Below, piece after piece: positions 1-64,000 of a stretch of 64,000 bases of DNA (positions within the stretch are counted from its first letter, which is position 1; the number at the start of each line of letters is the position of its first letter). The DNA is from Thermodesulfovibrionales bacterium. Lineage in GTDB: Bacteria; Nitrospirota; Thermodesulfovibrionia; Thermodesulfovibrionales; SM23-35. Position numbers and translations under genes: made by a program. The stretch spans positions 196 through 64,195 of the forward strand of contig JASEEX010000004.1 in the NCBI GenBank assembly GCA_030019415.1, written 5' to 3'. The notes beneath the pieces are model-generated. The model was given only the letters and a program-made list of their open reading frames with translations, had not been told where the DNA came from and did not search any database.

Positions 1-216
1 TAAATATACAAACGCGGTAAGTATCCTGATATAGGTAATATCAGACACCCATGCCTGGTTCACCCCTGTTATCTTTGCATCTTTCAGCAGGTTGGGATAA
101 ACCGGGTACTTATGCTTGCTGTCTGTCGTAGTTATCCATTTCTTTTTGATCTTACAGATCAGCGACTCCTCCTGCATGATCCTCAGTACTCGTTTATGGT
201 TTACAATTACCCCTGA
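1..216 (-). pseudogene. IS3-family transposase (OrfB, DDE integrase) fragment; N-terminally truncated, continues past window edge
   Basis: Reverse translation of 210..1 reads VIVNHKRVLRIMQEESLICKIKKKWITTTDSKHKYPVYPNLLKDAKITGVNQAWVSDITYIRILTAFVYL. This is the conserved NHKRV / TTDS.H / PNL / NQ.W..DITYI block of IS3-family OrfB. No OrfA or OrfB N-terminus lies upstream; similarity stops at the repeat end near 216. Confidence 0.6.
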
Positions 217-254
217 GTTAAATAAATTTTTGAACAATGTCTGCATTATTCGGG
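217..254. repeat. Copy A of a ~38-bp terminal repeat shared with the MITE-like elements at 9492-9676 and 12642-12795
   Basis: gttaaataaatttttgaacaatgtctgcattattcggg is near-identical to 9640-9676 and 12758-12795. Confidence 0.7.
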
Positions 255-1424
255 TTAATACAGGAACATCGGTTTACCGCTCACATGTCTGACCTTAGGG
301 CGATATTGTTCAATGTCATAGAGCTCCCGCACATCTACCCGTTTCAAACCTGTTGTGATGGTACTGATGGGAACGTCCGAGTATTGTCCGCTGCGAAGAA
401 CAACCAAGCGGCCCGTAGATTGCTTCCGGATCAAGTCAATGGCCATATTGGCGTAGTTTACCGCTACCATAAGATCCAGAGAATCCGGCGTACCACAGCG
501 CATCAAATAGAAGAGAGGCTGGAAAATGATATCAATTCCCGTCAGTTTTTTGATTGCCTCGGCAGTTAAGGCACCTATGCCCCCAAGTTTGCGGTGCCCA
601 TACGCATCTGCTTCACCTGATATTACCATTTCGCCACCCTCCATCTTAGCACCTTCGCTGATGGTCATCATGGCGTAATTGCTGGGATTCTGTTTTCTAT
701 CCTCTACCAGGAATTTTGCGAGCTTTTCTATGTTAAAGGGCACTTCAGAGATAATAGCCCGATCGACCCCGGAGAGGTAGGCGGAGACGAGGGAGGTTTC
801 GCCGCAATATCTTCCAAAGAGTTCGATGACGGCAATCCTTTCGTGAGAACCTGCGGAGGTTCGGAGGGAATTGATAAAGTTGACACTGCGAGTTACGGCT
901 GTAGAGAACCCGATACAGTAGTCTGTGCCATATACATCGTTGTCCATAGTTTTGGGAATAGCTACCACTGGAAATCCTTATCGGTGAATTCTCTCTGCAA
1001 AGGAAAAAGTATCATTACCTCCGATGGGAATCACCACGTCAATTCCTATCTTTTCCAAATTTGAAAGGATATGAGGTGTGAAGTCAGTTTTCTTTTTGTC
1101 TTTATCGAATTTGTCTCTCAAAAAATCTGGTGTATCTTCGAATTTGACTGCGCTGGGATTGGTGCGCGAGGTGTGTAAAAAGGTGCCTCCAAACCTATCT
1201 ATGGTACGGACTATAGGCTTATTCAACTCGATGATATTTTGTTCCAGGGACACTGGATCGTCATGATTATAATCGAGCAGTCCATCCCATCCTCTCCGAA
1301 TCCCTAACACCCGCATTCCTTCATCCACCCCCCTGTATACAAGTGTCTTGATGCAGGGATTAAGTCCTGGAACATCTCCTCCACCTGTCAAAATGGCAAT
1401 GGTTAGTTTTCTTTCTTTATACAT
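255..1424 (-). pseudogene. pfk: 6-phosphofructokinase paralogue (PfkA family) interrupted by one in-frame TAA (978-980)
   Basis: ORFs 978-1424 ([23 protein letters not shown]) and 255-968 ([11 protein letters not shown]) are in the same frame. The read-through is ...[20 protein letters not shown], and no other defect is seen. Confidence 0.75.
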
Positions 1425-1447
1425 GAATAGTTCCTCCCCAAACTCAT

Positions 1448-2524
1448 CTAATCTCCAAAGCTGATGCCTAAAGACCTGGCTGTCTGAATTATGTCGGAGT
1501 CCAGAGGCACTGATTTCATCTGACCAATTGCCTCTTCAATTGGTACAGCGCAGATGTCAGGCGGATGAAGTGCGACCATTGTCCCGAACATACCAGCCTC
1601 GATAAACCTTATCGCTGCTGTGCCGAATCTCAGAGAGAGGAGTCTATCAAAGGTAGTAGGTGCTCCTCCTCTCTGTAAATGACCGAGAACAATGACCCTC
1701 GTCTCTTTTCCTGTCCTATCTTCGATCTCGTCAGCCACCTTTTTTCCTATCCCACCGAGCCTGACCTCCCCTCCAGGCCTTTCTTCAATCACTGTTACCT
1801 TTCCGCCAACAGGCATGGCCCCTTCTGCTGCTACAACAATGGCATAATTCTGACCGATGAACTCGAGCTGTTTTATCTTATTACATACCTTTTCGATATC
1901 AAAAGGTATCTCCGGTATCAGGATAACATCGGCCGAACCTGACACCCCTGAATGCAGTGCTATCCAGCCTGTATATCTGCCCATTACCTCAACAACCATG
2001 ACCCTGTCATGAGATTTGGCAGTAGTGTGAAGCTTATCTATAGCCTCGGTAGCTGTATTGACTGCGGAATCAAATCCGAATGTAATGGCTGTTGCGCTGA
2101 TGTCATTATCAATGGTCTTCGGAATTCCTATAACAGGGATACCTTTTTCCATGAATTTACTCGCAATGCGGAGGCTACCATCACCTCCAATGACAATAAG
2201 GGCATCGAAACCCAGGGCATTAAAGTTCGAAACCACCATACCTGAAATATCAGTCTCTACCACATTTCCATCAGGCTTCTTCACAGGATATCTGAAGGGA
2301 TCACCCCTGATTGCAGAACCGAGAATGGTGCCCCCAATATTAGTGATATCCCAGACATATTCAGGGGTAAGGTGGACAATCTGTTTTGTATCAATCAGGC
2401 CCTGATAGCCGTACTTGATGCCATATATTTCCCACCCCTTCTGATGGGCAGCAAGAACTATACCACGGATGACTGCATTAAGACCAGGGGCATCACCCCC
2501 GCCAGTGTTAACAGCTATCTTCAT
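1448..2524 (-). CDS. pfkA: 6-phosphofructokinase (PfkA family), intact
   Basis: Motifs [28 protein letters not shown] and GIPKTIDND. The start is set at the internal ATG (2522-2524), directly after the stop of the upstream nitroreductase; the longer track ORF (to 2611) overlaps that gene. Confidence 0.85.
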
Positions 2525-2525
2525 T

Positions 2526-3038
2526 CTATCGGAACTCCACTGCCTCCTCTTTTGATACCCTCGGAGGGGGACTGGGAATCTTTGATGGATAACCAACAGC
2601 CACGAGAGCAACGGGTCTCAAGTTCTTAGGGAGTTTCAAAATTTCAATTACAGCATCCTCATTAAAGGCCCCAACCCATACACTTCCTAATCCATTCTCA
2701 TAAGCTACAAGCATCATACCCATAAGGCTACAGGCAATATCCTGAATTGAATATAGGTAAATCCCTCTTTCTCCATATCTAAAAGATATACGGCTGTCGC
2801 TGCATCCAACTATCAAGAGAGGTGCCTCTGCAAGGAAATTCTGGTTCAAGGCAGCTACAGCAATCTTCTTCTTAAGCCTCTCGTCTTTTATAAAATAAAA
2901 TTTTCGTGCCTGAAGATTCCCTGCACTCGGTGCCCATATCAGGGCTTCAATGAGTTTATCAACAATATCCTGTGGTATTTCTTTCTTCTGAAAGTCACGA
3001 ACACTTCTACGCTCCTTAACTGCTTTCAAAATATCCAT
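2526..3038 (-). CDS. Nitroreductase-family protein
   Basis: The N-terminus RRSVRDF...APSAGNLQ is typical of the nitroreductase fold; 170 aa. Confidence 0.8.
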   Translation of the reverse strand: MDILKAVKERRSVRDFQKKEIPQDIVDKLIEALIWAPSAGNLQARKFYFIKDERLKKKIAVAALNQNFLAEAPLLIVGCSDSRISFRYGERGIYLYSIQDIACSLMGMMLVAYENGLGSVWVGAFNEDAVIEILKLPKNLRPVALVAVGYPSKIPSPPPRVSKEEAVEFR

Positions 3039-3041
3039 AGC

Positions 3042-3176
3042 TTACGGCTCCTTTAAATTCTTTTTTCTTTTATGCCGCATTTGATCGCCAAAGAGTATTC
3101 GACTGAAGGAGTAAAGAAAGAGTCCACCAACAAAGACCCATACGATTAACATGAACATCCATCCTTGCCAGTTCAT
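3042..3176 (-). CDS. Small single-TM protein, probable NSS-transporter small subunit (MetS-like)
   Basis: MNWQGWMFMLIVWVFVGGLFLYSF... (44 aa). Its ATG overlaps the transporter stop (ATGA at 3173-3176). The longer track ORF start is unlikely. Confidence 0.45.
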   Translation of the reverse strand: MNWQGWMFMLIVWVFVGGLFLYSFSRILFGDQMRHKRKKNLKEP

Positions 3177-4810
3177 CTTAAAACCTCTTTTTCCTGACGC
3201 TTTCCCACCAACCGAACTATGATGCACATTCCCAAAAAGACAAACATAAGGAAGGCACGGGTGACCCATACCGCCCATCCCATATCCACTCCTTCCAAGG
3301 CCTTCTGGAAAATGGTGCCCTTAAAAAATGGTAAAGCAATGTTTTGATAAATCCATGCCGCTAAGATCGCCCCGAGAAAAAGAGGAGTAATGTATTTAGC
3401 GATATAGTAGAAAAAAAAGGGTACACGAAGTTGTGCACCTTTGTGCATCTCATCCCAAATCCTCTTCCCTCCGAAAATCCACATTATTATAATGACCTCT
3501 ACAAATGCCAGAAGTGGTGGGCCGAAAGTTCCAGCCCAGAAATCCATAACCTGCCATCCTCCGCGCAGGTAAATGCAGAGATGGCAAGTTAGAAACCAGA
3601 AAATGCCCAGCATTATTGCTGCCTTTTGGCGGACAATGCCGATTTCATCTTCAAGAAATGCAGTTATTGGTTGAGCAAGTGCGACGATAGAAGTTAAGGC
3701 CGCTAAAAAGAGAAGTATGAACCAGAGAAAGCCCAAAAGATTACCTCCTGGTAAGAACCCGAAAATAGCAGGCATAGATGTAAAACCAAGATAGAAGGAG
3801 CCTTGCGAGGCAATTACCTGAGCTGAAGCCACCCCAAAAAATGCTGCTGCAGCAGGAATAGCTATAGAGCCACCAAGAATGACCTCTGCAAACTCATTGG
3901 CAGAAGTAGTAGCCAGTCCTGAAAGTACCACATCGTCATTTTCGCGGAGATAAGAGGCATAACACTGAATAGCCCCCATGCCTAAACTAAGGGTAAAGAA
4001 GACCTGTCCTGCGGCTTCCAGCCATGTCTGAGCATCCAGCAGGACAAATACCTGCCCTCCATCACGCTCGATGAACCATTTCGGCTCCCAAAGGAATGCA
4101 AGTCCATTCATCGGGCCATAATGTTCTGTAACGGGGTAGCCTAAGGTTAAAACACGTATGACTAATACTACCCCAAGAAGAAAAAAAATAGGCATAGCAA
4201 TTTTAGCCAAAACTTCTATGCCTCGAGAGATACCCCTTGCCAACAACCTGATACTTAATAGTAAGACGAGAACAAAGATAGCATAAGTAAAAGCCTGTAC
4301 ATGCAGGAATTCTCCATCTGCCTTTCCAGTATAGGTGTTGCGGAACTCCTCAAAAGGTTGAAGGACGGTTCTGAAAATTTCTTGAGAGCTCATATCTGGA
4401 CGAAGGGCAGATTGTTCCACCTTGGGTAACAGGTCAAGGAGACTATAAATGCCATAACCAAGTGTCCAGCTACCAATATAGGTGTAGTAAATGAGGATAA
4501 CCGTTGGAATAAAAAGCCCTAATACGCCCAGATATTTTGCAATACGGCTTTGCCACATAGCCTGAAATATGCCCGGGGTTGTACCATGCCCTCTTACGCC
4601 TCCAAAACGGCCCTGTGTCCATTCCAGCCACATAAGAGGAATCGCCATGAGGACTAAAGAGATAAGGTAAGGTATCATGAATGCCCCGCCACCATTTGCT
4701 GCTGCCTTGCCAGGAAAACGAAGGAAATTACCAAGACCAATGGCATTTCCAGCCATGGCTAACACAAGGCCTATCTTAGTTTTCCATTTTTCGCGCTCTA
4801 TAGAAACCAT
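3173..4810 (-). CDS. Sodium:neurotransmitter symporter (NSS/SNF) family transporter
   Basis: AMAGNAIGLGNFLRFPGKAAANGGGAFMIPY is the signature of the family, and the protein is multi-TM throughout. The start is chosen at MVSIEREKWK (4810), downstream of the thiE stop. Confidence 0.85.
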   Translation of the reverse strand: MVSIEREKWKTKIGLVLAMAGNAIGLGNFLRFPGKAAANGGGAFMIPYLISLVLMAIPLMWLEWTQGRFGGVRGHGTTPGIFQAMWQSRIAKYLGVLGLFIPTVILIYYTYIGSWTLGYGIYSLLDLLPKVEQSALRPDMSSQEIFRTVLQPFEEFRNTYTGKADGEFLHVQAFTYAIFVLVLLLSIRLLARGISRGIEVLAKIAMPIFFLLGVVLVIRVLTLGYPVTEHYGPMNGLAFLWEPKWFIERDGGQVFVLLDAQTWLEAAGQVFFTLSLGMGAIQCYASYLRENDDVVLSGLATTSANEFAEVILGGSIAIPAAAAFFGVASAQVIASQGSFYLGFTSMPAIFGFLPGGNLLGFLWFILLFLAALTSIVALAQPITAFLEDEIGIVRQKAAIMLGIFWFLTCHLCIYLRGGWQVMDFWAGTFGPPLLAFVEVIIIMWIFGGKRIWDEMHKGAQLRVPFFFYYIAKYITPLFLGAILAAWIYQNIALPFFKGTIFQKALEGVDMGWAVWVTRAFLMFVFLGMCIIVRLVGKRQEKEVLR

Positions 4811-4823
4811 AGCAGTGTCAGAA

Positions 4824-5486
4824 TTATTTTTCTGAAAATATATCACGGTACGACTGCAATTGGGAGGGTAAGAATGAGGACCTGATGATCTCCATAAAAA
4901 GCCTGGCATTCTTCTTAATATCCCCTTTTAGAATTGCTGATGCAACTGCAACAGCATCAACACCGGTATCAAGAACTGACCTGATATTTTCGAGGCTTAT
5001 ACCCCCTATTGCAACTACCGGTATATTTACCTGCCTTTTAACCTCTCGAAGCATATCAGTACCCTTTGGTTCGCCGGCATCCTTTGTCAGGGTATGAAAC
5101 ACAGGTCCAAAACCAATATAATCAGCGCCGCCCCTTTCTGCCTCTATAGCCTGCTCTAAACTATGGGTCGAGACACCAATTATCCTGTCTCTGCCCATTA
5201 TCTTTCGCGCCTCTCTAAGGGGCAGGTCATCCTGTCCGAGATGAACACCATCTGCATCTACACAGATTGCAATATCCACGTAGTCATTTACTATAAATAC
5301 AGCATTATAGTCCTTTGTAAACTTTCTTAACTTGACTGCTTCCTCGTAAACCTCGCGCCTCGATCTCTCTTTTTCCCTGTACTGGACCCACCTTACACCT
5401 GCCGTGAGAACCTTAATCGTCATATCCTCGCAGGAAAGACCAGATGCCTTACGGTCAGTAATAAAACATAATCCGCCGAGATACAT
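4824..5486 (-). CDS. thiE: Thiamine-phosphate synthase
   Basis: FITDR..., VQYREK, DGVHLGQDD, GVSTHS and GADYIGFGPVF are typical ThiE motifs. Confidence 0.85.
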   Translation of the reverse strand: MYLGGLCFITDRKASGLSCEDMTIKVLTAGVRWVQYREKERSRREVYEEAVKLRKFTKDYNAVFIVNDYVDIAICVDADGVHLGQDDLPLREARKIMGRDRIIGVSTHSLEQAIEAERGGADYIGFGPVFHTLTKDAGEPKGTDMLREVKRQVNIPVVAIGGISLENIRSVLDTGVDAVAVASAILKGDIKKNARLFMEIIRSSFLPSQLQSYRDIFSEK

Positions 5487-5496
5487 ATTTTTCTAA

Positions 5497-5622
5497 AATT
5501 CCAATAACCAAATTCCAAATACCAAATAAAACCATTTCACAATCACCAATTAACCCAGCAGTTTCGGCCTTCCTAAATCGAATTGAAATTTAGGTATTAG
5601 GTATTGTTTGGTTATTGGAATT
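5497..5622. repeat. Inverted short-period repeat arms (AATAACCAA type) around a ~90-bp core
   Basis: aattccaataaccaaa (5497-5512) is the perfect reverse complement of tttggttattggaatt (5607-5622). The arms continue imperfectly. The repeat flavour is the same as at 44040-44333. Confidence 0.6.
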
Positions 5623-5625
5623 TGG

Positions 5626-6993
5626 TCATTGGTTATTTTTTATTGAAGAGCTATTTATCTTCTCTACGAAAGTTGTATTAAAGTCTCCCTTTATGAAATC
5701 AGGATTGTTCAGGACCTTCTTATGAAAGGGGATAGTTGTCTTTACACCTTCGATTATAAATTCATCGAGGGCGCGCCTCATCCGGGCAATCGCCTCCTCC
5801 CTGTCTCTCCCATGAACAATCAGTTTAGCTATGAGGGAATCATAATGCGGTGATATGACATATCCGCTGTATATTGCTGTATCCACCCTAACACCCGGGC
5901 CTCCAGGAAGAGAAAGGAATGTAATCTTCCCTAAAGAGGGGATAAATCTTTCAGGGTCTTCTGCGCAAATCCTGCATTCTATAGCATGGCCTGAAGGCCT
6001 TATCTGGGACTGCTTGTACTCCAAGGGGAATCCAGCTGAAAGCTTAATCTGTTCCTTTATTATATCAACGCCAGTAACTGCCTCAGTCACAGGATGCTCA
6101 ACCTGGATACGGGTATTAATCTCCATGAAATAGATATTACCTTCATGGTTGACTATAAACTCTACTGTACCTATATTTCTGTATCGAATAGCCCGGGCAG
6201 CCTTTACGCCATACTCTCCTATTCTCCTTCTGAACTTTTCTGCTGTCGAGATAGGTGAAGGAGACTCCTCTATAAGTTTCTGATGCCTCCTCTGGATTGA
6301 ACAATCCCTTTCATCGAGGTGGATAACATTGCCTTTGCTGTCTGCCATAATCTGGACTTCTATATGCCTTGCCTCTGGTATATATTCCTCTATATAAAGC
6401 TCGCTATTGCCGAATGCAGCTAATGCCTCCCTCTGTGCCACGTTGAATAGCTGCTCAAGGTCTTTCTCCTCTTTTACAATCCTCATGCCATGACCTCCTC
6501 CACCTGCAGACGCCTTGATTACTACAGGGAATCCTATCTTTTTTGCAGCCTTCATAGCCACCTCTTCCGTGGCAACGGGTCCATCACTTCCAGGCACAAC
6601 AGGCACACCCTTCCTTTTCATCATCTGCCTTGCCTTTGCTTTATCACCACCAAGCCTTATATTCTCAGGACTTGGACCTATAAACGTTAGACCAGAAGTG
6701 ACGCAAGCCTCAGCAAAATGGTAATTCTCTGATAAAAAACCGTAACCAGGATGTATAGCCTCCGAGTCTGTTATCTCAGCAGCACTCAAAATAGCGGGAA
6801 TATTCAGATAACTCTGGTTTGGGTTTGCAGGTCCTATACATACGGATTCGTCTGCAAGCCTTACATGGAGGGACTCCTTCTCTACGTCTGAGTATACTGC
6901 AACAGTCTTTATTCCAAGCTCTTTACAGGCACGGATGATCCTGACAGCAATCTCACCACGACTCGCTATTAAAATCTTTTTGAATAGTTTCAT
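5626..6993 (-). CDS. accC: Acetyl-CoA carboxylase, biotin carboxylase subunit
   Basis: [18 protein letters not shown], the ATP-grasp motifs and [14 protein letters not shown]; 455 aa. Confidence 0.95.
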
Positions 6994-7007
6994 CTCAATT
7001 TTTCCAT

Positions 7008-7091
7008 TGTCATTCCCACGAATCCGCCTCAGGCGGAGGGAATCCAGACTCTACAGAAAAATACTGGATTCCTGCTTTTGCAGGAATGACA
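7008..7091. repeat. TGTCATTCC...GGAATGACA palindromic element between accB and accC
   Basis: The ends tgtcattcc (7008-7016) and ggaatgaca (7083-7091) are complementary. Inner pairs are ggaatccag/ctggattcc and the palindrome tccgcctcaggcgga. Same family as 30305-30435. Confidence 0.6.
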
Positions 7092-7150
7092 AAATGCATA
7101 TTATTAAAGATCTTGATGCCATGTACTGTCTATAGAGATTATTCATTAGT

Positions 7151-7582
7151 TTATGCAGGCTCGATGAGAAATAATGGCTCACCATATTCAACAGGCTGAC
7201 CATTCTCCACTAAGGGCTTTACGACAATACCATCAACCTCGCTCTCTATCTCGTTCATGAGTTTCATTGCCTCGATGATGCATAGAACCTGGCCCTTCTT
7301 TACCCTCGATCCTACCTCCACAAATGAAGCAGCCTCAGGTGAAGGCGACCTGTAGAACGTGCCGACAATAGGTGAGGTTACTGTGATAAGCCTCGTCTCT
7401 TCCCCCGTCTCCTGTGTTATCTTCTCTTGAAGACCTCCAAATTTCTGCACAGGTATCTCCATGGAGGATAAAATCTTCTCCCTTTTGATTCTCACTTTCG
7501 TACCATCTTTTTCTAACTGTAATTCAGTAATATCTGTCTCCTTGAGAAGTTCGATAAGTTCTTTTAAATCCTCGATTTCCAT
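7151..7582 (-). CDS. accB: Biotin carboxyl carrier protein
   Basis: The C-terminal biotinyl domain carries the [10 protein letters not shown] motif. Confidence 0.9.
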
Positions 7583-8160
7583 TATTTTACCCTTTCTATA
7601 TATTCCGATGTCCTCGTGTCCACCCTGATGGTGTTTTCCTCGTTTATATGAAAGGGGACTTTAACCACAGCCCCTGTTTCTAATGTTGCTGGCTTGCTAC
7701 TTGCTGATGCTGTATCCCCTCTGAATCCCGCTGGGTCTGTTTTTATAACCAGGAGCTCAACAAAGGTTGGGAGTTCTACACTCAACGGAACCCCTTTATA
7801 GTAGAGGATTCTAACTACCATATTTTCCTTTAGAAATTTCTTTGCCTCGCCGAGCTGGTCAGCAGTAAGTGGAACCTGCTCGTAAGTCTCCTCATCCATG
7901 AAATAATACATACCGTCCTGCATATAGAGGTATTGCATCTTCTTTTCCTCAAGCTCGGGGGCCTCCAATCTTTCACCTGACCTGAAGGTTTCCTCAAGGA
8001 CACTCCCTGTCCTCAGACTCTTCAGTTTTGTCCTGACAACAGCTCCACCCCTCCCCATCTTCACATGCTGAAAGTCTATTATCTCGAAGGGGTCACCTTT
8101 AAATTTTATTTTGAGACCCCTTCTGAAATCACTTGTTGAAACCAAATTAATACCTCTCAC
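7582..8160 (-). CDS. efp: Translation elongation factor P
   Basis: [42 protein letters not shown] is the typical EF-P N-terminus. The exact start codon is uncertain. Confidence 0.9.
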
Positions 8161-8170
8161 GGTCTAAAAA

Positions 8171-8311
8171 GTAAACCCCGTTAGAAAGGACGGGGCTTTT
8201 ACTCCGCCCTTTCTGCAAGGGACGTTGATCATTCGATCTACGTCCCAAGGAATTAAATTTTTGTTTATATCATCCCCGCCATAAATGGCAGGGCTTTCTA
8301 ACGGGGTAAAC
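8171..8311. repeat. Palindromic element with GTAAACCCCGTTAGAAA ends and three internal hairpins
   Basis: gtaaaccccgttagaaag (8171-8188) pairs with ctttctaacggggtaaac (8294-8311), 16 of 18 complementary. Internal stems include gggacgt...acgtccc and ccccgcca...tggcaggg. The same ends occur inside ppx at 44996-45034. Confidence 0.6.
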
Positions 8312-8372
8312 AATTTTACCATTTTTGATAATATATTTTCTTATTCAAGGCCTTCTTTTTTATAAAGACAGG

Positions 8373-9455
8373 CTATCTCATTATATCGAGTTCTTTTGGA
8401 AGGGTTGTCAGGACCGCAGGTCCATCAGGTTTTACCATTACCATATCCTCTATTCTCACTCCCCCGAGTCCTGGCACATAGATGCCCGGCTCGATTGTAA
8501 AGACCATATTCTCTTTAATAACCTCTCTTTTATTCCGCGTTATACTTGGTAGTTCATGGACCTGAAGGCCAACCCCATGGCCAGTTCCGTGTCCAAAAAA
8601 CTCACCGTAACCTGCCTTTCTTACAACATTCCTGGCAAAACTGTCTACCTCTCTGGATTCTACCCCTGGGGAAACAAGAGAAATAGCCCTCTTGTTTGCC
8701 TCTAATACGAGTTGATAGATCTCCTTCTTTTTATTAATATTATCTCCTTTACATATGAGCAATGTCCGGCTCATATCCGAGAAATAACCATCAGCCTCTC
8801 CACCCCAGTCTACAATTATAAGATCACCCTTATTTAATATCCTTTCCGTTGGCCTGGCGTGGGGCATAGCCGAATTCGGACCTGATGCAACTATTACATC
8901 AAAGGGAATATGCCTGCAGCCTTTCTTCTTCAATCTCTCCTCGAGTCTCAGGGCTATAGCCCTCTCCCTTACCCCCTGCTTTATATACGGCCTTACTTCA
9001 AGAAAGGTAATCTCTGCACGCCTTACCGCCTCCCTGATTGAATTTATCTCAATAGCATCCTTTATTTCCCTTAACCTTTCTATGAGACCCTTGAAGGCCT
9101 TCAGGCTCAGATCCTCAGATAATCTTCTAAAAAACTCATAGGAGACAGAAGACTCAAGGCCGAGTTTCTTTATTCCAATCCTTCGAGAGAGATCTTTTAT
9201 GGCCTTTATCATCCCCTTTTTTTCTATGATAATATCCCAATCTCTTACCTCCCTTTCTGCCTGCTTTCCATATCTAAAGTCTGTTACAAAGATACTTTCC
9301 CTCTTTGTGATTAAGAGAAGACTCGATGAGCCTGTAAAACCGGTAAGATACCGAATATTATTTATTTCTGTGACGAGGAAACCATCAATCCCCTTTCTTT
9401 TGAGAAATCCCTTTATTTTGGCAACTCGCGAAGAATAATTAGTGACAAGTGACAC
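8373..9455 (-). CDS. Xaa-Pro aminopeptidase / M24-family peptidase
   Basis: A creatinase-like N-domain is followed by M24 metal-ligand motifs (DWGG..DGY.SD, HGTGHGVGL.VHE, EPG.Y). Confidence 0.85.
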   Translation of the reverse strand: MSLVTNYSSRVAKIKGFLKRKGIDGFLVTEINNIRYLTGFTGSSSLLLITKRESIFVTDFRYGKQAEREVRDWDIIIEKKGMIKAIKDLSRRIGIKKLGLESSVSYEFFRRLSEDLSLKAFKGLIERLREIKDAIEINSIREAVRRAEITFLEVRPYIKQGVRERAIALRLEERLKKKGCRHIPFDVIVASGPNSAMPHARPTERILNKGDLIIVDWGGEADGYFSDMSRTLLICKGDNINKKKEIYQLVLEANKRAISLVSPGVESREVDSFARNVVRKAGYGEFFGHGTGHGVGLQVHELPSITRNKREVIKENMVFTIEPGIYVPGLGGVRIEDMVMVKPDGPAVLTTLPKELDIMR

Positions 9456-9491
9456 TTTTTAAGAGTTATTAACCCAAATAAGGCAATTGAG

Positions 9492-9676
9492 ATAATACAG
9501 ATGTTGTGAAAAAATTTATTTTTTGATACCTTAGTGTACCTTTAGGCAGCACTTTCCCAAAAGTGCTGCCTTTAACTGATGGTTTTTGGAATATTTTAGT
9601 GAATATAACAAATAAAGATATTCTCAATAAATTCATCAAGTTAAATAAATTTTTGAACAATGTCTGCATTATTCGG
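9492..9676. mobile_element. MITE-like element (copy B) with ~30-bp terminal inverted repeats
   Basis: The left end ataatacagatgttgtgaaaaaatttattt matches the reverse complement of the right end ataatgcagacattgttcaaaaatttattt in about 25 of 30 positions. There is an internal 11-bp hairpin (ggcagcacttt/aaagtgctgcc) and no credible coding capacity. Confidence 0.65.
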
Positions 9677-9688
9677 TTAATTAATTGC

Positions 9689-10117
9689 TCATTTAGACAA
9701 TATATTTTTTGCTGCCCTCAGGGCAAGGAGGTAACTATCAGGTCCGAAGCCACTTATCTGCCCAACAGCAACATCTGCTATGAAAGACCTCCTCCTGAAT
9801 TCCTCGCGCCTGTAGATATTTGAGAGATGCACCTCTATCGAAGGTTTGCCCACTGCTACGAGGGCATCTCTTATTGCTATACTCGTATGTGTGTAAGCGG
9901 CAGGGTTTATAATCAAGGCATCATAGGCACCTTTCTGGATAGCATCTATTATCTCTCCCTCACTGTTAAGCTGCAGTATCCTGACATCGATACCAAGGTC
10001 TGAAGCGAGGGAAAGGATCTCATTGTTTATATCATCAAGCGACTTGGTTCCATATATATCTGTCTCCCTTCTGCCGAGAAGGTTCAGGTTAGGACCGTGG
10101 ATGACTAAGACCTTCAT
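9689..10117 (-). CDS. aroQ: 3-dehydroquinate dehydratase, type II
   Basis: [21 protein letters not shown] and the [14 protein letters not shown] motif. Confidence 0.9.
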
Positions 10118-11322
10118 TATTTAGCTCTAAGTTCAACCAGTCTGTCTAATATCGCATCTGCCACAGAATCCTTACTCATAAGTGGAAGCCTTATCTCCTT
10201 CTTTCTGTCAATAATGACAACACTGTTTGTATCAACATCAAACCCTGAACCGGTCTCTGTAATATCATTGAAAATGATCATGTCCATATCCTTTTCCTTT
10301 AATTTCCTTCTTGCCCGTTCAATCTTTCTACCCGTCTCTGCTGCAAAACCAATAATAAATGGCCTGTTTATCCTCTTTCCAATCTCCGAAATAATATCGG
10401 GTGTTCGGTGCAGCCCTAAAAGGAGCTCTTCAGATTTCTCAATCTTCTCTTCTGCCTTTTCGGCAGGCACAAAATCAGAAACAGCGGCTGACATAATCAG
10501 CACTGTTGATGAAGGTAGCTCTCGATTTACAGCATTCAACATATCAACTGTTGTGTCTACAAGAACGAATTTTATCCCTTTCGGTTGGCTTAATACTGAA
10601 GGGCCACTTATTAGTATTACCTCTGCACCTCTTCTCAGAGCAGCCCTTGCTATTGCATACCCCATCCTTCCCGATGACCTGTTTGATATAAACCTGATAG
10701 GATCAAGGTATTCTCTGGTAGGTCCAGCGGTCACAAGGATTTTTTCTTTCGCAAGGTCTTTCTGGCTGAGGGCAGACCTTATGGTCTCGATTATCTCAGA
10801 GATGTCTGACATCCTTCCCATTCCCTCTTCTCCACATGCGAGACCTCCTTTTTCGGGCCCGACCTGAATAACCCCGCGGGATAAAAGATATTTCAAGTTC
10901 TCCTGGAAAACAGGGTTCTCATACATCCTCCAGTTCATAGAGGGTGCAATAACTACTTTACCAATAAATGAAAGGAGACAGGTGGTCAGAAGGTTATCAG
11001 CAATACCCCTTGCAAACTTCCCGATCGTATTTGCTGTTGCAGGGGCTACAACCATGATATCTGCATTAGCAGACAACGTTATATGGGCCATGGGATCACT
11101 GAAGAGGTCGGAATAAACCCTGTTTTGAGAGGCAATCTCGAGAGATAGGGGTGTTATAAATTTTTTGGCAGCCTCGGTCATAATCACGATAACCGATGTG
11201 CCTTCATCTCTGAGTCTTCTTATTAAGTCAACAGCCTTGTAAGCCGCAACTCCACCTGTCACACCGAGGAGTACGGACTTATCCCTCAAAACCTTTCTCT
11301 CTTCTATCACCGAAGAAATCAT
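10117..11322 (-). CDS. coaBC: Bifunctional phosphopantothenoylcysteine decarboxylase / phosphopantothenate-cysteine ligase
   Basis: Flavoprotein N-domain ([23 protein letters not shown]) plus a DFP C-domain (ITAGPT.E.LDP.R.ISN.SSG.MG); 401 aa. Confidence 0.9.
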
Positions 11323-11671
11323 CGGGAGCCTTCCTATCCGCCGCCTCCTTTTCGTGGAGATAGTACTTTAGGTCTTTTTCGAGTTCCGACAACTCCTCAC
11401 CAGCCTTCTCCCTTTCCTCAAGGAGTCTTCTGTAGTCCAACTTCTTCGACTCTTCTTTAGCCTCTCTGGCCTTCTCACCTGTCAGGAACTCGACGGCATT
11501 ACTTATTGTTTCCTCAAGGGCTTGAGTAGTAACCTTCTTTGCCCTTGTTTTAACCCTAGGCTTAGCGCCTAAAAAGAGCTCCTTCGCCCTCTGAAATGCT
11601 ATAGCTGCAATCCTATATCTTCCATCGATCTTATTTCTGTCGTATTCAATTGGTAGAGAAACAATATCCAT
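11279..11671 (-). CDS. rpoZ: RNA polymerase omega subunit with long acidic/basic C-terminal extension
   Basis: GRYRIAAIAFQRAKEL resembles the omega core, and the gene sits in the conserved gmk-rpoZ-coaBC position. It overlaps the annotated coaBC start by 44 nt. Confidence 0.7.
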   Translation of the reverse strand: MDIVSLPIEYDRNKIDGRYRIAAIAFQRAKELFLGAKPRVKTRAKKVTTQALEETISNAVEFLTGEKAREAKEESKKLDYRRLLEEREKAGEELSELEKDLKYYLHEKEAADRKAPDDFFGDRREKGFEG

Positions 11672-11682
11672 TTTTTCCTCCT

Positions 11683-11705
11683 TCCGCCCGCCTCAGGCGG
11701 GCGGA
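11683..11705. repeat. Perfect 11-1-11 GC-rich palindrome between gmk and rpoZ
   Basis: tccgcccgcctcaggcgggcgga contains the recurrent CCGCCTNAGGCGG core. On the minus strand it is followed directly by the rpoZ RBS (aaggagg). Confidence 0.7.
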
Positions 11706-11712
11706 CCTATTT

Positions 11713-12411
11713 TTAAAAATTCTTTTCAATCCACCCAAGGTCAACCCTCTTAGTGCTCACCCTGTGAGAAATTATTATTGCCTCGAGTTCTTTAAAGGCA
11801 TCCTCGAAGACATTATTTACTATAACATAATCATACTCTCGATATTTTTTTATCTCCTCAACCGCCCCCTTAAGCCTTTTCTCTATCTCCTCCTTTGAAT
11901 TAGCCATTCGCTTTCTGAGTCTTTCTTTCAGTACCTCCATAGATGGTGTAAGCACGAAGATATATACACCTCCTTTGTATTTTTCTTTGAGCTGCATCGC
12001 GCCCTGTGTGTCGATGTCCAGGATGACATCAAAACCTGAATCCATGATCTCTTCAAGCCTCTTCTTTGACGTGCCATAAAGCTCTCCGTGAATCTCTGCC
12101 CACTCCACAAATTCCCCTTTATCAATCATTTCTTTGAATTCATCCCTGCTGATAAATGTATAGTCCCTGTCATTAACTTCCCCTGGCCGCGGGGGGCGGG
12201 TAGTAAAAGAAACTGAATGTTTCAGGTTGGGCAGCGCCAATGCAACTTCTTTGTAGAGCGTTGTTTTTCCTGCACCTGAAGGTCCAGAGACTATAAAAAG
12301 AATACCCTTCCGCCTAAGGCGGACCTTACCCTTCTTCAAGGGCCTCTTTGTCTTCAATGAATCTCTGAGTAATAGTTTCGGCCTGAAGTGCTGAAAGTAC
12401 AATATGGTCAC
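11713..12411 (-). CDS. gmk: Guanylate kinase
   Basis: Motifs [24 protein letters not shown] and the GMP-binding region. The start is uncertain: ATG 12411 overlaps remA by 86 nt, and an in-frame TTG near 12348 is possible. Confidence 0.88.
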
Positions 12412-12604
12412 TGTCTGTTACTATTATCGAGCGGGTACGCCTCCCTTCAGTCGCATCAATCAGTTTGCCCCTTTTTTTTGCTTCCTCTCGAAGCCTCCTC
12501 ATTGGTGCAGAACCAGGAATAACGATTGCTACCACCCTGGAGGTTGCCACCACATTACCAAAGCCTATATTGACGAGTACCGGTCTTAAGTCACCCTTCT
12601 TCAT
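12326..12604 (-). CDS. remA: RemA/DUF370-family regulatory protein
   Basis: [60 protein letters not shown] is closely similar to Bacillus RemA (YlzA). It lies between yicC and gmk, as in Bacillus. Confidence 0.8.
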
Positions 12605-12641
12605 ACCTTCTTCTTATCCCCATCCCCAAAAATGCATTTAT

Positions 12642-12795
12642 ATAATGCAGATGTTGTGGAAAAATTTATTTTTCGATACCTTAATATACCTTAAACTGAT
12701 GGTTTTATGAATATTTTTATCCATAAAGGGAAAGAGATATTATAATAATCTTATCGAGTTAAATAAATTTTTGAGCAATGTCTGCATTATTCGGG
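12642..12795. mobile_element. MITE-like element (copy C), shorter version of 9492-9676
   Basis: The ends ataatgcagatgttgtggaaaaatttattt and (reverse complement) ataatgcagacattgctcaaaaatttattt flank an interior colinear with copy B, minus the internal hairpin. Confidence 0.65.
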
Positions 12796-13644
12796 TTATT
12801 GTATATTCTGCACCTGTTCTCTCATCTTTTCAATCTCGATCTTCATGTCCACTGTCAGACTGGATATCGTATAATCGCTTGATTTAGATGCTGTAGTATT
12901 TACCTCTCTGCCTATCTCCTGCAGAAGAAAATCGAGTTTTCTTCCTATGACATTACCTTCACCGAGTGTCTCTATAAACTGTTTTATGTGATTTTCTATC
13001 CTGTTTACCTCTTCTGATATATCAAGTTTTTCAGCCATTATTACAGCTTCCTGCATTACCTTTGTACTGTCCATCTCTCCCGCCTCGAGTATTAAACCCA
13101 GCCTTTCGGAGAACCTTTTTCTGCAACTTTCAAACAGATGCGGCGTTAAGGATTTTATTTTATCATTAATTAAATTCAATGACTCTGCCCGCTTTTGTAG
13201 CTCCTTTGAAATCAGTTCACCCTCCCTTAGTCTCATAGTCTCAAGATTAGAGACAGCCTCATAAAAGGCGTCATAAAGTGCATCTATATCGTATTTGGGC
13301 TCTTCTTCGACAAAAAGTTCCTTGTATCCTGCAAGTGTGTCTATACCTATCTGACCGGGAATGACGAGTTCTTCTTGCAATTCCTGGAAGGCGTTATATA
13401 TCTTCCTTGCCATTTCTTTGTTTATTTTAACCTGTATTAGCTTGTGATTGTCTGTTGAGACATTAACATCAAATCTGCCTCTATTAAACTTCTCTTTAAG
13501 AATATTTCTTAAAGGTATATCATACTGGCTCAGAAAAGGGGGTGTCTTCATTGATATGTCGATAAATCTGTGATTCAAAGAACGGATTTCAACCCTGAAG
13601 CCATTCTTCTCTGCCCTACCAAAGCCTGTCATGCTCTGTACCAT
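12796..13644 (-). CDS. yicC: YicC/YloC-family endoribonuclease
   Basis: N-terminus MVQSMTGFGRAE...RS.NHRF and C-terminus ...VEIEKMREQVQNIQ, typical of the YicC N- and C-domains. Confidence 0.85.
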   Translation of the reverse strand: MVQSMTGFGRAEKNGFRVEIRSLNHRFIDISMKTPPFLSQYDIPLRNILKEKFNRGRFDVNVSTDNHKLIQVKINKEMARKIYNAFQELQEELVIPGQIGIDTLAGYKELFVEEEPKYDIDALYDAFYEAVSNLETMRLREGELISKELQKRAESLNLINDKIKSLTPHLFESCRKRFSERLGLILEAGEMDSTKVMQEAVIMAEKLDISEEVNRIENHIKQFIETLGEGNVIGRKLDFLLQEIGREVNTTASKSSDYTISSLTVDMKIEIEKMREQVQNIQ

Positions 13645-13791
13645 AAATAATAATAAACTATAAAACAGCCATCCAATTTAGTCAAATTTTAAGCATCAAG
13701 GAACTTGCCTTAGGACTATCAATCTTTCAATAGTGCCATTATAACTTTAAAACCCTTGATATATTTGTTAGAATTATTTAAGGAGATTATC

Positions 13792-16026
13792 GTGAATCGA
13801 ACAAAGGGTATTAAGTATTTTTGGAGTCGACTATTAGCCTTCTCTTCAAGGTCAATTTTTGACTTCAATATAGAACATTTAAAGAAGATGGTTATTGTTG
13901 GCACGCCTCTTTTACTCATTATTACCTTATTAATCGGCTGGTTGTCTGCAAGGAAGGTCAGGGAAACAGTGGTTAAAGACTTCAACCAACAGCAGTTACT
14001 CCTCGCAAAACATGCCGCCACTCAGATAGAAGATAGCCTTAACCATTTGAAGAGGGAGCTGTCTCTCCTCAGTCTTTCACCATCCATACAATACAAAGAG
14101 TCAGCCTTTATGGATAAAAGAATGGATATCGCCTTTTTAAGTATTAAGGATAAAGGAGGAGTGGAAATAAGATTTATAGATATCAAGACCCATATGGTGG
14201 ATGACCTTGGATACAGGAGTGTAAGTCCTTCTCGTGAAGACATATATTATCTGGGGTGGGCAAAGAGGGAAGAAAATAAAGGCCATATACTTATATGCGA
14301 TATTTTTGGGAGGGATTATGGAGATAATTATAAGAGACCCATGACGAGGTTGGTTATACCAGTCTGGCAGGTCTCTGTGGATGAGTCACATCCCGTAGCA
14401 CAAAATAAATTTTCCGGGGCCTTAATGTTCCTCGTTGATGCTACTGAATTAACAGGAAAAGTTACAAAAGGAATACAGTCCGGGAAAACAGGATATGCAT
14501 GGGTGGTTGATAGAAAAGGCATCTTTCTTTACCATCATGAAAAAGATTTTATCGGCAAAAATGCCTTTGAAGTACGAAAAGGGAAAATGCCCTCTATATC
14601 CTTTACAAGGATTAATGAGATCCAGAAAGAAAAGATGTTAAAAGGTAAGGAGGGGACAAGCTGGTATATATCTGGATGGCATAGAGGGCAAGAGGGTAAG
14701 ATCAAAAAGCTGATTGCCTATGCACCTATTAGATTAGACGATACCAATAAGGCCGAAAATATCTGGTCTGTGGCAGCAGTAGCACCTATAAATGAGGTTG
14801 AGGGTACTATTCGGGGAATACAGATTGGACAATTTCTGCTTGAGGGCGTTGTTGTTTTTGGGATACTTTCTGGGGGTTTTTTGATATTCAGCATATTGCT
14901 TAAATGGTCAATTGTTTTGAAAAAGGAAGTTGAAGAAAAGACTAAAGAACTCAGGAAATCCGAAGACCTGTACAGGTCCCTTGTGGAGAATGCAGAGGAT
15001 ATCATCTTTACAGTGGACAGGGAGGGTAAGTTTCTCTCTATGAACAGATATGGTTACAATTTTTTAAACAAAGGACACGAGGACATTATGGGCTTCAACA
15101 TTGCAGAACTGTTTCATGATGAAGAAGCTGGCCTTCAGTTGAAAACAATAGAAAGGGTCTTTGAAACCAATGTAAGCAGGAATTTAATCAGCAAGGTCAG
15201 AGTGAATGGGTCTGAACACTGGCTCAGCACAATCTTCAGCGGACTCCAGGACGAAAATGGAAATGTCATTTCCGTACTGGGAATCGCAAGAGACATCACA
15301 GAAAGAAAGAAGGTAGAAGAGCAGATGTACCACACTGAAAAACTGGCATCAGTGGGAACAATGGCTGCTGGTGTGGCACACGAGATAAACAATCCTCTGG
15401 CGATAATTCTCGGATTTACAGAGATGCTGACAGAAAAGGTGCCTCAAGACTCCGAATTTTATGAGATATTAAAGACTGTAGAGAAACAAGGTCTTAATGC
15501 TAAGAGGATTGTGGAAAATCTTCTCAGCTTTGCACGCTTTTCAGAGCCTAAGGAAGAAGAAGTGGATATAAATGAGAATATCGAGGCGGTGCTTGCTGTT
15601 GAAGGTAATACCCTCACACTCAACAATATTTTCGTAGAAAGAGATATAGCGGAATCCCTGCCAATGGTTAAAGGAGACCCGGGTGAAGTCCAACAGGTCT
15701 TCTTCAATATAATCAGTAATGCCATTTCAGCCATGAAAGGAGGCGGAATCCTGAAAATCGTTACAAGGGCTGTAGATGGCGGAAGGAGTGTTGAGATAAG
15801 GATTTCAGATACAGGTTGGGGGATTAAAAAAGAGCACAGGGCAAAGATATTCGACCCATTTTTTACAACCAAGAAAGTTGGCGAGGGCACTGGACTAGGA
15901 CTCACCATATCATATGCACTTGTTACTAAACATGGTGGATCAATTACTTTTGAAACAAAGACAAAAGAGGAATCAGAGAAGACAGGGACGACTTTTATAA
16001 TAACCTTGCCAGCAATTAAAAAATAG
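13792..16026 (+). CDS. Sensor histidine kinase (TM - Cache-like periplasmic domain - TM - PAS - HisKA - HATPase)
   Basis: H-box AAGVAHEINNPL, N/G boxes (ISNAI.A, DTGWGI, GTGLGL) and a PAS segment (DIIFTVDREGKF...ARDITERK). A GTG start at 13792 lies 6 nt after AAGGAG; the longer track ORF (13756) is less likely. Confidence 0.85.
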   Translation: MNRTKGIKYFWSRLLAFSSRSIFDFNIEHLKKMVIVGTPLLLIITLLIGWLSARKVRETVVKDFNQQQLLLAKHAATQIEDSLNHLKRELSLLSLSPSIQYKESAFMDKRMDIAFLSIKDKGGVEIRFIDIKTHMVDDLGYRSVSPSREDIYYLGWAKREENKGHILICDIFGRDYGDNYKRPMTRLVIPVWQVSVDESHPVAQNKFSGALMFLVDATELTGKVTKGIQSGKTGYAWVVDRKGIFLYHHEKDFIGKNAFEVRKGKMPSISFTRINEIQKEKMLKGKEGTSWYISGWHRGQEGKIKKLIAYAPIRLDDTNKAENIWSVAAVAPINEVEGTIRGIQIGQFLLEGVVVFGILSGGFLIFSILLKWSIVLKKEVEEKTKELRKSEDLYRSLVENAEDIIFTVDREGKFLSMNRYGYNFLNKGHEDIMGFNIAELFHDEEAGLQLKTIERVFETNVSRNLISKVRVNGSEHWLSTIFSGLQDENGNVISVLGIARDITERKKVEEQMYHTEKLASVGTMAAGVAHEINNPLAIILGFTEMLTEKVPQDSEFYEILKTVEKQGLNAKRIVENLLSFARFSEPKEEEVDINENIEAVLAVEGNTLTLNNIFVERDIAESLPMVKGDPGEVQQVFFNIISNAISAMKGGGILKIVTRAVDGGRSVEIRISDTGWGIKKEHRAKIFDPFFTTKKVGEGTGLGLTISYALVTKHGGSITFETKTKEESEKTGTTFIITLPAIKK

Positions 16027-16032
16027 TTTCAG

Positions 16033-16100
16033 AGTTTAAGGTTGAAAGTTTAATGATTTGTAACTTTAAACCGTTAAACTTTTAAACCTTTAAACTAAAA
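16033..16100. repeat. GTTTAAAGG/GTTGAAAGTT short-period repeat block (left of the response regulator gene)
   Basis: gtttaaggttgaaagtttaatgatttgtaactttaaaccgttaaacttttaaacctttaaac is self-complementary. aaggttgaaagtt (16038-16050) is the reverse complement of 16605-16617. Confidence 0.55.
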
Positions 16101-16114
16101 TTAGGGAGGAAGAT

Positions 16115-16534
16115 ATGCCTGAGAAGATATTAATAGTAGATGATGAACCAGATATGTTGAGGCTTCTAAGTATGATAATAAGGGAGAAGACTCCTTATGA
16201 GGTCACAACCACCAATAACCCTCTTGAGGCCCTCGAATTGACCAAAAAAGGAGGGCTTGACCTCCTTATCGCAGACTTAAAGATGCCGGGGCTAAACGGG
16301 ATAGAACTCCTTGAGTCTGTTAAGCGCTTTGATGAGGATATCCCTACAATTATCATCACAGCCTATGGCACCGTTGAAGCTGCTGTCGAGACAATGCAAA
16401 AAGGCGCCTTTGACTTTATAACAAAGCCCTTCAGGAAGGAGCAGATACTTTTTACAATAGAAAGGGCACTGAAGTGGATAAGGCTACAGAGGGAAAATAA
16501 GATGTTGAAAGAACAATTAAAGAGTGAAGTTTAA
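16115..16534 (+). CDS. Stand-alone response regulator receiver (CheY-like)
   Basis: Motifs ILIVDDEPDM, DLLIADLKMPG.NG and FDFITKPF; 139 aa with no output domain. Confidence 0.9.
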   Translation: MPEKILIVDDEPDMLRLLSMIIREKTPYEVTTTNNPLEALELTKKGGLDLLIADLKMPGLNGIELLESVKRFDEDIPTIIITAYGTVEAAVETMQKGAFDFITKPFRKEQILFTIERALKWIRLQRENKMLKEQLKSEV

Positions 16535-16617
16535 AGGTTTAATGGTTTAATGATTTAAGGGTTCAAGGTTTAACAGTCAGTAACTTTTAAACTTTAAACT
16601 ATTCAACTTTCAACCTT
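16535..16617. repeat. GTTTAAAGG/GTTGAAAGTT short-period repeat block (right of the response regulator gene)
   Basis: aggtttaatggtttaatgatttaagggttcaaggtttaac...aactttcaacctt. Its last 15 nt encode the C-terminal ...VES* of the convergent gene. Confidence 0.55.
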
Positions 16618-19161
16618 TATTTTTAGGTGTTCTCTTATGAATTCTTCCATATGTAATTCAGTAGTGGCATCATCATGCATGATTGCATCCAGTTGTTTAG
16701 TGTAGACTGTTAGTCTACCTAAAACTTCTAATTTTTCTTTAAGTTGTGACTTTTTATACTTCGTGATAATAGCATCGATGACGTCTTCTGTAACCTTTAC
16801 ATCAAAATCAATTTTTTTGAGTATCTCACTAATGAGCTTGACCCTTCTCAATCTCCTCTCTCTACTCGCACCACCCCCCTTGAAAAAGAACCTGATGTAA
16901 TTGTCATTTATGTTTTCCCCTGTATATGCCTCGATTACGGAAAGATGATAGCCAAGTCTTATCGAGAAATTCATATATTCCCTGGAGATGAAAGAGAAAC
17001 TCTCCTCCCCTATCCGCTCAAGCTCTACCTCTGGTATTGCGGCAGTTTCTGCAATCATTCCTAAGAATCCTTTGACATCGACGTGCCTCGGCCCCGGCCA
17101 TTCCAGTGAGATAAGACCTTTGAGAAAGGCATTAAAAGATACTGAGCTAATGTATTCAGGGGTAAGTTTTTGGGGAGCACCTTTAATGCCTCCGCCTAAA
17201 TCGATGAGATATACGAGAAGGGGTATGCCTGCTACAAGTCTAATCCTCTCAACATCTTCTGGTAATTCCTCTGAAATCTTGAACATCTCCTGCATTGCCT
17301 TCTGATGGGCAAAGCGCGTTATATCGTGCAGGGTTTCACAGAATTCAGGTTTAAACCGCTCATCCTCAGGATCTACTAAATTCAGGGGAACGATCCACCT
17401 CAGTACTTTTTCGAAAGTTTTGAAGAGCCGCGTGCCCTTAAAAGGCTCTTCCTTTTTTTCTGCAAATTCTTCCAGCTCCTTCACGTGCCCTTCATAGATA
17501 TTGCAATTTATTGCATCTACAGTTATTTCCTGGCCATTTCTCAGAATCACTGTGGCGACCCCGGTATCGAAAATAGTTGGTATCTGGAACTCCCGAGCTA
17601 TCGTTGCTAAATGAACTGTAGTCCCTCCAACATCTGTGATAATTGCGCTTGCCTTGTTCATAACAGTGACATACTTTGTAGAGGTATGTTTTGCCACAAG
17701 CACAGCACCTTCAGGGAAGTTCTCCAGATCCTCCTCTGTCCTGACAATATAAGCCTTCCCAAAGCCTATTCCTTTGCAAACAATTATACCTTTGTCGATC
17801 AGGATGTTGTATCCAGCGACATGAATAGGAACCGGCCTAGTTGGTTCTCTTGTAAGGATCATCAGTGGCCTGGTCTGAAGTATATAAGGCCTGCCATCTT
17901 TATCTATTGCCCATTCAATATCCTGTGGAGATTTATAGTGATTCTCGATAGCGATGGCATACTCAGCAAGGGATTTAATCTGTTCATCACTCAAGCTGGG
18001 TTTTCCCTTTATCTCTTCAGGTAAAGGGACCTCTTCCACCTCCCCATCAGGTCTACATATAAGCATACTTTTTTGCTCCGGGACTGTCCTTTTGATTATC
18101 TCTAATGGATGTATTGACAAAACATATGTTTCAGGGGTTACTACTCCTTCAACTATGTACTTTCCCAGGCCACGGACAACGCTGATAATAAGGGTATCGG
18201 CCTTTGGATTATTGGGATCTCTCGAGTACATTACCCCTGCTGCCTTTGCATCTATCATTACAACGACACCTACAGACATAACCATCTCATATTCATGTAA
18301 CCCTTTTGTCTTGTAATAGAATATGGCCCTGGGAGTAAAGAGGCTTGCTATGACCTCTTTGTATCTCTGGGGGATTAGATCAGGAGGTACGTTAAGGAAG
18401 GTAGAGTATTGTCCTGCAAAACTGAACTCCCCGTCTTCAAGGAGTGCACTGCTCCTTACAGAGACCATAACCTTCTTGCCATATTTATCGTAGAGCCTTG
18501 AGTAGGCATTCCGTATCTCTCTTTCAATATCATATGGAATCTCGGCCTTTATAATCTGTTCCTGAAGCTCACGGCTTTTACTGTTCAGCACATCAAGGTT
18601 GTCAACCGGAAGCTTAAATAATACCTTGTTTATCCTTTCAACTAACTCATTGTGCTCCATGAACCTTTTAAAGGCAAAAGCGCTTATAGCAAAGCCCTCA
18701 GGTGTGGGTATCCTGAGATGATTCCTTACTTCTCCGAGGTTGGCATTTTTATTTCCCAGACTATCTGTCATTTCCCTTGTGATTTCGTCAAAAGGTATAG
18801 TATAGCTGCTGACAGGAATCTCTTTTCTCCTGGCTAGGAACCTTTCTATTTCTGAATAAATCATATTGAATCTATCGTATAGATTGTGGTATTTCTCCTC
18901 TGAGATTTCATTCAGTTTGTCCACAATTTTCCTTACATTCTCACCGATAGCCATGATAGTGTTTATATAGGGTCTGTCGATGAGAAATTCGCCTGATAGC
19001 TTTTCCTCCATATCTGCCATTAGTTCAAGGACAGAATTATTTTGTGATAGCAGTTCATGAAAAGAATGGAATTTTTTAAGTAAAAAGGCTCTGCCACTTT
19101 CTATTTCTTCCCTGGGCGCCGGCTTTCTTAAAATTCCTGAAAGTTGCTTCCAAAGTCTCAT
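16603..19161 (-). CDS. PEP-utilizer-like phosphotransferase, paralogue 1: helical N-domain + PPDK_N-type ATP-grasp + swivel phosphohistidine domain + unassigned ~320-aa C-domain
   Basis: GNKNANLGEV, VSVRSSALLEDGEFSFAGQY, DIEWAIDKDGRPYILQTRP and AIITDVGGTTVHLATIAREFQIPT. The C-terminal part lacks recognisable PEP/pyruvate TIM-barrel motifs. Confidence 0.75.
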   Translation of the reverse strand: MRLWKQLSGILRKPAPREEIESGRAFLLKKFHSFHELLSQNNSVLELMADMEEKLSGEFLIDRPYINTIMAIGENVRKIVDKLNEISEEKYHNLYDRFNMIYSEIERFLARRKEIPVSSYTIPFDEITREMTDSLGNKNANLGEVRNHLRIPTPEGFAISAFAFKRFMEHNELVERINKVLFKLPVDNLDVLNSKSRELQEQIIKAEIPYDIEREIRNAYSRLYDKYGKKVMVSVRSSALLEDGEFSFAGQYSTFLNVPPDLIPQRYKEVIASLFTPRAIFYYKTKGLHEYEMVMSVGVVVMIDAKAAGVMYSRDPNNPKADTLIISVVRGLGKYIVEGVVTPETYVLSIHPLEIIKRTVPEQKSMLICRPDGEVEEVPLPEEIKGKPSLSDEQIKSLAEYAIAIENHYKSPQDIEWAIDKDGRPYILQTRPLMILTREPTRPVPIHVAGYNILIDKGIIVCKGIGFGKAYIVRTEEDLENFPEGAVLVAKHTSTKYVTVMNKASAIITDVGGTTVHLATIAREFQIPTIFDTGVATVILRNGQEITVDAINCNIYEGHVKELEEFAEKKEEPFKGTRLFKTFEKVLRWIVPLNLVDPEDERFKPEFCETLHDITRFAHQKAMQEMFKISEELPEDVERIRLVAGIPLLVYLIDLGGGIKGAPQKLTPEYISSVSFNAFLKGLISLEWPGPRHVDVKGFLGMIAETAAIPEVELERIGEESFSFISREYMNFSIRLGYHLSVIEAYTGENINDNYIRFFFKGGGASRERRLRRVKLISEILKKIDFDVKVTEDVIDAIITKYKKSQLKEKLEVLGRLTVYTKQLDAIMHDDATTELHMEEFIREHLKIKVES

Positions 19162-19228
19162 TTTCTAATTCCTAATTTTGAGAGACAGGTAAAACGAATA
19201 GAAATGTTATGTTATCTAAGTGAGGTTC

Positions 19229-21793
19229 TTATATCTTCCCTTTAATATGCTCTTTGACGAAGTCTTCTATATACATGTCAGTAATGGCATCATTGTACAT
19301 GACCATGTCCAGTTGTTTAGTATAGGCTGTCAGCTTGCCCAACACCTCTAACCGTTTTTCAATCGCAGGTTTCTTATATTTAGTTATACTGGCATCTATG
19401 AGGTCTTCAACCACTTTTACATTGAAGTCCAGCCGTTTGAGTATTTCCGATACCAGTCTAACCCTCCTGAATCTCCTATCCCTTCCGGCCCCTCCACCTT
19501 TAAAGAAAAACCTTAAATAATTGTCATTTATGCTTTCTCCTGCATATGCCTCAACTGTGGAGAGATGATAGCCGAGTCTTATGGAGAAATTCATATATTC
19601 TCTTGTGATAAAGGAGAAACTCCTATCGCCAATTCTGTAGAGTTCTCCCTCAGGGATGGTTGCGGTATGGGCTACCATGCTCATGAAGCCTTTGATATCA
19701 AAAGGTCTCGGTTCAGGCCATTTCATGGAGGTAAGGCCGTTGCAAAAGGCGTTAAACGGAATAGAGTAAATATATTCAGGGGTAAGCTTTTTAGGAGCAC
19801 CTTTAATACCCCCACCTAAATCGATGAGATATACTTCCATGGGGATAGGGGCTACAAGTCTCGGGGAGTCACTAACCTCAACCTCCTGAGAGGGTATCTC
19901 CGTAATTGTGAACATTTCGCGCATTGCCATTTCATGGCAGAAGCGAGTTATATCATGTAAAGTCTCGCAGAATTCGGGTTTGAATCCCACGTCTTCGGGG
20001 TCAACTAAATTCAAGGGTACAACCCATTTTAAAACTCCCTCAAGTGTCTTAAAGAGTTGTGTGCCCTTAAGGGGGTCTTCCTTTATTTCTGCAAATTCTT
20101 CCAGTTCCTTTACATGTCCTTCATAGATATTGCAATTTATTGCATCTACTGTTATCTCCTGTCTATCTTTAAGGATCTCTGTAGCAATTTCTGTATCGAG
20201 AATGGTGGGAACCTGAAATTCCCTGGCCAATGATGCCATATGACCTGCAGTCCCTCCAACATCTGTGATAATTGCGCTTGCCTTGTTCATAACAGTGACA
20301 TACTTTGCAGAGGTGTGTTTTGCCACAAGCACAGCACCTTCAGGGAAGTTCTCCAGATCCTCCTCTGTCCTGACAATATAAGCCTTCCCAAAGCCTATTC
20401 CTTTGCAAGCAATTATACCTTTGTCGATCAGTATGTTGTATCCAGCGACATGAATAGGAACCGGCCTAGTTGGTTCTCTTGTAAGGATCATCAGTGGCCT
20501 GGTCTGAAGTATATAAGGCCTGCCACCTTTATCTATTGCCCATTCAATATCTTGAGGGGACTCATAATGATTTTCGATAGCTATAGCGTATTCAGCGAGA
20601 GTTTTGATCTCTTCTTCACTCAGTGAGGGCTTTCCTTTCATTTCAACAGGTAAAGAGACTTCCTCTATCTCCCCATCAGCTCTACATACAAACATGGCCT
20701 TCTGCTCCGGGATGTTTCTTTCAATTATTTCTAAATTATCTCTTGATAAAACATAGGCTTCCGGGGTTACCACTCCTTCGACCACGCTTTTACCGAGACC
20801 CCGGGCTGCGCTGATGATAAGGGTATCTTCCTTTGGCCTGTTTGGGTCTCTTGAATACATTACCCCCGCTGCCTTTGCATCAATCATTTCAAGGACGCCT
20901 ACAGACATGACCATATCATGTTCATGTAGGCCCTTTGTCTTGTAATAAAATATTGCCCTCGGCGTAAAAAGGCTTGCTATAACCTCTTTGTATCTCTGGA
21001 GGATCAGGTCAGAAGTTACATTAAGAAATGTAGCGTATTGCCCTGCAAAGCTAAACTCCCCATCCTCCTGGAGGGCACTGCTCCTTACAGAGACCATTAC
21101 CTTCTTACCATATTTATCGCAGAGCCTTGAATAGGCATACATTATCTCCCTTTCAAGTTCCTGGTGAATCTCGGCCTTCATGACCAGATCCTGAATCTCG
21201 AAGCTTTTATTATTCAACACTTCAAGGTTGTCTAACCGAAGCTCAAATAGTGTCCTACGTATCCTTTCAAAAATCTTATTGTGCTCCATGAACCTTTTAA
21301 AGGCAAAAGCGCTTATAGCAAAGCCCTCAGGTGTGGGTATCCTGAGATGATTCCTTACTTCTCCGAGGTTGGCATTTTTATTTCCCAAGCTGTCTACAAT
21401 CTCTTTGGTGATTTTATCAAAGGGTATGGTATAACTGCTGAGAGGGATCTCCCTCCTTCTGGTTAGAAGTTTCTCTATGTTTGAAACAACGCCAAGGAAT
21501 CTTTCATGCAAGGCGAAAAATTTATTGTTTGAGATTTCATTCAGTCTATCTATAATGATTTTGACTCCTTCGGCAATTTCCGAGATTTTCTGGTTTATGT
21601 AGTGCCTGTCAAAGAAAAACTCTCCTGATAGCTTTTCCTCCATATCTGCCATTAGTTCAAGGACGGTATTGTTGTTTGAAAGTAATTCCTGGTAAAGCTG
21701 GTATCTCTTTTTGAGGAGCTCCCTTTTGTCCTCTTTCTGTTCCTTAACTGTTGTGTTTTTTTTCTTCCCCAAGAATTTCGGAAGGTATTTCAT
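19229..21793 (-). CDS. PEP-utilizer-like phosphotransferase, paralogue 2 (same architecture)
   Basis: Colinear with 16603-19161 at a constant offset of 2629 nt. The swivel motif is GGTAGHMASLAREFQVPT. The conserved C-terminal block is REYMNFSIRLGYHLS..EAY.GE.INDNY.RFFFKGGGA. Confidence 0.75.
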   Translation of the reverse strand: MKYLPKFLGKKKNTTVKEQKEDKRELLKKRYQLYQELLSNNNTVLELMADMEEKLSGEFFFDRHYINQKISEIAEGVKIIIDRLNEISNNKFFALHERFLGVVSNIEKLLTRRREIPLSSYTIPFDKITKEIVDSLGNKNANLGEVRNHLRIPTPEGFAISAFAFKRFMEHNKIFERIRRTLFELRLDNLEVLNNKSFEIQDLVMKAEIHQELEREIMYAYSRLCDKYGKKVMVSVRSSALQEDGEFSFAGQYATFLNVTSDLILQRYKEVIASLFTPRAIFYYKTKGLHEHDMVMSVGVLEMIDAKAAGVMYSRDPNRPKEDTLIISAARGLGKSVVEGVVTPEAYVLSRDNLEIIERNIPEQKAMFVCRADGEIEEVSLPVEMKGKPSLSEEEIKTLAEYAIAIENHYESPQDIEWAIDKGGRPYILQTRPLMILTREPTRPVPIHVAGYNILIDKGIIACKGIGFGKAYIVRTEEDLENFPEGAVLVAKHTSAKYVTVMNKASAIITDVGGTAGHMASLAREFQVPTILDTEIATEILKDRQEITVDAINCNIYEGHVKELEEFAEIKEDPLKGTQLFKTLEGVLKWVVPLNLVDPEDVGFKPEFCETLHDITRFCHEMAMREMFTITEIPSQEVEVSDSPRLVAPIPMEVYLIDLGGGIKGAPKKLTPEYIYSIPFNAFCNGLTSMKWPEPRPFDIKGFMSMVAHTATIPEGELYRIGDRSFSFITREYMNFSIRLGYHLSTVEAYAGESINDNYLRFFFKGGGAGRDRRFRRVRLVSEILKRLDFNVKVVEDLIDASITKYKKPAIEKRLEVLGKLTAYTKQLDMVMYNDAITDMYIEDFVKEHIKGKI

Positions 21794-21912
21794 CGTTTAC
21801 GTTCCAAAAGAGTGTATTTTAAAAACATCTAAAGTCTTAATAAGTTTCCTTTTACAATATTAACATTTTTTGTATCTTTGTATCACTGTAAGGAAGCATT
21901 TCCAATTCCGTG

Positions 21913-22073
21913 ATGAATAAAGGGACATTTAACAGCTAAAGGTCTTTAAATTGTCATTGCGAGGAGTCCCGAAGGCATTCGGGACGACGAACAATCTAAA
22001 AATCATACAAAAACAAAGAGATTGCTTCACCCGCCCTGGGCGGACTCGCAATGACACTTAGATCCTTTATTCA
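21913..22073. repeat. Nested palindromic element (TGTCATTGCGAG type)
   Basis: tgtcattgcgag (21952-21963) pairs with ctcgcaatgaca (22045-22056). The outer pair is tgaataaagg/cctttattca. Inner hairpins are gtcccgaaggcattcgggac and ccgccctgggcgg. Confidence 0.55.
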
Positions 22074-22108
22074 TTAAATTCATTTATAAATTTATAAAAA
22101 AATAATTC

Positions 22109-22137
22109 TTGACAAGATAGAATTCAACCATTAGAAT
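22109..22137 (+). promoter_or_regulatory. Putative sigma70-type promoter of the gntR-led cluster
   Basis: TTGACA (22109-22114), a 17-nt spacer, then TAGAAT (22132-22137). Confidence 0.4.
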
Positions 22138-22152
22138 TTTCTCCGTTTATTA

Positions 22153-22199
22153 GTTATAATGATATAACATTTTTTAAAAATTATTCATAATGATATAAC
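22153..22199. promoter_or_regulatory. Two operator-like sites sharing ATAATGATATAAC, 31 bp apart
   Basis: gttataatgatataac (22153-22168) is a perfect 6-4-6 palindrome, and ttcataatgatataac (22184-22199) is a half-degenerate copy. Both lie between the promoter and the gntR ATG. Confidence 0.4.
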
Positions 22200-22207
22200 T
22201 TTTTGAT

Positions 22208-22969
22208 ATGGAAGAATTAATTCGTAGAGAAAATTACCAAAAGCTTTATGTACAGCTCTGCGAAATAATGAAGAGAAAGATAGAAAATAAGGAATGGGAT
22301 GTGGGTTTTCAAATACCAACGGAGGAAGAGCTTTGTAAAATCTATGGTGTTAGCAGGGCAACTGTGAGGACTGCCATCTCAGAACTTGTTAGAGAAGGTT
22401 ATCTCACCCGCCAGCAAGGTAAAGGGACCTTTGTTAAGAAGCAGATGTCCGACGAACTTATTATGTCAACAAGTTTTCGTGAGCTTATGCTTGAGCAAGG
22501 GATTTCCTTCTCAACCGAGGTTCTTGCCCACACAACAATGATGCCTATGGACAATTTGATTACCTTGCTTGATTGTCCAGCAGATAAACATGTTATTTAT
22601 ATAAAAAGGACAACTATTGTTGAGGGCAGGCCTATTATGGTTCAGGAAATATATATACCCTTTCACATATGTCCACCACTGTTGGAAGAAGATATTGTTA
22701 ATAATTCTCTTTTTGGGCTCTTTAAGAAACATAAGGTAGATATTACACGGATAAGAAACTATTTTGGTATTACCTATCTCAGCCCTGAGGAAGCTCAAGT
22801 TTTTAGTTTGGCTGAAGGTTCATCCACCTTATTATTAAATCAGCTTTTCTTCTCAGGAGAAACGCCAGTAATGTATACACGTTCAATTAAAAGGTCTGAT
22901 AGTTTTGGGTTCTCAATAGAGTTCAAAAAAAGTTCTATCAATGAGAGGAGGTATTATGTCAAACGATGA
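22208..22969 (+). CDS. GntR-family transcriptional regulator (HutC-like, UTRA effector domain)
   Basis: The wHTH is IPTEEELCKIYGVSRATVRTAISELVREGYL.RQQGKGTFV. The C-terminal ~150 aa are UTRA-like. Confidence 0.85.
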   Translation: MEELIRRENYQKLYVQLCEIMKRKIENKEWDVGFQIPTEEELCKIYGVSRATVRTAISELVREGYLTRQQGKGTFVKKQMSDELIMSTSFRELMLEQGISFSTEVLAHTTMMPMDNLITLLDCPADKHVIYIKRTTIVEGRPIMVQEIYIPFHICPPLLEEDIVNNSLFGLFKKHKVDITRIRNYFGITYLSPEEAQVFSLAEGSSTLLLNQLFFSGETPVMYTRSIKRSDSFGFSIEFKKSSINERRYYVKR

Positions 22970-23019
22970 GACTTTTAAAAAACGAGACTAAATAAAGTAC
23001 GAATTAAAGGAGGTTTTCT

Positions 23020-23541
23020 ATGCAGAGTGATAAAAAAATAAAAGATGTGATGATAGGTATCTTTGAGTATCCTCACATACCCTACTGGTTTTCCATTGAC
23101 CAGGCCATACGGATTATCAAGGTCTCATTTATCAGCGCTAAAAAATATCCTGAACCTCTGGCGATACTGGTATTTGACGAAAAGTATAACCTTCTCGGCA
23201 CATTGACCCTGAAGGATATTCTGAGGGGGCTTGAACCGAGATTTATGAGACCGACAGAAAAAGCACAGCCCTATTTAGAAGAAGAGAAGGAACTCTCTGT
23301 TATCTGGGATACCCTTTTTGCCAAGGAATCAAGAGAGCTGGCAAAGAAGTCTGTGAGCGAGATCATGGCTCCTACTAAGGTCTTTGTTGAACCTGATGAC
23401 CCTATTGCTAAAGCAGCATATCTGATGATTCACCACGATCTGGTTTTATTGCCTGTCTCAGAGGAAAAAAAGAAGTTTGTTGGTCTCGTAAGGATGACGG
23501 AGGTATTTGATGAACTGTCCAACGCAATTTTGAAGGAATAA
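23020..23541 (+). CDS. CBS-domain pair protein
   Basis: Two CBS-like repeats (IKDVM...LLGTLTLKDILRGL and VSEIMAP...FVGLVRMTEVF). Confidence 0.75.
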   Translation: MQSDKKIKDVMIGIFEYPHIPYWFSIDQAIRIIKVSFISAKKYPEPLAILVFDEKYNLLGTLTLKDILRGLEPRFMRPTEKAQPYLEEEKELSVIWDTLFAKESRELAKKSVSEIMAPTKVFVEPDDPIAKAAYLMIHHDLVLLPVSEEKKKFVGLVRMTEVFDELSNAILKE

Positions 23542-23556
23542 AGGGAGGTAGATAGG

Positions 23557-25080
23557 ATGGAAGAAAAAAAGGATGAAAAGATTATAGCACCTGGGTTACC
23601 ACCACCGCCAGAGGAGATAGTAGTTGCAGTTCCGAAAGTCAAGATTGACTGGAAGAGGATATTCTTCATCTTATTGGGTTTAAGCCTTTTTTTTGTTATT
23701 TATTACAGTCCTCCATGGCCTGATGCAGTCGACCCCCTGGGAAAGCATTTTCCTTTACCCAAAGAGGGAAAAGCAGCTATAGCATTGTTCCTCATGGCAG
23801 GCATTTGGTGGGTATTTGAGGTTATCCCAATTGGAGCTACAGCTATTGCTATTGGTCTGTTTCAGGCATTATTTGCTATTCGGCCTGCAAAAGAGGCATT
23901 CAAAGACTTCTTCGACCCTTCTGTCTGGTTTATCTTCAGCTCGGTAGTGATCGGTCTGGCATTTACAAAGACAGGGCTCACAAAGCGTCTCGCTGTCAAA
24001 ATGCTTGGAATTGTAGGAGAAAAAACAAGCATGATCTTGTTAGGGTCATTAATTGTTGTTGCAGGACTTGCCCTCGTCATGGCCCACACCGCTGCAGCAG
24101 CCACTGTTTTCCCTATACTCCTTGCTGTCTATGCCCTGTATGGAGAAGGAGAGAAAAAGTCAAAGTTCGGTAAAGCCCTTTTTATTGGTATGGCATATGC
24201 AGCAGGTGCTGGAAGCATTATCACATATTTAGGTGCGGCCCGTGGACCTGCAGCAGCAGGTATGTTCAAGGAATTCACAGGAAGGGAAATGGGATTCTTC
24301 CAGCTTCCCCTGTATATGTTTCCGATAGCAGCCATCATGATCTTAGCAATATGGGTTTGTTTAATGATATTCTTAAGACCAGAGAAAAAGACTATCCCTG
24401 GTCTCAAAGAAAAGGTAAAGGAGCTTGCAAAAGAAATAGGGCCTATGACCGGACCCGAAAAGTTTGTTATTGTTACTGTTTTACTCGTTGTCACCCTCAT
24501 GGGATTACAGGCCTTTGTCCCTGCCTTAAAGACAATAGACAGGGCTGCAATTATGTTGACCGGAACACTTATCTTCTTTCTGTTCAGGATATTGACAATT
24601 AAGGAACTGGAAGATATGCCATGGAACATTATCCTTCTCTTCGGAGGAGCAATAAGTATCGGTTTTTGCCTCTGGAAATCAGGAGGAGCACAGTGGCTTG
24701 CAATAGAGTGGCTTGCTATGTTTAAACAAGCACACTGGCTTATGTTTGTATTGAGTGTTGCATTTTTTGTCCTTGTAACGACTAATTTCATCATGAACGT
24801 TGCTGCGATTGCCCTTTCATTGCCCATTTCTCTTGTTATTGCAAGTTATATGGGTGTTGCTTCCGAAGTAATAGTCTATGCATCACTTGTTACAGCCGGG
24901 ATGCCATTCTTGCTTGTGATTGGAGCAGCTCCGAATGCTATTGCCTATGGCTCAGGGCAATTCAGTACAGGGGAATTTTTCAAATATGGCATAATTCCGT
25001 CTATTATTTTGATGTTTGTTCTTGGAGCAGCAATCTATTTCCTCTGGCCAATTTTGGAAATGCCGGTTTTGATTAAGTAG
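23557..25080 (+). CDS. SLC13/DASS-family anion permease
   Basis: A 507-aa polytopic protein with duplicated hairpin-type segments (AIALFLMAGIWWVFEVIP..., GAAPNAIAY) typical of DASS/ArsB-NhaD superfamily permeases. Confidence 0.75.
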   Translation: MEEKKDEKIIAPGLPPPPEEIVVAVPKVKIDWKRIFFILLGLSLFFVIYYSPPWPDAVDPLGKHFPLPKEGKAAIALFLMAGIWWVFEVIPIGATAIAIGLFQALFAIRPAKEAFKDFFDPSVWFIFSSVVIGLAFTKTGLTKRLAVKMLGIVGEKTSMILLGSLIVVAGLALVMAHTAAAATVFPILLAVYALYGEGEKKSKFGKALFIGMAYAAGAGSIITYLGAARGPAAAGMFKEFTGREMGFFQLPLYMFPIAAIMILAIWVCLMIFLRPEKKTIPGLKEKVKELAKEIGPMTGPEKFVIVTVLLVVTLMGLQAFVPALKTIDRAAIMLTGTLIFFLFRILTIKELEDMPWNIILLFGGAISIGFCLWKSGGAQWLAIEWLAMFKQAHWLMFVLSVAFFVLVTTNFIMNVAAIALSLPISLVIASYMGVASEVIVYASLVTAGMPFLLVIGAAPNAIAYGSGQFSTGEFFKYGIIPSIILMFVLGAAIYFLWPILEMPVLIK

Positions 25081-25107
25081 TGTCAGTGTTTAGTGTTAGT
25101 GTCAGTG
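25080..25107. repeat. Left inverted arm of the four-helix-bundle cassette
   Basis: gtgtcagtgtttagtgt (25080-25096) is the perfect reverse complement of 25481-25497. It starts at the last base of the permease stop codon. Confidence 0.8.
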
Positions 25108-25122
25108 AGAGGAGGATGAAAA

Positions 25123-25494
25123 GTGGATAAGATAAGCAGTGTGGAAGAGCTCAAGGTTTTTAAAAGGAGCCATGAGTTTACTTTAAATATTTACAGGATT
25201 ACTAAACAGTCCCCACAAGCCGAAAAGTTTGGCCTTGTAGCACAGATGAGAAGAGCAGCAGCTTCTATTGGTACGAATTTATTGGAAGGCAGTCATAGAT
25301 TAAGCAGAAAGGAATTTCGTCAGTTTGTTGGTATTTCTAAAGGTTCTGCAGGTGAATTGAAATATCACTTGCTGCTTGCAAAAGATCTGGGATATTTACC
25401 AGAAAGCGAATATTTTATCTTAAGAACAGGGGTTGATCAGATTAGCATGATGCTCAACGGCTTAGCTAAATCTTTAACTGACACTAAACACTGA
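25123..25494 (+). CDS. Four-helix-bundle protein (23S rRNA intervening-sequence protein family)
   Basis: F.LNIYRITK.....EKFGL..Q.RRAA.SI..N..EG........F..F..IS.GS..E...HL.LA.DLGY is the family pattern. A GTG start lies after GAGAGGAGG. Confidence 0.85.
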   Translation: MDKISSVEELKVFKRSHEFTLNIYRITKQSPQAEKFGLVAQMRRAAASIGTNLLEGSHRLSRKEFRQFVGISKGSAGELKYHLLLAKDLGYLPESEYFILRTGVDQISMMLNGLAKSLTDTKH

Positions 25495-25497
25495 CAC
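25478..25497. repeat. Right inverted arm of the four-helix-bundle cassette
   Basis: ctgacactaaacactgacac encodes the last residues (TDTKH*) of the ORF. Confidence 0.8.
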
Positions 25498-25512
25498 CAA
25501 AAAGGAATTATC

Positions 25513-26256
25513 ATGGCCTTTGAAGATGTCCTCTGCAAGTACTTCGACAGGGTTTATACCGAGGTCGATTTTGTTCAAAAAACATACAATGCTTTAAAAA
25601 AAATCGGCTTCACTGGTGATAATGCCATAGCCTCTGTTTGTGTCTGCAGGGATGAGATCTCACAATCCGTGCGGAGCATTATAAAACATATATGGGGAGA
25701 AGCGTTTAATCTTTCGAGCCTTGCAGGGATGTTCTTTGCTGGCAGAACTGCCCTCATGGCTGAAATGCATCATGCCCCTGTTGTGGAAGGCAAGGAACGT
25801 TATGTCTATTATGCCTTACCTCATACAGCAACCAGTCCCGAGGGCCAGATAGGAGTTTGTAAGCGGAAGGGCAGAGAAGGGGAATCTACCGCATGCGGTG
25901 CCCTGAGTGCCTTTCAGAAGGAGATGGCCACAATTAGTTCAAAGTTGAAAGTTGAAAGTTTAAAGTTAAATAACAAAATTGACAATGATGATATTGAAAT
26001 GAGCCTTATAAGAATGCGTTTGGTTAAGGAAATCCCATATGGTCATGTTCCAGACCTCCTTGAGTTAACAAAGATAGCACAGAAGGTTATCCAGGCAGAC
26101 CTCGAAAATGCACTAAAGGCTATTGTTGATACGAAGAAGTGTGATTATGCTGTCATGACAGGCATACAGATAAATGGACCTGACGGTAACTACATCGCCC
26201 CTGTATCGACTTATGGTGTTGTGAGTGGTGTTAGACAGGAGGTGAACTTAATTTAA
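25513..26256 (+). CDS. LCIB/LCIC-like protein (beta-carbonic-anhydrase fold), putative
   Basis: Ordered motifs SVCVCRDEI, WGEAFNLSSLAGMFFAGRT, MHHAP, YYALPHTA and GESTACGAL match my recollection of the LCIB family Cys-His-Cys zinc-site pattern. This has not been verified by a search. Confidence 0.5.
   Translation: MAFEDVLCKYFDRVYTEVDFVQKTYNALKKIGFTGDNAIASVCVCRDEISQSVRSIIKHIWGEAFNLSSLAGMFFAGRTALMAEMHHAPVVEGKERYVYYALPHTATSPEGQIGVCKRKGREGESTACGALSAFQKEMATISSKLKVESLKLNNKIDNDDIEMSLIRMRLVKEIPYGHVPDLLELTKIAQKVIQADLENALKAIVDTKKCDYAVMTGIQINGPDGNYIAPVSTYGVVSGVRQEVNLI
25936..25974. repeat. In-frame GTTGAAAGTT-type low-complexity insertion inside the LCIB-like ORF
   Basis: agttcaaagttgaaagttgaaagtttaaagttaaataac encodes SSKLKVESLKLNNK. 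The same repeat flavour occurs at 16033-16617 and 26256-26300. Confidence 0.55.
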
Positions 26257-26319
26257 AAGTTGAATTCCAAGGGTTTAAGGTTAAAAGGTTTTAACCATTA
26301 AATCAAAGAAAGGGATTAA

Positions 26320-26799
26320 ATGAGATATATCATTACATTTCTCCTACTTTTTTTGAACTGGGTAATATGGTCAGGCATGTTAGATGCCTTTCACCTCTCT
26401 TTGGGAGTTATTTCCTGTATTCTCGTAACCTATATGACCCATGATATTTTATTCAAACGTGAAAAGTTCTCCTCCAAACATATAGTAGAAGTAATCCGGT
26501 TTATTAAATATATACCTTGGCTTTTATACCAGATCTTTCTGTCTAATATTCATGTTGCCTCCCTGGTTCTGAATCCCAAGATGCCCATTAAACCTGAATT
26601 AATAAGATTCAAGACTAAACTAAAAAAGGATATTTCCTTGACAACTTTTGCCAACTCTATCACCCTCACCCCTGGTACCATAACCGCGGATATTATAGAA
26701 GGAGAATTCTATGTTCATGCCCTTAGCAAGAAGGTTGCAGACGATCTCCTGGCAGGTGAGATGGAAAATAGGGTAGCTCATATATTTATGGAGGATTAG
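26320..26799 (+). CDS. mrpE: Mrp/Mnh antiporter-type subunit E
   Basis: TM N-terminus with W..W.G.... and the TLTPGTITADI motif. Confidence 0.8.
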   Translation: MRYIITFLLLFLNWVIWSGMLDAFHLSLGVISCILVTYMTHDILFKREKFSSKHIVEVIRFIKYIPWLLYQIFLSNIHVASLVLNPKMPIKPELIRFKTKLKKDISLTTFANSITLTPGTITADIIEGEFYVHALSKKVADDLLAGEMENRVAHIFMED

Positions 26800-27105
26800 A
26801 TGGAAAATTTCTTTTTGGCAATCGGTCTGATTTTGGGTTTTCTGGTTTTGCTCTGTCTCTATCGTGGAATATTCGGACCAACGGTTTTGGACAGAATAAT
26901 AAGTATTAGTGTTATTGGCACCAAGACCACGATTATCTTAGCCCTCATGGGCTTTATCTATGGAAGAATGGATATGTTTGTGGATATCTCCATAGCATAT
27001 GCCTTATTAAATTTCATTGCGACCCTGGCTGCTGCAAAATTCTTTCGTACGAGGAAAAGCATAATTCCAGGGGCAAAATACTTTAAAGAGAGGGAAGTTA
27101 AATAA
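26800..27105 (+). CDS. mrpF: Mrp/Mnh subunit F
   Basis: GPTVLDRIISISVIGTKT and DISIAYALLNFI, with 3 TM helices. It abuts mrpE directly. Confidence 0.8.
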   Translation: MENFFLAIGLILGFLVLLCLYRGIFGPTVLDRIISISVIGTKTTIILALMGFIYGRMDMFVDISIAYALLNFIATLAAAKFFRTRKSIIPGAKYFKEREVK

Positions 27106-27432
27106 ATGTCTATTTTAGCCATAATTTTTATCTTGACAGGGGTTTTTTTCTTTACAACAGCAACTATAGGGCTTCTACGTTTTCCTGATTTTTATTGTAG
27201 GATGCAAGCTACTGGAAAAGGCGATACTCTTGGAGCACTTCTTTCACTTACAGGTTTGGCATTATACAACCTGCATCATGGATTTTCACTGCCAACAATA
27301 CTTGTGAGCATTAAGATAATGTTCATTGCTATTTTTATCTTTGTAGCAAACCCTACTTCTACCCATGCAATTACAAAGTCAGGGTTGGACTGCGGTGTTG
27401 AGCCTTTTACAAAGGAGGAGGTAATCAGATGA
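27106..27432 (+). CDS. mrpG: Mrp/Mnh subunit G
   Basis: GLLRFPDFYCRMQATGKGDTLGA is the MnhG signature. Confidence 0.85.
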   Translation: MSILAIIFILTGVFFFTTATIGLLRFPDFYCRMQATGKGDTLGALLSLTGLALYNLHHGFSLPTILVSIKIMFIAIFIFVANPTSTHAITKSGLDCGVEPFTKEEVIR

Positions 27433-27674
27433 TCTGGCAATTAGATATTATTATCCTCATCATCGTTGTTATCAGTGCTATAGCTGCTATAACTGTAAAG
27501 GATCTCTTGAGTTCAGCCATTCTCCTTGAGGCATATAGCTTCCTTATGTGCCTCCTCTGGACAGAAATGGGCGCAGTAGATGTTGCCTTTACCGAAGCTG
27601 CTGTGGGAGCTGGTATTAGTACAGCGTTCTTTATTGGTGCCATATATCAAACGACCAGGAGGACAAAGGATTGA
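27429..27674 (+). CDS. MrpB-N/MbhD-like small membrane subunit (DUF4040-like)
   Basis: An 81-aa, 3-TM protein with AVDVAFTEAAVGAGIST. Its start overlaps the mrpG stop by 4 nt. Confidence 0.65.
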   Translation: MIWQLDIIILIIVVISAIAAITVKDLLSSAILLEAYSFLMCLLWTEMGAVDVAFTEAAVGAGISTAFFIGAIYQTTRRTKD

Positions 27675-27940
27675 GGTTTTTTGCACTAATTGTTGTTCTC
27701 ATAACAGGTACCCTGCTTCTATATGCCACAGTAGACATGCCCGATTGGGGCGATCCCTACTCTCCTGCTAACACCCATGTATCACCCAGATATATAGAAA
27801 AGACGATTGAAGAGACGGCAACACCAAACATAGTCACCTCAGTACTTGCAGATTACAGGGGCTATGATACCCTGGGTGAGACTACGGTAATCTTCACAGC
27901 AGGAGTTGTATGCATACTTCTCTTAAGGAGGTTTAAGTGA
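27671..27940 (+). CDS. MbhE-like small membrane subunit
   Basis: NIVTSVLADYRGYDTLGETTVIF is typical of MnhB-related subunits. The TTG start overlaps the preceding stop (TTGA). Confidence 0.6.
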   Translation: MRFFALIVVLITGTLLLYATVDMPDWGDPYSPANTHVSPRYIEKTIEETATPNIVTSVLADYRGYDTLGETTVIFTAGVVCILLLRRFK

Positions 27941-28392
27941 CTATAGAATTTAAAGATGTAATCATACAGACCATTTGCAGACTTCTTACACCACCCATTC
28001 AGCTTTATGCCTTGTATGTAATTGCTCATGGACATTACAGCCCCGGCGGGGGTTTCCAGGGAGGTTGTATTCTTGGAGCAAGTTTTATCCTGATGGTTAT
28101 TGCCTATGATATAGGAGAGGTAAAAAGGCGGATGGCTGAAAAAATGAATACCATATTTTGCAGTCTCGGAGTGATTATATACTCGGGGATTGGTGCAATA
28201 TGCCTGATACTCGGCGCAAATTATCTGGATTATGGCATACTTCACAAAATTCTGCCTGTAAATCCTGTAAGGGCCAGAGCCCTGGGAACTCTGGGCATTG
28301 AGATCGGAGTAGGGATTGCGGTAATGGCTGTTATGATTTCTATCTTTCTTAATATCGCCTCAGGAGGCGAACACGAAGGAGCATTGGAATAA
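27937..28392 (+). CDS. mrpB: Mrp/Mnh subunit B (MbhF-like)
   Basis: The HGH.SPGGGFQGG motif; the GTG start overlaps the preceding stop (GTGA). Confidence 0.8.
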   Translation: MTIEFKDVIIQTICRLLTPPIQLYALYVIAHGHYSPGGGFQGGCILGASFILMVIAYDIGEVKRRMAEKMNTIFCSLGVIIYSGIGAICLILGANYLDYGILHKILPVNPVRARALGTLGIEIGVGIAVMAVMISIFLNIASGGEHEGALE

Positions 28393-28799
28393 TGGGGACT
28401 ATAGAATTCATTATCAGTAAATATAATTACTGGATTTATGTGCTACTTATGATGATAGGATTCTACGCCATGATAGCAAAGAGAAATCTGGTAAAGAAGA
28501 TTGTAGGAATGAATATATTTCAGACAGCTATAATACTTTTTTTTGTTTCTACCGGTTCTAAGAAGGGTGCCAGCATACCTATCATTCAGAATGGACATGG
28601 AGATGTTGTAAGTCATGCGGTGAATGCTGCCCAATATGTGAATCCCTTACCCCATGTACTCATGCTTACAGCCATTGTGGTTATGGTAAGCACTTTTGGA
28701 GTTGCCCTGGCATTGATAATCATGATTTATAGAAAATACGGAACCTTAGAGGAAGATGAAATTTTTGAAATGTCAGAAATTTTAAGGCTGAGAAAATGA
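28392..28799 (+). CDS. mrpC: Mrp/Mnh subunit C (NuoK-like)
   Basis: NLVKKIVGMNIFQTAIILFFV; 3 TM helices with an insert. Confidence 0.8.
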   Translation: MGTIEFIISKYNYWIYVLLMMIGFYAMIAKRNLVKKIVGMNIFQTAIILFFVSTGSKKGASIPIIQNGHGDVVSHAVNAAQYVNPLPHVLMLTAIVVMVSTFGVALALIIMIYRKYGTLEEDEIFEMSEILRLRK

Positions 28800-30292
28800 T
28801 AACTCATGCCCCGATTTTGATTATAGTTACCCCTTTGATAAGTGCTTTTTTTAACATCCTGATTGGATTGTGGCGAAGGTGGCTTTGCTATCCCTTTGTG
28901 ATTACAGTACTCAGTGCATGTGTATTTTCATCTATCGCTATTCTGGATACGGTTATAAACTATGGTACTATTCATTACAAGCTTGGTGGTTGGACTCCTC
29001 CTTGGGGGATAGAATATGTAATAGACCACCTCAATGCCTTTATGGCGGTTATTGTATCATTTATCAGCCTCATTGTGGCGGTCTATTCAAAGAGGAGCAT
29101 TGAACAGGAACTATCTGAGAAGATTGTTTATTTCTATACCATCTATCTTTTGCTTGTAACAGGGCTTTTAGGCATCATTGTAACAGGTGATGTATTTAAT
29201 CTCTATGTGTTCCTCGAGATTGCATCACTGGCAGGCTATGCCCTTATAGCTATAGGAGAGGATAGGGCACCACTCGCAAGTTTTGAATATGTGATAATAG
29301 GAACCGTTGGTGCCTGCTTTTATCTTCTAGGCGTTGGCTATCTCTATATAGTTACCGGCTCGCTTAATATGACTGACCTATCACAGCTATTACCCAATCT
29401 TTATCATTCTAAAGTGGTATTGGTTGCCTTTGCCTTCCTTATGGTAGGAGTAGCTGTAAAGATGGCTTTTTTTCCTTTACATGTATGGCTTCCGGATGCC
29501 TACACCTATGCCCCATCCACAGTAAGTGCATTGGTTGCCGCCACAATGACCAAGGTGGGAGCCTATGTCATGATAAGGATTATGTTCACGCTATTTAAAC
29601 CTTATTTTTCCATAGAGTTGCTACCAGTGACTACCGTACTCGGCTGGATAGCCGTAGTTGCTATGATGTTCGGTTGCATATTTGCCATGGCTCAATCTGA
29701 TCTTAAAAGGATGCTCTGTTACATCCTAATTGCAGAGGTTGGTTATATCGTACTGGGTGTAAGTTTTGCGAACCGTATGGGCCTTACTGGTGCTATTCTC
29801 CACATCCTTAATGACGCCTTTATGATGGCATGCCTGTTTTCAGTAGCAGGAGCCATCATGTATAAGATTGGAAAAAGAGATATCAAAGATTTCAGGCATC
29901 TGCACAGGAAGATGCCCTTTACCATGGCTGCCTTTACAATAGCTGCCCTCTCCGTAATAGGGATACCGCCTACCTGCGGCTTTTTCAGCAAATGGTATTT
30001 GATCTTAGGGGCAATCGATGCTCAACAATGGATATTTGCAGTTGCGCTTATGATAAGCAGTTTGTTAAGTGCTATAGTATTTTTCAGGGTTATAGAGAAT
30101 ACATACTTTGAGCCTCGTGTGCCTGTTCACGCTCACAATGGGGGAACTCATGAAGAAATCAAAATGGATGAGGCACCACTGAGCATGCTTATTCCCATAT
30201 TCATTATGGTTGCGGGAATACTCACATTGGGTATCTTTAGTGGAAAGATTATCTCTAATGTAATTCAGTTTGCAGTTCCAGCAAGCTTTTAG
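28796..30292 (+). CDS. mrpD: Mrp/Mnh subunit D, antiporter-like (NuoM/N, proton-conducting membrane transporter family), copy 1
   Basis: A 498-aa polytopic protein with FPLHVWLPDAYTYAPSTVSAL and LKRMLCYILIAEVGY motifs. Confidence 0.85.
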   Translation: MITHAPILIIVTPLISAFFNILIGLWRRWLCYPFVITVLSACVFSSIAILDTVINYGTIHYKLGGWTPPWGIEYVIDHLNAFMAVIVSFISLIVAVYSKRSIEQELSEKIVYFYTIYLLLVTGLLGIIVTGDVFNLYVFLEIASLAGYALIAIGEDRAPLASFEYVIIGTVGACFYLLGVGYLYIVTGSLNMTDLSQLLPNLYHSKVVLVAFAFLMVGVAVKMAFFPLHVWLPDAYTYAPSTVSALVAATMTKVGAYVMIRIMFTLFKPYFSIELLPVTTVLGWIAVVAMMFGCIFAMAQSDLKRMLCYILIAEVGYIVLGVSFANRMGLTGAILHILNDAFMMACLFSVAGAIMYKIGKRDIKDFRHLHRKMPFTMAAFTIAALSVIGIPPTCGFFSKWYLILGAIDAQQWIFAVALMISSLLSAIVFFRVIENTYFEPRVPVHAHNGGTHEEIKMDEAPLSMLIPIFIMVAGILTLGIFSGKIISNVIQFAVPASF

Positions 30293-30304
30293 TTTTACTT
30301 TTTG

Positions 30305-30435
30305 GTCATTCCCGCGCAAGCGGGAATCCAGCCCCGTGTTTAATACGGAGCGTTACTGCGAAAGCAGGGAACTATACAAAGAAAATTGATTCCTGCTGGA
30401 TTTTATCCCGTACCAAGATACGGGGCAGGAATGAC
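30305..30435. repeat. GTCATTCC...GGAATGAC palindromic element between two mrpD genes
   Basis: gtcattcc (30305-30312) pairs with ggaatgac (30428-30435). Inner pairs are gggaatccag/ctggatt and ccccgt/acgggg. Same family as 7008-7091. Confidence 0.6.
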
Positions 30436-30458
30436 AGATGGAGGAACATTAGGAAAAA

Positions 30459-31952
30459 GTGATGGAAGTTATAAGTTCCATAAGGCCTCTGTTAGCTGTC
30501 ATGGTCTCTCTGATTGCGGCCTGTCTTATTGTTCTTACCGGCGAGAGAGCAAGAAATCTCAGGGAATTATGGACAATTCTGGCCTCGGTGTCTAAATTCA
30601 TAATTGTCGCCTCTATGATTCCTTTTATCATTCAAGGTAAGACTCTTGAATACACTATCATCTCCCTTGCCCCCGGGCTTTTATTACAATTAAGAGTAGA
30701 TGCCTTTGGCCTTTTGTTTGGCGTTCTGGCATCTACTCTCTGGATCGCCACCTCACTGTATTCCATAGGCTATATGAGGGGTCTGAATGAGCACGCCCAG
30801 ACCAGATATTTCTTCTGTTTTGCCATAGCCCTTTCTGCAACTATGGGGATTGCCTTTGCTGGAAATCTCTTAACCCTTTTTGTTTTCTATGAAGTATTAA
30901 CCATAGCTACCTATCCCTTAGTAGCTCATAAAGAAACACCAGAGGCCATAAAGGCAGGCAGGAAATATCTTGCCTATACATTAACGGCAGGTGTAGTTAT
31001 CCTTTTAGCTTCAGCGATTACTTACAGATTGACCGGGACTCTTGATTTTAAACCTGGTGGATTTTTAGCAGGCCATGCATCAGCTGATATGCTCCGATTT
31101 CTTTTTGTAGCCTTAATTATTGGTTTTGGTGTAAAGGCAGCAATTATGCCCATACATGAATGGCTACCTACTGCCATGATTGCCCCTACACCTGTGAGTG
31201 CCCTTCTCCATGCCGTTGCTGTAGTGAAGGCGGGTGTATTTGGTGTCTTAAGGGTTATCCTCTATGTCTTTGGCCCAGGGCTTCTCCATGACTCAGGGCT
31301 CTGGCTGATATTGGCCTATTTTGTCTCCTTTACAATAATTGGGGCTGCCATGCTTGCATTAGCGCAGGATAACCTAAAGAGGAGGCTTGCCTTTTCTACC
31401 ATAAATAACTTGGCAATCATCATCCTCGGGGCGGCCCTGCTTTCTCCGAGTGCTATAAAAGGTGGGATGCTACATATGGCCAACCATGGCTTTATGAAAA
31501 TCACATTGTTTTTTGTTGCCGGGGCTATATATGTAAAGACTCATAAGGAAAACGTAAGTGAGCTGGATGGATTGGGCAGACAGATGCCTTTAACTATGGG
31601 TTCATTTGCCATAGGGGCTATGGGGGTAACCGGAATACCACCTCTCTGTGGATTTATAAGTAAATGGTATTTGTGCCTCGGTTCACTTGAGGCACACGAG
31701 ATTGTCTTTCTTTTCGTCTTTCTTACCAGTGCATTTCTGGATGCAGCTTTCTTCTTTCCCATAGTGTACAGAGCATTCTTTAAGAATCCAAAAGAAGATG
31801 TAAACCCACATTTCAATGAGGCATCTATGTTTATGGTAATCCCCCTCATGACCACTGCCGTTGCTTCTTTAGTACTGGGAATTTTTCCGAATGCCCTTGT
31901 GCATTTCTATGAGATAGTTACTTTAGCAGTGCAGAACATACTGGGAGGTTAA
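30459..31952 (+). CDS. mrpD: Mrp/Mnh subunit D, antiporter-like, copy 2
   Basis: A 497-aa polytopic protein with MPIHEWLPTAMIAPTPVSALLHA and LKRRLAFSTINN motifs. The start is GTG 30459 or ATG 30462. Confidence 0.85.
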   Translation: MMEVISSIRPLLAVMVSLIAACLIVLTGERARNLRELWTILASVSKFIIVASMIPFIIQGKTLEYTIISLAPGLLLQLRVDAFGLLFGVLASTLWIATSLYSIGYMRGLNEHAQTRYFFCFAIALSATMGIAFAGNLLTLFVFYEVLTIATYPLVAHKETPEAIKAGRKYLAYTLTAGVVILLASAITYRLTGTLDFKPGGFLAGHASADMLRFLFVALIIGFGVKAAIMPIHEWLPTAMIAPTPVSALLHAVAVVKAGVFGVLRVILYVFGPGLLHDSGLWLILAYFVSFTIIGAAMLALAQDNLKRRLAFSTINNLAIIILGAALLSPSAIKGGMLHMANHGFMKITLFFVAGAIYVKTHKENVSELDGLGRQMPLTMGSFAIGAMGVTGIPPLCGFISKWYLCLGSLEAHEIVFLFVFLTSAFLDAAFFFPIVYRAFFKNPKEDVNPHFNEASMFMVIPLMTTAVASLVLGIFPNALVHFYEIVTLAVQNILGG

Positions 31953-31988
31953 GGAAAAAACACGAGAAAAAAGATAGGAGGATAAACA

Positions 31989-32117
31989 ATGCATGAAGAA
32001 GGAGAAGAAATAATGGAACTCACACATGAGCCTGTACCAATATACAGGAAGATATTTTTTATAGCGGTTATAATTGGTGCTCTATATCTCGGGATTATCT
32101 TTTTGAATACGTTTTGA
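31989..32117 (+). CDS. Unlisted 42-aa single-TM ORF
   Basis: ATG at 31989 lies 8 nt after AGGAGG. It translates to MHEEGEEIMELTHEPVPIYRKIFFIAVIIGALYLGIIFLNTF*. It is below the ORF-track size cut-off. Confidence 0.4.
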   Translation: MHEEGEEIMELTHEPVPIYRKIFFIAVIIGALYLGIIFLNTF

Positions 32118-32148
32118 GCAATATAGCAAACGCATTAAATACTTTTAT

Positions 32149-32178
32149 TGTCATTGCGAGGCGCAGCCGAAGCAATCC
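32149..32178. repeat. TGTCATTGCGAG-type half element
   Basis: tgtcattgcgaggcgcagccgaagcaatcc has the same 5' 13 nt as 21952-21964. Confidence 0.5.
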
Positions 32179-32198
32179 CATATTGAGGAGATATAGAA

Positions 32199-32462
32199 AT
32201 GGTGAAAAAGGAAATTGAGACAAAAAAAGAGTATTTTTTTGATAAACCAAAAAATGTAAAAGGACTATTCAGGTTTTTTTACGCATTGCTTTTAGTCTTA
32301 CTGGTCATTGAGTTCTTTATCTATAAGCATACTTATTTCCCATGGGAAGAGTGGCCTGGATTTTATGCAGTATTCGGATTTTTAGCCTTTGTCGCCCTGA
32401 TTTTTGCAGCAAAATATATATTGCGTCCTATCGTAAAGAGGAAGGAGGATTACTATGATTAA
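32199..32462 (+). CDS. Small 2-TM membrane protein of the Mrp-type cluster
   Basis: An 87-aa protein with two hydrophobic helices. Its stop overlaps the next gene by 8 nt. Confidence 0.5.
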   Translation: MVKKEIETKKEYFFDKPKNVKGLFRFFYALLLVLLVIEFFIYKHTYFPWEEWPGFYAVFGFLAFVALIFAAKYILRPIVKRKEDYYD

Positions 32463-34293
32463 CCCTGTTCCTCCAGCAGCTATATTCATCATCGGGGCCT
32501 TGCTCATCCCGCTCTTAAAGGGAAGGCTAAAAAGTATATATCTATTACTGTTGCCCATTGTTGGCTTCATAAATCTGATCAATATCCCCGAAGGTATGCA
32601 CTGGGTTGTCAGATTCCTCGATTATGAGCTTGTTTTCGGAAAGGTTGACAGGCTAAGTCTCCTTTTTGGATATATCTACCATCTGATAGCTTTTATAATC
32701 ATTCTATATTCACTTCATCTCAAAGATAATGCCCAACATGTGGCTGGCTTCATTTATGCCGGAAGCTCCCTGGGGGTTGTTTTTGCAGGAGACCTTATTT
32801 CTCTTTATCTCTTCTGGGAGATGATGACCTTTAGCGCAGTAGTTTTAGTATGGTCAAACAAGACAGGGAAATCAATTGCTGCAGGATTCAGATACCTTCT
32901 GGTTCACGTCTTTGGAGGCCTTTGCCTTCTAGCGGGCATTGTCCTTTATGTGACTAACACAGGATCCATTGAATTTGGGTATATAGGATTAAAGGACTTG
33001 GCGACTTTTCTTATATTTATTGGATTTGGCGTAAATTGTGCCTGGCCAGGGCTGCATCCATGGCTTCCTGATGCCTATCCTGAGTCAACAATAACAGGTG
33101 CCGTATTCATGTGGACCTTTACGACAAAGACTGCTGTCTATGTCCTGGCAAGGGCATTTCCAGGTACCGAAGCCCTGATATGGATCGGGACAATAATGAC
33201 GGCATTTCCCATCTTTTTTGCAGTAATTGAAAACAACCTCAGAAGGGTTCTTTCCTACAGCCTGATCAACCAGGTAGGATACATGGTTTGTGGCATTGGT
33301 ATAGGGACAGAACTTTCCATCAATGGCACTGTGTCCCATGTCTTCTGCCATATCCTTTACAAGGGGCTACTTGTTATGTCCATGGGTGCTGTCATGTATC
33401 GGACAGGAAAGATAAATTGCACAGATCTGGGGGGACTCTATAAAAGTATGCCCTTAACATCCCTATTCTGCATAGTGGGTGCGGCATCCATCTCTGGCTT
33501 TCCACTATTTAGCGGTTTTGTCTGTAAATCAATGGTCTTGGAGGGGGCTGCATTAGGAGGTATGAGCATTATATGGTTTATCCTTATGTTCGCCTCAGTA
33601 GGTGTCCTGGAACACGCAGGCATCAAAGTGCCTTATTACGCCTTTTTCTCCCATGACTCTGGAATCCGAACAAGAGAGGCTCCTCTCAACATGCTCCTTG
33701 CCATGGGAATAGCTGCCTTTTTGTGTATCTTCATCGGTGTGTTTCCTGGCCCTCTGTATAGTCTTCTCCCATATCATGTGGATTTTGAACCATATACAAC
33801 CTTCCATGTGGTGGGCATGAGCCAGCTACTTTTCTTCGGTGCATTGGCCTACGTACTTTTTATACTCTCAGGGGTCTTCCCGGCGGAAATAAGGGCTATC
33901 AATCTTGATGCTGATTGGTTCTATAGAAAGGCAGGTACTGCCTTTTATCGGTTCTGCAATGTTCCTTTGAATAGCTTCAGGCTTAAAATGCAGGGTTTCC
34001 TATCTAAAGTAGTAGATTCTGTTGCAAAATTGGGTAGAGATCCACTCTTTATCCCTGAGTTAGCAATAAGATACGTCCATCTGAAGATCGCGCAGATATT
34101 AATCCCTGTAGCTAAACCTCAGGGTGCAAAGGAAAGACTTGCTGAATTAGAGTTCAAACTCAGGCGTATCCAAAAAATAAGTGAAAGTGGAAGAGAATAT
34201 GGTGCAGACATACCCAGAAGGCCTATAGGTCTGGGAGTTCTCTTAGCCTTTGTCTTAATATTTTTTTATCTTTTGATTTACATGCTGTTCTGA
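32455..34293 (+). CDS. Antiporter-like subunit, copy 3 (MrpA/NuoL-like, with C-terminal amphipathic segment and terminal TM helix)
   Basis: 612 aa with WPGLHPWLPDAYPESTITGAVFM and LRRVLSYSLINQVGY motifs. The last ~130 aa are charged or amphipathic and end in the TM helix LGVLLAFVLIFFYLLIYMLF. Confidence 0.8.
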   Translation: MINPVPPAAIFIIGALLIPLLKGRLKSIYLLLLPIVGFINLINIPEGMHWVVRFLDYELVFGKVDRLSLLFGYIYHLIAFIIILYSLHLKDNAQHVAGFIYAGSSLGVVFAGDLISLYLFWEMMTFSAVVLVWSNKTGKSIAAGFRYLLVHVFGGLCLLAGIVLYVTNTGSIEFGYIGLKDLATFLIFIGFGVNCAWPGLHPWLPDAYPESTITGAVFMWTFTTKTAVYVLARAFPGTEALIWIGTIMTAFPIFFAVIENNLRRVLSYSLINQVGYMVCGIGIGTELSINGTVSHVFCHILYKGLLVMSMGAVMYRTGKINCTDLGGLYKSMPLTSLFCIVGAASISGFPLFSGFVCKSMVLEGAALGGMSIIWFILMFASVGVLEHAGIKVPYYAFFSHDSGIRTREAPLNMLLAMGIAAFLCIFIGVFPGPLYSLLPYHVDFEPYTTFHVVGMSQLLFFGALAYVLFILSGVFPAEIRAINLDADWFYRKAGTAFYRFCNVPLNSFRLKMQGFLSKVVDSVAKLGRDPLFIPELAIRYVHLKIAQILIPVAKPQGAKERLAELEFKLRRIQKISESGREYGADIPRRPIGLGVLLAFVLIFFYLLIYMLF

Positions 34294-34349
34294 ATGCAGA
34301 TTATCCTTTCGTTTTCCAAAACTTTTGTTGTTGAGGAGGTAGAATTATC

Positions 34350-35231
34350 ATGAAACTACAATGTCCCATTCCAAAGATACTGCTTCCTGTAGATGGAAGC
34401 GAACATTCCAAGCGGGCTGTGCAGTTTGCCGGATGTCTGGGGGTATCCTTGGGTAAGAGTCTCTCAGGCCTCACCCTGCTTCATGTTATGGCAAAGGTCA
34501 AAGGTAAACATATTGAAGAGAAAATCAGGCCTTTTTTAGATGAAGCAGAAAAGACCCTAATAGATTTGGGAATCGGGGTCGAGATTGAAAAACCTATAGT
34601 ATATGGGGACCCGGCTCGGGAAATTGTCCGCATAGCTGATGAAGGAAAGTTTTCAACTATTATAATGGCCAGAAGGGGGCTATCGGAAATAAAGGGTTTT
34701 CTCCTGGGTAGTATTACCAGCAAGGTTGTCCATTCAGCAAGCAGGCAAATTGTGTATATAGTAGGCCATAGGATTCTGAAAGATAAGGCATGTCCTGTTC
34801 CTAAAATCCTTATCCCTGTTGATGGCTCAATCTATTCCATGAGAGGTGTAGAAGATGCTGCCTGTTTAGCAGCGGGTTTAAAAACCTCTGTGAGCAAGAT
34901 AACCCTCTTTAGGGTTATCAATCTGTCAGTGTATTTGAAAAGGGTTAAAGAAGGAATAGAACCTGAGGAGGAGGCAAAGAGAATACTGGATGAAGCCAAG
35001 GAAGTGTTCCGTCAGTCAGGCATTCCTGAAGAACTTATTACTACTAAAGTGAGTGTCGGAAGAAAACCTGCAGAGGAGATTCTCAAAGAGGCCGAAGAAG
35101 GATATTATAACCTCATCATTATGGGTCGTAAGGGACGATCTGCCATCAAAGATCTCATACTGGGAGGGGTAAGTACAACTGTTCTTCAGCACTGCCAGAA
35201 CCCAACCGTTGCTATTGTGAGCAGCGAGTAA
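34350..35231 (+). CDS. Tandem universal stress protein (2 x UspA domain)
   Basis: Two repeats of ILLPVDGS..S..A...A ... GSI/VS..V..H....V..V. Confidence 0.85.
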   Translation: MKLQCPIPKILLPVDGSEHSKRAVQFAGCLGVSLGKSLSGLTLLHVMAKVKGKHIEEKIRPFLDEAEKTLIDLGIGVEIEKPIVYGDPAREIVRIADEGKFSTIIMARRGLSEIKGFLLGSITSKVVHSASRQIVYIVGHRILKDKACPVPKILIPVDGSIYSMRGVEDAACLAAGLKTSVSKITLFRVINLSVYLKRVKEGIEPEEEAKRILDEAKEVFRQSGIPEELITTKVSVGRKPAEEILKEAEEGYYNLIIMGRKGRSAIKDLILGGVSTTVLQHCQNPTVAIVSSE

Positions 35232-35324
35232 CCTCCTTCTAAGCCAAACTTAACAAATAACCAACACCCATTTCACAGGAATAACTCTTTAAAATTCATC
35301 AATTAGAAATTTTTCATTTTTTCC

Positions 35325-35353
35325 TTGACATCCACAATATATTGTGGTTTAAT
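35325..35353 (+). promoter_or_regulatory. Putative nrd promoter with an NrdR-box-like palindrome in the spacer
   Basis: TTGACA (35325-35330), a 17-nt spacer, then TTTAAT (35348-35353). The spacer holds ccACAATATATTGTgg (35332-35347), a perfect 16-bp palindrome resembling the NrdR box. Confidence 0.55.
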
Positions 35354-35395
35354 TACCTAAAAGTTATTTAAAAATACAATTCTTGGGAGGATCGA

Positions 35396-35581
35396 ATGGA
35401 AATCTGTAAGGGTCTCGAGGATTGGCTGGCTTGTGCAAGGTGTCCTTACTTATGCACAGGGGATTGCCCTTTAGAGGGTGATAACGTTATAGAAGAACTT
35501 AGACAAAAGATTCGTCTTCTTAAATCTACTGTGAACAGTTTTAAAGGGGCTGAAAGTAGTCGTCCTTTTGACAAACGATAA
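35396..35581 (+). CDS. Small Cys-rich protein (61 aa), first gene after the nrd promoter
   Basis: GGGAGG lies 6 nt upstream of the ATG. The Cys pattern is C4, C13-x2-C16-x3-C20-x3-C24, followed by a helical tail. No family recognised. Confidence 0.45.
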   Translation: MEICKGLEDWLACARCPYLCTGDCPLEGDNVIEELRQKIRLLKSTVNSFKGAESSRPFDKR

Positions 35582-35598
35582 AATAGCAGGGAGGTCTT

Positions 35599-37896
35599 AT
35601 GAAGGGTCTTTCATCTGAAATCAGCCTTACACAAAATGCAATGAAGGTTCTTGAGAAAAGGTATCTAAAAAAGGATGAGGAAGGAAGGGTTGTAGAGACT
35701 CCCGAGGATCTTTTTAGAAGGGTTGCAAAAACTATAGCAGATGCAGATAGGCTTTACGGTAAGACTGAAGCGGAAGTCAGGGAGCTTCAAGAAGAGTTTT
35801 ATCTCATGCTGACCTCCCTCATGTTTCTACCTAATAGCCCTACCCTTATGAATGCAGGCAGGAGACTTGGCCAATTAAGTGCATGTTTTGTCCTTCCTGT
35901 TGAAGACTCTATGGAGTCCATATTCGATGCAGTAAAAAATACCGCGATTATACACAAATCAGGCGGTGGCACAGGTTTTAGTTTCTCGAGGTTAAGGCCG
36001 AACGGAGACATTGTGGGCTCCACAAAAGGCATATCCTCAGGCCCTGTATCATTCATGGCCGTATTTGACACGGCAACGGAGGCTGTTAAGCAGGGCGGGA
36101 CAAGAAGGGGCGCTAACATGGGCATCCTGAGGGTTGACCACCCTGATATACTCAGTTTTATTACCTGTAAGGATGACAATGCAAGATTCAATAACTTTAA
36201 CATCTCTGTAGCAATCACTGATGAGTTCATGCGAGCTGTAGAAGAAGACAAGTCGTATGACCTTATTAACCCAAGGACAAAGAAGGTAACAAACACCCTC
36301 AAGGCAAAAGAAGTCTTTAATCTAATAGTAGATCATGCATGGAAGAACGGAGAGCCAGGCATTGTCTTCATCGATAGAGTGGATGGGTCAAACCCCACTC
36401 CTCGAATAGGGAAGATAGAGTCAACAAACCCCTGCGGTGAACAACCCCTCCTTCCTTATGAGTCCTGCAACCTGGGCTCGATTAATCTTGCAAAGATGGT
36501 AAAAGCAGTCGGCCCCCAGCAGTCGGCAGCCAGCAGTCAAAACTTGTCACTTCGTTATGAGATCGACTGGGATAAACTCAGGGACATAACATGGAAAGCG
36601 GTGCACTTCCTCGATAATGTCATAGATGTAAATAAATATCCCCTTTCGATAATACAAGAAATGACAAGGGCCAATAGGAAGATAGGCCTTGGCGTGATGG
36701 GATGGGCAGACATGCTCATACAGCTCGGGATACCTTATAATTCGAACAGGGCTATAAAACTTGCAGAAGATGTGATGGAGTTCATACAGAAGGAAGGCAA
36801 GAACGCTTCAGCAGCAATTGGAGGGGAGCACGGGGTTTTTCCGAACTACCAAGGGAGCATTTATGATGGAAAGATAAGGCTTAGAAACGCTGCTGTTACA
36901 ACTATTGCACCAACAGGCACACTCTCTATAATCGCAGGCTGTTCATCAGGCATCGAGCCACTTTTTGCAGTCTCCTATGTGAGGACTGTGATGGAAGGCA
37001 CGAAACTAATAGAGGTAAATCCTTACTTTGAAAAGATAGCTAAGGAACACAGATTCTGGGGTAGAGAGCTTATGGAGAGGATTGCAGATAAGGGTTCAAT
37101 ACAGGAATTTGATGAGATACCAGAAGATGTCAAGGCTGTCTTTATTACTGCCCATGACATCACACCCATTGAACATGTAACAATGCAGGCAGCATTCCAG
37201 AAATTCGTTGATAATGCTGTCTCAAAAACCGTGAATTTCCCTCACGATGCTACACCAGGAGATGTCGAGGAGGTATATCTACTTGCATACAAACTCGGCT
37301 GTAAGGGGGTTACTGTTTACAGGGACGGCTCAAGAGAAGAGCAGGTCCTTACGAAGGGCAAGGCAAGAGTCAGCAGTCAGCAGTCATCCACCTCAGGCGG
37401 AGTCAGCAGTCAAACAGCCAAAATAATTCCGAGGAAAAGGCCAGAAGTTATAAAAGGCACAACTAGACTCATGAAGACAGGCTGTGGCAACCTCTATGTC
37501 ACCATCAACGAGGATGAAGAAGGACATCTTTTTGAGCTCTTCACATCTATGGGAAAGGCAGGTGGATGTGCTGCAAGCCAATCTGAGGCGATAGGAAGAC
37601 TTGTCTCACTCGCATTCAGGTCCGACATCGAGCCAGATGAGGTTATTAAGCAGTTGAAGGGGATTTCGTGCCACTCCCACGCATGGACAAACGGCGGTAA
37701 GATAACCTCATGTTCTGATGCGATCGCAAAGTCTCTTGAAAAGTATCTCCAGAAAGGAGACAGAGGAGACGGAGATTGCGAGAAAAGCTATAAGGAGGTT
37801 ATGTTCATCGGCCGATGCCCTGAATGCGGCAGCGCTATAGAGCACGAGGGTGGCTGTGCAGTTTGCCATAATTGCGGATTTACGAAGTGTGGGTAA
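35599..37896 (+). CDS. nrdJ: Class II (adenosylcobalamin-dependent) ribonucleotide reductase with C-terminal Cys-rich zinc-finger tail
   Basis: Motifs FLPNSPTLMNAG, SACFVL, TNPCGEQPL.PYESCNLGSINL and GCKG.TVYRDGSR. The tail is CPECGS...CAVCHNCGF.KCG. Confidence 0.9.
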   Translation: MKGLSSEISLTQNAMKVLEKRYLKKDEEGRVVETPEDLFRRVAKTIADADRLYGKTEAEVRELQEEFYLMLTSLMFLPNSPTLMNAGRRLGQLSACFVLPVEDSMESIFDAVKNTAIIHKSGGGTGFSFSRLRPNGDIVGSTKGISSGPVSFMAVFDTATEAVKQGGTRRGANMGILRVDHPDILSFITCKDDNARFNNFNISVAITDEFMRAVEEDKSYDLINPRTKKVTNTLKAKEVFNLIVDHAWKNGEPGIVFIDRVDGSNPTPRIGKIESTNPCGEQPLLPYESCNLGSINLAKMVKAVGPQQSAASSQNLSLRYEIDWDKLRDITWKAVHFLDNVIDVNKYPLSIIQEMTRANRKIGLGVMGWADMLIQLGIPYNSNRAIKLAEDVMEFIQKEGKNASAAIGGEHGVFPNYQGSIYDGKIRLRNAAVTTIAPTGTLSIIAGCSSGIEPLFAVSYVRTVMEGTKLIEVNPYFEKIAKEHRFWGRELMERIADKGSIQEFDEIPEDVKAVFITAHDITPIEHVTMQAAFQKFVDNAVSKTVNFPHDATPGDVEEVYLLAYKLGCKGVTVYRDGSREEQVLTKGKARVSSQQSSTSGGVSSQTAKIIPRKRPEVIKGTTRLMKTGCGNLYVTINEDEEGHLFELFTSMGKAGGCAASQSEAIGRLVSLAFRSDIEPDEVIKQLKGISCHSHAWTNGGKITSCSDAIAKSLEKYLQKGDRGDGDCEKSYKEVMFIGRCPECGSAIEHEGGCAVCHNCGFTKCG
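36505..36543. repeat. CAGCAGTC-type short-period repeat inserted in frame in nrdJ (site 1)
   Basis: gcagtcggcccccagcagtcggcagccagcagtcaaaac encodes AVGPQQSAASSQN, immediately after the conserved INLAKMV segment. Confidence 0.55.
37368..37415. repeat. CAGCAGTC-type short-period repeat inserted in frame in nrdJ (site 2)
   Basis: agtcagcagtcagcagtcatccacctcaggcggagtcagcagtcaaac encodes VSSQQSSTSGGVSSQT. It contains a near copy of the CCGCCTNAGGCGG palindrome. Confidence 0.55.
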
Positions 37897-37900
37897 CCCT

Positions 37901-38206
37901 TTGAATGATGACAAAGACATAGAGCGGATTATCCATTATTTCAAAGGCATGGCTGAAGTCTCAACCCTGTATTTATTCGGAAGTCTCGGTAAAGGCAGAA
38001 AGACTGTAGAGAGCGACATAGATATTGCAGTAATTGTCGATGAATCTAAATTACAGAAAAAAGACTTTGAACTCCTCAAGAAAAAGTACTACGATGCATC
38101 ACCCAGATTTTCAATGCGGCCGGTTGATATCGTCATTTTAAATACTGCACCGCCTTTTCTTAAACATCAAGCATTAAAGACAGGAAAAGTGATCAGATGT
38201 TCATAG
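37901..38206 (+). CDS. Nucleotidyltransferase-domain protein (MNT-like)
   Basis: LYLFGSLGKGR....SDIDIAVIV is the pol-beta-type NTase motif. The start is uncertain: TTG 37901 just after the nrdJ stop, while the track start GTG 37850 overlaps nrdJ. Confidence 0.65.
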   Translation: MNDDKDIERIIHYFKGMAEVSTLYLFGSLGKGRKTVESDIDIAVIVDESKLQKKDFELLKKKYYDASPRFSMRPVDIVILNTAPPFLKHQALKTGKVIRCS

Positions 38207-38682
38207 ATTATTATGGTAATATGCATCCTGACTATATAGATTATACTCTTATAGATTCTCCCTTAAGAAAATTGATTAAAGCAATCAACCAAAGTTCATG
38301 GGCGAAAACCATTTCGAGTTGTGCGGGTAAGGCATGTCATAACAATGGAAATTTACATCTTGTCATTGAGGTTAAAGGGACTGAAGGTATTTATAACTTT
38401 CTTAGGTGGCTGTCCTTGTCGCATGCTCTTGGATCTAAGGCTTGTTATGAAAACAACAAAATACCAGATTTTGCACTGCCTAAAGCAGAGCTTAGCACTC
38501 CCAATCTCCTCCGTGGCGAAAGGTCAATCACAGGCGCTTTTCTGGGGGGAAACTGGACCAGATTTTATATATCCCTTCATTTAGGGAGAAAACCTTTAAG
38601 CAAGACTCAAATAATGGGAGGTATCAAGGCATTGAGCTTGGATGGGATGCAATTGCAAACAATAATAGAAAAGGAAAAATAA
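38197..38682 (+). CDS. Hypothetical protein (161 aa), no family recognised
   Basis: An ORF overlapping the NTase stop by 10 nt. There are no recognisable motifs apart from a weak R-x5-H (RWLSLSH). Confidence 0.4.
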   Translation: MFIDYYGNMHPDYIDYTLIDSPLRKLIKAINQSSWAKTISSCAGKACHNNGNLHLVIEVKGTEGIYNFLRWLSLSHALGSKACYENNKIPDFALPKAELSTPNLLRGERSITGAFLGGNWTRFYISLHLGRKPLSKTQIMGGIKALSLDGMQLQTIIEKEK

Positions 38683-38730
38683 AAGGAACGAATCTCTTTA
38701 TCACTCAGTAAAATCTTTGTAATAATATTC

Positions 38731-39164
38731 TTGGAGATTATGGAGACATATATGTCAACTAATACATTGCAGGCAAAGCAGCCTTTACTAAGAAGTGACT
38801 TTTATTCTCCCTCTGAAATAATCGAGTTATTTAAAGCTAAAAAGGTTGAAAAAGACTGGTCTTTTATTGAATATAAGCCTAGTGATACTTCAAAACTTAC
38901 CCATTGTTATCATCGTTATCCAGCCAAATTTATCCCGCAACTAGTTGAAAAACTTATGGATGAGTATCTCATTGGCATCAGAGAACCTCATGTAAATGAC
39001 CTTTTTATGGGAAGCGGAACAACCATTGTATGCGCTATAACAAGGGGATATAAAGCAAGTGGGACGGATATTAATTATATTTCCGAGTTAATTACAAGAG
39101 TCAAATGTACTCCCATTAACCCTCTTTTACTCAAAGAGAGAATAGGTATACTACTTTCAGACTG
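38731..39164 (+). pseudogene. DNA methyltransferase N-terminal fragment, truncated by the IS256-family element
   Basis: YHRYPAKFIPQLV and the SAM motif LFMGSGTT are present, but no (D/N)PPY catalytic motif follows. The reading frame runs into the IS end at ~39165. Confidence 0.65.
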
Positions 39165-40539
39165 GTATTGTCAAGTTTTTTCTGTAAATTCTCTCAGGGC
39201 CTTTATCCTCAATGGTTTTCATGGCTTCTAATTAAGCTGCAACCTTCTCAAGTTTTGATGCCCTTATCTTTGCAAGGATCGCCTTCGCCTCATCTGTCAT
39301 ATCCACCCCATGCCATCTGAGTTCCTTTATCTGCCAGTAGACCATCGTCAGCGCCCTCTCCTCATCCTTAAACCTCCCAATCCCTCTTACCCTTCCTCTC
39401 ACCTCCCTGAAGCTCCTCTCCACCGCATTGGTCGTCCGTATACGCCTCCAATGCCGGTAAGGATACTTGTAATATGTCAAACACGCCTCTATGTCCTCCA
39501 TCAAACACTCTGATGCTGATGGATACTTCCTATCCCACTCCCTCTTAAATAGCTCTATTGCCTCTTTAGCATGCTCGTATGTGGAGGCATAGAATATCTT
39601 CCTCAATGACCCCTTTACTGCATCTCTGTCTTCCTTGAGTACCTTGTTAAGAATATTCTCCGTCCTGTGTTTTGTACATCTCTGAATGTCTGAGTCGGGG
39701 AATAGCTCCTGCACTGCCCTTATGAGTCCAGGACAGCCATCTATCACTATGAGTAACGGATCATTAAGTCCTCTCTTTACCATATCTTCCAAGAACCCCC
39801 TCCACGCACTGTACGATTCCTGGTTGCCAAGGCTTACGCTTATAAGCTCAGCCCTGCCATCTTCCAAAAACGCCCTCGCCACTAATACTGCCTCCTTCTG
39901 TCTTGTCCCTGCCCTCACGCCAAGCCTTATCCCATCAAGGATTAGATAGATTACTTTAAGTTCAGATAAATCCCTCTTCTTCCATCCCCTGAATTCATCA
40001 ACTATCCTCTCAGTAAGCCTTATTACATTCTGATGGCTGAACCCCTTATCCTTAAGGAGCTTCCTTATGGAACCCTTCACCTTCCTCGTAGAGACCCCAT
40101 TCATATAAAGCAAAGGCACTACCTCCCTTATCTCCTCCATCTGTCTTACATAGGGAGGAAGTATCTTTGAATGAAAGGGCCTCTCTAAACCCCTTACCTG
40201 TGGCATCGCAACCTCTATCTCCCCACACCCTATATTAACAGCCCTTGTCTTTGATCCATTGCGAGTGCCATGCTGCCCGCTACGCTCATAATAGTCCCTT
40301 TGCAGTAGCATGCATAGCTCCTCCTCTATCGCTACCTGTAATGCCATCCGAGCTCCTATCCTCGTTATCTCTATCAGCGGATGCCTCCCGCTGAGCTCCT
40401 CTAAATGCTCCTCGATGACTTTCTTCGACTTCTTTGATATACTTTCCATGGGTATAATTCTCCTTTCTTTTTTAAAGTCTTTACAAACCATTGAGAATTA
40501 TACCCTATTTGGAATTTACAGAACATATGTTACAATATC
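39165..40539 (-). mobile_element. IS256-family insertion sequence (~1.37 kb)
   Basis: The imperfect terminal inverted repeats are ggtattgtcaagttttttctgtaaattc (39164-39191) and the reverse complement of ggaatttacagaacatatgttacaatatc (40511-40539). No direct target duplication is seen. Confidence 0.8.
39232..40449 (-). CDS. IS256-family (Mutator-type) transposase
   Basis: RDYYERS....TRNG..TR........I.V..PQVRG and the later DG..GL / CT.H ... Y.YP...W..IRTTN..E motifs. The ATG at 40449 is preceded by AAAGGAG. Confidence 0.85.
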   Translation of the reverse strand: MESISKKSKKVIEEHLEELSGRHPLIEITRIGARMALQVAIEEELCMLLQRDYYERSGQHGTRNGSKTRAVNIGCGEIEVAMPQVRGLERPFHSKILPPYVRQMEEIREVVPLLYMNGVSTRKVKGSIRKLLKDKGFSHQNVIRLTERIVDEFRGWKKRDLSELKVIYLILDGIRLGVRAGTRQKEAVLVARAFLEDGRAELISVSLGNQESYSAWRGFLEDMVKRGLNDPLLIVIDGCPGLIRAVQELFPDSDIQRCTKHRTENILNKVLKEDRDAVKGSLRKIFYASTYEHAKEAIELFKREWDRKYPSASECLMEDIEACLTYYKYPYRHWRRIRTTNAVERSFREVRGRVRGIGRFKDEERALTMVYWQIKELRWHGVDMTDEAKAILAKIRASKLEKVAA

Positions 40540-40716
40540 AAAAAACTCTCTTTATCAAAGAAAATAATTTGTAAACAATGGATGCATTTCTGTTAACAAC
40601 CAATATAATGTATAATTCTGTCTAAAAAAGAGTGAGTCTTACTCGATGATTACAACATCTAACCTTGTTTCTTGATATCAAGTCCGTACTCTGTTAACCT
40701 GCCATGACATAAAATC

Positions 40717-41070
40717 CTAAGCCTCGATAAAATCAATTGCATATGGCTCCATGGTATCTTTAGAATGCTTTGAGTGGTGTTTGATTATGGCTTTAGCTAT
40801 AGTTAAAAATCTATCACCGGGCAAGGTATAAGGGACGATAAGAACTCCAGTATGTGGGCGATGCTCATTAAAGAACTGAACAGTCAGGCAGATGAAATCG
40901 TTCCTATTACGGGTAACAAGACACCTGCTCTCAGAAGATGCTCGTTCCAGCTGTTCTATATCAGCGGCCTGTAACATTCCAACCTCATGGGCGCTAACAG
41001 CGTCTATATGATTTTTTCTGAGTATTTCGGCAATCTTAGGACTGAGGTCTTCGTCGAGATAATACTTCAA
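40717..41070 (-). CDS. DUF5615-family PIN-like putative toxin
   Basis: MKYYLDEDLSPKIAEILRK.HIDAVSAHEVG....D.EQL..A....R.LVT.N..DF. Confidence 0.7.
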   Translation of the reverse strand: MKYYLDEDLSPKIAEILRKNHIDAVSAHEVGMLQAADIEQLERASSESRCLVTRNRNDFICLTVQFFNEHRPHTGVLIVPYTLPGDRFLTIAKAIIKHHSKHSKDTMEPYAIDFIEA

Positions 41071-41486
41071 CGACTACCCCTGGCAAGAAAGGGATATTTT
41101 TCAGAGATAGATTTTGTATTCAATTCTTCATTCTGCTTAATGAGATGATCAATTTCATCTTTATAGGCCCTATAATAGCCGATTGCAGCTCTGAGCTGTT
41201 GCTCTGTGAGCCAGTGATATGCCTTGCGGAGGCGAGCAAAATCTTCATCAACACCTTTATAAGTTGCAATTACCTCCCAGACCTCTATGCCTGTCCCTGC
41301 AATTCGTGCTCTCCTTCCTATAGTTCCTTCGGTAAAAATAATACCCGGACAGCGCTTCATCCGTAATGCTTCTTCAAGTAGCTCATTCGCCACAGCGGAA
41401 AACTCCTTGCCAGAATCCCTTGATATTTGTTCGATCTCCTTCAGTGTTTTTTCCCTAATTCTGATGCTTTTTTGAATTGTTGACAT
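41067..41486 (-). CDS. DUF433-domain putative antitoxin
   Basis: G.P.I.GTGI.VW.V...Y...... L...Y..L...Q...A..YY is the DUF433 pattern. It overlaps the downstream gene by 4 nt. Confidence 0.7.
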   Translation of the reverse strand: MSTIQKSIRIREKTLKEIEQISRDSGKEFSAVANELLEEALRMKRCPGIIFTEGTIGRRARIAGTGIEVWEVIATYKGVDEDFARLRKAYHWLTEQQLRAAIGYYRAYKDEIDHLIKQNEELNTKSISEKYPFLARGSR

Positions 41487-41509
41487 GACCCATCTCCTTT
41501 TTTTCTATC

Positions 41510-41528
41510 TGTATTACATTATAATACA
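41510..41528. promoter_or_regulatory. 7-5-7 palindrome upstream of the DUF433/DUF5615 pair (possible autoregulatory operator)
   Basis: tgtatta-cattA-taataca lies 24 nt upstream of the DUF433 start. Confidence 0.3.
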
Positions 41529-41654
41529 TTGTGATATTACTGCATGTCAAATGAATTGTGTGAGATAACTTAATCATTTTGGACAAGTCTGATTTGGTAT
41601 AATGTCGAAAATTGCAATTGTTAATCGATAGACAAAAAGTGTTATAAATCTTCT

Positions 41655-41990
41655 ATGGAAATAAAATATTTTCTTTATTTTTTGATCGGTGGGGTTATTG
41701 TAAGTGTTGTTACCTATTTCGCTAGCCAGGCGAAAAGTTTAATGGCAGCCTTCATCGCCAATTTACCGGTCATAACATTAATAACCTTCCTGACTATTTA
41801 TTTTGAATCTGGTCAGAAGGCAGTAGTTTTATATGCTGAAGGACTGATAATTATGCTTTTCCCCTGGCTGGCTTATATATCTGCCGTTATCTTTTTAACA
41901 CATAGATTAGGGTTTATCCCCTCACTTGTCATAGGAATTTCTCTTTATCTCTTAATCGCCTATTTAATAATTAGCATGAAAAAATTCTGA
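41655..41990 (+). CDS. Small 4-TM membrane protein (DUF3147/GlpM-like)
   Basis: 111 aa with four hydrophobic helices. The family call is tentative. Confidence 0.5.
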   Translation: MEIKYFLYFLIGGVIVSVVTYFASQAKSLMAAFIANLPVITLITFLTIYFESGQKAVVLYAEGLIIMLFPWLAYISAVIFLTHRLGFIPSLVIGISLYLLIAYLIISMKKF

Positions 41991-42074
41991 GCTTAATAGC
42001 CTCCAAATACATACCTTACTGGCATCTCAAGGACTATGATGATAAAGACCAGACAGGTTATGACCATTTAACCC

Positions 42075-42428
42075 TTAAAGCCCGAGGGCGTCGATTATCC
42101 TTTTTCTCTGTTTTTCGATTACCTTCTGTCCGTGTTCAAGGGTCTCTACAATCTCCTTTTTGGCACTTTCTGAGAGCCCCTTGCCACGATCTATTACATC
42201 TGTCGCCTTATCCTTCACATCACTCACAAACTCATTGACACTTTCGATTATATCCTCAGCTAAATCGACAGTGCCCTTTTTTATCCGTCTTGCTGTCTTT
42301 GAAATATCCTCTCTCGTCTCACGTCCTGATTTAGGTGCATAGAGAAGAGCGATAGCTGCACCGATCAGCCCTCCTAACAGAAATGCCCCCATAATCTTTG
42401 TAGCATCTTTGTTCATAGTATCCTCCAT
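42075..42428 (-). CDS. YtxH-domain protein
   Basis: The TM helix GAFLLGGLIGAAIALLYAPKSGRETRE is followed by a charged helical region. Confidence 0.75.
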   Translation of the reverse strand: MEDTMNKDATKIMGAFLLGGLIGAAIALLYAPKSGRETREDISKTARRIKKGTVDLAEDIIESVNEFVSDVKDKATDVIDRGKGLSESAKKEIVETLEHGQKVIEKQRKRIIDALGL

Positions 42429-42517
42429 TAAAAAATTTTCTTAGATTAATATAAATGAATCACAGAGTCAACTTTCCATGGTAGACATTTTAACCTGCCT
42501 CGGCTATCATTTAAGTA

Positions 42518-43633
42518 GTGAACACCGCATTATTTTACGGTTCATGGAAAATAATCACAATATGGGGAATACCTATCAGGGTTCATTTTTCATGGCTTAT
42601 TGTTTTCGGTTTGATAACATGGTCTTTATCCATCTATTATTTTCCCAAGGCAGCCCCTGAACTGCCAGCAGCATCTTACTGGACTAAGGGTGCTATCGGA
42701 GCGCTCCTTCTATTTGCCTCTGTTGTATTTCACGAACTTGCACATTCCTTTGTATCTAAGAAATACAAAATATCCATAATCGGTATTACACTCTTTATCT
42801 TTGGTGGTGTTGCACAGATGAAGGGTGAGCCTCCAACCCCGAAGGCAGAATTCAGGATAGCGATTGCGGGACCACTTTCGAGTTTCTTTCTATCAGGGGT
42901 CTTTTTCTTATCCTATACTGCTGCTGACAGTCCTGGGATAAAGGCCCTCTATGCATATCTCTCACAGATTAATCTCATTCTCGGTGTCTTCAATCTCATC
43001 CCTGGTTTTCCTATGGATGGTGGAAGGGTATTGAGGTCAATAATATGGGAAAAAACAAAAGATTACTTTCACGCCACGAGGAAGGCCTCCGGTCTTGGAC
43101 AGAAAATAGCTCTTTTCTTTATCATTTTCGGTTTATTCTCTATCCTCACAGGCCTTCCGGGAGGATTATGGCTTATGTTCATAGGCTGGTTTCTTTATAC
43201 AGCAGCTCAGGCAAGCTATCAGCAGGCAAGTCTTCAGGAGAACCTTTCTGGCTTAAAGGTCAAGGATGTAATGGTAAGAGATATCGTAACCCTCAGTTCA
43301 TCGGTTACTATTGATGAGGCTGTAAATGGTTATTTTCTTAAATATGGCTATGGAGGGTTCCCTGTCTTCGGGGATGGAAGATTCCTCGGCATCATAACCC
43401 TTAAAGAGGTTAAAAATGTTCCAAAGGAAGATTGGATAAAGGTAAATGTATCCGATGTCTTGGTCTCACACAGCAAAGAGTGGGAGGTGTCACCCGAAGA
43501 TGATGTTATGAAGGCCCTGGAACTGATGATCACCAAAGATAAGGGAAGGCTTGCGGTGATAAAGGATGATAAAATTATAGGTTTAATCACGAGAAATGGG
43601 ATTGCAAGATATATACAGATTATGGGAAGATGA
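42518..43633 (+). CDS. Site-2 protease family (M50) metalloprotease with C-terminal CBS pair
   Basis: HELAHSFVSKKY (HExxH), NLIPGFPMDGGRVLR, then two CBS repeats. GTG start. Confidence 0.85.
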   Translation: MNTALFYGSWKIITIWGIPIRVHFSWLIVFGLITWSLSIYYFPKAAPELPAASYWTKGAIGALLLFASVVFHELAHSFVSKKYKISIIGITLFIFGGVAQMKGEPPTPKAEFRIAIAGPLSSFFLSGVFFLSYTAADSPGIKALYAYLSQINLILGVFNLIPGFPMDGGRVLRSIIWEKTKDYFHATRKASGLGQKIALFFIIFGLFSILTGLPGGLWLMFIGWFLYTAAQASYQQASLQENLSGLKVKDVMVRDIVTLSSSVTIDEAVNGYFLKYGYGGFPVFGDGRFLGIITLKEVKNVPKEDWIKVNVSDVLVSHSKEWEVSPEDDVMKALELMITKDKGRLAVIKDDKIIGLITRNGIARYIQIMGR

Positions 43634-43641
43634 TGGAGAAG

Positions 43642-43679
43642 AAAAAATCAGGGATGGGTATACCCATCCCTGATTTTTT
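43642..43679. terminator. Bidirectional rho-independent terminator
   Basis: aaaaaatcagggatgggta / tacccatccctgatttttt is a perfect stem flanked by A- and T-runs, lying between convergent genes. Confidence 0.75.
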
Positions 43680-43723
43680 ACATAGCCTACTTTGCTGACT
43701 TCTCTGCGGGTGTAGGTGCTTTC

Positions 43724-43915
43724 TCAGGGTGCTGGAGGAGCAGGTGGTGCCTCAGCCGGTTTCTCCGGTACGGCAGGCCCTGGTGCCTCAGCCGGTTTTT
43801 CCGGTACGGCAGGCCCTGGTGCCTCAGCCGGTTTTTCAACCTTCTTACAGCCAATGCTGAGTGAGAATGATACAAGCAGCAACAGGGACAAAAGTATTAC
43901 TAAAAACCTCTTCAT
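43724..43915 (-). CDS. Small Pro/Ala-rich lipoprotein
   Basis: Signal peptide with the lipobox LSIGC, then repeats EKPAEAPGPAVP; 63 aa. Confidence 0.6.
   Translation of the reverse strand: MKRFLVILLSLLLLVSFSLSIGCKKVEKPAEAPGPAVPEKPAEAPGPAVPEKPAEAPPAPPAP
43746..43843. repeat. 36-bp tandem repeat, ~2.7 copies (inside the lipoprotein ORF)
   Basis: ggtgcctcagccggttt(c/t)tccggtacggcaggccct repeats at 43746, 43782 and 43818 (the last copy is partial). Confidence 0.8.
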
Positions 43916-44039
43916 TAACTGTCACCTCCTTTCATGAGGGATTTCCAAAAATCTTAAGTCAACATTATAACACAAGAGATTGGTCAATTTTATAACTGAA
44001 CATTTAGAAAAATCAAGATATTTCTTAAAGAGAATACCC

Positions 44040-44333
44040 AATAACCAAACTACAATAACCAAATAATAACCAATAACTCAATCACCAATAACCCAAATCC
44101 AGCGATAAATTTGTCGTAATGAAGCGATAATGTCATGGTGAGCCAGTCGAACCATGACATCAGTGTCACCCTTCGACACGCTCAGGGTGACACAATAGCA
44201 ATGGTTTGCACGTTTATCGCTGGATTTGGGAATAACCAAACAAGTTTTGACCCCGAAGAAAGAATCTTAGAATTTATCTTTGTTTGATTATTGATTATTG
44301 GAGTTTATTTGGTGTTTGATTATTGGTTATTGG
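44040..44333. repeat. Nested palindromic element: AATAACCAA-type outer arms, inner 18-bp inverted repeat, two core hairpins
   Basis: The outer arms are imperfect. cccaaatccagcgataaa (44092-44109) pairs with tttatcgctggatttggg (44213-44230). The core hairpins are gtcatggt...accatgac and gtgtcaccc...gggtgacac. Confidence 0.6.
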
Positions 44334-44389
44334 TAATCTGGAGATAGAGAGCACTTGACAAAAGTTCGTCATAGGGGCTCTTATAATAT

Positions 44390-45391
44390 ATGCCCCTTTC
44401 CGCCGCTATAGACATAGGATCTAACACAATCAGACTTCTCATAGGTAACGTTAGAGATAACAAGATTGAGCATGTATTTTATGAAAGGAAGATAACGCGT
44501 TTGGCCGAAGGGATCAGCCAGTCCAAGATACTCAAGGATGAACATATTGAAGCCTCAATAGCGGTACTGAAGGAATTCTCTTCAATTATTCAAAGACAAG
44601 GGGTTAAGGCCATAAGGGCAGTTGCTACAAGCGCTTTAAGAGAAACATACAACTCAGAGATATTTATAAGAAAAGTATTTGCTGATACAGGTATTTCTAT
44701 AGAGGTTATATCAGGTGAAAAAGAGGCAGAGCTTATACTTAAGGGTATTCTTTCATCCTTTCCTGACTTATCCTTTCCTGACTCATCACTCATTATTGAT
44801 ATAGGAGGGGGAAGTACAGAGTGGATATTCTGTAAAGGCAGATATCCCATTGACATGGGAAGCCTCCCTATCGGGGTTGTAAAACTTCATGAGAATTTTA
44901 TCAAGACCGATCCTATCTCAGAGGCAAATATCTCGGAATTGAGCAGGGAGATCCTCACATTTTTAGAAATCCTTAAAAAAAGGATTGGACATCAGGTAAA
45001 CCCCGTTAGAAAATCATTTTCTAACGGGGTAAACAGGAAGACATGCTTTATAGGAACAGCAGGAACCTTTACAACCCTTGCTTCTATTGACTTAAAACTC
45101 AAGACCTATTCGAGGGAAAAAATACATCTCCATGGAATACCTCTGAGCAGACTCCGTGATATGAGTAGAAGATTGTTGGCCCTCCCACTGAGGGAAAGAA
45201 AGAAGGTGGCGGGACTTGAACCTGAGAGGGCAGACTTGATTATACCTGGCATACAATTTACAATTAACGCAATGGAATTTTTTAAGTTTGATGAATTAAT
45301 GGTAAGCGATTATGGTCTCCTTGAGGGAGTGCTCCTCGATACCCTGGAGGAGAGGAATGAAAAAAATATTCAAGAGACCCATAAGCCTTAA
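44390..45391 (+). CDS. Ppx/GppA-family phosphatase
   Basis: AAIDIGSNTIRLLI, ATSA.RE..N and IDIGGGSTE are the typical ASKHA-fold Ppx/GppA motifs. Confidence 0.85.
   Translation: MPLSAAIDIGSNTIRLLIGNVRDNKIEHVFYERKITRLAEGISQSKILKDEHIEASIAVLKEFSSIIQRQGVKAIRAVATSALRETYNSEIFIRKVFADTGISIEVISGEKEAELILKGILSSFPDLSFPDSSLIIDIGGGSTEWIFCKGRYPIDMGSLPIGVVKLHENFIKTDPISEANISELSREILTFLEILKKRIGHQVNPVRKSFSNGVNRKTCFIGTAGTFTTLASIDLKLKTYSREKIHLHGIPLSRLRDMSRRLLALPLRERKKVAGLEPERADLIIPGIQFTINAMEFFKFDELMVSDYGLLEGVLLDTLEERNEKNIQETHKP
44996..45034. repeat. 39-bp palindrome inserted in frame in ppx
   Basis: gtaaaccccgttagaaaatcattttctaacggggtaaac starts on a codon boundary and encodes VNPVRKSFSNGVN. Its ends are identical to those of 8171-8311. 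Confidence 0.75.
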
Positions 45392-46127
45392 ACAGGTGCC
45401 TTTCAGATTCTGTCCAGGTTGCGGACACAGCCTTATACATAGGTTGATTGCTGAGTGTATTGATAATTTAGGCATCAGGGAAAGGGTAGTAGGCATTGCT
45501 CCCGTAGGATGTGCTGTATTTGCCTACGACTATTTTAATTTTGACATACTCGAAGCCCCACATGGCAGACCTCCTGCTACAGCAACTGGACTAAAACGTG
45601 CTATGCCCGACAGGATAATATTTACTTATCAGGGTGACGGAGACCTTGCTGCGATAGGCACAGCCGAGATAATTCATGCTGCTAACAGGGGGGAGAACAT
45701 CTCGGTATTTTTTGTCAACAATGCAACATATGGTATGACAGGTGGCCAAATGGCACCCACTACACTTCCTGGCCAGAAGACAACCACAACACCTTCAGGA
45801 AGAAATACAAAAACTGCTGGTTTTCCCCTGCGTGTCTCAGAGCTCTTGTCCACAATTGAAGGAGCTTCCTATATTGTAAGAACCTCAGTAGATTCTTACA
45901 AAAATCTGATAAATACAAAAAGGGCAATAGAAAAGTCCTTCAGATATCAGATTGAAGAGAGAGGGTTTAGCCTTGTCGAGATACTCTCACCATGTCCAGT
46001 AGATTGGGGATTCACTCCTAAAGATTCAATAATATGGCTTCGAAAGGAGATGATGTCAGTATATCCTCTTGGAACATTGAAGGATAAATTCAAGGGAAAG
46101 AATAAATGGAAAAAGGAATTATTATAG
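45357..46127 (+). CDS. korB: 2-oxoacid:ferredoxin oxidoreductase, beta (TPP-binding) subunit
   Basis: FCPGCGH, GDGD..AIG and N..YGMTGGQ motifs. The start is at MKKIFKRP (45357) after GGAGGAGAGG; the track start 45312 is less likely. Confidence 0.85.
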   Translation: MKKIFKRPISLKQVPFRFCPGCGHSLIHRLIAECIDNLGIRERVVGIAPVGCAVFAYDYFNFDILEAPHGRPPATATGLKRAMPDRIIFTYQGDGDLAAIGTAEIIHAANRGENISVFFVNNATYGMTGGQMAPTTLPGQKTTTTPSGRNTKTAGFPLRVSELLSTIEGASYIVRTSVDSYKNLINTKRAIEKSFRYQIEERGFSLVEILSPCPVDWGFTPKDSIIWLRKEMMSVYPLGTLKDKFKGKNKWKKELL

Positions 46128-46672
46128 CTGGCTTCGGGGGCCAAGGCATACTTTTTTTAGGGAGAATCCTTGCATATGCTGGAATGCTCGAAAACAGAGA
46201 AGTGACATGGTTCCCATCTTATGGGGGAGAAATGAGGGGAGGGACTGCAAACTGCACAGTAATCATCTCGGATGAGTTGATAGCTTCCCCAATTGTTAGG
46301 AACCCTGACATACTCATTGTAATGAATGATGAATCACTTCGGAAATTCCTACCACGGCTCAGACAAAAGGGAGTCCTCATACTCGATTCATCTCTTGTCA
46401 AAAACCCGGCGCTGCGGACTGATATAGAAGTTGTTAGAGTTCCAGCAACAGAGATCTCTAATACCATTGGTAATACAAAATCTGCCAATATGGTATTGCT
46501 TGGCGCATTTATTGCTAAAACAAATCTCCTCAAGAAGGAATCAACTTTTGAGGCCCTTGAGAATTCAATGGGCCAAAGAAAAAAAGGCATCGAAATTAAC
46601 AAAAAGGCCATCATGGAGGGTATAAGATTCTTTGAAATCCAAATTTCAAAATCTAAATGTCAAAATATTTGA
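46106..46672 (+). CDS. 2-oxoacid:ferredoxin oxidoreductase, gamma subunit
   Basis: IIIAGFGGQGILFLGRILA.A......EVTWFPSYGGEMRGGTANCTVIIS. The C-terminal ...EIQISKSKCQNI* is encoded by a repeat block. Confidence 0.85.
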   Translation: MEKGIIIAGFGGQGILFLGRILAYAGMLENREVTWFPSYGGEMRGGTANCTVIISDELIASPIVRNPDILIVMNDESLRKFLPRLRQKGVLILDSSLVKNPALRTDIEVVRVPATEISNTIGNTKSANMVLLGAFIAKTNLLKKESTFEALENSMGQRKKGIEINKKAIMEGIRFFEIQISKSKCQNI

Positions 46673-46700
46673 CACTTGAGCTTTGTCATTTGAATTTTTT
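46631..46700. repeat. TTTGAAA/AAATTTCAAA-type short-period repeat block
   Basis: tttgaaatccaaatttcaaaatctaaatgtcaaaatatttgacacttgagctttgtcatttgaatttttt is in inverted orientation relative to 47255-47286. Confidence 0.5.
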
Positions 46701-47295
46701 ATTTAGGTTTTTTAAATACATCTTCCGGGTTAAGCTGTATCTTAATATATGCCTTTTTCCTGAGTTCATTAACATGCATCTTGAGAAGCTGATTAAGTTC
46801 ATCCTCAGCGAAATAGTTTTCGATCTCTTCTCTTACGGCCTCAAATTCCCTACCTTGAAAATCCCCGATGTGCCTTTGATAAAAATCTACCAGTTCTTCC
46901 TCCTTTATCTTTATAAAAGGCCTTATCTTAAGGTCAATATATTCCTTAAGCAGTTCATCCTCAGAGGGTGCCTCCAATCTGATCTTTTTAGCCTCTCTGA
47001 GAAGAAGGATCCTGTTGACCATTGTATTCAAGACCTCCTCTTTTGTAATACCCGGTGTTATCTTCTGCGAGTTCGTATATGCTTCCTCTAATTCACTGAG
47101 GGTTATTGCGGTGTTATCTACAAATGCAACCACACGGTCTTTTATTTCAGCAGAGAGCAATGGGCAGAAAACAAAGAGTAGTAAAAAAGTAATGAGTGAT
47201 GAGTAATGAGTGATGAGTAAAAAAGATTTAGAAAGTATTTTTTGTTTATTTAACTTTGAAATTTGAAATTTGAAATTTGAAATTTTAAAAAGCAT
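46699..47295 (-). CDS. SurA-N-terminal-domain periplasmic chaperone-like protein (no PPIase domain)
   Basis: DRVVAFVDNTAITLSELEE is the SurA/PpiD N-domain signature, preceded by a signal-like LITFLLLFVFCPLLSA. The only canonical start (ATG 47295) lies inside the bamA 3' end. Confidence 0.6.
   Translation of the reverse strand: MLFKISNFKFQISKLNKQKILSKSFLLITHYSSLITFLLLFVFCPLLSAEIKDRVVAFVDNTAITLSELEEAYTNSQKITPGITKEEVLNTMVNRILLLREAKKIRLEAPSEDELLKEYIDLKIRPFIKIKEEELVDFYQRHIGDFQGREFEAVREEIENYFAEDELNQLLKMHVNELRKKAYIKIQLNPEDVFKKPK
47189..47220. repeat. 14-bp tandem repeat x2.3 within the surA-like 5' region
   Basis: gtaatgagtgatga gtaatgagtgatga gtaa. Confidence 0.7.
47255..47286. repeat. Heptanucleotide tandem repeat TTTGAAA x4.5 at codons 4-13 of the surA-like ORF
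   Basis: tttgaaa repeats at 47255, 47262, 47269 and 47276, followed by a partial copy. Confidence 0.8.
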
Positions 47296-49957
47296 GCCCG
47301 ATACTAAAATGTATCTCTCCCCTGCTCTCTCCTAACTCCCTCTGGAGCTTACGACCATAATCGATCCTTATGGGACCAACAGGGGTGTTATACCTGAAAC
47401 CGAGTCCTGCAGTATATTTGAGATTCCCGGGATCTATATCTTTTGCCTTCAGCCAGACATTACCTCCATCGATGAAGGCAACGATTCCTATACCTTTACT
47501 GAGATAGGACCTTAACTCAATGTTACCGAGGAGAAAGGCATTACCTCCAGTTGGAGTCCCGTCTACTCCTTTAGGACCGAGTGTATCCTGCTCATAGCCC
47601 CTAACGGTCGTTCTGCCCCCAAGAAAAAATCTCTCGACAATCGGCAGTTCCTCGGTCTTATGGTACCCCTGGGCAACGCCTCCTCTTAGTGATAAAGCGA
47701 GGACAAAACGTTTATCTACCTGATGGTAGGTACTACCATGAAATAAAAGCTTTACAAAATTTGTCTCAGACAGAAATGCAGGCGAAGTAAATTTAAGAGA
47801 TATCCCTGAAAGGACTCCTTTCTTCGGGTCAAAGGGATTGTCCCTCGTATCGTAAACAATCCCGGGTCTTAGACCGCTTATGGTCAGGGTTCCTGTGTCT
47901 TCTCTACTCAGGATGACATCGGGTTTAACATCGAATGTTTCAACGAGGGAGAAATCATAGTATAACTCTGCCTTAAGGGTATCACTCAATCTTTTCTCCA
48001 GACCTGCCGTGGCACCATACCTCGTCAATCTGTATCTCGTTTCCCTGGTATCGATATTGATCTCCTTTCTGTCTTCACGAAGCAAAAATGCCCTGAATGA
48101 CAATTCTTTACTCAGAAACCAGGGCTCATGATATTGTAATATGTATCGTTTCTCGAGAGAACTCAGCTCAAGCCGTAATGAAGCCTGTCTGTTCATACCC
48201 CAGAGATTCCGATAACTCAAATCTAAAAATCCCCTGAATCTCTCGTAATCACCGTATCCTACGCCGACCTCTACTGCGCCAGCGTTTCCCTCATTCAGTC
48301 TTATCAGGACATCCCTTTCGTGGTTATATCTGTCGAGTACTTCCATATCAACACCCGTAAATAGACCTAACTTATAGAGCCTCCGTCTCTCTTTACCGAG
48401 GATACCCCAGTCAAAGGGCATCCCTTCATGGTGCTTCAACTCCCTCTTTACTACCTCATACCTTGTTCTATAATTTCCTGTAACTATGGTCTTACCAAAA
48501 AAGATTAAATCGCCTTCGTTTATTTGAAAGGTTATGGATGCCTTCTGCCCCTCAAAATTTCTTTCTATTGAGACTATAACGTCCGAAAGGCCATGGGTGT
48601 TGCACAACTCTATAATCCTGTAGCGCGCATCCAAAATATCAACCTCATTGTATGGATCACCAGGTTTTATCCTGACAGCCTTTCTTACCTCCTCCTCAGC
48701 GACGAGAGCTATCCCGACAATCTCCACCTTCTCAATCTCAGTCTTCAAACCTTCATGTATTCTGATAAGGATATCTATCTCCTTAGAACTATCTTCATAT
48801 CTTGTCTGAAACTCTTCGACACCGGCCTCCAGGTATCCGAGGGCATTATAAAACCCTTTGATTGCCTCCCTGTCTGTATCTATGAGGTCGGGATTATAAA
48901 GACCTCCCTCTTTAAGAGACATGACCTCTTTAAGGTTCTTTTCAGGAAGGCTAACCCCGTTGAAATAGATTTCCCTGATCTTTACCTTTGCTCCTTCAAA
49001 TATAAAGAAATTGAGACCTATGAGATCATCCTTCGATGTTATAACAGGTGCTATCTGTGCAAAGGGATATCCCTTTTTATGATAGATAGAAAGCATCCTG
49101 TAGACTGCCTCTTCAACAATATCATCTCTGAAGTCCTCGGCCTCAAAAAAAGGCATTTCTTTAAGAAGGGTCCTTGTGGAAATGGCACTATTGCCTTCTA
49201 TAGAGATTATCAGATGCTTACCGGGATTAACAGGTACATTGAGTGTTCCATCAGCAAATGTATAGGGACCTACAACGGGTCTAAAATATCCTTTATCTTT
49301 ATAGTATGTCTTTATCTTCTCAAGGTCTTTTTTCAATTTCACCTGATCATATATATCTCCCTCGGATAAGCTCATCATCTTTTCTATCTCTTCTGCTACT
49401 TCAGAGACTATGATTTTTTTTATTCTTTCCGGTTCACCTGTATTAACCTGGAGATGTATATTTATCCTGTACGGTTTTTTTAACCTTTCAATCTTTACAT
49501 TGATGTCGGCATGTGGGAATCCTCGCTTTGCTATCTCATGCCTCAGCTCCTCGATAGCGGCCTCGATCATATCATATCTCATGACCTGCCCTTCTCTGAG
49601 AGGAAAGTTCCTCTTTATGATTCTTCTGGAAAGGCCATAATCTCCATCTATATAAATCTTTTCTATAAAATCCCTCTCTCTTACGTTGATAATCACCTTT
49701 TCCCCATCGGTTGTTTCAATAGAGATGTCCTCGAAAATCCCTTTCAAACATGCCCTTTTTATACCCTGCCTTACTCCTCTACTATCAATTGGCTTATCAG
49801 GCCTGATGTCGAGGAGGTCAAGAAGTTCTTTCTTTTCAATAGAGTAGAGCCCGTTGATTTCTATTTCACCGACTATTGCGCCTGAAACCTCAGAGAGTGG
49901 GAAATAAGAAATTAAAAATAGAAAAAGAAATAAGATGTTTCTCATTTCCCATTTCAT
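47285..49957 (-). CDS. bamA: Outer membrane protein assembly factor BamA (POTRA repeats + beta-barrel)
   Basis: 890 aa with a signal peptide and repeated POTRA-like segments. The C-terminal barrel carries RGY, GGN.. and the terminal ...FSIGHAF. Confidence 0.9.
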   Translation of the reverse strand: MKWEMRNILFLFLFLISYFPLSEVSGAIVGEIEINGLYSIEKKELLDLLDIRPDKPIDSRGVRQGIKRACLKGIFEDISIETTDGEKVIINVRERDFIEKIYIDGDYGLSRRIIKRNFPLREGQVMRYDMIEAAIEELRHEIAKRGFPHADINVKIERLKKPYRINIHLQVNTGEPERIKKIIVSEVAEEIEKMMSLSEGDIYDQVKLKKDLEKIKTYYKDKGYFRPVVGPYTFADGTLNVPVNPGKHLIISIEGNSAISTRTLLKEMPFFEAEDFRDDIVEEAVYRMLSIYHKKGYPFAQIAPVITSKDDLIGLNFFIFEGAKVKIREIYFNGVSLPEKNLKEVMSLKEGGLYNPDLIDTDREAIKGFYNALGYLEAGVEEFQTRYEDSSKEIDILIRIHEGLKTEIEKVEIVGIALVAEEEVRKAVRIKPGDPYNEVDILDARYRIIELCNTHGLSDVIVSIERNFEGQKASITFQINEGDLIFFGKTIVTGNYRTRYEVVKRELKHHEGMPFDWGILGKERRRLYKLGLFTGVDMEVLDRYNHERDVLIRLNEGNAGAVEVGVGYGDYERFRGFLDLSYRNLWGMNRQASLRLELSSLEKRYILQYHEPWFLSKELSFRAFLLREDRKEINIDTRETRYRLTRYGATAGLEKRLSDTLKAELYYDFSLVETFDVKPDVILSREDTGTLTISGLRPGIVYDTRDNPFDPKKGVLSGISLKFTSPAFLSETNFVKLLFHGSTYHQVDKRFVLALSLRGGVAQGYHKTEELPIVERFFLGGRTTVRGYEQDTLGPKGVDGTPTGGNAFLLGNIELRSYLSKGIGIVAFIDGGNVWLKAKDIDPGNLKYTAGLGFRYNTPVGPIRIDYGRKLQRELGESRGEIHFSIGHAF

Positions 49958-52900
49958 TTAAATTCAAACCTGAACTTTATATCACCTCCCACACTTCCCC
50001 TCTCATCCCTGATACCTATAAGGGAAATGTTTCTACCGAGGAGATATTCAAGCTTGAGTATCTGTTCTTCGGCAGAACCCAAAGAGCTTGTGTAAGTCAC
50101 AAATAACCTATCGCCGGCAAGCCTTTTCGATACGGTTACCCTCGGCCCAGCCGTACCTGTAGTTTTTGAGACATAGGGATCAATCTGAAGCCTGTCAAGG
50201 CCTGTTATAGTCTTAAGCCTTTCCTCGAAAACACCCTGTAATCTGCCTGTGAGGAATGATGCTGCCTCTCCTGCACCGATACCTCCTTCGAGACCTTTAA
50301 GTTGTTTTCCTACATGCCCGACTGTCAGGAGGGCAAGAATATCCATCTCCTCAAGGGGTGGGTCAGAAGATAGGGAGAGATTGAAATGCTCCATCTGTCC
50401 TTCGAGATTGAGTTTGATATTATATCCCCTTATGCCCGTTTCGGCTGCGATCTCTATAACCGGGTTCAGCCTGTTTGGGTCAGCAAAATCAGCACTCGCA
50501 TGAATTATCCTGAATTCATTGTTCCTGAAATAGACATCCCCTTTTTTTGATTCAAGCCTACCAAACAATATGGGGCGTGATATTGTCCCCCTCAAAACCG
50601 TATCCACCATTACGGGGGCCCTGGCAATGTTGTTATCAATATAAATATTGTCACTACCCAAAATCCTTATATTCAGCTCTGCCCTCTCGAACCTGGATAC
50701 CTCGACCCTGGGTCTCTCCTTAGCCTTCGCCATAAGAAGCCAGCTCTTCCACTCTACCCTTTCCTTGTACCTTGAACGGTTTATCCCTATATCACCACTA
50801 ATGCTGTGGGCATCCGGCGTCCCCTTATATAAAAGGTTACCCTTAAAATTTATGCTAAAATCTTTTGAAAGAGAAGCGGTTATATTATCAAGATCAGCTT
50901 CGAAGTAAAATCTTTTTATGTCAAAGGCCTTGAGATAGAGAAGACCTGATATGTTTATATCACCACCTCCGACCTTGCCAGAAAGTTTCTTCACTATAAT
51001 CCTGTCTTTATCAATGGATGCGTAGCCATTGATTGAACTGATGCGTGGATAATAACCCCTTAATCCAAAAGAGGCATTCGATACACTTAAGCCTCCGTTC
51101 ATCTCAGGCTCCTCCCATTTGCCGGTGACGGAAAAGACAAAATCAGATTCTCCCGTTAGGTGTTCCACTCTCTTGGACAGTCCTTTTAATGGTGAAAGAG
51201 AAGAGCTGCCCTCGAGGAGCAGGTCGTACTCTCTGCCAATTTCTACACCCCCACGGAGCTTGAATAATGAAGTACCACCACTCCTGATAGTAAAGGCTGG
51301 AAAAGAAATTCTCCTGTTATTAATCTGAACCTTTATATTAGAATCGTTTGAAAAGCTGTAACCAAAGAGCGCAAGTGTCAGATGGTTTATGACAGCTTCA
51401 GCTGTTATGTTTTTTCTGTCCCCTTTCATCCCGACATGACCCCTGAGATTAAGAAGCAAGTCTTCTGGCACATCCTTCAGAATTGAACCTAAAATAAAAT
51501 CATATCTGCCTGGCTGAATGTCAAGTTCAGCAGTCCATGGCAACTTATCGTCGAGATTTCCTTTCCCCGTGAGTTCTACCTTTTCATCAAATAGAGAGGC
51601 CTTCAGTAGGATATTCTTGTTTTTAATCGCCATATTTATAATGCCGCTACCCAGGGATCTACCTTTAAAAACACCTCCGACCATTTTTGCATTCAGTGTA
51701 ATAGTAGGGTCTTTAAAAGTACCGTGACCTTCTGACTGTATGCTTAAAAAGGCACCTTCAGGGATGTTCCCGAGCCCGATGTCTTTTATTAGAATCCTCT
51801 CTGATGAGGCCCTGAAATAAAATTTCTCATCCGAGGAAATCTTGCCTTCCGCCGTCAGGGTCGAGGTACCTTGCCTGATTATGGTCTTTTTGAAGGAAAG
51901 CCCTTTATTGAGATATGAAAAGGTCATGGATGCAGAGTCAAAGGGAATCTTATATACCTCTGCCTTCTCTATATGGGCATCACCGGCAATTTCAATATCT
52001 TTACCCTTGCCTCCGATCTTGAAATCTGCATTCATCCTTCCTGTTAACAGGAGATCCTTATAGAATATCTGTATAACCCCTCTTAGATCAGCGTTCTTAA
52101 TGGTAGCATTCATTTCATACACGGGTCCTGAAAATTCGAAAAGTTCTTCTGCCTCAGGAAATAATATCCTACCCTTCACCCCGTGCTCTTCTCCGGGTGG
52201 CAAGAGAAGGAGTTCATGGACATTCAGGAGGTTTTTGTTATACGAGAAGCGTGATGTAATGCGGTATGCCCTGTACCCCTCTACAGAGGCATTCGATATA
52301 TCAATCCTTCCGGATATATCGGGATTATCAAATGTGCCTGTTATCCCTCCAGAAAAATTCCCCTGGCCCTTAAGCCCAGTGTAGTAAGGTAGAATCAGAT
52401 CAGAGACCTCATTTGTATTAAGCCTGCCTTTAAGGTTGAGGGTTTTTTTAGTGATATCAATTGTGCCTTCCGCCTGGAGGTCAGATAGAGATGTTCTCAC
52501 TTGTAGATTAGATAAAGAAAGGATATCACCTCGTAGAGAATAAGACCCTTTTATATTCCTTATCCTGTCGAGAACATTATCAGTCGAGGGTTGATACTCT
52601 TTACTCTTTGCTCTTTGCTCTCTGCTCTGTGCCTTGTAGAGAAACCACCCTTCGGGTTTAAATTCGCTGCCCGATGTTACAAGCTCTCCATCGACCTTGC
52701 CTGCTGGTATCTCAGGCTCCCAACCTATGAGCATGAGGGCAGCACTGCTATCTATCGAATTAAACTTCACATTTAGGGTGAAAGGCTCAACACTGGGGAG
52801 GTTTATAGATGCCTCAGCCTTAGCATTACCGCTATACAATTCGGCATTGCCATTCTTGAATCTCATTAACCCATCCTGATAGGTTACATCGCACCTGAGT

Positions 52901-53952
52901 GAATCTACCTCAACGCCGAAAAGATTGCCCTTTCGAAGCCTTGCCTTCGCCACAGCAGAGATATCAAAAAGCCTCCCTTTTATCTCACCATGAAAATCAA
53001 CAAGCCCCTCCACCTTCTCCTTTACCTTCAGCATTTCCATCAACGTCTGAATATAAAAATCACCCTTAAGTTTTAAATCTACGAAAATGTCTCTCCATTG
53101 CTGAAGGCCCTCAAGTCTTATTTCGCCTTTTGCAGAAATCCTCCCCTCACCTCTCTCCTTGAGATTAAAGATGCGCTTCACGGAATCAACGAGGAGGGCT
53201 ATCTCGGTCCTTAAAGTTCCCTTACCCTTAGAATAAAACCCTGAACCCTCTAATGCGGAGCCATATGAACCGATGTTGAGCCTCTTTATCTCGACTTCAT
53301 CTTCTCTGAAGACGAGGGAGGCATTAATATCCCCTATAAGTTCAGGCAACCCTTCCCTCCTTATGCCAAAATTTTTTATAGATATCTTGAGCCTCGGATC
53401 TCTGCCGAAGATTACCTCACCTCCAAGCCCTTTTATGCCTATGAGGCTTTTCAAATCTTCGTCTCTTAAAGAAGCAGAACCTTCATTTATCTCAACTACC
53501 TTTATCCAGACCCTAAATGGAAGCCTTCTCTTCCCTTCGAGATATGCCTTAAAACTTCTTATCACCTCACCAATCTGTTCTTTATCTGTGGATATATCGG
53601 GCTCCTTTATTACAAGCCTGCGAATAGAAATGCGCTTACTTAATAGCCCCAGAGGCTCTACGTATCCTTTCACCCTGTTTGCGAAGAGTATCCTTTTACC
53701 ATCTTCATCAAAAACCTTCATGCCCTTTGCCTCTATGAAGAAGGGAAATATATTGATATAAATCTTCTGTGCTATTACCCTCTGTCTGAATGCAGCTTCT
53801 AATTCAGGGAGTATAAGCCTCTTGAGGACATTCGATACGTGCGGTCCTCTCGAAATAAATATTACAAGGCCTACAATAATTGTAAAGAATAAAAGGTATA
53901 AAACCTTTACCAGCCTTCTCCGTCCTTGCGGTTCTCCGATAGAATCTTTCAT
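49954..53952 (-). CDS. tamB: TamB / translocation and assembly module protein (AsmA-like, DUF490 C-terminus)
   Basis: 1332 aa with an N-terminal TM anchor, a long beta-rich repetitive body and a conserved C-terminus ...LSSDPPL...DILALL..G...... It overlaps bamA by 4 nt. Confidence 0.8.
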   Translation of the reverse strand: MKDSIGEPQGRRRLVKVLYLLFFTIIVGLVIFISRGPHVSNVLKRLILPELEAAFRQRVIAQKIYINIFPFFIEAKGMKVFDEDGKRILFANRVKGYVEPLGLLSKRISIRRLVIKEPDISTDKEQIGEVIRSFKAYLEGKRRLPFRVWIKVVEINEGSASLRDEDLKSLIGIKGLGGEVIFGRDPRLKISIKNFGIRREGLPELIGDINASLVFREDEVEIKRLNIGSYGSALEGSGFYSKGKGTLRTEIALLVDSVKRIFNLKERGEGRISAKGEIRLEGLQQWRDIFVDLKLKGDFYIQTLMEMLKVKEKVEGLVDFHGEIKGRLFDISAVAKARLRKGNLFGVEVDSLRCDVTYQDGLMRFKNGNAELYSGNAKAEASINLPSVEPFTLNVKFNSIDSSAALMLIGWEPEIPAGKVDGELVTSGSEFKPEGWFLYKAQSREQRAKSKEYQPSTDNVLDRIRNIKGSYSLRGDILSLSNLQVRTSLSDLQAEGTIDITKKTLNLKGRLNTNEVSDLILPYYTGLKGQGNFSGGITGTFDNPDISGRIDISNASVEGYRAYRITSRFSYNKNLLNVHELLLLPPGEEHGVKGRILFPEAEELFEFSGPVYEMNATIKNADLRGVIQIFYKDLLLTGRMNADFKIGGKGKDIEIAGDAHIEKAEVYKIPFDSASMTFSYLNKGLSFKKTIIRQGTSTLTAEGKISSDEKFYFRASSERILIKDIGLGNIPEGAFLSIQSEGHGTFKDPTITLNAKMVGGVFKGRSLGSGIINMAIKNKNILLKASLFDEKVELTGKGNLDDKLPWTAELDIQPGRYDFILGSILKDVPEDLLLNLRGHVGMKGDRKNITAEAVINHLTLALFGYSFSNDSNIKVQINNRRISFPAFTIRSGGTSLFKLRGGVEIGREYDLLLEGSSSLSPLKGLSKRVEHLTGESDFVFSVTGKWEEPEMNGGLSVSNASFGLRGYYPRISSINGYASIDKDRIIVKKLSGKVGGGDINISGLLYLKAFDIKRFYFEADLDNITASLSKDFSINFKGNLLYKGTPDAHSISGDIGINRSRYKERVEWKSWLLMAKAKERPRVEVSRFERAELNIRILGSDNIYIDNNIARAPVMVDTVLRGTISRPILFGRLESKKGDVYFRNNEFRIIHASADFADPNRLNPVIEIAAETGIRGYNIKLNLEGQMEHFNLSLSSDPPLEEMDILALLTVGHVGKQLKGLEGGIGAGEAASFLTGRLQGVFEERLKTITGLDRLQIDPYVSKTTGTAGPRVTVSKRLAGDRLFVTYTSSLGSAEEQILKLEYLLGRNISLIGIRDERGSVGGDIKFRFEFK
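52596..52630. repeat. Heptamer-period repeat (RCTCTNT x5) in frame inside tamB
   Basis: actcttt actcttt gctcttt gctctct gctctgt encodes ...QSREQRAKSKEY... on the minus strand. Confidence 0.6.
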
Positions 53953-54020
53953 AATGCAGTAACTAATTCCAGTGCCTTAAATTACTAAGTTTGCCTTACT
54001 ATTATATGATATAATTTACT

Positions 54021-55352
54021 ATGCGTGTAATAATCGTTGGTGCAGGTGAGGTAGGCTACCAGATAGCGAAGTTCCTTTCCCTTGAATTTATAGATGTAGT
54101 TGTAATCGATAGGGATAAAAACAAACTAAAGCAAATCATCGAAGAGCTGGATGTTGCTGTTGTAGAGGGTGAAGGCGGAGACCCTTCAGCCCTGAAAGAC
54201 GCAGGGGCAGATAGGGCTGACATCCTCCTTGCTGTTACAGACAGGGATGAGACTAATATGATTGCCTGTCTCCTCGGAAAGGTCTTCAACATACCACGTA
54301 AGATTGCACGGATAAGAAATCCAGAGTATTTTAAGAACGAAAGGCTTCTCAGCAAGGAAAATCTTGACATAAACCCCGCCATTAATCCCGATCTTGAGAT
54401 TGCGAAGGCAATTGTAAGACTACTTGAAGTGCCCTTTGCAACAGATGTCGAGGAGTTTGAGGGTGGTCTCATAAAAGTCATTGGCTTTAAGGTCCACGAG
54501 AAGGCCCCCTTGATTGGGAAATCCTTAAAGGTGCTTGGCACGTCTGGCAAAAGGTTTCTCATAGGGATAATAGAGAGGGAAGATAGAGTAATAATCCCTT
54601 CTGGAAGGGACGTTATCCAGGAAGGGGACATAATCTATATGCCTGTCAAAAAGGGAGAAGTGGAAAATACCATGGCACTCCTCGGGGTATCAGCAAAACC
54701 TATAAAAAAGATAATGCTACTTGGGGGAGGGGGGACAGGATACCACATCGCATCTAAAATGGAACTCAGGGCAGATGTAAAGATCATAGAAGAAAGGGCA
54801 GAAAGGTGCAAATATCTTAGCAAAACTCTTAAAAAGACCCTGGTGCTTCATGGAGATGGGGTAGATCAGAAATTACTGCTGGAAGAAAACATCGGGGACA
54901 TAGACGCCTTTGCAGCTGTCTCTAACAATGACGAATTAAATATAATGGCATCCCTTCTTGCAAAAAAATTAGGGGCTAAAAAGACCATAGCAATTGTCAA
55001 TAAAACAGACTACATACCCCTTGCCCACAGCCTCGGACTTCAGGCCGTTCTAAGCCCGAGGCTCATTACTGCAAGCACCATTTTACGCTATGTTAGAAGG
55101 GGAAATATCCTTTCCTTAACAGCAATAGCAGAAGATAAAGCTGAAATAATTGAGGGGAGAATCGGCAAGACATCTCCCCTAGTTGGAAAGACACTGGAGG
55201 AGGCACAACCAAAGGCGTCCATCATTGGCGCTATTATAAGGGGTGAAGAAGTTATTATCCCCTCAGGCTCAGATAAGGTAATAGAAGGTGATAAATTAAT
55301 AATCTTTACCCTTCGAGAATCTATCAAAGAAGTAGAAAAGATTCTGATATAA
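54021..55352 (+). CDS. trkA: Trk potassium uptake system, NAD-binding subunit
   Basis: MRVIIVGAGEVG and a second Rossmann motif LLGGGGTGYH, with the duplicated TrkA-N/TrkA-C layout. Confidence 0.9.
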   Translation: MRVIIVGAGEVGYQIAKFLSLEFIDVVVIDRDKNKLKQIIEELDVAVVEGEGGDPSALKDAGADRADILLAVTDRDETNMIACLLGKVFNIPRKIARIRNPEYFKNERLLSKENLDINPAINPDLEIAKAIVRLLEVPFATDVEEFEGGLIKVIGFKVHEKAPLIGKSLKVLGTSGKRFLIGIIEREDRVIIPSGRDVIQEGDIIYMPVKKGEVENTMALLGVSAKPIKKIMLLGGGGTGYHIASKMELRADVKIIEERAERCKYLSKTLKKTLVLHGDGVDQKLLLEENIGDIDAFAAVSNNDELNIMASLLAKKLGAKKTIAIVNKTDYIPLAHSLGLQAVLSPRLITASTILRYVRRGNILSLTAIAEDKAEIIEGRIGKTSPLVGKTLEEAQPKASIIGAIIRGEEVIIPSGSDKVIEGDKLIIFTLRESIKEVEKILI

Positions 55353-55367
55353 TGTTCCTGCCTCGAT

Positions 55368-56816
55368 ATGAATTTTAGATTAATACTGAATGTTATAGGA
55401 ATCGCCCTCATATTCGTATCTTTTTTTATGATGTTTCCTGTTATCGTTTCGCTCATTTATAAACAATCAGATACCATACCGCTTGTCAAATCATTCTTCA
55501 TTACTCTCGTTTCAGGGGCTACCTTCTACCTTCTCACACGAAAACACAAAAGGGAGGAAATCAGAAGTAGAGATGCTTTTATCATTGTAACCGCTAGCTG
55601 GGTAACAATAGCCTTTTTTAGTTCCATTCTTTTTTTGTTAACAGGAACATTTCATTCCTTTACCGACGCCTATTTTGAATCCATGGCCGGTTTTACCACA
55701 ACAGGCGCATCTGTGCTCAATAACATAGAAGCCTCTCCCAAAGGAGTCCTTTTCTGGAGAAGCATGATTCAATGGATAGGGGGAATGGGAATAATAGTTT
55801 TTGCCATTGCAATACTACCCTTTTTAGGAACAGGTGGTATGCAGCTTTTCAAGGCAGAGGTCCCTGAAATCAGCGTTGATAAACTGAGACCAAGAATTAT
55901 TGATACAGCAAAGGCACTCTGGTTCATTTATGTTACGCTTACCTCTATAGACGCTGTTCTATTGATGGCTGGCGGAATGGACACCTATGACGCCATATGC
56001 CATGCATTCACCACCATGGCAACAGGTGGCTTTTCAACAAAGGACAGCAGCATAGCACACTTTGAAAGCCCTTCTATCGAGTACATTACAAGCATATTTA
56101 TGTTCCTTGCAGGAATAAACTATTCCCTTTATTTTTATGTCTTTAAAGGAAAGATATCGAGACTGTTGAGAAGCAGTGAATTTAGGTTTTACCTGACCAT
56201 TATTTCAATTGCTACTGTAATAATAACTATGAACATATGGGGGATATCTGGTGGTTTCCTCCCTGACACTTTCAGACATTCCCTCTTTCAGGTTATATCT
56301 CTTATAACAACTACGGGATATGCCGTTGCAGATTACGAAAAATGGTCATCCTTTGCACAAACGGTCCTCGTAATAATAATGTTCTTTGGTGGCATGATAG
56401 GTTCAACAGGCGGCGGCATAAAACAGGTTAGAATTCTACTAATGCTCAAACAGGGCCACAGAGAGATGTATCAATTGATTCATCCCCATGCAATAACAAC
56501 CATTAAACTTAATGGAAGGTTTCTCGACAAAGAAATTTTAGGGAGCATTTGGGGATTTGTGTTCCTTTTTTTGGGAGTATGTGTTATAGCAACCATTGGC
56601 ATGGCTGCCGTTGGGACAGATATGATTACATCTGCAACAACTGTAATATCTGCATCATGCAATGTTGGCCCAGCCCTCGGTGAAGCAGGTCCCACTGATA
56701 ATTATGCCTCCATTCCCGTCGCAGGGAAATGGATACTCATATTCTGTATGCTCACAGGGAGGCTTGAAGTCTATACAGTATTAATACTGCTTGTACCTTT
56801 ATTCTGGAAAAAGTAG
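55368..56816 (+). CDS. trkH: Trk potassium uptake system, membrane subunit
   Basis: Repeated selectivity-filter-like TTTG/ATGG/TTTGY/STGGG motifs; 482 aa. Confidence 0.9.
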   Translation: MNFRLILNVIGIALIFVSFFMMFPVIVSLIYKQSDTIPLVKSFFITLVSGATFYLLTRKHKREEIRSRDAFIIVTASWVTIAFFSSILFLLTGTFHSFTDAYFESMAGFTTTGASVLNNIEASPKGVLFWRSMIQWIGGMGIIVFAIAILPFLGTGGMQLFKAEVPEISVDKLRPRIIDTAKALWFIYVTLTSIDAVLLMAGGMDTYDAICHAFTTMATGGFSTKDSSIAHFESPSIEYITSIFMFLAGINYSLYFYVFKGKISRLLRSSEFRFYLTIISIATVIITMNIWGISGGFLPDTFRHSLFQVISLITTTGYAVADYEKWSSFAQTVLVIIMFFGGMIGSTGGGIKQVRILLMLKQGHREMYQLIHPHAITTIKLNGRFLDKEILGSIWGFVFLFLGVCVIATIGMAAVGTDMITSATTVISASCNVGPALGEAGPTDNYASIPVAGKWILIFCMLTGRLEVYTVLILLVPLFWKK

Positions 56817-56889
56817 TGGAGGTGAACGGGATCGAACCGATGACCTCCTGCTTGCAAAGCAGGCGCTCTCCCAACTGAGCTACACCCCC
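56817..56889 (-). tRNA. tRNA-Ala (anticodon UGC)
   Basis: GGGGGTGTAGCTCAGTTGGGAGAGCGCCTGCTTTGCAAGCAGGAGGTC...CACCTCCA with the G3:U70 identity pair. CCA is not encoded. The 3' end abuts the trkH stop codon. Confidence 0.95.
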
Positions 56890-56891
56890 AC

Positions 56892-56968
<77 letters not shown>

Positions 56969-56980
56969 GGATCAAACTCT
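56969..56980 (-). other. 12-nt match to the universally conserved 5' end of 16S rRNA, fused directly to the tRNA-Ile 5' end
   Basis: The minus strand reads ...caaatgAGAGTTTGATCC|GGGCCTATAGCTCAG. AGAGTTTGATCC is the start of the conserved 16S sequence AGAGTTTGATCCTGGCTCAG. Confidence 0.6.
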
Positions 56981-57020
56981 CATTTGAAATTACAAGGCTG
57001 GTAGGTATGCTATGCACTTT

Positions 57021-57039
57021 TTAGTTTTCTCAAAGAACA
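57021..57039 (-). promoter_or_regulatory. boxA-like rrn antitermination element in the tRNA leader
   Basis: The minus strand TGTTCTTTGAGAAAACTAA resembles rrn boxA (E. coli TGCTCTTTAACAA; TGTTCTTTGAAAACT-type in Gram-positives, as I recall). Confidence 0.45.
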
Positions 57040-57056
57040 TTTTAAGGGAATATGAT

Positions 57057-57086
57057 ACCATACATTAAGCTATTTAACCTTGTCAA
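57057..57086 (-). promoter_or_regulatory. Putative promoter of the tRNA-Ile/Ala transcription unit
   Basis: On the minus strand: TTGACA (57086-57081), an 18-nt spacer, then TATGGT (57062-57057). Confidence 0.4.
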
Positions 57087-57112
57087 CTTGAGAAAAGGGA
57101 GTTACTGGTTGG

Positions 57113-57142
57113 TTGATTTTATCGTATCTGCTATGGTATAAA
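57113..57142 (+). promoter_or_regulatory. Putative rpsF operon promoter
   Basis: TTGATT (57113-57118), an 18-nt spacer with TGg, then TATAAA (57137-57142). The leader to the ATG is ~70 nt. Confidence 0.4.
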
Positions 57143-57218
57143 AATAGGCTATTTATTCCTTTTTTAGATATGTAAAATGGCAAAGAATAAAGAGGTGAAA
57201 CCGTGAGGAGGCATTTTA

Positions 57219-57572
57219 ATGAACATCTATGAAAATATTATTATCCTTAACGCATCCCTTGCTGACGAGGAGATCAAGTCAGCCATTACAAAGATTGAAG
57301 AATTCATTACAGGCCACGGTGGAGAAATAGTTAAGATAAACATCTGGGGAAAGAAAAAACTCGCCTACGAGATTAAAAAACAGAAAAGGGGATTATACGT
57401 GCTTTTGGTATATAAGACACCACCGTCGACAATTAAAAAGTTAGAGGAGTTTTACAGAGTCTTTGACGCTGTAAAAAAACATATTATCATAAAGCTCAGT
57501 GCAAAGCAGGCAAAGGATCTTGAGAAGATTGAAGCCATCCCAGAGCCTGTAGAACAAAAAGGGGAGGTCTAA
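57219..57572 (+). CDS. rpsF: 30S ribosomal protein S6
   Basis: MNIYENIIILNASL... and WGKKKLAYEIKK...G.Y, in the conserved rpsF-ssb-rpsR order. Confidence 0.9.
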   Translation: MNIYENIIILNASLADEEIKSAITKIEEFITGHGGEIVKINIWGKKKLAYEIKKQKRGLYVLLVYKTPPSTIKKLEEFYRVFDAVKKHIIIKLSAKQAKDLEKIEAIPEPVEQKGEV

Positions 57573-57573
57573 G

Positions 57574-57987
57574 ATGTATAACAAGGTAATACTCATAGGC
57601 AATCTTACAAAAGACCCTGAACTCAGATATACCCCGCACGGGACACCGGTAGCCTCTTTCAGACTTGCAGTGAATTACAGGTACAAACAATCCGCCTCTG
57701 GCGGAGACGAGACAAAACAGGAGACAATATTTATAGATAATGTAGTTTTCGGAAGACAGGCGGAATCATGTAGCAAGTATCTCAATAAAGGTAGCTCTGT
57801 ACTTGTAGAGGGCAGACTTCAGGAGAGGAGATGGGAATCTAATGGACAGCAGAGGAGTAAGTTCGAAGTAATTGCTCAATCTGTAAGGTTTCTTTCAAGA
57901 AAGGCAGGTCCCGAGGGACCGGCAGCAGAGGGTCCGCCTGAGGCGGATGTCCCTCCAGAGGAAACCACTGATTTAGAACCATTTTGA
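57574..57987 (+). CDS. ssb: Single-stranded DNA-binding protein
   Basis: [29 protein letters not shown] and the acidic tail ending DLEPF. Confidence 0.9.
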
Positions 57988-58007
57988 AAAGTATTCAGAA
58001 AGGGGAG

Positions 58008-58238
58008 ATGACATTGCAACAGAAAAGATTCCAGAGAAAGAAGTTTTGCAGATTCTGTGTGGAAAAGGTAGAGTATATAGATTATAAAGATATCAAAGTT
58101 CTTAAAAACTATCTCACTGAAAGAGGAAAGATCCTTCCCCGGAGAATGACAGGTGCATGTGCAAGGCATCAGAGAGAGCTGACGGAGTCTATAAAACGAG
58201 CAAGAAGTATAGCGCTCCTTGCCTTTGCAGAAAAATAG
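58008..58238 (+). CDS. rpsR: 30S ribosomal protein S18
   Basis: KKFCRFC.....IDYKD...L..Y....GKILPRR.TG.CA.HQR.L...IKRAR..ALL. The ATG at 58008 follows GGGGAG; the track start (TTG 57984) is also possible. Confidence 0.9.
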
Positions 58239-58239
58239 G

Positions 58240-58521
58240 ATGAGGATCCCGAGGAGTTGGGTTCCGCTCTTAGCAAAAAGGATAGTAGATAACATTATAT
58301 CAAAGGGACTTGTTAAGCCCACTGTACATTTAGAAAAACTCCTTTCAGAAACAGAAGAACTCCTTCTCAATGAACTTACCGTAGAGGACAGGCTGAACGA
58401 AGAGGTCAGAGAACTTTTAAAAAAATACGCCCCTGAAATAGAAAAGGGTCATCTGGACTACAGGAGGCTCTTTGAACTTACAAAACAGAAACTGGTGAAG
58501 GAAAGAAACCTGATATTATGA
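58240..58521 (+). CDS. DUF507-family protein, paralogue 1
   Basis: MRIPRSWVPLLAKRIVDNIISKGLV...EDRLNEEVRELLKKY. The family was recognised from memory and not verified. Confidence 0.55.
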   Translation: MRIPRSWVPLLAKRIVDNIISKGLVKPTVHLEKLLSETEELLLNELTVEDRLNEEVRELLKKYAPEIEKGHLDYRRLFELTKQKLVKERNLIL

Positions 58522-58802
58522 TGCTCTCTGAGGATAAGATCTCACACCTAAGCCATGTACTCCTTAAAGGGCTTATAGAGAGGAATCTTATTGAAGCGAT
58601 CGAGGAAGAGGGTAATATAAGGGCTGAGATTAAGAGAACAATTATATCAGAACTGAAGGTAGGTGAAGAGATTGATTCTGCTGTCAGAAAAAAACTCTAT
58701 TCCTTTTCAAGAAAGATAGCTGAAGGGAGCCCTGAATGGGAAGTCCTGTATAAGAAATTTTTCAGGGAAGAGGAGGTAAAAAGAGGCAGGGCGCATAGTT
58801 AA
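58518..58802 (+). CDS. DUF507-family protein, paralogue 2
   Basis: LSEDKISHLSHVLLKGL...IDSAVRKKLYSFSRKIAEGSPEWEVLYKKFFREE. It overlaps the upstream paralogue by 4 nt. Confidence 0.55.
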   Translation: MMLSEDKISHLSHVLLKGLIERNLIEAIEEEGNIRAEIKRTIISELKVGEEIDSAVRKKLYSFSRKIAEGSPEWEVLYKKFFREEEVKRGRAHS

Positions 58803-58810
58803 AATAATGT

Positions 58811-59119
58811 ATGAACTCCTTCATTTCCCCTGTGACAGAAGAAGAAATAAAGAGGGAAAAGGCAAAGGCACAAAGGCTGAGAAAATCCCAATGGTGGAAA
58901 AGGAAGTGTGCAGAAGGGGTGTGCTATTACTGTAAAAGAAAGATAAGCCCGAGGGAACTCACCATGGATCATATAGTGCCCATTATACGAGGTGGGAAGT
59001 CAACTAAAGGAAACATCGTTCCTGTTTGCAAGGAATGCAACAAAAAAAAGAAATATCTCCTTCCAATTGAATGGGAAGAATACCTTCAAAGATTAAAGAA
59101 GGAACCCCTATCTCTCTAA
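58811..59119 (+). CDS. HNH endonuclease-domain protein
   Basis: CYYCKRKIS...LTMDHIVPI.RGG......N.VPVCKECNKKK. Confidence 0.8.
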   Translation: MNSFISPVTEEEIKREKAKAQRLRKSQWWKRKCAEGVCYYCKRKISPRELTMDHIVPIIRGGKSTKGNIVPVCKECNKKKKYLLPIEWEEYLQRLKKEPLSL

Positions 59120-59204
59120 CCCACCTCATTCATTAAACACAAAAGGAGGATATAGTATGGATTAGTGCTTCCTTGTTCCCTCTATTTTGGTAATTGAAAA
59201 AATA

Positions 59205-59213
59205 TGATATAAT
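59205..59213 (+). promoter_or_regulatory. Extended -10 element upstream of tRNA-Gln/Glu
   Basis: TGaTATAAT ends 12 nt before the tRNA-Gln 5' end. Confidence 0.35.
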
Positions 59214-59224
59214 TTTTTATCTTT

Positions 59225-59298
59225 TGGGGAGTCGTTCAGCGGCAGGACAGCAGACTCTGGATCTGCTTACAGGGGTTCGAATCCTCTCTCCCCAGCCA
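59225..59298 (+). tRNA. tRNA-Gln (anticodon CUG)
   Basis: TGGGGAGTCGTTCAGCGGCAGGACAGCAGACTCTGGATCTGCTTACAGGGGTTCGAATCCTCTCTCCCCAGCCA folds as a cloverleaf by eye. CCA is encoded. Confidence 0.9.
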
Positions 59299-59300
59299 GT

Positions 59301-59376
59301 GGTCCCATCGTCTAGAGGCCTAGGACGTAGCCCTCTCAAGGCTAAAACACGGGTTCGAATCCCGTTGGGACCGCCA
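59301..59376 (+). tRNA. tRNA-Glu (anticodon CUC)
   Basis: GGTCCCATCGTCTAGAGGCCTAGGACGTAGCCCTCTCAAGGCTAAAACACGGGTTCGAATCCCGTTGGGACCGCCA. CCA is encoded. Confidence 0.9.
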
Positions 59377-59382
59377 GATAAA

Positions 59383-60057
59383 TCAACGGTAGTCTCGCTC
59401 CAGTGGATTACACGTCCTGCAGGGGCGATAACCCTCATCCAATGCCTCATCGATAGACCTGAAGACCACCTTATTCCTATCAGCTATCCGTCTGGCATGA
59501 GGGCATTCTATGCGATGGAATTTCTTGATTTCGTCTTCCTTTTTTCTTTTAGAGGCTATATATTCTTTACTTGGATTCTTTAAAGGCAGCGCCCATATCC
59601 CAAGCCTGTTTTTCCTCGCCTCATTCTCATATTGAAATAATAGGGTATTCTTAGATTTGTTCGGGCCAAAGGGACTGTATAGTGCAAAGCCTTTTCTCAC
59701 CAGCTCTCCATTAACAAAGGTTTCACCAATATACACATATGCAAGCAGTCTGTTGTCATGCTTTACCTGTTTATCATATTCAAGCCTTACGGTCTTCCCT
59801 TCCACAAGTCTCCTGTTAGCCTCTGTTGCTTCTTTCCCAAACGCCTCGGGCATCTTTTTCCTGGAATATTCGGTTTCGGGTGCATCAATTCCGATATATC
59901 TGACAAGTTCTCCGGTCTTTAGCTTTATTGTATCTCCATCAATAACCTTCTTAACAACCCCCTGAGATGGGTAGTCTTCGCCATACAGAACAACAGGCAG
60001 CAAAAGAGAGATTAATATTATCAGCCCTTTCACAATACACCTCTTCTCGTAGCTCAA
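59383..60057 (-). CDS. Secreted thermonuclease (SNase-like) with C-terminal Ada-type zinc-binding motif
   Basis: Signal peptide, then V.DGDTI.L......VR..GIDAPE and L.Y......D...R.LAYV. The C-terminus is FHRIECPHARRI....V.F.S..EA...GYRPCRTC. Confidence 0.8.
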   Translation of the reverse strand: MSYEKRCIVKGLIILISLLLPVVLYGEDYPSQGVVKKVIDGDTIKLKTGELVRYIGIDAPETEYSRKKMPEAFGKEATEANRRLVEGKTVRLEYDKQVKHDNRLLAYVYIGETFVNGELVRKGFALYSPFGPNKSKNTLLFQYENEARKNRLGIWALPLKNPSKEYIASKRKKEDEIKKFHRIECPHARRIADRNKVVFRSIDEALDEGYRPCRTCNPLERDYR

Positions 60058-60107
60058 TATAAAATTCTACAGTAGATTACCATTTTTTCTAAAAATGCAT
60101 CAATTAT

Positions 60108-60136
60108 TTGACTGCTAAGGAATGAGCAATTATAAT
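60108..60136 (+). promoter_or_regulatory. Near-consensus sigma70 promoter placed for a leaderless marC transcript
   Basis: TTGACT (60108-60113), a 17-nt spacer, then TATAAT (60131-60136). The ATG at 60144 is 8 nt after the -10, and there is no SD. Confidence 0.55.
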
Positions 60137-60143
60137 TACGCTG

Positions 60144-60743
60144 ATGGAAAATATTATAAAAACACTACCCAACACCTTTATACCCCTTTTCGTTGCGATT
60201 GACGTCTTAGTCGCTCTCTCTATATTTGTCTCTTTGACAGAGGAGATGTCAAAATCGGAAAGAAAGACGATCATAAAGGAGTCCATACTCACAGCTTTGA
60301 TAGTGAGCCTTTTATTTGTAGCTCTGGGAGAAGCGATTTTTACGATATTGGGAATTACTTCAGACGATTTCAAGATTGCCGGAGGTCTCGTTCTTCTTAT
60401 TTTCGCAGTCTCTGATCTCATAAGACCCGGCGAGGAAAGGAGGAAACCCGTAGGCAGGGTTGGTGTAGTTCCCATAGGTGTTCCCTTGATCGTAGGACCT
60501 GCGGTGCTCACTACCATCCTGGTGCTTGTAGATCATTACGGTATCATTCCAACAATTATATCCCTCATTCTTAATCTTTTAGTTGTCTGGATTTCATTCA
60601 TCAATGCCGAGCGGATCATGAACCTCTTTGGCAAAGGAGGTATAGCTGCGATCTCGAAGATCATGGCACTCCTCCTTGCATCAATCGCCATAATGATGAT
60701 ACGTCTGGGCGTTAGTAACATTGTCCACCGTTATGTGAGTTAA
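60144..60743 (+). CDS. MarC-family (UPF0056) integral membrane protein
   Basis: A 199-aa, 6-TM protein with F.I.GI....FKIAGG.VL and VP.G.PLI.GPA..T motifs. Confidence 0.8.
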   Translation: MENIIKTLPNTFIPLFVAIDVLVALSIFVSLTEEMSKSERKTIIKESILTALIVSLLFVALGEAIFTILGITSDDFKIAGGLVLLIFAVSDLIRPGEERRKPVGRVGVVPIGVPLIVGPAVLTTILVLVDHYGIIPTIISLILNLLVVWISFINAERIMNLFGKGGIAAISKIMALLLASIAIMMIRLGVSNIVHRYVS

Positions 60744-60767
60744 CCCTGTTATTGCAATAATAGGGTT
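60742..60767. terminator. Palindromic hairpin between convergent genes (weak terminator candidate)
   Basis: aaccctgttattgcaataatagggtt is nearly a perfect palindrome, but the flanking T-runs are poor. Confidence 0.35.
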
Positions 60768-60802
60768 TAGATAAGATGGGGGCAGAGATTATAGGGCTTT
60801 AG

Positions 60803-61741
60803 TCATACCGTTATTCCGTCTATCCTCTTGAGTCCTGCTTCCAATGCCATTCTTACTGCCTCCCTGTACTCTTTCTCCGTAATCCTTCTGTTCAGAGGTG
60901 GGTTTTCGAAGGCCTTAAAGCATGGGCGGTATTGATCCATAATATTGATATAGGTATTTTTTGAAATCTCTTCAGCGATAAATTTAACAACACCCGCAGT
61001 ACCTGCAATACCCTCAGGTAGCACAAGATGCCTGACGAGGAGCCCTCTCAGGGCAATTCCCTTATCTATTATGAGATCCCCGACCTGTCTGTGCATCTCC
61101 TTCATTGCAGCCATTGCAGCCTCTGGATAATCTTTCGCCTTTGAGTACCTGAATGCCATTTCAGGGTCTGTATATTTAAAATCAGGCATGTATATATCAA
61201 CAATACCATCCAGAAGCTTTATTGAGTAGAGGAATTCGTACCCACCGCAGTTATAGACAATGGGGATGTTCAGTCCTTTCTCTGCAGCAATCTGTACAGA
61301 CCTGAGAATTATCGGCATCTGATGTGTTGGTGTGACAAGGTTTATGTTATGACATCCGCCACGCTGTAAAGCGAGCATGATGTCTGCAAGTTTTTCAAAA
61401 GATATCTCAACGCCCTCTCCAAGATGGCTGATCGAGTAGTTCTGACAGAAGAGGCAGCCAAGATTACAATTACCAAAGAAGATGGTGCCAGAGCCGAATC
61501 TACCCACAAGTGGTCTCTCCTCGCCAAAATGGGGACCCCAGCTCGATACGAAGGGCTTATCCCCTGTTCTACAAAACCCCTTTTGACCTGATGTCCTGTC
61601 AACCTTGCAGCTCCTCGGACATAAGGTACATTCTCTTAAAATCTCCTCTGCCTCTCTGACCTTATCAGACAACACGCCAAGAGGTAAAAGCTGATAAGCA
61701 GGAGTAAACTTATCCAGTAATTTTATCTGCATGCCCTTCAA
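60803..61741 (-). CDS. Radical SAM protein, PflX-like (pyruvate formate-lyase activase homologue)
   Basis: C.LCPR.C.V.R..G..G.C, then the radical SAM motif FFGNCNLGCLFCQN. Confidence 0.8.
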   Translation of the reverse strand: MKGMQIKLLDKFTPAYQLLPLGVLSDKVREAEEILRECTLCPRSCKVDRTSGQKGFCRTGDKPFVSSWGPHFGEERPLVGRFGSGTIFFGNCNLGCLFCQNYSISHLGEGVEISFEKLADIMLALQRGGCHNINLVTPTHQMPIILRSVQIAAEKGLNIPIVYNCGGYEFLYSIKLLDGIVDIYMPDFKYTDPEMAFRYSKAKDYPEAAMAAMKEMHRQVGDLIIDKGIALRGLLVRHLVLPEGIAGTAGVVKFIAEEISKNTYINIMDQYRPCFKAFENPPLNRRITEKEYREAVRMALEAGLKRIDGITV

Positions 61742-61925
61742 CCTTCGTTCTCATAAGTATTATGATTATGTTAACAAAAATATGCACCGATAACAAATTT
61801 TCCACCTTGCAATGATTTGACTTAACCTAAAATTAATAATTATAATTCAAATCTAATATCCTTTAACTATCGTTGGCATCACACCTTAAAGAAGGTAGAA
61901 AAAGGTTAATTTTTTATGGGGTAGA

Positions 61926-63401
61926 ATGAGAGAGATCAATGAACTTATAGAGCAGCGAATCAAGAAACTTGAGGAATTGCGGCAGTCAGGGATCGAGCCA
62001 TTCGGTGGTCCCTTTTATGCAGAGGATCATGCATCGGATCTCCTAAATAAATTTGATTCTGTAACAAAAGAAACCCTAGAAGCCAGTCCTTTTTCATGTT
62101 CTCTTGCAGGCAGGATTATCTCTATAAGGGACTTTGGTAAGGCTGCCTTTGCGCATATCCAGGATACTACAGGGAAGATACAGGTCTATTTCAAAAAAGA
62201 TATTCTTGGCGAAAAACATAGTGTTGTTAAGAAGCTCGACATTGGTGATATAATCGGCTTAAAAGGAAGGTTATTCAGAACAAAGACAAAAGAACTTACT
62301 GTCGAGGTGGAGGATTTCATCCTTCTAACAAAATCCTTGAGACCTCTTCCTGAGAAGTGGCACGGGTTGAGGGATATTGAGATAAGATACAGACAGCGGT
62401 ACGTTGACCTGATAGTAAACCCTCAGGTCAGAGAGACCTTTGCTAAAAGAGGCGCCATTATTAAGGCCATCAGAGACTTCCTCGAGTCAAATGGTTTTAT
62501 TGAGGTCGAAACACCCATGATGCAGCCCGTCCCTGGAGGAGCGATTGCTAAGCCCTTTAAGACCCATCATATAGCCCTCGGTATTGACTTATATCTAAGG
62601 ATTGCTCCAGAGCTTTATCTAAAGAGGCTCCTTGTTGGCGGTTATGAACGTGTCTATGAACTTAACAAAAATTTCAGGAATGAAGGCATATCAACAAAAC
62701 ACAACCCTGAATTCACGATGCTCGAATTTTATGTGGCTTACAGGGACTACAATTTCCTCATGTCTTTTACTGAGGAATTAATTACCTATGTTGCAAGCTG
62801 GACCTTAGGGACACTGAAAATTCCCTATGGGGACACCACCATAGATCTTACTCCTCCCTGGCCGAGGATTCCGATGTTTGAGGCCCTCGTGCAGAAGGAT
62901 GTTCCGCCAGAGATACTCAATGATAGAGAAAAGGCGAAGGCATGGGCAGAGGCACATACCATAGAAATAAAAGGGGATGCCACACTTCCAAAAATCCTTG
63001 ATGAGATCTTTAAAAAAATAGTAGAGCCGGAGCTCGTTCAGCCCACCTTCATCATAGATTATCCTGTCGAACTCTCTCCCCTTGCTAAGAAAAAAAAGGA
63101 AAATCCAGAACTTGCCGAAAGATTCGAACTCTTCATTGCATCACAAGAGATAGTAAACGCCTTTTCAGAGCTGACCGACCCTATAGACCAGTGTGAGCGT
63201 TTCATGAAACAGGTTGAGGCAAAGATAAAAGGCGATGAAGAGGCACACTGGATGGATGAGGATTTCATCAGGGCCCTCGAATATGGGATGCCCCCTGCAG
63301 CAGGTGAAGGCATCGGGATAGACAGGCTCGTGATGGTATTGACCAATTCTCAGTCAATAAGGGATGTTATCTTATTCCCACAATTAAAACCAGAACAATG
63401 A
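61926..63401 (+). CDS. lysS: Lysine--tRNA ligase, class II
   Basis: An OB-fold N-domain plus class II motifs (YRQRYVDL, FIEVETPMM, FRNEGIS..HNPEFT.LE.Y, GIGIDRLVM). Confidence 0.95.
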   Translation: MREINELIEQRIKKLEELRQSGIEPFGGPFYAEDHASDLLNKFDSVTKETLEASPFSCSLAGRIISIRDFGKAAFAHIQDTTGKIQVYFKKDILGEKHSVVKKLDIGDIIGLKGRLFRTKTKELTVEVEDFILLTKSLRPLPEKWHGLRDIEIRYRQRYVDLIVNPQVRETFAKRGAIIKAIRDFLESNGFIEVETPMMQPVPGGAIAKPFKTHHIALGIDLYLRIAPELYLKRLLVGGYERVYELNKNFRNEGISTKHNPEFTMLEFYVAYRDYNFLMSFTEELITYVASWTLGTLKIPYGDTTIDLTPPWPRIPMFEALVQKDVPPEILNDREKAKAWAEAHTIEIKGDATLPKILDEIFKKIVEPELVQPTFIIDYPVELSPLAKKKKENPELAERFELFIASQEIVNAFSELTDPIDQCERFMKQVEAKIKGDEEAHWMDEDFIRALEYGMPPAAGEGIGIDRLVMVLTNSQSIRDVILFPQLKPEQ

Positions 63402-64000
63402 ATCTTCCTTACCAGCTATTCATAGCCCTCAGATACCTTAAATCCAAAAAAAAACATAAGGGTATTTCGGTCAATGCCCTGATATCCATAGGTGGTGTTG
63501 CAGTTGGCGTTATGGCGCTCCTCGTCGTCCTGTCTGTAATGAGTGGATTCCATGAAGATCTCCAGAGAAAAATACTCGGAGTAAATGCCCATGTTATTGT
63601 CCTTGATTATAGAGGAACAATCCCTGGATACAATGATGTAATCAAAAGGCTTGAGGGTGAGGAGGATATCATATCATCCGCCCCGTTCGTCCTGGGTCAG
63701 GTGATGGTTTCTTCAGGCAAGAAGGCACATGGTGTTTTCCTGAAGGGAATAAGGCCTGAAATGGAGACAAAAACAACAGAGATATTGAACTATGTAAAGG
63801 ATGGCAACCCTGGAGACCTTTCTCCAAAAAATGGGATCCCCGGTATTATCCTTGGAAGAGAGCTTGCGAGTAGCCTCGGTGTGTTTGTTGGAGATATAAT
63901 TAACATTGTTTCCCCTTTTGGTGAGATAGGCCCCCTCGGCGTGCTCCCAAAAATCAAGCCTTTCAGAGTTGCAGCAATATTCGAGGTAGGGATGTTTGAA
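63398..64000 (+). CDS. LolC/LolE-type (FtsX-like) ABC transporter permease, 5' part (runs off the window)
   Basis: MNLPYQLFIALRYLKSKKK..GISV.ALISI.GVAVGVMALLVVLSVM.GF is the typical LolC/E N-terminus. The ATG overlaps the lysS stop (ATGA). Confidence 0.8.
   Translation, partial: MNLPYQLFIALRYLKSKKKHKGISVNALISIGGVAVGVMALLVVLSVMSGFHEDLQRKILGVNAHVIVLDYRGTIPGYNDVIKRLEGEEDIISSAPFVLGQVMVSSGKKAHGVFLKGIRPEMETKTTEILNYVKDGNPGDLSPKNGIPGIILGRELASSLGVFVGDIINIVSPFGEIGPLGVLPKIKPFRVAAIFEVGMFE

Follow-up and report, generated by a model that had tools for sequence, protein, structure and literature searches.

Tandem PpsA-like dikinase paralogues with a novel N- and C-terminal module beside two-component and anion-transport genes in a Thermodesulfovibrionales bacterium

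Two long open reading frames, designated ORF A and ORF B, were located in tandem on the minus strand of the window (the whole 64,000-nucleotide stretch of DNA analysed), flanked on both sides by genes of the plus strand. The region contained the following genes, identified from the ORF list, translation and Pfam (ORF A and ORF B) or from Pfam and NCBIfam matches (all others):

13756..16026, plus strand: sensor histidine kinase with dCache_1, PAS, HisKA and HATPase_c domains (Pfam), AtoS-like (NCBIfam)
16115..16534, plus strand: single-domain receiver, 139 aa, NtrC-type, convergent with ORF A
16603..19161, minus strand: ORF A, PpsA-like dikinase paralogue, 852 aa
19229..21793, minus strand: ORF B, paralogue of ORF A, 854 aa
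22208..26256, plus strand: divergent conserved cassette beside ORF B, made up of the next five features
22208-22969, plus strand: GntR/UTRA regulator
23020-23541, plus strand: CBS pair protein
23557-25080, plus strand: DASS anion:Na+ symporter
25123-25494, plus strand: 23S-rRNA-IVP insert
25513-26256, plus strand: LCIB-like beta-carbonic-anhydrase-fold protein

Both reading frames were uninterrupted upon translation, and pairwise alignment over their full length revealed 73% identity and 85% similarity, in agreement with the preliminary description, which had reported ORFs of 852 and 854 aa, about three quarters identical, at these positions. Its placement of the pair, convergent with a Cache-PAS kinase plus stand-alone receiver and divergent from the GntR gene, was confirmed by Pfam analysis of the neighbours. 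A protein 100% identical to ORF A was found in a Thermodesulfovibrionales MAG (P0121). Since ORF B shared 81% identity with the copy at another locus (L013), and ORF A shared 73% with the downstream copy at L008, the A/B duplication is older than the species splits. Both ORFs are real genes, because 2,274 homologues were found at E<=1e-10 among 8,000 candidates scored and at least 593 relatives exist in GTDB species genomes. The family comprised 1,429 clusters at 50% identity (E<=1e-3), mainly in Nitrospirota and Thermodesulfobacteriota MAGs, and its members are labelled "pyruvate, water dikinase" or "phosphoenolpyruvate synthase" in databases.

The domain order was the same in ORF A and ORF B, namely N-terminal helices, ATP-grasp, swivel His and a novel C-domain, with the parts located as follows:

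18802..19161, minus strand: ORF A N-terminal helical segment, residues 1-120 (AF2 of a short relative)
17848..18765, minus strand: ORF A PPDK_N ATP-grasp, residues 133-438 (PF01326, E 2.1e-92)
17512..17718, minus strand: ORF A swivelling phosphohistidine domain, residues 482-550 (PF00391, E 6.6e-20)
17611-17613, minus strand: ORF A catalytic His517 codon, in GGTTVH (codon position verified)
16606..17439, minus strand: ORF A alpha/beta C-domain, residues 575-852 (AF2; no library match)
17305..17340, minus strand: ORF A helix 608-619, CETLHDITRFAH, candidate phospho-histidine meeting site (covariation; coordinates verified)
20141..20347, minus strand: ORF B swivel domain, residues 483-551 (Pfam PEP-utilizers, PF00391)
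20240-20242, minus strand: ORF B catalytic His518 codon, in GGTAGH (codon position verified)
19232..20068, minus strand: ORF B C-domain, residues 576-854, with helix C609-H620, H743 and G766-G768 (translation, alignment to ORF A)

In ORF B, PPDK_N was matched at residues 134-439 (E 1e-94), and the PEP-utilizers E-values were 1e-19 to 1e-20 in the two ORFs. The PpsA/PPDK nucleotide-binding region and swivelling phosphohistidine domain recognised earlier from motifs were thereby borne out, the quoted motifs being present. The catalytic swivel His was kept in 193 of the 195 full-architecture family members scored. In a PDB sequence search, the ATP-grasp region of ORF A aligned with the PpsA structures 2ols, 9dae and 8a8e, and over residues ~120-570 the best-scoring relatives in NCBIfam and PDB were PpsA proteins (E 1e-110 to 1e-118). 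The cassette, in which the ATP-grasp and swivel stand in the same order as in PEP synthase, with the catalytic His and nucleotide-site motifs kept, is by these matches closest to true PEP synthase.

Alignment to PDB PpsA chains ended at about residue 573, and that to the NCBIfam PpsA models (TIGR01418 / PRK06464) was confined to model positions 5-478 of 798, with scores of 385-397 bits against cut-offs of 598 and 740. The PEP/pyruvate TIM barrel (PF02896) gave no match in ORF A or ORF B even at E<=10, so that, of the three kinds of profile proposed for an HMM check, PPDK_N and PEP-utilizers matched and the barrel did not, as the preliminary description had anticipated. The AF2 model of the C-domain was of a beta-meander/alpha type rather than a (beta/alpha)8 barrel, and Foldseek searches of PDB with AF2 models retrieved no PpsA, PPDK or EI barrel. 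Unlike PpsA, therefore, ORF A and ORF B are without a TIM barrel, carry an additional 120 aa of N-helices and a C-domain of ~290 aa, score far under the family cut-offs and sit among signalling and transport genes.

Dikinases of the rifampicin phosphotransferase, YvkC and PigC/RedH type (NF041857, NF052631) likewise combine ATP-grasp with a swivel His and pass the phosphate to a non-pyruvate acceptor, which is held by a domain specific to each lineage; the cassette is thus reusable. In these enzymes the acceptor domain is central and the swivel C-terminal, whereas in ORF A and ORF B, in line with the difference in order pointed out previously, the swivel is central (482-550) and is followed by ~300 aa of C-domain. 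On ORF A and ORF B, NF041857 scored 213 bits (cut-off 999), the PigC and RedH models 203-226 bits (cut-offs 1300-1350), and models of this group, at 213-245 bits against cut-offs of 999-1350, matched only ATP-grasp and swivel; substrate domains of these enzymes were not retrieved by Foldseek. Membership in the RPH, PigC or YvkC families was ruled out by domain order together with model scores. In the split dikinases (phenylphosphate synthase PpsAB; HpeHI, PMC12167813), ATP-grasp, His carrier and acceptor part can reside on separate polypeptides, and the present family similarly contains N-swivel-C proteins without ATP-grasp that retain the catalytic His (P0244, P0249, P0279). However, the acceptor module of the split dikinases is unrelated in sequence, no aromatic-catabolic genes lie near family members, and many truncated family forms have lost the catalytic His altogether.

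Sixteen distinct proteins of 382-412 aa were found to be natural fusions of the N-helices to the C-domain without kinase parts. The AF2 model of one such short relative (pLDDT 85.5, pTM 0.79) had three long helices in its N-segment (pLDDT 91-98), consistent with the ~120-aa helical N-terminus described before, and the C-domain alone was modelled with pLDDT 80.6 and pTM 0.74. The first helices of the C-domain reached pLDDT 85-98 only in the presence of the N-helices and 44-72 without them. Since N-C fusions of ~390 aa occur naturally, the N-helices and C-domain are one autonomous module (N+C module) into which ATP-grasp and swivel are inserted, and this module takes the place of the PEP/pyruvate TIM barrel. 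Relatives devoid of the ATP-grasp, swivel or catalytic His are probably non-catalytic ligand-binding partners.

Residues 1-120 and ~565-852 had no Pfam match even at E<=10, and the C-domain matched nothing in Pfam, NCBIfam or PDB sequences, the last also searched with a C-domain profile, and nothing confidently in Foldseek/PDB. Thus, the C-terminal part belongs to no characterised phosphotransferase family by these remote-homology and AF2/Foldseek searches, and it still lacks an assignment as first described, although its length is ~290 aa rather than ~320. The single Cys attributed to it was confirmed in ORF A for the part after residue 555 (C608, conserved at 98% in the family) but not in ORF B, which has three there (C609, C619 and C684). 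The N-segment profile matched only designed coiled coils and HA2 among PDB sequences, a compositional match, and a search for this segment in other architectures gave only 6 short, uninformative matches. With the N+C and C-only models, no Foldseek match in PDB had E<0.001, and TM was at most 0.26 when normalised to the query, higher values appearing only for short partial targets normalised to their own length; the best match, PAP phosphatase 8a8k (E 2.9e-3, probability 0.93), had a TM of ~0.2 and an rmsd of 11 A. RecJ, GAN, Cdc45 and AlaRS C-Ala recurred as weak matches; a KGGGA loop is present (the DHHA1 motif is GGGH), but there were no DHH motifs and no sequence-profile match, and the resemblances to DHH/DHHA1 and phosphagen-kinase folds were too weak to use. 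An H-box-like helix ("HDITRF") and a G1-like loop ("IDLGGGI") in the C-domain had suggested that it might be a degenerate histidine-kinase core (DHp + GHKL). The idea found no support when the C-domain was compared by hhalign with the window kinase and with a profile built from kinases beside family members in 87 loci (probability 0.2-0.3%), with only a 17-residue "DxGxGI"-like stretch aligned; HisKA, HATPase_c and Hpt had no Pfam match in ORF A or ORF B at E<=10. Internal duplication, or origin of the C-domain from the ATP-grasp, swivel or N-segment, was rejected (hhalign probability <=0.3%), and a mean-field DCA for N-C contacts (Neff ~196) was discarded, gap artefacts at domain boundaries dominating its top pairs. 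A literature search found no paper describing a family of PpsA-like proteins with this N+C module.

Among 436 sequences, the conserved C-domain residues (ORF A numbering) were C608, H612, D613, R616, H619, G682, W688, H739, N754, G762-G763, R769, R772, R773, D793, Q823 and D825, and both ORFs carried the complete set of family-conserved residues. The family signature combined the N-terminal helical segment with a C-domain that has a CxxxHDxxRxxH helix, RLGYH, KGGGA-x3-RRxRR and D793/D825. All 263 complete members with a catalytic swivel His had H612, R616 and H619, and in the 30 members without this His the three residues were kept in 24, 7 and 10, respectively, counts that are not independent, as these members stem from a few clades with perhaps 5-8 independent losses. 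The same 30 all kept H739, R769, R773 and D793; H739, GGG, RxxRR and D793 were invariant throughout the family. Medium forms with the swivel His keep R616 and H619, both of which are lost in the largest His-to-Tyr clade (P0246, L040-L054), and R616 alone was lost in P0086. The pattern of H612, R616 and H619 is that expected of a candidate site meeting the phospho-histidine. The predicted link lends independent support to the ATP-to-His-to-acceptor reading of the preliminary description, since the invariance of these residues tracks the swivel His.

The distribution and neighbourhood survey suggested earlier revealed, besides the size of the family, that two-component and transporter neighbours recur across phyla. 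Among 46 fully flanked loci, a histidine kinase was present within 6 kb of the family gene in 33, a receiver within 6 kb in 35 (most adjacent ones of ~140 aa), two-component genes within 3 kb in 36, DASS or TauE within 6 kb in 34, and two-component genes (3 kb) and/or DASS/TauE (6 kb) in 43. The frequency of neighbour families dropped with distance from the family gene. Cross-phylum neighbours were the histidine kinase and single-domain receiver, CBS, GntR/UTRA, DASS, TauE (TSUP), Usp and LCIB-like proteins; the gene order of the divergent cassette was repeated beside family members in Nitrospirota and one Acidobacteriota contig, and the order PpsA-like gene, histidine kinase, receiver occurred in line on one strand, in up to 3 copies per locus. 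The receiver in the window had a canonical acceptor pocket (D10, D54, T82, K104), and receiver-PPDK fusions are known elsewhere (PMC5847659). Mirror-tree correlations between the family protein and its neighbours (CBS 0.77, receiver 0.67, GntR 0.57, histidine kinase 0.45, DASS 0.30) are confounded by shared phylogeny and come from protein sets that differ between neighbours, and are weak evidence. The kinase, receiver and GntR cluster are conserved partners, not chance neighbours, which suggests a function in signalling or transport control and not in central metabolism. The survey found no conserved nearby metabolic-enzyme gene to use a phosphorylated product, a result as compatible with a protein acceptor or a simple switch as with a small molecule.

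[quoted passage not shown] The kinds of neighbours are the same (DASS, CBS-pair, Usp, and a Cache sensor kinase with response regulators). However, the published cluster has DNA-binding response regulators of the WalR type, while family loci mostly have single-domain receivers, and GntR/UTRA and the LCIB-like protein are additional at the family loci. The link to sulfate uptake in these anaerobic sulfur bacteria is putative, drawn from a published proposal on related clusters whose genes do not include the PpsA-like protein.

We tentatively propose, with slightly less than even confidence, that ORF A and ORF B are PpsA-derived dikinase-type phosphotransferases in which the cassette is carried by the N+C module and which act in a regulatory anion-uptake circuit. 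By the chemistry of the family, the ATP-grasp would bind ATP and phosphorylate His517 (ORF A) or His518 (ORF B), releasing AMP and Pi. The phosphoryl group would then travel with the swivel to the C-domain. There, as the covariation suggests, helix 608-619 (H612, D613, R616, H619) would receive it or catalyse its transfer to an acceptor in a second, family-wide pocket (H739, G762-G764, R769, R772, R773, D793, D825). We infer that the acceptor is most likely a small anionic metabolite; a protein is also conceivable, as is the lack of any acceptor in a phospho-His-dependent switch. The enzyme would act together with the sensor kinase, single-domain receiver, CBS-pair and GntR/UTRA proteins and the anion transporters (DASS, TauE/TSUP). 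Because the circuit is conserved and a comparable set of genes in sulfate reducers has been put forward as the cluster for sulfate uptake and its regulation, the enzyme probably serves in regulation, where it would control or report on anion uptake or energy status, and not in central carbon metabolism. The nitrogen PTS (EI-Ntr/NPr/EIIA-Ntr) is also a swivel-His chain with regulatory output on sensor kinases and ion transport. It would be a functional analogue only, having PEP as donor, a TIM barrel and separate HPr/EIIA, whereas ORF A and ORF B are predicted to use ATP via ATP-grasp; the genes beside family members included none resembling HPr or EIIA.

An ordinary PEP synthase or PPDK with a C-terminal barrel too divergent to score, although in keeping with the database names of the relatives and with the similarity of the N-terminal two thirds to PpsA (E 1e-115), is extremely improbable: besides the missing PF02896 match, the end of PpsA models and structures at about residue 570 and the non-barrel AF2 and Foldseek results, there is an extra N-terminal module and kinase-less N+C proteins occur naturally. 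It was rejected on the Pfam, NCBIfam, PDB, AF2 and Foldseek results. The conserved helix and the neighbouring receiver could also be read as a protein phosphorelay, with phosphoryl transfer from the swivel His~P first to His612 or His619, located on an HPt-like bundle of the N-helices and first C-domain helices, and then to receiver Asp54; the protein would thereby be an ATP-grasp-powered, non-GHKL receiver kinase. Consistent with this, no neighbour is more frequent than a ~140-aa single-domain receiver, which often shares the strand of the family gene, with up to 3 sets of PpsA-like gene, kinase and receiver per locus; the receiver in the window has the canonical pocket, each helix His is invariant with an Arg at i+4 or i-3 only in members with the swivel His, and His-to-His transfer from a swivel domain has an established precedent in the PTS. 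We nevertheless regard the relay as unlikely, since a complete HisKA-HATPase kinase already stands beside the receiver, rendering an extra donor unneeded, no Hpt/HisKA was found at E<=10 in Pfam (hhalign probability 0.3%), and GGG, RxxRR, H739 and D793, invariant even in non-phosphotransfer forms, look more like a pocket for a small ligand than like a docking surface. Its extension to a new kind of receiver kinase, in which the ATP-grasp-charged swivel His acts through His612/His619 on Asp54 and couples ATP/AMP/Pi status to sulfate or anion uptake, is a little less probable again.

Alternatively, the protein may act as a phospho-His-dependent switch or sense energy status without any final acceptor, the phosphorylation of His517 being governed by the reversible partial reaction E + ATP + H2O <-> E-His~P + AMP + Pi. 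Once docked on H612, R616 and H619, His~P would reshape the N+C module. This module would bind a ligand or partner proteins (the receiver, CBS protein or transporter) and so tune anion uptake. This reading, rather unlikely but not negligible, would account for neighbours that are nearly all adenine-nucleotide-binding regulators or transporters (CBS, Usp, histidine kinase/receiver, GntR, DASS, TauE) with no metabolic enzymes, and for short forms that carry the N+C module alone with the invariant pocket kept and are predicted to be functional; the phylogeny-confounded distance-matrix correlations with the adjacent CBS (r 0.77) and receiver (r 0.67) point the same way. However, the ATP-to-AMP cost is unusual for a switch, no precedent is known in the superfamily, and an Asp-backed His with Arg is just as typical of catalysis.

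The proposed phosphotransferase would give a new acceptor module to the ATP-grasp and swivel-His enzymes (PpsA, PPDK, GWD, RPH, PigC, phenylphosphate synthase). The names "phosphoenolpyruvate synthase" and "pyruvate, water dikinase" now given to some 1,400 clusters are almost certainly wrong, and metabolic reconstructions from Nitrospirota and Thermodesulfobacteriota MAGs, e.g. of gluconeogenesis or rTCA capacity, are distorted by them. The family would also be a conserved, so far overlooked part of the clusters of DASS/TauE, CBS, Usp and two-component genes for which a role in controlling sulfate uptake in sulfate reducers has been proposed, and therefore a direct handle on regulation of the first step of dissimilatory sulfate reduction. 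Residues H517, H612, R616, H619, H739, R769, R772, R773 and D793 of ORF A are marked out for mutation.

Translation of the ORF calls placed two tandem PpsA-like (PPSL) genes at the positions given in the preliminary description, on the minus strand, and their products, thought by eye to be about three quarters identical, aligned end to end with 73% identity and 85% similarity.

Features of ORF A and ORF B (ORF call, translation and Pfam)
16603-19161, minus strand, ORF A, 852 aa
19229-21793, minus strand, ORF B, 854 aa
A 133-438 and B 134-439, PPDK_N ATP-grasp domain (Pfam E 2e-92 in A, 1e-94 in B)
A 482-550 and B 483-551, PEP-utilizers swivel domain (Pfam E ~1e-20)
A H517 in GGTTVH and B H518 in GGTAGH, catalytic His

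Pfam thus recognised in both ORFs the expected PpsA/PPDK-type ATP-grasp and swivel phosphohistidine domains, which by sequence and profile are intact, and the catalytic His was located. Residues 1-120 and ~565-852 received no Pfam assignment, even at E<=10, and the NCBI name of both proteins, encoded on this contig of a Thermodesulfovibrionales MAG, was the generic "PEP/pyruvate-binding domain-containing protein".

The best NCBIfam matches were the PpsA models PRK06464 and TIGR01418; their scores of 371-397 bits lay below the cut-offs (598 and 740), and the alignment was limited to model positions ~5-478 of ~790. Alignment with solved PpsA chains in the PDB ended at residue ~573. The RPH, PigC and RedH models, for which the cut-offs are 945-1350 bits, scored 203-245 and covered the ATP-grasp and swivel domains only. 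No PDB sequence was matched by a profile built from the C-terminal region, and a normal PEP/pyruvate TIM barrel, named beforehand as the alternative, was looked for in Pfam, NCBIfam and PDB and was not found. Foldseek searches of the PDB with models of the N-terminal helices plus C-domain (N+C) and of the C-domain alone gave no match at E<0.001 and query-normalised TM values of <=0.26, and the PpsA/PPDK/EI barrels and the RPH substrate domain were absent among the matches of both models. It is therefore extremely improbable that ORF A and ORF B encode ordinary PpsA, since PpsA models and structures stop before the C-domain and no barrel was matched; membership of the RPH/PigC/RedH type was also ruled out, because the scores were below cut-off and the match was confined to ATP-grasp and swivel. 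By Pfam, PDB profile and Foldseek alike, the C-terminal region was as unassignable as first described.

The top Foldseek match, a weak one, was a DHH-family PAP phosphatase (E 2.9e-3, probability 0.93, TM ~0.2); RecJ, GAN, Cdc45, the AlaRS C-Ala domain and arginine kinases recurred as weak matches, and higher TM values, normalised by target length, were obtained only for short partial targets (helical bundles and C-Ala fragments). A histidine-kinase-like C-domain, prompted by the motifs HDITRF and IDLGGGI, had no profile support (probability 0.3%), nor had an internal duplication in the proteins.

An exhaustive HMM search for the C-domain family, with clusters defined at 50% identity, yielded 1,429 of them at E<=1e-3, of which 735 also passed E<=1e-30. 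Some ~1,400 of these are almost certainly mis-named at present as PEP synthase. Only one of the 150 listed representatives (P0380) continued beyond the C-domain, by ~220 aa; in the others this domain formed the C-terminal end. At least 593 relatives were found in GTDB species genomes, mostly of Nitrospirota (Thermodesulfovibrionia, Dissulfurispiraceae) and Thermodesulfobacteriota (Desulfobaccales, Syntrophobacterales, Desulfomonilaceae); of the best 80 loci kept, only one lacked the label MAG. Tandem PPSL pairs were common, and the A/B duplication appears to predate species divergence, because ORF B was 81% identical to the copy in locus L013 and ORF A 73% identical to the downstream copy in L008. 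No description of this family, the novelty of which is a known dikinase cassette joined to a novel acceptor module in a signalling context, was found in the literature.

A search with ORF A residues 564-852 alone retrieved 233 relatives, some of which were ~390 aa long, had no Pfam domain and carried the N-helical segment fused straight to the C-domain, with neither ATP-grasp nor swivel. Sixteen distinct short proteins of this N-C type were present among the retrieved sequences and 3 in the fetched loci. Members of medium length (~540-560 aa) had the order N, swivel, C, and a single protein had the order N, ATP-grasp, C. The AlphaFold2 model of one short form (pLDDT 85.5, pTM 0.79) contained 3 long N-terminal helices, further helices, an antiparallel meander of four strands accompanied by a helix and a hairpin, and two long helices at its C-terminal end. 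When the C-region of ORF A was modelled alone, its first ~70 residues had pLDDT 44-72, the equivalent region having 85-98 in the N+C model, although the two models were built from different sequences and alignments; this fall in confidence suggests that the N-helices pack on the start of the C-domain. Given the natural N-C fusions and the confidence pattern, the N-helical segment and C-domain form a single two-part unit that carries the PpsA cassette as an insert. Hence the helical N-terminus and the unassigned domain previously described both exist but are not separate; by sequence and profile they make up a non-barrel bipartite module.

Among 436 C-domains, residues conserved at >=93% included C608, H612, D613, R616, H619, G682, W688, H739, N754, G762-G763, R769, R772, R773, D793, Q823 and D825 (ORF A numbering). 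The complete sequences were split into 263 with the swivel catalytic His and 30 without (the swivel missing, or Tyr or some other residue in place of the His), the latter stemming from a handful of clades, so that their counts do not represent 30 independent events. H612, R616 and H619 were each present in 263/263 with the catalytic His and in 24/30, 7/30 and 10/30 without it, respectively, while H739, R769, R773 and D793 were near-invariant with it, with rare conservative changes (R769 253/263, D793 260/263), and present in 30/30 without it. R616 and H619 were the top two class-discriminating columns across the C-domain; both were kept in medium forms retaining the catalytic His and lost in the largest His-to-Tyr clade of medium forms (P0246, L040-L054), and P0086 had lost R616 only. 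The conserved residues thus fall into two classes, one coupled to the catalytic His, and this pattern indicates two probable functional sites, helix 608-619 tied to phosphotransfer and a second, phosphotransfer-independent residue set. The covariation of the helix with the catalytic His is the strongest evidence for the proposal that the C-domain is an acceptor domain. The His-to-Tyr medium members (GSATGYMA; L040, L046, L049, L050, L054, e.g. L054:9221-10852, P0246 and P0086), which consist of N-helices, a swivel-like domain and the C-domain without ATP-grasp, each had flanking histidine-kinase genes and resemble dedicated pseudo-enzymes within the PPSL family.

ORFs called in 87 family loci were clustered without prior labels. 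The recurrent neighbours were receivers (54 loci), sensor kinases (54), a 173-aa CBS-pair protein (44), DASS symporters (35), GntR/UTRA (31), TauE/TSUP (23), Usp (21), an LCIB-like protein (16) and a small membrane protein (15). In the 46 fully flanked loci (>=3 kb on both sides), a two-component gene lay <=3 kb from PPSL in 36, DASS or TauE <=6 kb in 34, and either kind in 43; recurrent neighbour families accounted for 5-11% of the ORFs up to 3 kb away and for 0-7% at a distance of 6-10 kb. The typical Nitrospirota order was DASS, CBS, (LCIB, DASS, CBS), GntR, then divergent PPSL (1-2 copies), followed by convergent response regulator, histidine kinase, Usp, membrane protein and TauE; in Thermodesulfobacteriota, PPSL, kinase and response regulator followed one another on one strand in up to 3 sets per locus. 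On an Acidobacteriota contig, a short form was divergent from a GntR, CBS, DASS, LCIB cassette as in the window. The receivers adjoining PPSL were mostly single-domain proteins of ~140 aa, and that of the window (16115-16534) had a canonical acceptor pocket and an NtrC-type sequence; the association with kinase and receiver was retained beside short and medium forms. The signalling and transport neighbourhood is therefore conserved, and the kinase, receiver and GntR cluster noted beside the pair are not only present but conserved partners. In a 2025 study of Desulfobacteraceae (PMC11887813), control of sulfate uptake was proposed for a cluster in which a DASS-type sulfate transporter is accompanied by sensor kinases with Cache domains, response regulators, Usp and CBS-domain proteins; a PpsA-like gene was not listed there. 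The receiver-PPDK fusions recorded in a response-regulator census (PMC5847659) offer a precedent for an action of receivers on enzymes of this class.

As in PpsA, His517/518 would be phosphorylated from ATP with release of AMP and Pi; the swivel domain would bring the phosphoryl group to helix 608-619, and an acceptor in a pocket of H739, GGG, RxxRR, D793 and D825 would be phosphorylated. We tentatively favour a small anionic molecule as this acceptor, because the invariant residues (a Gly-rich loop, three Arg, a His and an Asp) resemble a pocket for an anion or for phosphate, and because truncated forms lose the "transfer" residues only, the usual route from enzyme to ligand-binding pseudoenzyme.

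A His-His-Asp relay from ORF A/B to the neighbouring receiver appears unlikely. Similarly improbable is a phospho-His-dependent conformational switch that would report ATP/AMP/Pi and have no acceptor. The originally proposed route from ATP through His to an acceptor is supported, with the amendments that the module is bipartite, that the partners are conserved and that the acceptor may not be a small molecule.

A PF03618 kinase/pyrophosphorylase of the PpsA/PPDK regulatory protein family was located at L003:20339-21148, ~8 kb from a family member, and the same protein occurred on a second contig, L004; Pfam annotated it on these two only, and it was not among the recurrent neighbour clusters. 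In PpsA and PPDK, such proteins phosphorylate a Thr at position -2 relative to the catalytic His; ORF A has Thr there and ORF B has Ala.

The LCIB-type protein (beta-carbonic-anhydrase fold) at 25513-26256 was a recurrent partner of CBS-DASS genes (12 of the 46 fully flanked loci). Hexapeptide repeats are the fold of gamma-carbonic anhydrases. Beside the CBS-DASS genes of Desulfosarcina variabilis, a hexapeptide-repeat protein (Dvar_38460) is found instead, two locus tags after the DASS symporter Dvar_38430 (PMC11887813 supplement). Two different carbonic-anhydrase-like folds thus adjoin putative sulfate symporters. Between the DASS and LCIB-like genes lies a gene (25123-25494) for a 23S-rRNA-intervening-sequence protein (four-helix-bundle, bAvd-like); only 6 of the 87 loci had a similar ORF close to a family gene (cluster 11), so the gene is outside the widely conserved cassette and looks like an insertion. 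The cassette is immediately followed downstream by a gene cluster for an Mrp/Mnh-like multi-subunit cation:proton antiporter (26320-34293), in which three large Proton_antipo_M subunits accompany MnhE, F, G, B and C-like ones; a tandem-Usp protein gene (34350-35231) comes next. A few related loci also had small Mnh subunits beside the cassette (clusters 9-14, 5-6 loci).

The GntR gene is preceded by a near-consensus sigma70-like promoter (TTGACA-17-TAGAAT, 22109-22137), after which ATAATGATATAAC occurs twice in exact form (22156-22168 and 22187-22199) at a spacing of 31 nt; the first occurrence lies within the palindrome GTTATAATGATATAAC. The whole window has just these two copies (0.15 expected). 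As a candidate operator of the GntR/HutC type, they would serve the divergent promoter region that GntR and ORF B share. The same intergenic region contains a ~110-bp element (21949-22059) with 15-nt inverted-repeat ends, AATTGTCATTGCGAG and CTCGCAATGACACTT, which looks like a small palindromic element of the MITE/REP type; a third copy of its core, GTCATTGCGAG, was found at 32150-32160 in another intergenic gap (3 matches, 0.5 expected). An intact Mutator/IS256-family transposase gene (419 aa) was located at 39232-40491; the ORFs before it (38197-39231) are short and score only weakly as TYW3-like and DNA-methylase-like.

Follow-up and report, generated by a model that had tools for sequence, protein, structure and literature searches.

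A conserved DASS permease-LCIB unit with an exchangeable ion-transporter slot, filled by an Mrp block in a Thermodesulfovibrionales bacterium

Gene content and organization of the locus

There is a long run of co-directional genes in the window (the whole 64,000-nucleotide stretch of Thermodesulfovibrionales bacterium DNA that was analyzed). The features on its left side, up to the Mrp genes, are as follows.

13756-16026, +, dCache_1-PAS-HisKA-HATPase sensor kinase (Pfam), the conserved left edge of the locus frame
16115-16534, +, response regulator of 139 aa (ORF, sequence)
16603-19161, -, PEP-synthase-like dikinase paralog 2 (Pfam PPDK_N, PEP-utilizers; orphan C-terminal domain)
19229-21793, -, PEP-synthase-like dikinase paralog 1, divergent from gntR
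22109-22137, +, best sigma-70-like promoter (TTGACA-17-TAGAAT), upstream of gntR
22156-22200, 3' of the promoter, two direct repeats of ATAATGATATAAC, a candidate operator
22208-22969, +, GntR/HutC-type regulator with UTRA effector domain (Pfam, NCBIfam)
23020-23541, +, CBS-pair protein, a putative nucleotide-sensing permease regulator (Pfam)
23557-25080, +, DASS/SLC13 permease of a distinct subfamily (TIGR00785; VcINDY and NaDC3 alignments)
25123-25494, +, 23S_rRNA_IVP four-helix-bundle gene (Pfam, E=1.5e-35)
25513-26256, +, LCIB/theta-type beta-carbonic-anhydrase-fold protein, 247 aa, predicted cytosolic, candidate Zn ligands C45/H104/C128
26257-26319, LCIB-mrpE spacer of 63 nt, with RBS and the perfect palindrome GGTTAAAAGGTTTTAACC (26279-26296)

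The order of the frame is conserved: dCache kinase, response regulator, divergent PEP-synthase-like gene and then the operon. Genes for the sensor kinase and a Response_reg protein are found at equivalent positions in loci L158, L159 and L162-L166, and a PEP-synthase-like gene is divergent from GntR in 34 of 45 loci. Paralog 2 shares 73% identity with paralog 1 (P0262). The two genes stand in tandem in L163 as well, whose architecture copies that of the window exactly. Matches to PEP synthase are confined to residues ~120-569 of paralog 1. Its C-terminal ~285 aa fall in no known family, and a profile of this part gave no match in the PDB.

The genes gntR-cbs-dass-(ivp)-lcib-mrp(12 genes)-usp appear to make up one long operon. 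Across the GntR-USP unit only one strong promoter-like site was found, 5' of gntR, and no terminator-like hairpin was found in the LCIB-mrpE spacer, the 63-nt length of which was confirmed. ORF coordinates put the corresponding gap at ~15 nt in L008 and at ~13 nt in L022. Co-transcription of lcib and mrp is thus plausible. A sequence-only reading of this DNA had grouped the genes from GntR to USP (22.2-35.2 kb), and they do behave as one conserved unit. The USP gene lies 3' of the transporter slot in L033, L035, L053, L062, L064, L065, L158, L159 and L165.

The DASS permease scores 206.8 bits with TIGR00785 (cut-off 198.6). The first hairpin signature of its subfamily is AHT and not SNT, and AHT occurs in 110 of 120 close homologs. 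SNT is a substrate-binding signature, and therefore the known specificities need not apply. A GntR/HutC-type gene is kept upstream in most related loci, and the CBS-pair gene is directly 5' of DASS in nearly all of them. The 23S_rRNA_IVP gene between DASS and LCIB had gone unmentioned in the sequence-only reading. It is in the same place in L061 and L161, 3' of LCIB in L004, L007 and L009, and absent elsewhere. It is likely a passenger insertion.

The LCIB-type protein

The ORF at 25513-26256 had been recognized by its motifs, every one of which is present in the translation. It is a genuine LCIB/theta-type protein with the beta-CA fold. Pfam LCIB_C_CA (PF18599) matches it with E=7.1e-54 and 182.9 bits (cut-off 25) over profile positions 4-220 of 223. 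In the PDB it matches CrLCIB (5k5w, E=1.3e-39), CrLCIC (5b5x, 8.5e-39) and PtLCIB4 (5b5y, 3.8e-10). The proposed Cys-His-Cys zinc site, Cys45/His104/Cys128, is invariant in an alignment of 23 homologs, as are R46, D47 and E48. Their counterparts in CrLCIB lie in ...CRDE..., ...PH... and ...ACGAL.... An AF2 model (pLDDT 82.9) superposes on Chlamydomonas LCIB in Foldseek (5k5w, TM 0.77/0.84). The protein could possibly act as a carbonic anhydrase.

The Mrp block

The block that follows at 26320-34293, with the USP gene behind it, contains the following features.

26320-26799, +, mrpE (Pfam MNHE)
26800-27105, +, mrpF (Pfam MrpF_PhaF)
27106-27432, +, mrpG (Pfam PhaG_MnhG_YufB)
27429-27674, +, MbhD-like ORF (Pfam; PDB 6cfw_D and 6u8y_D, MBH/MBS D subunits)
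27671-27940, +, MbhE-like ORF (Pfam; PDB 6cfw_E and 6u8y_E)
27937-28392, +, mrpB (Pfam MnhB)
28392-28799, +, mrpC/NuoK-like gene (Pfam Oxidored_q2)
28796-30292, +, first MrpD-like antiporter subunit (Pfam Proton_antipo_M, NCBIfam)
30293-30458, inverted-repeat (MITE-like) element of 166 nt between the MrpD-like genes (sequence)
30459-31952, +, second MrpD-like antiporter subunit (Pfam Proton_antipo_M, NCBIfam)
31991-32119, +, 42-aa single-TM protein with the motif EL.H.PVPGY (tblastn)
32199-32462, +, 87-aa two-TM protein specific to this Mrp variant (33-69% identity across Mrp loci)
32455-34293, +, third antiporter-like subunit, 612 aa (NCBIfam NF009310 'Na+/H+ antiporter subunit D')
34350-35231, +, tandem universal stress protein, USP (Pfam), the conserved right end in a subset of loci

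The block is co-directional, with 4-nt overlaps at 27429, 27671, 27937 and 28796 and an 8-nt overlap at 32455, as had been described; there are also a 1-nt overlap at 28392 and two abutting junctions. Its subunit set is full and canonical. Three ORFs had been taken as a split MrpB. This holds for 27937-28392, which is MrpB proper, but the other two are MbhD-like and MbhE-like. The MbhE-like ORF pairs with MrpA in 7d3u_A (residues 714-761) and in 6z16_A (residues 763-813). In Pfam, PF13244 and PF20501 are the domains of the C-terminal part of MrpA. The two ORFs appear to be equivalents of that domain.

The 612-aa subunit scores 729.9 bits with NF009310 (cut-off 564). By hydropathy it has the NuoL/MrpA-like C-terminus that was expected of it: ~100 residues outside the membrane-spanning helices (483-585), amphipathic segments among them, and then a TM helix at the very end (588-612). 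The 42-aa and 87-aa small membrane genes are further conserved members of the block that had not been listed. The 42-aa ORF has tblastn matches at the equivalent place in 12 Mrp loci and is an annotated gene in L163; the 87-aa protein has no match in Pfam or NCBIfam. The second intra-operon gap (31953-32198) also carries an inverted-repeat (MITE-like) element. The block is redox-free as had been claimed, with no hydrogenase or Nuo peripheral subunits found within 13.7-37.9 kb. No DabA or CupA homolog was found in the Pfam-annotated neighborhood in the window.

Comparison of related loci

Eighty related LCIB loci were surveyed. The slot after LCIB was informative in 71 of these and DASS adjacency was scored in 73. 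The conserved neighbors are GntR-CBS-DASS upstream and the divergent PEP-synthase-like gene. DASS adjoins LCIB on the upstream side in 63 of the 73 loci, and when loci were selected through DASS, LCIB was adjacent in five of five, with gaps of 10-135 nt. The link between DASS and LCIB is strong and reciprocal. DASS had been placed correctly upstream but treated as mere context, and it proves to be LCIB's constant partner.

The cassette after LCIB is swapped between loci. It is MamN455 in 21, NhaD in 16, MamN578 in 11, Mrp in seven, V-ATPase in two and CitMHS_2 in one, and ion transporters fill it in 58 of the 71 loci. NhaD was identified by NCBIfam NF038006 (165 bits, cut-off 80) and V-ATPase by its validated subunits A, I and K. 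A Thermodesulfovibrio yellowstonii-type locus keeps the window's frame, PPS-like / GntR-CBS-DASS-LCIB-X-USP, but X is a 578-aa permease in place of Mrp. MamN/ArsB-like permeases combined hold 32 of the 71 slots, and for these both cation/H+ and anion substrates are possible, a counterpoint to the function proposed below.

One further locus of the survey has Mrp between DASS and LCIB. The order DASS-Mrp-LCIB is found in L058 and L127 (Actinomycetota) and LCIB-Mrp in Nitrospirota. LCIB and Mrp share one operon in eight genome loci, the window and L163. The LCIBs linked to Mrp are polyphyletic; they are scattered over the LCIB tree, form no clade and share no insertion in the alignment. The closest relatives of the window's LCIB (65-67% identity) are linked to NhaD or MamN.

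A reverse survey through mrpE covered 80 loci of this Mrp variant, and in 54 of them the upstream sequence was long enough to reveal an adjacent LCIB. LCIB or DASS was nearby in only one. TrkA/TrkH, USP or response-regulator genes were beside the variant in several inspected loci. The Mrp variant is widespread without LCIB and is not specific to it. The suggested co-location of LCIB with Mrp is thus largely not borne out from either side.

Proposed function

DASS is the constant partner of LCIB and Mrp is one interchangeable filler of the slot, so the locus reads as a sodium-driven anion uptake module and not as an Mrp-powered carbonic anhydrase. This is the explanation that is favored here, with middling confidence. 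The functional core would be the DASS permease and the predicted cytosolic LCIB, with Mrp as an accessory cation module. The anion, probably bicarbonate (or possibly CO3 2-), would enter through DASS together with Na+. Cytoplasmic LCIB would then equilibrate HCO3- and H+ with CO2 and H2O. Mrp, probably without touching LCIB, would act as an ordinary electrogenic Na+/H+ antiporter that moves the co-transported Na+ out and brings in the H+ consumed by dehydration. Control could be exerted post-translationally by the CBS protein and transcriptionally by GntR. On the other side, an organic ligand is suggested by the HutC-type GntR with UTRA, by the dCache kinase and by the PEP-synthase-like enzyme, which is conserved. 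Cultured Thermodesulfovibrio, which carry the locus, are without autotrophic pathways (PMC5165239). The DASS-LCIB module is widespread and uncharacterised and merits testing.

Uptake of another anion is possible but rather doubtful. DASS could import a 2-oxo acid, a dicarboxylate or sulfate, the PEP-synthase-like dikinase could activate an organic substrate and Mrp could recycle Na+. LCIB would then serve a linked (de)carboxylation, by supplying HCO3- or removing CO2, or else buffer pH. The regulator, sensor kinase and PEP-synthase-like gene (34 of 45 loci) named above are consistent with this. DASS relatives of known function transport dicarboxylates, citrate or sulfate, Thermodesulfovibrio is heterotrophic, and many of the hosts are sulfate reducers, organisms in which DASS proteins are candidate sulfate importers (PMC5840216). 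However, the change from SNT to AHT loosens the first comparison, and T. yellowstonii has no DASS-type sulfate-transporter candidate in Table 1 of Marietou et al. (PMC5840216). A carboxylase gene is missing from the conserved unit, and the tight reciprocal DASS-LCIB coupling resembles that of bicarbonate permease-CA pairs. An alkaline-pH/Na+ stress module is improbable. Here Mrp, NhaD or V-ATPase would lower the cytoplasmic pH or pump Na+ out, DASS would be a route of Na+ re-entry, LCIB would buffer CO2/HCO3- and USP would mark a stress regulon. The USP at the unit's end fits, as do the TrkA/TrkH genes beside the Mrp variant elsewhere and the deep groundwater and hot springs from which many source MAGs came. 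A further point in favor is that the one Thermodesulfovibrio strain reported to have Mnh, N1, is an alkaliphile (PMC5165239). This reading leaves the GntR regulator, the PEP-synthase-like gene and the invariant pairing of DASS with LCIB unexplained, and its mechanism overlaps with the favored one rather than excluding it.

The sequence-only reading had proposed a third vectorial CO2-hydration system in which LCIB is docked to Mrp. In such a model, ion flow through the antiporter-like subunits of the membrane arm would drive unidirectional CO2 hydration, as in DabAB and CupA/NDH-1MS. This now seems very unlikely. A shared operon exists, a beta-CA fold and PF00361 subunits are the component classes found in DAB, and recruitment of the same Mrp variant in two gene orders indicates selection for an LCIB-Mrp association. 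However, the adjacency occurs in just ~11% of LCIB loci, LCIB is nearby in one of the 80 Mrp loci (54 of them informative upstream), and non-homologous transporters fill the slot elsewhere, even beside the window LCIB's closest relatives. Mrp-linked LCIBs are scattered without a common insertion, no DabA or CupA homolog was found among the Pfam-annotated genes, and the Mrp subunit set suffices for antiport. That a housekeeping Mrp operon merely landed beside an unrelated LCIB operon is the least probable explanation of all. The variant is located mostly elsewhere, and the MITE-like elements and the IVP passenger gene mark this locus as prone to recombination. Against this stand the very short LCIB-mrpE spacers in L008 and L022, recruitment in two gene orders and two phyla, the USP retained 3' of both Mrp and MamN variants, and the systematic use of the slot by ion transporters.

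Comparison with known systems

CrLCIB and CrLCIC are the structurally characterised LCIBs closest to the window's protein. They share its C-R-D-E motif, whereas the diatom-type homolog 6kfs has C-S-D-E; Ser47 of PtLCIB4 is deduced from the mutant name S47R (5b60). In vitro CA activity is absent from CrLCIB and CrLCIC (PMC5876011), another counterpoint to the function proposed above. The pairing of DASS with LCIB has a parallel in SulP-CA pairs. In the account of SulP-Can2 in PMC6458275, which cites Felce and Saier (2004), bicarbonate transport was inferred from the juxtaposition or fusion of an anion permease and a CA. The cyanobacterial NdhR regulon contains an Mrp-like mnh operon, the proposed role of which is Na+ extrusion for bicarbonate uptake by SbtA (PMC4390856, PMC11360081). 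The window's Mrp and DASS parallel this arrangement, in which an Mrp-like antiporter serves Na+-coupled uptake.

LCIB-type protein

An LCIB/theta-type gene with the beta-carbonic anhydrase (beta-CA) fold is predicted in the window.

25513-26256, plus strand: LCIB-type ORF, 247 aa (ORF map)

All of the motifs that the sequence-only reading had quoted for this ORF are present. Its proposed family assignment also held, with the PF18599 (LCIB_C_CA) profile matching at E=7.1e-54 and 182.9 bits (cut-off 25) over nearly its whole length (profile positions 4-220 of 223). PF18599 is a family of ~1,100 cluster representatives at E<=1e-3. The NCBI annotation of the identical protein, from a Thermodesulfovibrionales MAG, is 'hypothetical protein'. 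Among PDB sequences, the protein matches CrLCIB and CrLCIC of Chlamydomonas (E~1e-39, 32% identity) and the diatom PtLCIB4 (E~1e-10). Compared with the diatom proteins, the bacterial LCIB clade is nearer to Chlamydomonas LCIB. All 23 homologs in an alignment keep C45, R46, D47, E48, H104, and C128. In the alignments to PDB sequences that were used to check the zinc site, these residues line up with CRDE, PH, and ACGAL in CrLCIB and CrLCIC. The Cys-His-Cys zinc site that had been suggested is likely formed by C45, H104, and C128. The C-R-D-E motif is CrLCIB-like. CrLCIB/C, the closest relatives with solved structures, were inactive as CAs in vitro and PtLCIB3/4 were active (PMC5876011, PMC9614477).

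An AlphaFold2 model of the protein (pLDDT 82.9, pTM 0.82) was compared with known structures in Foldseek. The top match was CrLCIB (5k5w, E=1.6e-19, TM 0.77/0.84), followed by CrLCIC and PtLCIB4 (TM 0.78). The canonical beta-CAs were distant (1ekj, TM ~0.45). By profile, ligands, and modelled fold, the ORF is therefore assigned to the LCIB family, with a putative CA function.

An AT-rich short repeat (GTTGAAAGTTTAAAG-like) is found within the LCIB ORF at 25938-25978 and also in intergenic regions, at 16028-16096, 16528-16617, 26260-26300, and 47241-47281. The copy in the ORF is in frame and encodes the loop insert SSKLKVESLKLNNKI, which is found in the window protein alone and corresponds to the low-confidence part of the model. 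The repeat seems to have been inserted in frame into a variable loop that tolerates it. The insert was considered as an interface with Mrp and ruled out, since it is window-specific, modelled with low confidence, missing in other Mrp-linked LCIBs, and encoded by a copy of the AT-rich intergenic repeat.

Genes linked to LCIB

The genes that accompany LCIB in the window include the following.

16603-19161 and 19229-21793, minus strand: two tandem PEP-synthase-like dikinase paralogs, 73% identical
23557-25080, plus strand: DASS anion permease
25123-25494, plus strand: 23S_rRNA_IVP / bAvd-like four-helix-bundle gene, between DASS and LCIB

One genome per GTDB species was scanned with the LCIB alignment as query, which gave 77 loci. 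The window proteins and later-recognised neighbour types were mapped to these by tblastn. DASS lies directly 5' of LCIB in 63 of the 73 loci with sufficient sequence, and 5' of DASS there is usually a CBS protein and a GntR/UTRA regulator. The position directly after LCIB varies. Among 71 informative loci, it holds a 455-aa MamN/ArsB-like permease of the IT superfamily in 21 (often with its own CBS protein), an NhaD Na+/H+ antiporter in 16, a 578-aa MamN/ArsB-like permease in 11, an Mrp operon in 7, a V-type ATPase operon (subunits A, B, I, K) in 2, and a CitMHS_2 permease in 1; no occupant was recognised in 13. The NhaD assignment is based on NCBIfam NF038006 (165 bits, cut-off 80), with class members 69-100% identical to the validated one. 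Among the identifiable occupants, NhaD, Mrp, and the V-type ATPase share cation translocation, either Na+/H+ exchange or the pumping of Na+ or H+, a generalisation that extends to these three types only, MamN/ArsB-like permeases accounting for 32/71 slots.

A complete V-type ATPase operon follows LCIB in L016 (10742-17874), L026, and L161 (10868-17994). The K subunits at LCIB loci carry T-Q, Q, and E-T residues, which we take to be those of the Na+ site of Enterococcus hirae NtpK. This is given low weight, and NtpK was not retrieved by PDB phmmer in the K-subunit check.

Loci with precomputed Pfam annotation, namely L161, L162, L163, and five chosen by their DASS protein, served as an independent check and reproduced all of the neighbour patterns found by tblastn. 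In 5/5 of the DASS-chosen loci, LCIB is immediately 3' of DASS. L161 is a V-ATPase variant and L162 a CBS-MamN variant. L163 is an Mrp variant with the same architecture as the window, including a called 42-aa gene and two tandem PEP-synthase-like genes (L163:1499-6889). The Thermodesulfovibrio yellowstonii-type frame runs from a minus-strand PEP-synthase-like gene to GntR-CBS-DASS-LCIB, the 578-aa permease, and a universal stress protein (USP). It is the frame of the window with a single permease replacing Mrp. The regulon of kinase, PEP-synthase-like gene, GntR, CBS, DASS, LCIB, and cation transporter was found in MAGs of Nitrospirota, Thermodesulfobacterium, Actinomycetota, and Acidobacteriota. 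Cultured Thermodesulfovibrio and Thermodesulfobacterium also have the locus, with T. yellowstonii and Thermodesulfobacterium thermophilum having its MamN-like variant.

The sequence-only reading had described the locus largely as it was found, but had missed the IVP gene. Copies of this gene lie at the same position in L061 and L161 and 3' of LCIB in L004, L007, and L009. These varying positions suggest a mobile passenger.

The dikinases have recognisable ATP-grasp and phosphohistidine swivel domains. Their C-terminal ~285 aa form an orphan domain with invariant RLGYH..E, NDNY, FKGGGA, and R..RR motifs, which had no match in Pfam, in sequence and profile searches of PDB, or in a fold comparison. 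In 34/45 related loci, gntR and the dikinase gene are divergent, so the dikinase probably belongs to the same regulon.

DASS permease

By profile, the permease is assigned to the DASS/SLC13 family (TIGR00785, 206.8 bits, cut-off 198.6; Pfam Na_sulph_symp, E=5.5e-51). In VcINDY and NaDC3, the Ser-Asn-Thr/Val hairpin signatures bind Na+ and substrate. In an alignment, these signatures are not kept in the window DASS. The first, at residues ~176-178, reads A-H-T instead of the S-N-T of VcINDY/NaDC3, and the second reads M-N-V instead of the S-N-V of VcINDY, with the P-N motif retained. AHT is present in 110 of 120 close DASS homologs. From these residues, the LCIB-linked DASS proteins are placed in a distinct subfamily, and AHT may be the sign of another coupling ion or substrate. 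Since AHT replaces SNT, the known DASS substrates and Na+ coupling cannot be assumed.

Mrp operon

A co-directional operon begins 63 nt 3' of LCIB, with gene overlaps as had been claimed (ORF map).

26320-34293, plus strand: mrpE, F, G; MbhD-like; MbhE-like; mrpB; mrpC; two MrpD-like; 612-aa third antiporter-like subunit
31991-32119, plus strand: 42-aa membrane gene, EL.H.PVPGY motif kept in 12 other loci
32199-32462, plus strand: 87-aa membrane gene with two TM helices, conserved in this Mrp variant

Pfam matches over the block are MNHE, MrpF_PhaF, PhaG_MnhG_YufB, MbhD, MbhE, MnhB, Oxidored_q2, and three of Proton_antipo_M. The 612-aa subunit scores 729.9 bits (cut-off 564) against the NCBIfam equivalog NF009310, 'Na+/H+ antiporter subunit D'. 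As judged by these profiles, the membrane block belongs to the Mrp family and has a full subunit set. An MrpB split into three ORFs had been proposed. An mrpB is present, but neither the MbhD-like nor the MbhE-like ORF is part of it. In PDB, the former matches the D subunits of MBH/MBS and the latter aligns with the C-terminal region of solved MrpA chains. We take both Pfam families to represent the C-terminal domain of MrpA. Between the genes for the second and third antiporter-like subunits are the 42- and 87-aa genes, which are kept across many metagenome loci and whose proteins have no family assignment.

The view of this block as free of redox modules stands. No NuoB/D/H/I-like redox ORF adjoins it between 13.7 and 37.9 kb (Pfam), and its flanks are LCIB and the USP. 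Pfam scans gave no match to PF10070/DUF2309 (DabA) on any ORF of the block and no Cup-family or NDH-1 core subunits. The block is thus not of the DAB, Cup-NDH-1, or Mbh type, because the defining subunits of each are missing. Na+(K+)/H+ antiport is its probable activity, from family membership and from the TrkA/TrkH context at other loci.

Operon link and regulatory elements

At the level of the operon, Mrp is genuinely tied to the DASS-LCIB module. Only ~15 nt separate LCIB from mrpE in L008, and ~13 nt in L022. A scan for terminators and promoters, in which counts were near shuffle expectation and only the 11/12 promoter 5' of gntR was used, found no terminator-like hairpin in the 63-nt spacer of the window. 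The USP lies 3' of the slot in Mrp and MamN variants alike. In two phyla, and with two different gene orders, the locus acquired the same Mrp variant; CBS-DASS-Mrp-LCIB is the order in L058 (Actinomycetota) and L127 (metagenome). Possible regulatory sites are as follows.

22156-22200: direct repeat of ATAATGATATAAC, two copies, located 3' of the gntR promoter-like site and 5' of the gene start; candidate operator
26279-26296: perfect 18-nt palindrome GGTTAAAAGGTTTTAACC in the LCIB-mrpE spacer, candidate operator

The palindrome was dropped as a GntR operator, as it is not repeated 5' of gntR. Rfam searches of 21-36 kb and of four related loci, at gathering and E-value thresholds, found no riboswitch, such as the Na+ riboswitch.

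Repeats and other features of the window are listed here.

203-259, 9486-9542, 9626-9682, 12636-12692, 12744-12800: ~57-nt repeat family in the left part, intergenic, direct and inverted copies; looks like a REP or terminator-like element
21955-22058, 30293-30458, 32150-32180: inverted-repeat, MITE-like elements (GTCATTGCGAG...CTCGCAATGAC and GTCATTCCCGC...GGCAGGAATGAC)
39232-40491, minus strand: IS256-family (Transposase_mut) transposase gene
43745-43852: 36-nt tandem repeat, ~3 copies
54021-56816: TrkA-TrkH K+ uptake pair

One MITE-like element is 5' of gntR and the others are in two gaps within the Mrp operon. The gaps with inverted repeats are missing in orthologous operons such as that of L035.

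Proposed function of the locus

A Na+ circuit of DASS, Mrp, and LCIB is the best-supported reading of the locus. DASS would import its anion together with Na+, and the device 3' of LCIB, here Mrp, would export Na+ in exchange for H+. In the cytoplasm, LCIB would equilibrate HCO3- and CO2. Should the anion be bicarbonate, dehydration would use the H+ that the antiporter imports, which would make the three activities stoichiometrically complementary. In this scheme, the CBS protein would take the part of a nucleotide sensor that regulates the transporter.

Other anions and another partnership were weighed. The HutC-type regulator, the dCache sensor kinase, and the divergent PEP-synthase-like dikinase point towards an organic ligand, and cultured Thermodesulfovibrio are without autotrophic pathways (PMC5165239). 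A role of DASS in sulfate transport is possible in these sulfate reducers, although nothing specific supports it. Marietou et al. (2018) give no link to a CA and list zero DASS for T. yellowstonii (PMC5840216), and the sulfate-transporter reading was kept only within this rival explanation.

The sequence-only reading had proposed that LCIB docks on Mrp. Where Mrp adjoins DASS-LCIB, LCIB could conceivably bind the membrane arm, with the 612-aa NuoL-like subunit and the two variant-specific small TM proteins as examples of partners and with cation flow making CO2 hydration vectorial, but we consider this very improbable. If true, it would be a third, independently evolved energy-coupled CA alongside DAB and CupA/NDH-1MS. 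Against the docking stands a reverse test, in which metagenomes were scanned with aligned MrpE orthologs, giving 80 loci. These have the same Mrp variant, with the 42- and 87-aa genes, wherever the contig is long enough. LCIB or DASS was found anywhere in only one of the 80 (L127), 54 of which have >900 nt 5' of mrpE, enough to reveal an adjoining LCIB. In several of seven Mrp loci inspected, the neighbours include TrkA/TrkH, USP, and response regulators, an ordinary cation-homeostasis context for this variant. The window Mrp proteins are 65-89% identical to those at other loci. In a crude neighbour-joining tree of 69 proteins, with no support values, the Mrp-linked LCIBs fall at six or more separate positions among the NhaD- and MamN-linked ones, and the closest relatives of the window LCIB (65-67% identity) are not Mrp-linked. 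The cassette 3' of LCIB has therefore been exchanged repeatedly, and LCIB has not co-diversified with Mrp. With Mrp in so few LCIB slots and LCIB or DASS in one of the 80 loci of the reverse test, the adjacency is not conserved in relatives, and the comparative data make a third vectorial CA an unlikely reading. A CA gene beside PF00361 subunits should not, without evidence of conservation, be taken as a DAB-like machine.

The DASS-LCIB module, with its swappable Na+ extruders, is uncharacterised. As Thermodesulfovibrio and Thermodesulfobacterium in culture have the locus, the Na+ circuit can be directly tested in such hosts. Full-text searches found no literature linking LCIB with Mrp, DASS, or bacteria, and the LCIB/theta-CAs in that literature were from algae, diatoms, and hornworts only. 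If DASS carries bicarbonate, anaerobes of alkaline, bicarbonate-rich subsurface waters would have a new class of Na+-dependent system for taking up inorganic carbon, and the function and origin of LCIB could be viewed in a bacterial context. The swaps of NhaD, Mrp, and V-ATPase behind one permease-CA pair are a natural experiment on how secondary transport is energised.

Comparison with known systems

DAB consists of DabA (PF10070/DUF2309) paired with a single PF00361 subunit, and Cup of CupA/ChpY with NdhD3/F3 in NDH-1. Like DabA/DabB and CupA/B-NDH-1MS, the window has a gene for a beta-CA-like zinc protein beside PF00361 antiporter-like subunits. However, the block has no DabA or CupA homolog, its PF00361 subunits are within a complete Mrp antiporter, and the conserved partner of LCIB is a secondary permease rather than the adjoining Mrp. 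The Mrp gene order E-F-G-MbhD-MbhE-B-C-D is collinear with Pyrococcus mbhA-H. The subunits match 6cfw and 6u8y (Pyrococcus MBH/MBS) and the Mrp antiporters 7d3u and 6z16, the known structures being Group 1/2 antiporters of Anoxybacillus flavithermus and Dietzia sp. Unlike these, the block has no hydrogenase or sulfane-reductase module and has three antiporter-like subunits with two small TM proteins (42 and 87 aa).

The window LCIB shares family, fold, and the Cys-His-Cys site with Chlamydomonas LCIB/LCIC and diatom PtLCIB3/4 (theta-CA). In contrast to these, it is bacterial and cytosolic, without a transit peptide, its CA function is putative, and it is operon-linked to transporters rather than part of a pyrenoid CCM.

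In SulP-CA pairs (Rv3273 type; can2-sulP of Acidithiobacillus), a permease of a sulfate/other-anion family is likewise juxtaposed to a beta-class CA. A SulP permease invariably beside or fused to a beta-CA has been taken as evidence for bicarbonate transport (PMC6458275). The window differs in that its permease is DASS/IT rather than SulP/APC, its CA is LCIB/theta-type rather than a canonical beta-CA, and a dedicated cation transporter is 3'. In cyanobacteria, the NdhR regulon includes an Mrp-like mnh operon that is proposed to power SbtA via Na+ extrusion (PMC4390856, PMC11360081). SbtA/SbtB and BicA with the NdhR/CcmR-regulated mnh (slr2006-slr2013) resemble the window in that an anion permease, Na+-coupled there and putatively so in the window, has a small regulatory partner and is co-regulated with a redox-free Mrp-type complex, proposed to extrude Na+, with extra MrpD-like subunits and a split MrpA. 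The likeness is one of function alone. The window permease is not a member of SbtA (PF05982) or SulP but of DASS, and a CBS protein takes the place of the PII-like SbtB. It also has a CA gene within the operon, and all genes form one operon under a GntR regulator. The DASS-LCIB hosts are anaerobic Nitrospirota, Thermodesulfobacteriota, and Actinomycetota, and the Na+ extruder is interchangeable between genomes. By these analogies, the window locus would work most like the SbtA/BicA-plus-Mnh and SulP-CA pairs, with different proteins and in anaerobes.

Follow-up and report, generated by a model that had tools for sequence, protein, structure and literature searches.

A short palindromic hairpin inserted in frame into a Ppx/GppA phosphatase gene of a Thermodesulfovibrionales bacterium belongs to a previously undescribed, dispersed MITE/REP-like family

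Results

The stretch of DNA analysed here (the window, 64,000 nucleotides) originates from a Thermodesulfovibrionales bacterium and carries on its plus strand (positions 44390-45391) an open reading frame of 333 amino acids, which we identified as a Ppx/GppA phosphatase by its match to PF02541 in Pfam (E = 3e-57) and to the Aquifex PPX/GPPA structures 1T6C/2J4R in the PDB (E about 1e-46). Both the PF02541 domain and the motifs of the ASKHA (actin-like ATPase) fold are intact. Within this gene, positions 44996-45034 read GTAAACCCCGTTAGAAAATCATTTTCTAACGGGGTAAAC, which is translated in frame as VNPVRKSFSNGVN, and thus the original prediction of a palindrome lying in frame in a Ppx/GppA gene was confirmed by the reading frame and by the Pfam and PDB matches. 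The palindrome proper comprises 29 bp (45001-45029, plus strand), in which the arms CCCCGTTAGAAA(AT) and (AT)TTTCTAACGGGG enclose a central C. On the same strand this core is flanked by one TAAA on the left (44997-45000), preceded by a G at 44996, and by a second on the right (45030-45033), adjoined by a C at 45034; the terminal GTAAAC blocks are direct and not inverted repeats. The core folds into a 14-bp stem with a 3-nt loop, for which we calculated folding energies of -23 kcal/mol as RNA (z = -8.3) and -14.8 kcal/mol as DNA (z = -9.2).

When we compared this locus with the closest relative, the sister MAG GCA_040753955.1, we found a clean empty site (CATCAG-GTAAAC-AGGAAG) carrying a single GTAAAC, and its flanks were 100% identical over about 130 aligned bases. 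Measured against this empty site the gene gained 33 bp, which is the 29-bp core plus one TAAA, and this corresponds to 11 additional residues (205-215; NPVRKSFSNGV or an equivalent register). The predicted insertion in frame was therefore correct, but its size had been overestimated (39 bp and 13 residues). The segment is lineage-specific, as the comparison with homologues suggested in the original prediction made clear: it is missing in all 20 aligned homologues, and the alignment with Aquifex PPX leaves a gap of 11 residues at this position. The insertion is also present in Logan contig L002, an independent assembly of run SRR23186780. Since 33 is a multiple of three and three of the six frames of the element contain no stop codon, the gene remains open. 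In the AlphaFold model of the protein (mean pLDDT 88), the insert maps to a low-confidence coil (residues 204-218, pLDDT below 50 at 207-211) between a helix (178-203) and a strand (219-223), and according to this model the 11 extra residues are predicted to form a disordered surface loop immediately preceding the GTAGT strand. The frame statistics given below suggest that the loop is retained in mRNA and protein.

Within the window, two loci only contain the 17-mer GTAAACCCCGTTAGAAA together with its partner (four matches, 0.11 expected), namely the ppx insertion and 8171-8311. That the two loci share their ends, as had been proposed, is correct; however, the 17-bp ends are composite, with a (G)TAAA that stems from the target added to an inverted repeat of 12-13 bp. 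The second locus harbours a 131-bp copy (8176-8306, plus strand) whose 12-bp arms are the same and whose interior is structured. This copy is located in the intergenic region between efp (7582-8160) and pepP (8373-9455), both of which are encoded on the minus strand. It is flanked on the plus strand by TAAA on the left (8172-8175) and on the right (8307-8310). In the sister genome the pepP-efp region (locus L251) reads ATTG-TTTA-CTTTTT (ATTG-TTTA-CTTTTTAGAC), with a single TTTA, the reverse complement of TAAA, and no insertion. Both copies in the window are insertions with a 4-bp duplication, the 131-bp copy representing a longer form of the family whose insertion took the same course, and the clean empty sites of the sister genome indicate that both are recent insertions at GTAAAC. 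Taken together, it is highly probable that the feature in ppx represents the recent insertion of a minimal, non-autonomous mobile hairpin of the MITE/REP type.

The 131-bp copy itself contains a mini-hairpin of a second family (GGACGTTGAT..ATCTACGTCC, 8220-8245, plus strand), which is flanked by CAAG at 8216-8219 and at 8246-8249. Its arms match the terminal inverted repeats (GGGGACGTTGATGAAA/TTTCATCAACGTCCCC) of a unit of about 1059 bp found at other loci, which encodes a Y1 transposase (IS200-like, RayT/TIRYT-type). The corresponding protein (Y1_Tnp plus a DnaA_C-like part, named RayT at JGI) is very abundant in the same kinds of organisms. Derivatives of this unit include a 185-bp deletion form and the 26-bp mini-hairpin nested here, and its full-length copies carry no 4-nt direct repeats. 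Matches of the second family to viral contigs were uninformative.

Outside the window, the family is defined by the arms CCCCGTTAGAAA/TTTCTAACGGGG, in which 12 identical base pairs and a covarying 13th pair form the terminal inverted repeats. Among the matches listed, the 17-mer occurred at more than 119 genome loci of many phyla, with the partner arm no more than 400 nt away in 117 of 127 matches, and an unbiased scan for arm pairs yielded at least 120 metagenome loci. The motif is thus by no means unique to the two loci of the window, and the proposal that a dispersed palindromic repeat has spread into a coding region, with ppx holding a minimal copy, was borne out by these counts together with the empty site. 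We collected more than 270 copies, which is a lower bound; genomes rich in copies include CP113000.1 (ORM2a), CAWGWZ01, MGQQ01 and JBEKWN01. The hosts are uncultivated Nitrospirota, Desulfobacterota, Omnitrophota, Planctomycetota, Patescibacteria, Elusimicrobiota and others, at least seven phyla if the MAG binning on which these assignments depend is correct. The elements are short, non-coding and multi-copy, and their ends begin with CCCC. Core lengths span 24 to about 300 bp, with interiors between 0 and about 300 nt; minimal copies are single hairpins with loops of 3-5 nt. Although the 13th stem position varies, it is complementary in 176 of 218 copies, and in 97 of 124 copies the flanking bases next to the stem are complementary too. 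Where the arms deviate, compensatory changes are found and the duplications are intact. These data demonstrate that the stem covaries and that the family is widespread.

Rfam at gathering thresholds gave no match for the window or for 16 loci, and at E ≤ 10 the 131-bp copy produced chance-level matches only. The 12-mers and subfamily strings appeared in no paper that we found. In the plasmid database the long copy of the window gave only chance-level matches (E about 0.4) and a 104-bp copy of another sublineage gave none. Among viral contigs, six matches to the 17-mer were due to chance or terminator-like, and three short hairpins had family arms, one with a CTCA repeat and one terminator-like.

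We also considered that the segment might not be mobile at all and might represent a native functional part of Ppx, a selected regulatory or terminator RNA hairpin, or an assembly artefact. The high stability of the hairpin as RNA would fit such an origin, as would the finding that about 12% of the TAAA-flanked copies coincide precisely with the stop codon that ends an upstream ORF. However, the clean empty sites at both loci already largely refute this reading, and the absence of the segment from all homologues, the hundreds of copies in unrelated contexts with 4-bp duplications, the agreement of two independent assemblies and the lack of an Rfam family match point in the same direction. We therefore consider it most improbable.

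The mobile elements of this family survive in frame inside genes as a general trait. Of the copies with a net length divisible by three, 47 of 147 were located in ORFs of at least 150 amino acids, compared with 4 of 129 copies of other lengths, and the commonest net lengths (33, 57, 99, 135 bp) are all multiples of three. The copy count called for in the original prediction showed that about 17% of 276 copies were intragenic among the matches listed, and nearly all of these were in frame. Judged by translation, the host genes look like those of IF-2, PheS, a CDC48-like ATPase, HolB, MurB and prepilin leaders; the PheS and CDC48-like assignments are those checked against the PDB.

An exact 4-bp direct repeat flanked 80 of 124 unbiased copies among the matches listed, where 0.5 were expected, and a 5-bp repeat was found in one copy only. 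The duplicated tetranucleotides follow the pattern YNNR, with complementary outer bases in 71 of the 80 cases, and 43 of them are TAAA. Such duplications are what a DDE-type MITE would leave behind, in which a cut-and-paste transposase makes 4-bp staggered cuts that are repaired after insertion. The single tetranucleotide at both empty sites, the CCCC ends and the partly palindromic target, typical of two-fold symmetric transposase complexes, are all consistent with this mechanism. By the ISfinder table the best family match is presumably IS1380 ('CC' ends, direct repeats of 4-5 bp, a transposase related to piggyBac), and CCCCGT-TAGAAAG may resemble the piggyBac end, CCC-TAGAAAG. The flanks, however, are more asymmetric than a plain DDE mechanism would predict. 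TAAA far exceeds TTAA and TATA (43 : 2 : 1), and a G precedes it in 35 of 43 cases, with the matching C on the 3' side in only 9 of 43. Moreover, when related copies at different loci had a tetranucleotide in common, it had the same orientation in 68 pairs and the opposite one in a single pair, and in one sublineage TAAA had the same orientation relative to the interior in 41 of 42 copies. Other sublineages have TTCA, CAAG or further tetranucleotides. Within a sublineage the flanking tetranucleotide is thus inherited and keeps its orientation, an outcome that a plain DDE transposon would not give. A piggyBac-like variant that keeps the 4-nt flank as a 5' overhang on its excised ends would favour matching targets; piggyBac carries its flanking 4 nt on the excised ends. 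The covariation of the 13th stem pair also argues against a DDE-type element, as does the failure to find a DDE gene bounded by family ends in the fetched loci. We regard the DDE-type MITE as possible but rather doubtful.

Two other explanations of the flanks were rejected. Targeting of stop codons as the cause of TAAA and of its fixed orientation would cover only the approximately 12% of copies mentioned above, and a guide within the element is not apparent, since on inspection of the listings the flank was unrelated to the loop or to the 13th pair.

The orientation of the flanks would fit a mechanism of the REP/TIRtron type. In this model the hairpin, formed in single-stranded DNA, is the substrate of a Y1 HUH tyrosine transposase (RAYT/TIRYT, IS200/IS605 superfamily), which cuts at the tetranucleotide on either side and inserts the element 3' of a matching tetranucleotide; the right TAAA would then be that of the element and the left one that of the target. 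Stem covariation and strand-specific flanks fit this model. So does the more frequent retention of the right flank: among copies with TAAA on one side only, our own reading of the listing gave 17 with the right and 7 with the left flank, and in the main sublineage the right was kept in 17 of 18 and the left in 14 of 18. The dominance of one specific tetranucleotide is another point in its favour; IS608 uses targets of the TTAC type. In addition, the abundant Y1 unit occurs in similar organisms, its mini-hairpin derivative is nested in the 131-bp copy, and CGTT-N-GAAA is common to the ends of the ppx family and of the 1059-bp unit. To our knowledge, Y1/HUH elements make no target duplication. 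The duplication seen here therefore speaks against this mechanism, all the more as the full-length Y1 units that we saw have none. Furthermore, the 3-5-nt loops of minimal copies are too small for a guide specifying varied tetranucleotides, the 5' tag is GTAAA instead of GT[AG]G, no Y1 gene flanked by CCCCGTTAGAAA was found in the fetched loci (those seen had GGGGACGTTGATGAAA ends only), and a Y1 gene was present at just 1 of about 260 loci. We hold this mechanism to be plausible, if somewhat short of an even chance.

Site-specific recombination would likewise explain why element and target have the same core, why the orientation is fixed and why the core is inherited within sublineages. An excised circle with the junction TTTCTAACGGGG-TAAA-CCCCGTTAGAAA would be integrated, in a lox/dif-like manner, by a tyrosine recombinase at chromosomal sites sharing the core, and the preference for G beside the core is compatible with this. 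However, the minimal units, at 28-33 bp, are too short to close into double-stranded circles, and a 4-bp core is shorter than the 6-8 bp usual for recombinase crossovers. Neither the junction sequence in fetched loci or viral contigs nor a recombinase gene linked to copies in fetched loci was found. The arrangement of integron attC sites is also inverted relative to the family (GTTAGAA ... TTCTAAC versus RYYYAAC ... GTTRRRY), and our copies have perfect stems and are dispersed singletons rather than arrays, so that attC sites were rejected. We consider recombination improbable. A CRISPR-like interpretation of the 53-bp class, which has a fixed length and unrelated interiors, was rejected since its arms are inverted, its copies dispersed and duplications present.

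Within the 1.74 Mb of fetched loci, no autonomous element or enzyme with family ends was detected. Arm pairs separated by 0.35-7 kb, which we considered as autonomous copies, were in fact neighbouring separate elements, and orphan arms had no shared interior. Apart from common housekeeping families and prepilins, no protein family recurred near the copies. The sole transposase of the window belongs to the IS256 family, has unrelated ends and was dismissed as the mobiliser. A search for Y1 relatives with the ends of the ppx-hairpin family returned a single, unrelated viral locus.

Discussion

Our data describe a previously undescribed MITE/REP-like family that behaves like the Rickettsia palindromic elements (RPEs). 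According to Ogata (2002) and to Claverie and Ogata (2003), as cited in PMC3733652, RPEs are short, dispersed palindromic repeats that lie in frame in functional housekeeping genes and are translated as extra surface peptides. The ppx-hairpin family is likewise short, palindromic, dispersed and in frame in functional ORFs, where it is probably translated. The comparison with RPEs drawn in the original prediction holds for this tolerance in frame but not for membership: the sequences presumably differ, the minimal unit is 29 bp instead of about 100-150 bp, there is a clear 4-bp duplication, and the hosts are free-living anaerobes of at least seven phyla and not Rickettsia. The family is an analogue in other phyla.

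With REP/REPIN-RAYT and TIR-TIRYT systems (Di Nocera 2013, PMC3733652) the family has in common small GC-ended hairpins, which are mostly intergenic and sometimes intragenic in frame, a tetranucleotide abutting the stem and a probable mobilisation in trans by a single-copy or scarce enzyme. TIRtrons are tyrosine transposase genes flanked by inverted repeats starting with GGGG (PMC3733652), as does the second hairpin family nested at 8220-8245. In contrast, the (G)TAAA tag is present on both sides as a direct repeat made at insertion, the GT[AG]G tag of REPs is lacking, no cognate Y1 gene with CCCCGTTAGAAA ends was found in the fetched loci, and the arms are identical across phyla whereas REPs are species-specific. 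Bacterial MITEs (Correia/NEMIS, RUP, Nezha, ERIC, Coxiella QMITEs) resemble the family in their terminal inverted repeats and target-site duplication, their non-coding, variable interiors, deletion derivatives, nested insertions and occasional in-frame insertion (PMC10969869). Inverted repeats, a duplication of fixed length with a single-copy empty site and short multi-copy elements were all found here. However, the arms measure only 12-13 bp, minimal copies consist of the hairpin alone, the duplication is passed on in a specific orientation, and the spread across phyla and the strong excess of lengths divisible by three set the family apart. IS200/IS605 elements and their miniature derivatives (PATEs) also have hairpin ends, a tetranucleotide-specific target and orientation-specific insertion, as observed here, but they have separate left and right hairpins, ends without inverted-repeat pairing and no duplication, whereas our family has a duplication and single-hairpin minimal copies. 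The CC(C) ends and the 4-bp duplication recall IS1380/piggyBac (TTAA or 4-5 bp), from which the asymmetric TAAA target and the lack of a transposase in the fetched loci distinguish it.

As to the mechanism, the mobile unit is a perfect hairpin of 29 bp with 12-13-bp terminal inverted repeats CCCCGTTAGAAA(N), which entered at G-TAAA-C. An enzyme acting in trans may recognise the conserved stem and join the element to a 4-nt YNNR site, preferably (G)TAAA. The tetranucleotide would be carried by the element and, acting as a sticky end or as a crossover core, would have to base-pair with the target. Inheritance of the flank within sublineages and its specific orientation would follow from such a model, which we rate at about an even chance. 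For the enzyme, a single-strand, hairpin-specific Y1/HUH transposase (RAYT/TIRYT-like) is our tentative candidate, a DDE transposase with 4-bp staggered cuts (IS1380/piggyBac-like) is conceivable with a little more reservation, and a tyrosine recombinase or another enzyme appears unlikely.

No characterised transposition chemistry accounts cleanly for a covarying hairpin together with exact 4-bp duplications and with flanks that are inherited and oriented; identification of the enzyme could therefore reveal a new HUH or piggyBac-like variant. Palindromic insertions in frame were once presented as a peculiarity of Rickettsia, but they occur on a large scale in uncultivated anaerobes of at least seven phyla, in genes that look core by sequence (IF-2, PheS, HolB, MurB, CDC48-like ATPase, Ppx). 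For practical purposes the family can serve as a sequence tag with which horizontal exchange between lineages of groundwater and sediment is traced, and it can lead to errors in annotation and alignment, for instance N-terminal extensions or spurious indels. As a natural experiment it also shows which loops of a protein accept another 11-19 residues. A more far-reaching interpretation, which we regard as somewhat unlikely, is an undescribed kind of DNA movement, in which a bare hairpin of 24-30 nt suffices and carries a target-pairing 4-nt joiner, so that target choice would be inherited and evolvable, with a Y1/HUH (TIRYT-like) or prokaryotic piggyBac-like enzyme. If this were true, the family, whose commonest net lengths are all divisible by three, would for that reason act across phyla as a general source of peptide loops in essential proteins and of longer leader peptides in prepilins.

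The palindrome in the ppx gene

The segment at 44996-45034 reads GTAAAC CCCGTTAGAAAATCATTTTCTAACGGG GTAAAC and, as the original prediction had it, lies in frame within a Ppx/GppA phosphatase gene (ORF 44390..45391, plus strand, 333 amino acids; PF02541, E=3e-57; Aquifex PPX/GPPA, E~1e-46). Its hairpin core (45001-45029, plus strand) is a true palindrome of 29 bp with 14-bp arms and a central C. The proposed identity of its ends with those of the element at 8171-8311 was confirmed, since the left 17-mer is present at both, and within the window this 17-mer and its mirror were confined to these two elements (4 matches vs. 0.11 expected). However, the outer GTAAAC blocks, which had been counted into the palindrome, are direct repeats. 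Folding of the 29-bp core gives a hairpin of very high stability, at -23 kcal/mol as RNA (z=-8.3) and -14.8 kcal/mol as DNA (z=-9.2). An independent Logan assembly (contig L002) carries an identical element, and the exact Ppx protein including the insert is on record for a Thermodesulfovibrionales MAG (phylum Nitrospirota).

When Ppx was aligned with homologues of 60-90% identity, 11 residues of the window protein were missing in 20 of 20 (GHQ-VN-RKT vs. GHQ-VNPVRKSFSNGVN-RKT), which marks the segment as lineage-specific. The Aquifex structure alignment also has a gap of 11 residues at this position. The nearest relative (P0002) is encoded at locus L001 of the sister genome GCA_040753955.1, where the empty site reads CATCAG-GTAAAC-AGGAAG and the flanks are 100% identical to the window over about 130 aligned bases. 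This empty site and the 11-residue absence in the homologues show that the event added 33 bp, composed of the 29-bp core and one extra TAAA, and not the 39 bp and 13 residues originally proposed. The 131-bp copy between pepP and efp (8176-8306) is absent at the corresponding sister locus L251, which reads ATTG-TTTA-CTTTTTAGAC, whereas the window has TTTA-core-TTTA on the gene strand. Since the sister genome has single-tetranucleotide sites at both loci, both copies were inserted at GTAAAC after divergence, and each insertion duplicated 4 bp.

In the AlphaFold model of Ppx (mean pLDDT 88.1, pTM 0.87), the insert forms a coil that joins helix 178-203 to strand 219-223, with pLDDT <50 at residues 207-211, and it directly precedes the conserved GTAGT strand on the N-terminal side. 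This fits a surface loop that the protein tolerates.

Sequence context in the window

Identity between 42000-48000 and L001 is a mosaic, with values of 77-100% in stretches of 100 bp. It is 100% in the ppx segment that surrounds the insertion, yet the proteins are about 87-90% identical overall. This pattern suggests recent recombination between the window and sister lineages. The sister genome likewise lacks a second MITE-like insertion of about 170 bp just upstream of ppx (44083-44235), which is not related to the hairpin family. Its inverted repeats of 18 bp are perfect (CCCAAATCCAGCGATAAA at 44097-44114, TTTATCGCTGGATTTGGG at 44206-44223); it contains two internal hairpins and lies within an AATAACCAA-rich tract. 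A repeat-rich stretch at 43574-43940 shows indels relative to the sister genome; a small minus-strand ORF in it (43724-43915) encodes PAEAPGPAVPEK-like units, three in tandem. An IS256-family element (39163-40540; Transposase_mut, PF00872; ORF 39232-40491, minus strand), bounded by 29-nt imperfect inverted repeats (39163-39191 and 40512-40540), was rejected as source of the hairpin family, to which it is unrelated. The window also holds a pair of neighbouring paralogues that encode PEP-utilising (PPDK_N) enzymes (16603-19161 and 19229-21793) and two adjacent ORFs with a phosphofructokinase match (255-968 and 1448-2611).

Distribution and size of the hairpin family

The proposal of a dispersed repeat was borne out well beyond the window. 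With one genome per species scanned, the 17-mer was found at more than 119 loci among the matches listed, against a chance expectation that we estimate at about 70 matches for the entire genome collection; a partner arm lay within 400 nt in 117 of 127 matches. By record title, the carriers belong to Omnitrophota, Desulfobacterota/Thermodesulfobacteriota, Nitrospirota, Planctomycetota, Elusimicrobiota, Pseudomonadota and Patescibacteria (Jorgensenbacteria, Kazan, Gribaldobacteria, Saccharibacteria). A metagenome scan for the arm pair only, CCCCGTTAGAAA-N(0-30)-TTTCTAACGGGG with no flank constraint (the unbiased set), gave at least 120 further loci among the matches listed.

Between the arms lie 0 to about 290 nt, and this interior is mostly unrelated from one sublineage to another. 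Cores of 29 and 53 bp stand out in the length distribution, with further peaks at 40, 95 and 131 bp. There are nested copies and deletion derivatives; in one case a deletion between two CAGCGGGGCATTA repeats turned the 95-bp form into the 40-bp form. In Desulfobacterota loci, HEPN and nucleotidyltransferase genes (HEPN/MNT toxin-antitoxin type) lie between or adjoining long copies (L042 476-4625, L028, L085).

Behaviour in coding regions

For 276 copies, the net length (core plus one tetranucleotide) modulo 3 was 0 in 147, 1 in 48 and 2 in 81. Open frames of at least 150 amino acids enclosed 47 of the 147 copies of 3n length but only 4 of the 129 others, so that in-frame intragenic copies are not restricted to ppx. 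Three of the element's six frames are stop-free, encoding xNPVR..SNGVx, YPVR..SNGVY or FTPLE..FLTGFT. The host genes resemble, by translated sequence, IF-2, PheS, a CDC48-like ATPase, HolB, MurB, a NuoN-like subunit and an RnfB-like protein. Alignment of the CDC48-like protein to PDB entries leaves gaps at the element, and in PheS (locus L250, 5700) about 49 residues (160-208), element included, are without counterpart. Since the element supplies only about 18 of these, a second insertion may adjoin it.

A G-F-T codon triplet (GGN TTT ACN) in prepilin-leader-like sequences of Planctomycetota and Omnitrophota is a recurrent insertion site (L027, L036, L046, L048, L100, L173, L178, L188, L189 and others). 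Insertion lengthens the leader by 11-30 residues and duplicates GFT; because GFT is thereby recreated, the mature pilin may be unchanged. Relatives of EF-P are often annotated with N-terminal extensions (193-230 vs. 187 amino acids; P0122, P0124-P0128, P0133, P0209 and others), which could stem from errors of gene calling where an upstream element is open in frame.

Flanking duplication and mode of mobilization

The hairpin element is probably mobilized in trans and leaves a 4-bp duplication. In the unbiased set, an exact 4-bp direct repeat flanks 80 of 124 copies (0.5 expected) and a 5-bp repeat only one. The repeats follow the pattern Y-N-N-R (TAAA 43, TTCA 6, TGAA 5, CAAG 4, others), with complementary outer bases in 71 of the 80 duplicated copies. 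The base 5' of TAAA is G in 35 of 43 cases, and the 3' base is random. Exact 4-bp duplication and Y..R symmetry of the target favour a DDE enzyme. Members of the IS1380 family have CC ends and 4-5-bp repeats (ISfinder), in agreement with the hairpin family.

The flanking tetranucleotide is inherited within sublineages, and its orientation with respect to the asymmetric interior is fixed. Among related copies at distinct loci of the unbiased set, 68 pairs have the tetranucleotide in common and oriented alike, and 1 pair has it oppositely oriented. In the TTCCAGCGGGGCATTA sublineage TAAA stands in one orientation in 41 of 42 copies, and the CCTCC sublineage carries TTCA. The right tetranucleotide is retained more often than the left (17/18 vs. 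14/18, main sublineage; one-sided cases, 17 vs. 7). Targeting of stop codons accounts for only about 12% of copies and was dismissed as reason for the inherited, oriented flank. The tetranucleotide would thus travel with the element and have to match the target. A piggyBac-like DDE enzyme carrying the flank over as 5' overhang could account for this inheritance. Fixed orientation and the dominance of one asymmetric tetranucleotide favour single-strand hairpin chemistry, as of a Y1-type transposase. So does stem covariation: the 13th stem position varies, yet 176 of 218 copies keep it complementary, with the 14th close to the chance level, and the variant arms TCCC..GGGA, GATA..TATC and GAAG..CTTC carry compensatory changes with duplications intact.

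A candidate enzyme for such single-strand chemistry is encoded at L064, an 8-kb locus of a Desulfobacterota MAG rich in hairpin elements: a 328-amino acid Y1_Tnp plus DnaA_C-like protein, named 'REP element-mobilizing transposase RayT' by JGI. Its relatives are extremely abundant in metagenomes (all 8000 scored candidates, E<=1e-10), and many of the best 120 of at least 8000 sit on 1-3-kb contigs, as expected of a multi-copy IS. The gene lies in a unit of about 1059 bp with the ends GGGGACGTTGATGAAA and TTTCATCAACGTCCCC. L064 holds a 185-bp deletion derivative (1695-1879), a full copy (3131-4189) and a degenerate remnant (6391-6695); the unit recurs in L253-L255 and L258, with partial copies in L256-L257. 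Its ends and those of the hairpin family have CGTT-N-GAAA in common. However, full-length Y1 units lack 4-nt repeats, and searches of the fetched loci and Y1 relatives yielded no Y1 gene bounded by CCCCGTTAGAAA. A 26-bp mini-hairpin, GGACGTTGAT..ATCTACGTCC (8220-8245), whose arms equal the Y1-unit ends, is nested in the 131-bp copy between CAAG repeats (8216-8219 and 8246-8249; net insertion 30 bp). TIRtrons/TIRYTs likewise comprise tyrosine-transposase genes with inverted repeats starting with GGGG and derived repeat families (PMC3733652).

Relation to known repeat families

Like the Rickettsia palindromic elements (RPE), intragenic hairpin copies are mostly palindromes in frame and, judging from the reading frames, translated. 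The analogy originally drawn holds for this in-frame tolerance and not for membership, because the hosts differ, as apparently does the sequence family. The anatomy (inverted repeats plus duplication) is that of a MITE, and the hairpin constraint on the stem is REP-like. The GT[AG]G tag of REP is missing, IS200/IS605 derivatives make no duplication, whereas the hairpin family has one, and relative to attC the core sites are in inverted order. Searches of Rfam, a plasmid database and a literature collection found no family, plasmid record or paper with the element. There is a considerable chance, though below even, that the joining chemistry is novel too. Taken together, these comparisons and searches lead us to conclude that the hairpin element is a new family, which joins RPE-, MITE- and REP-like traits.
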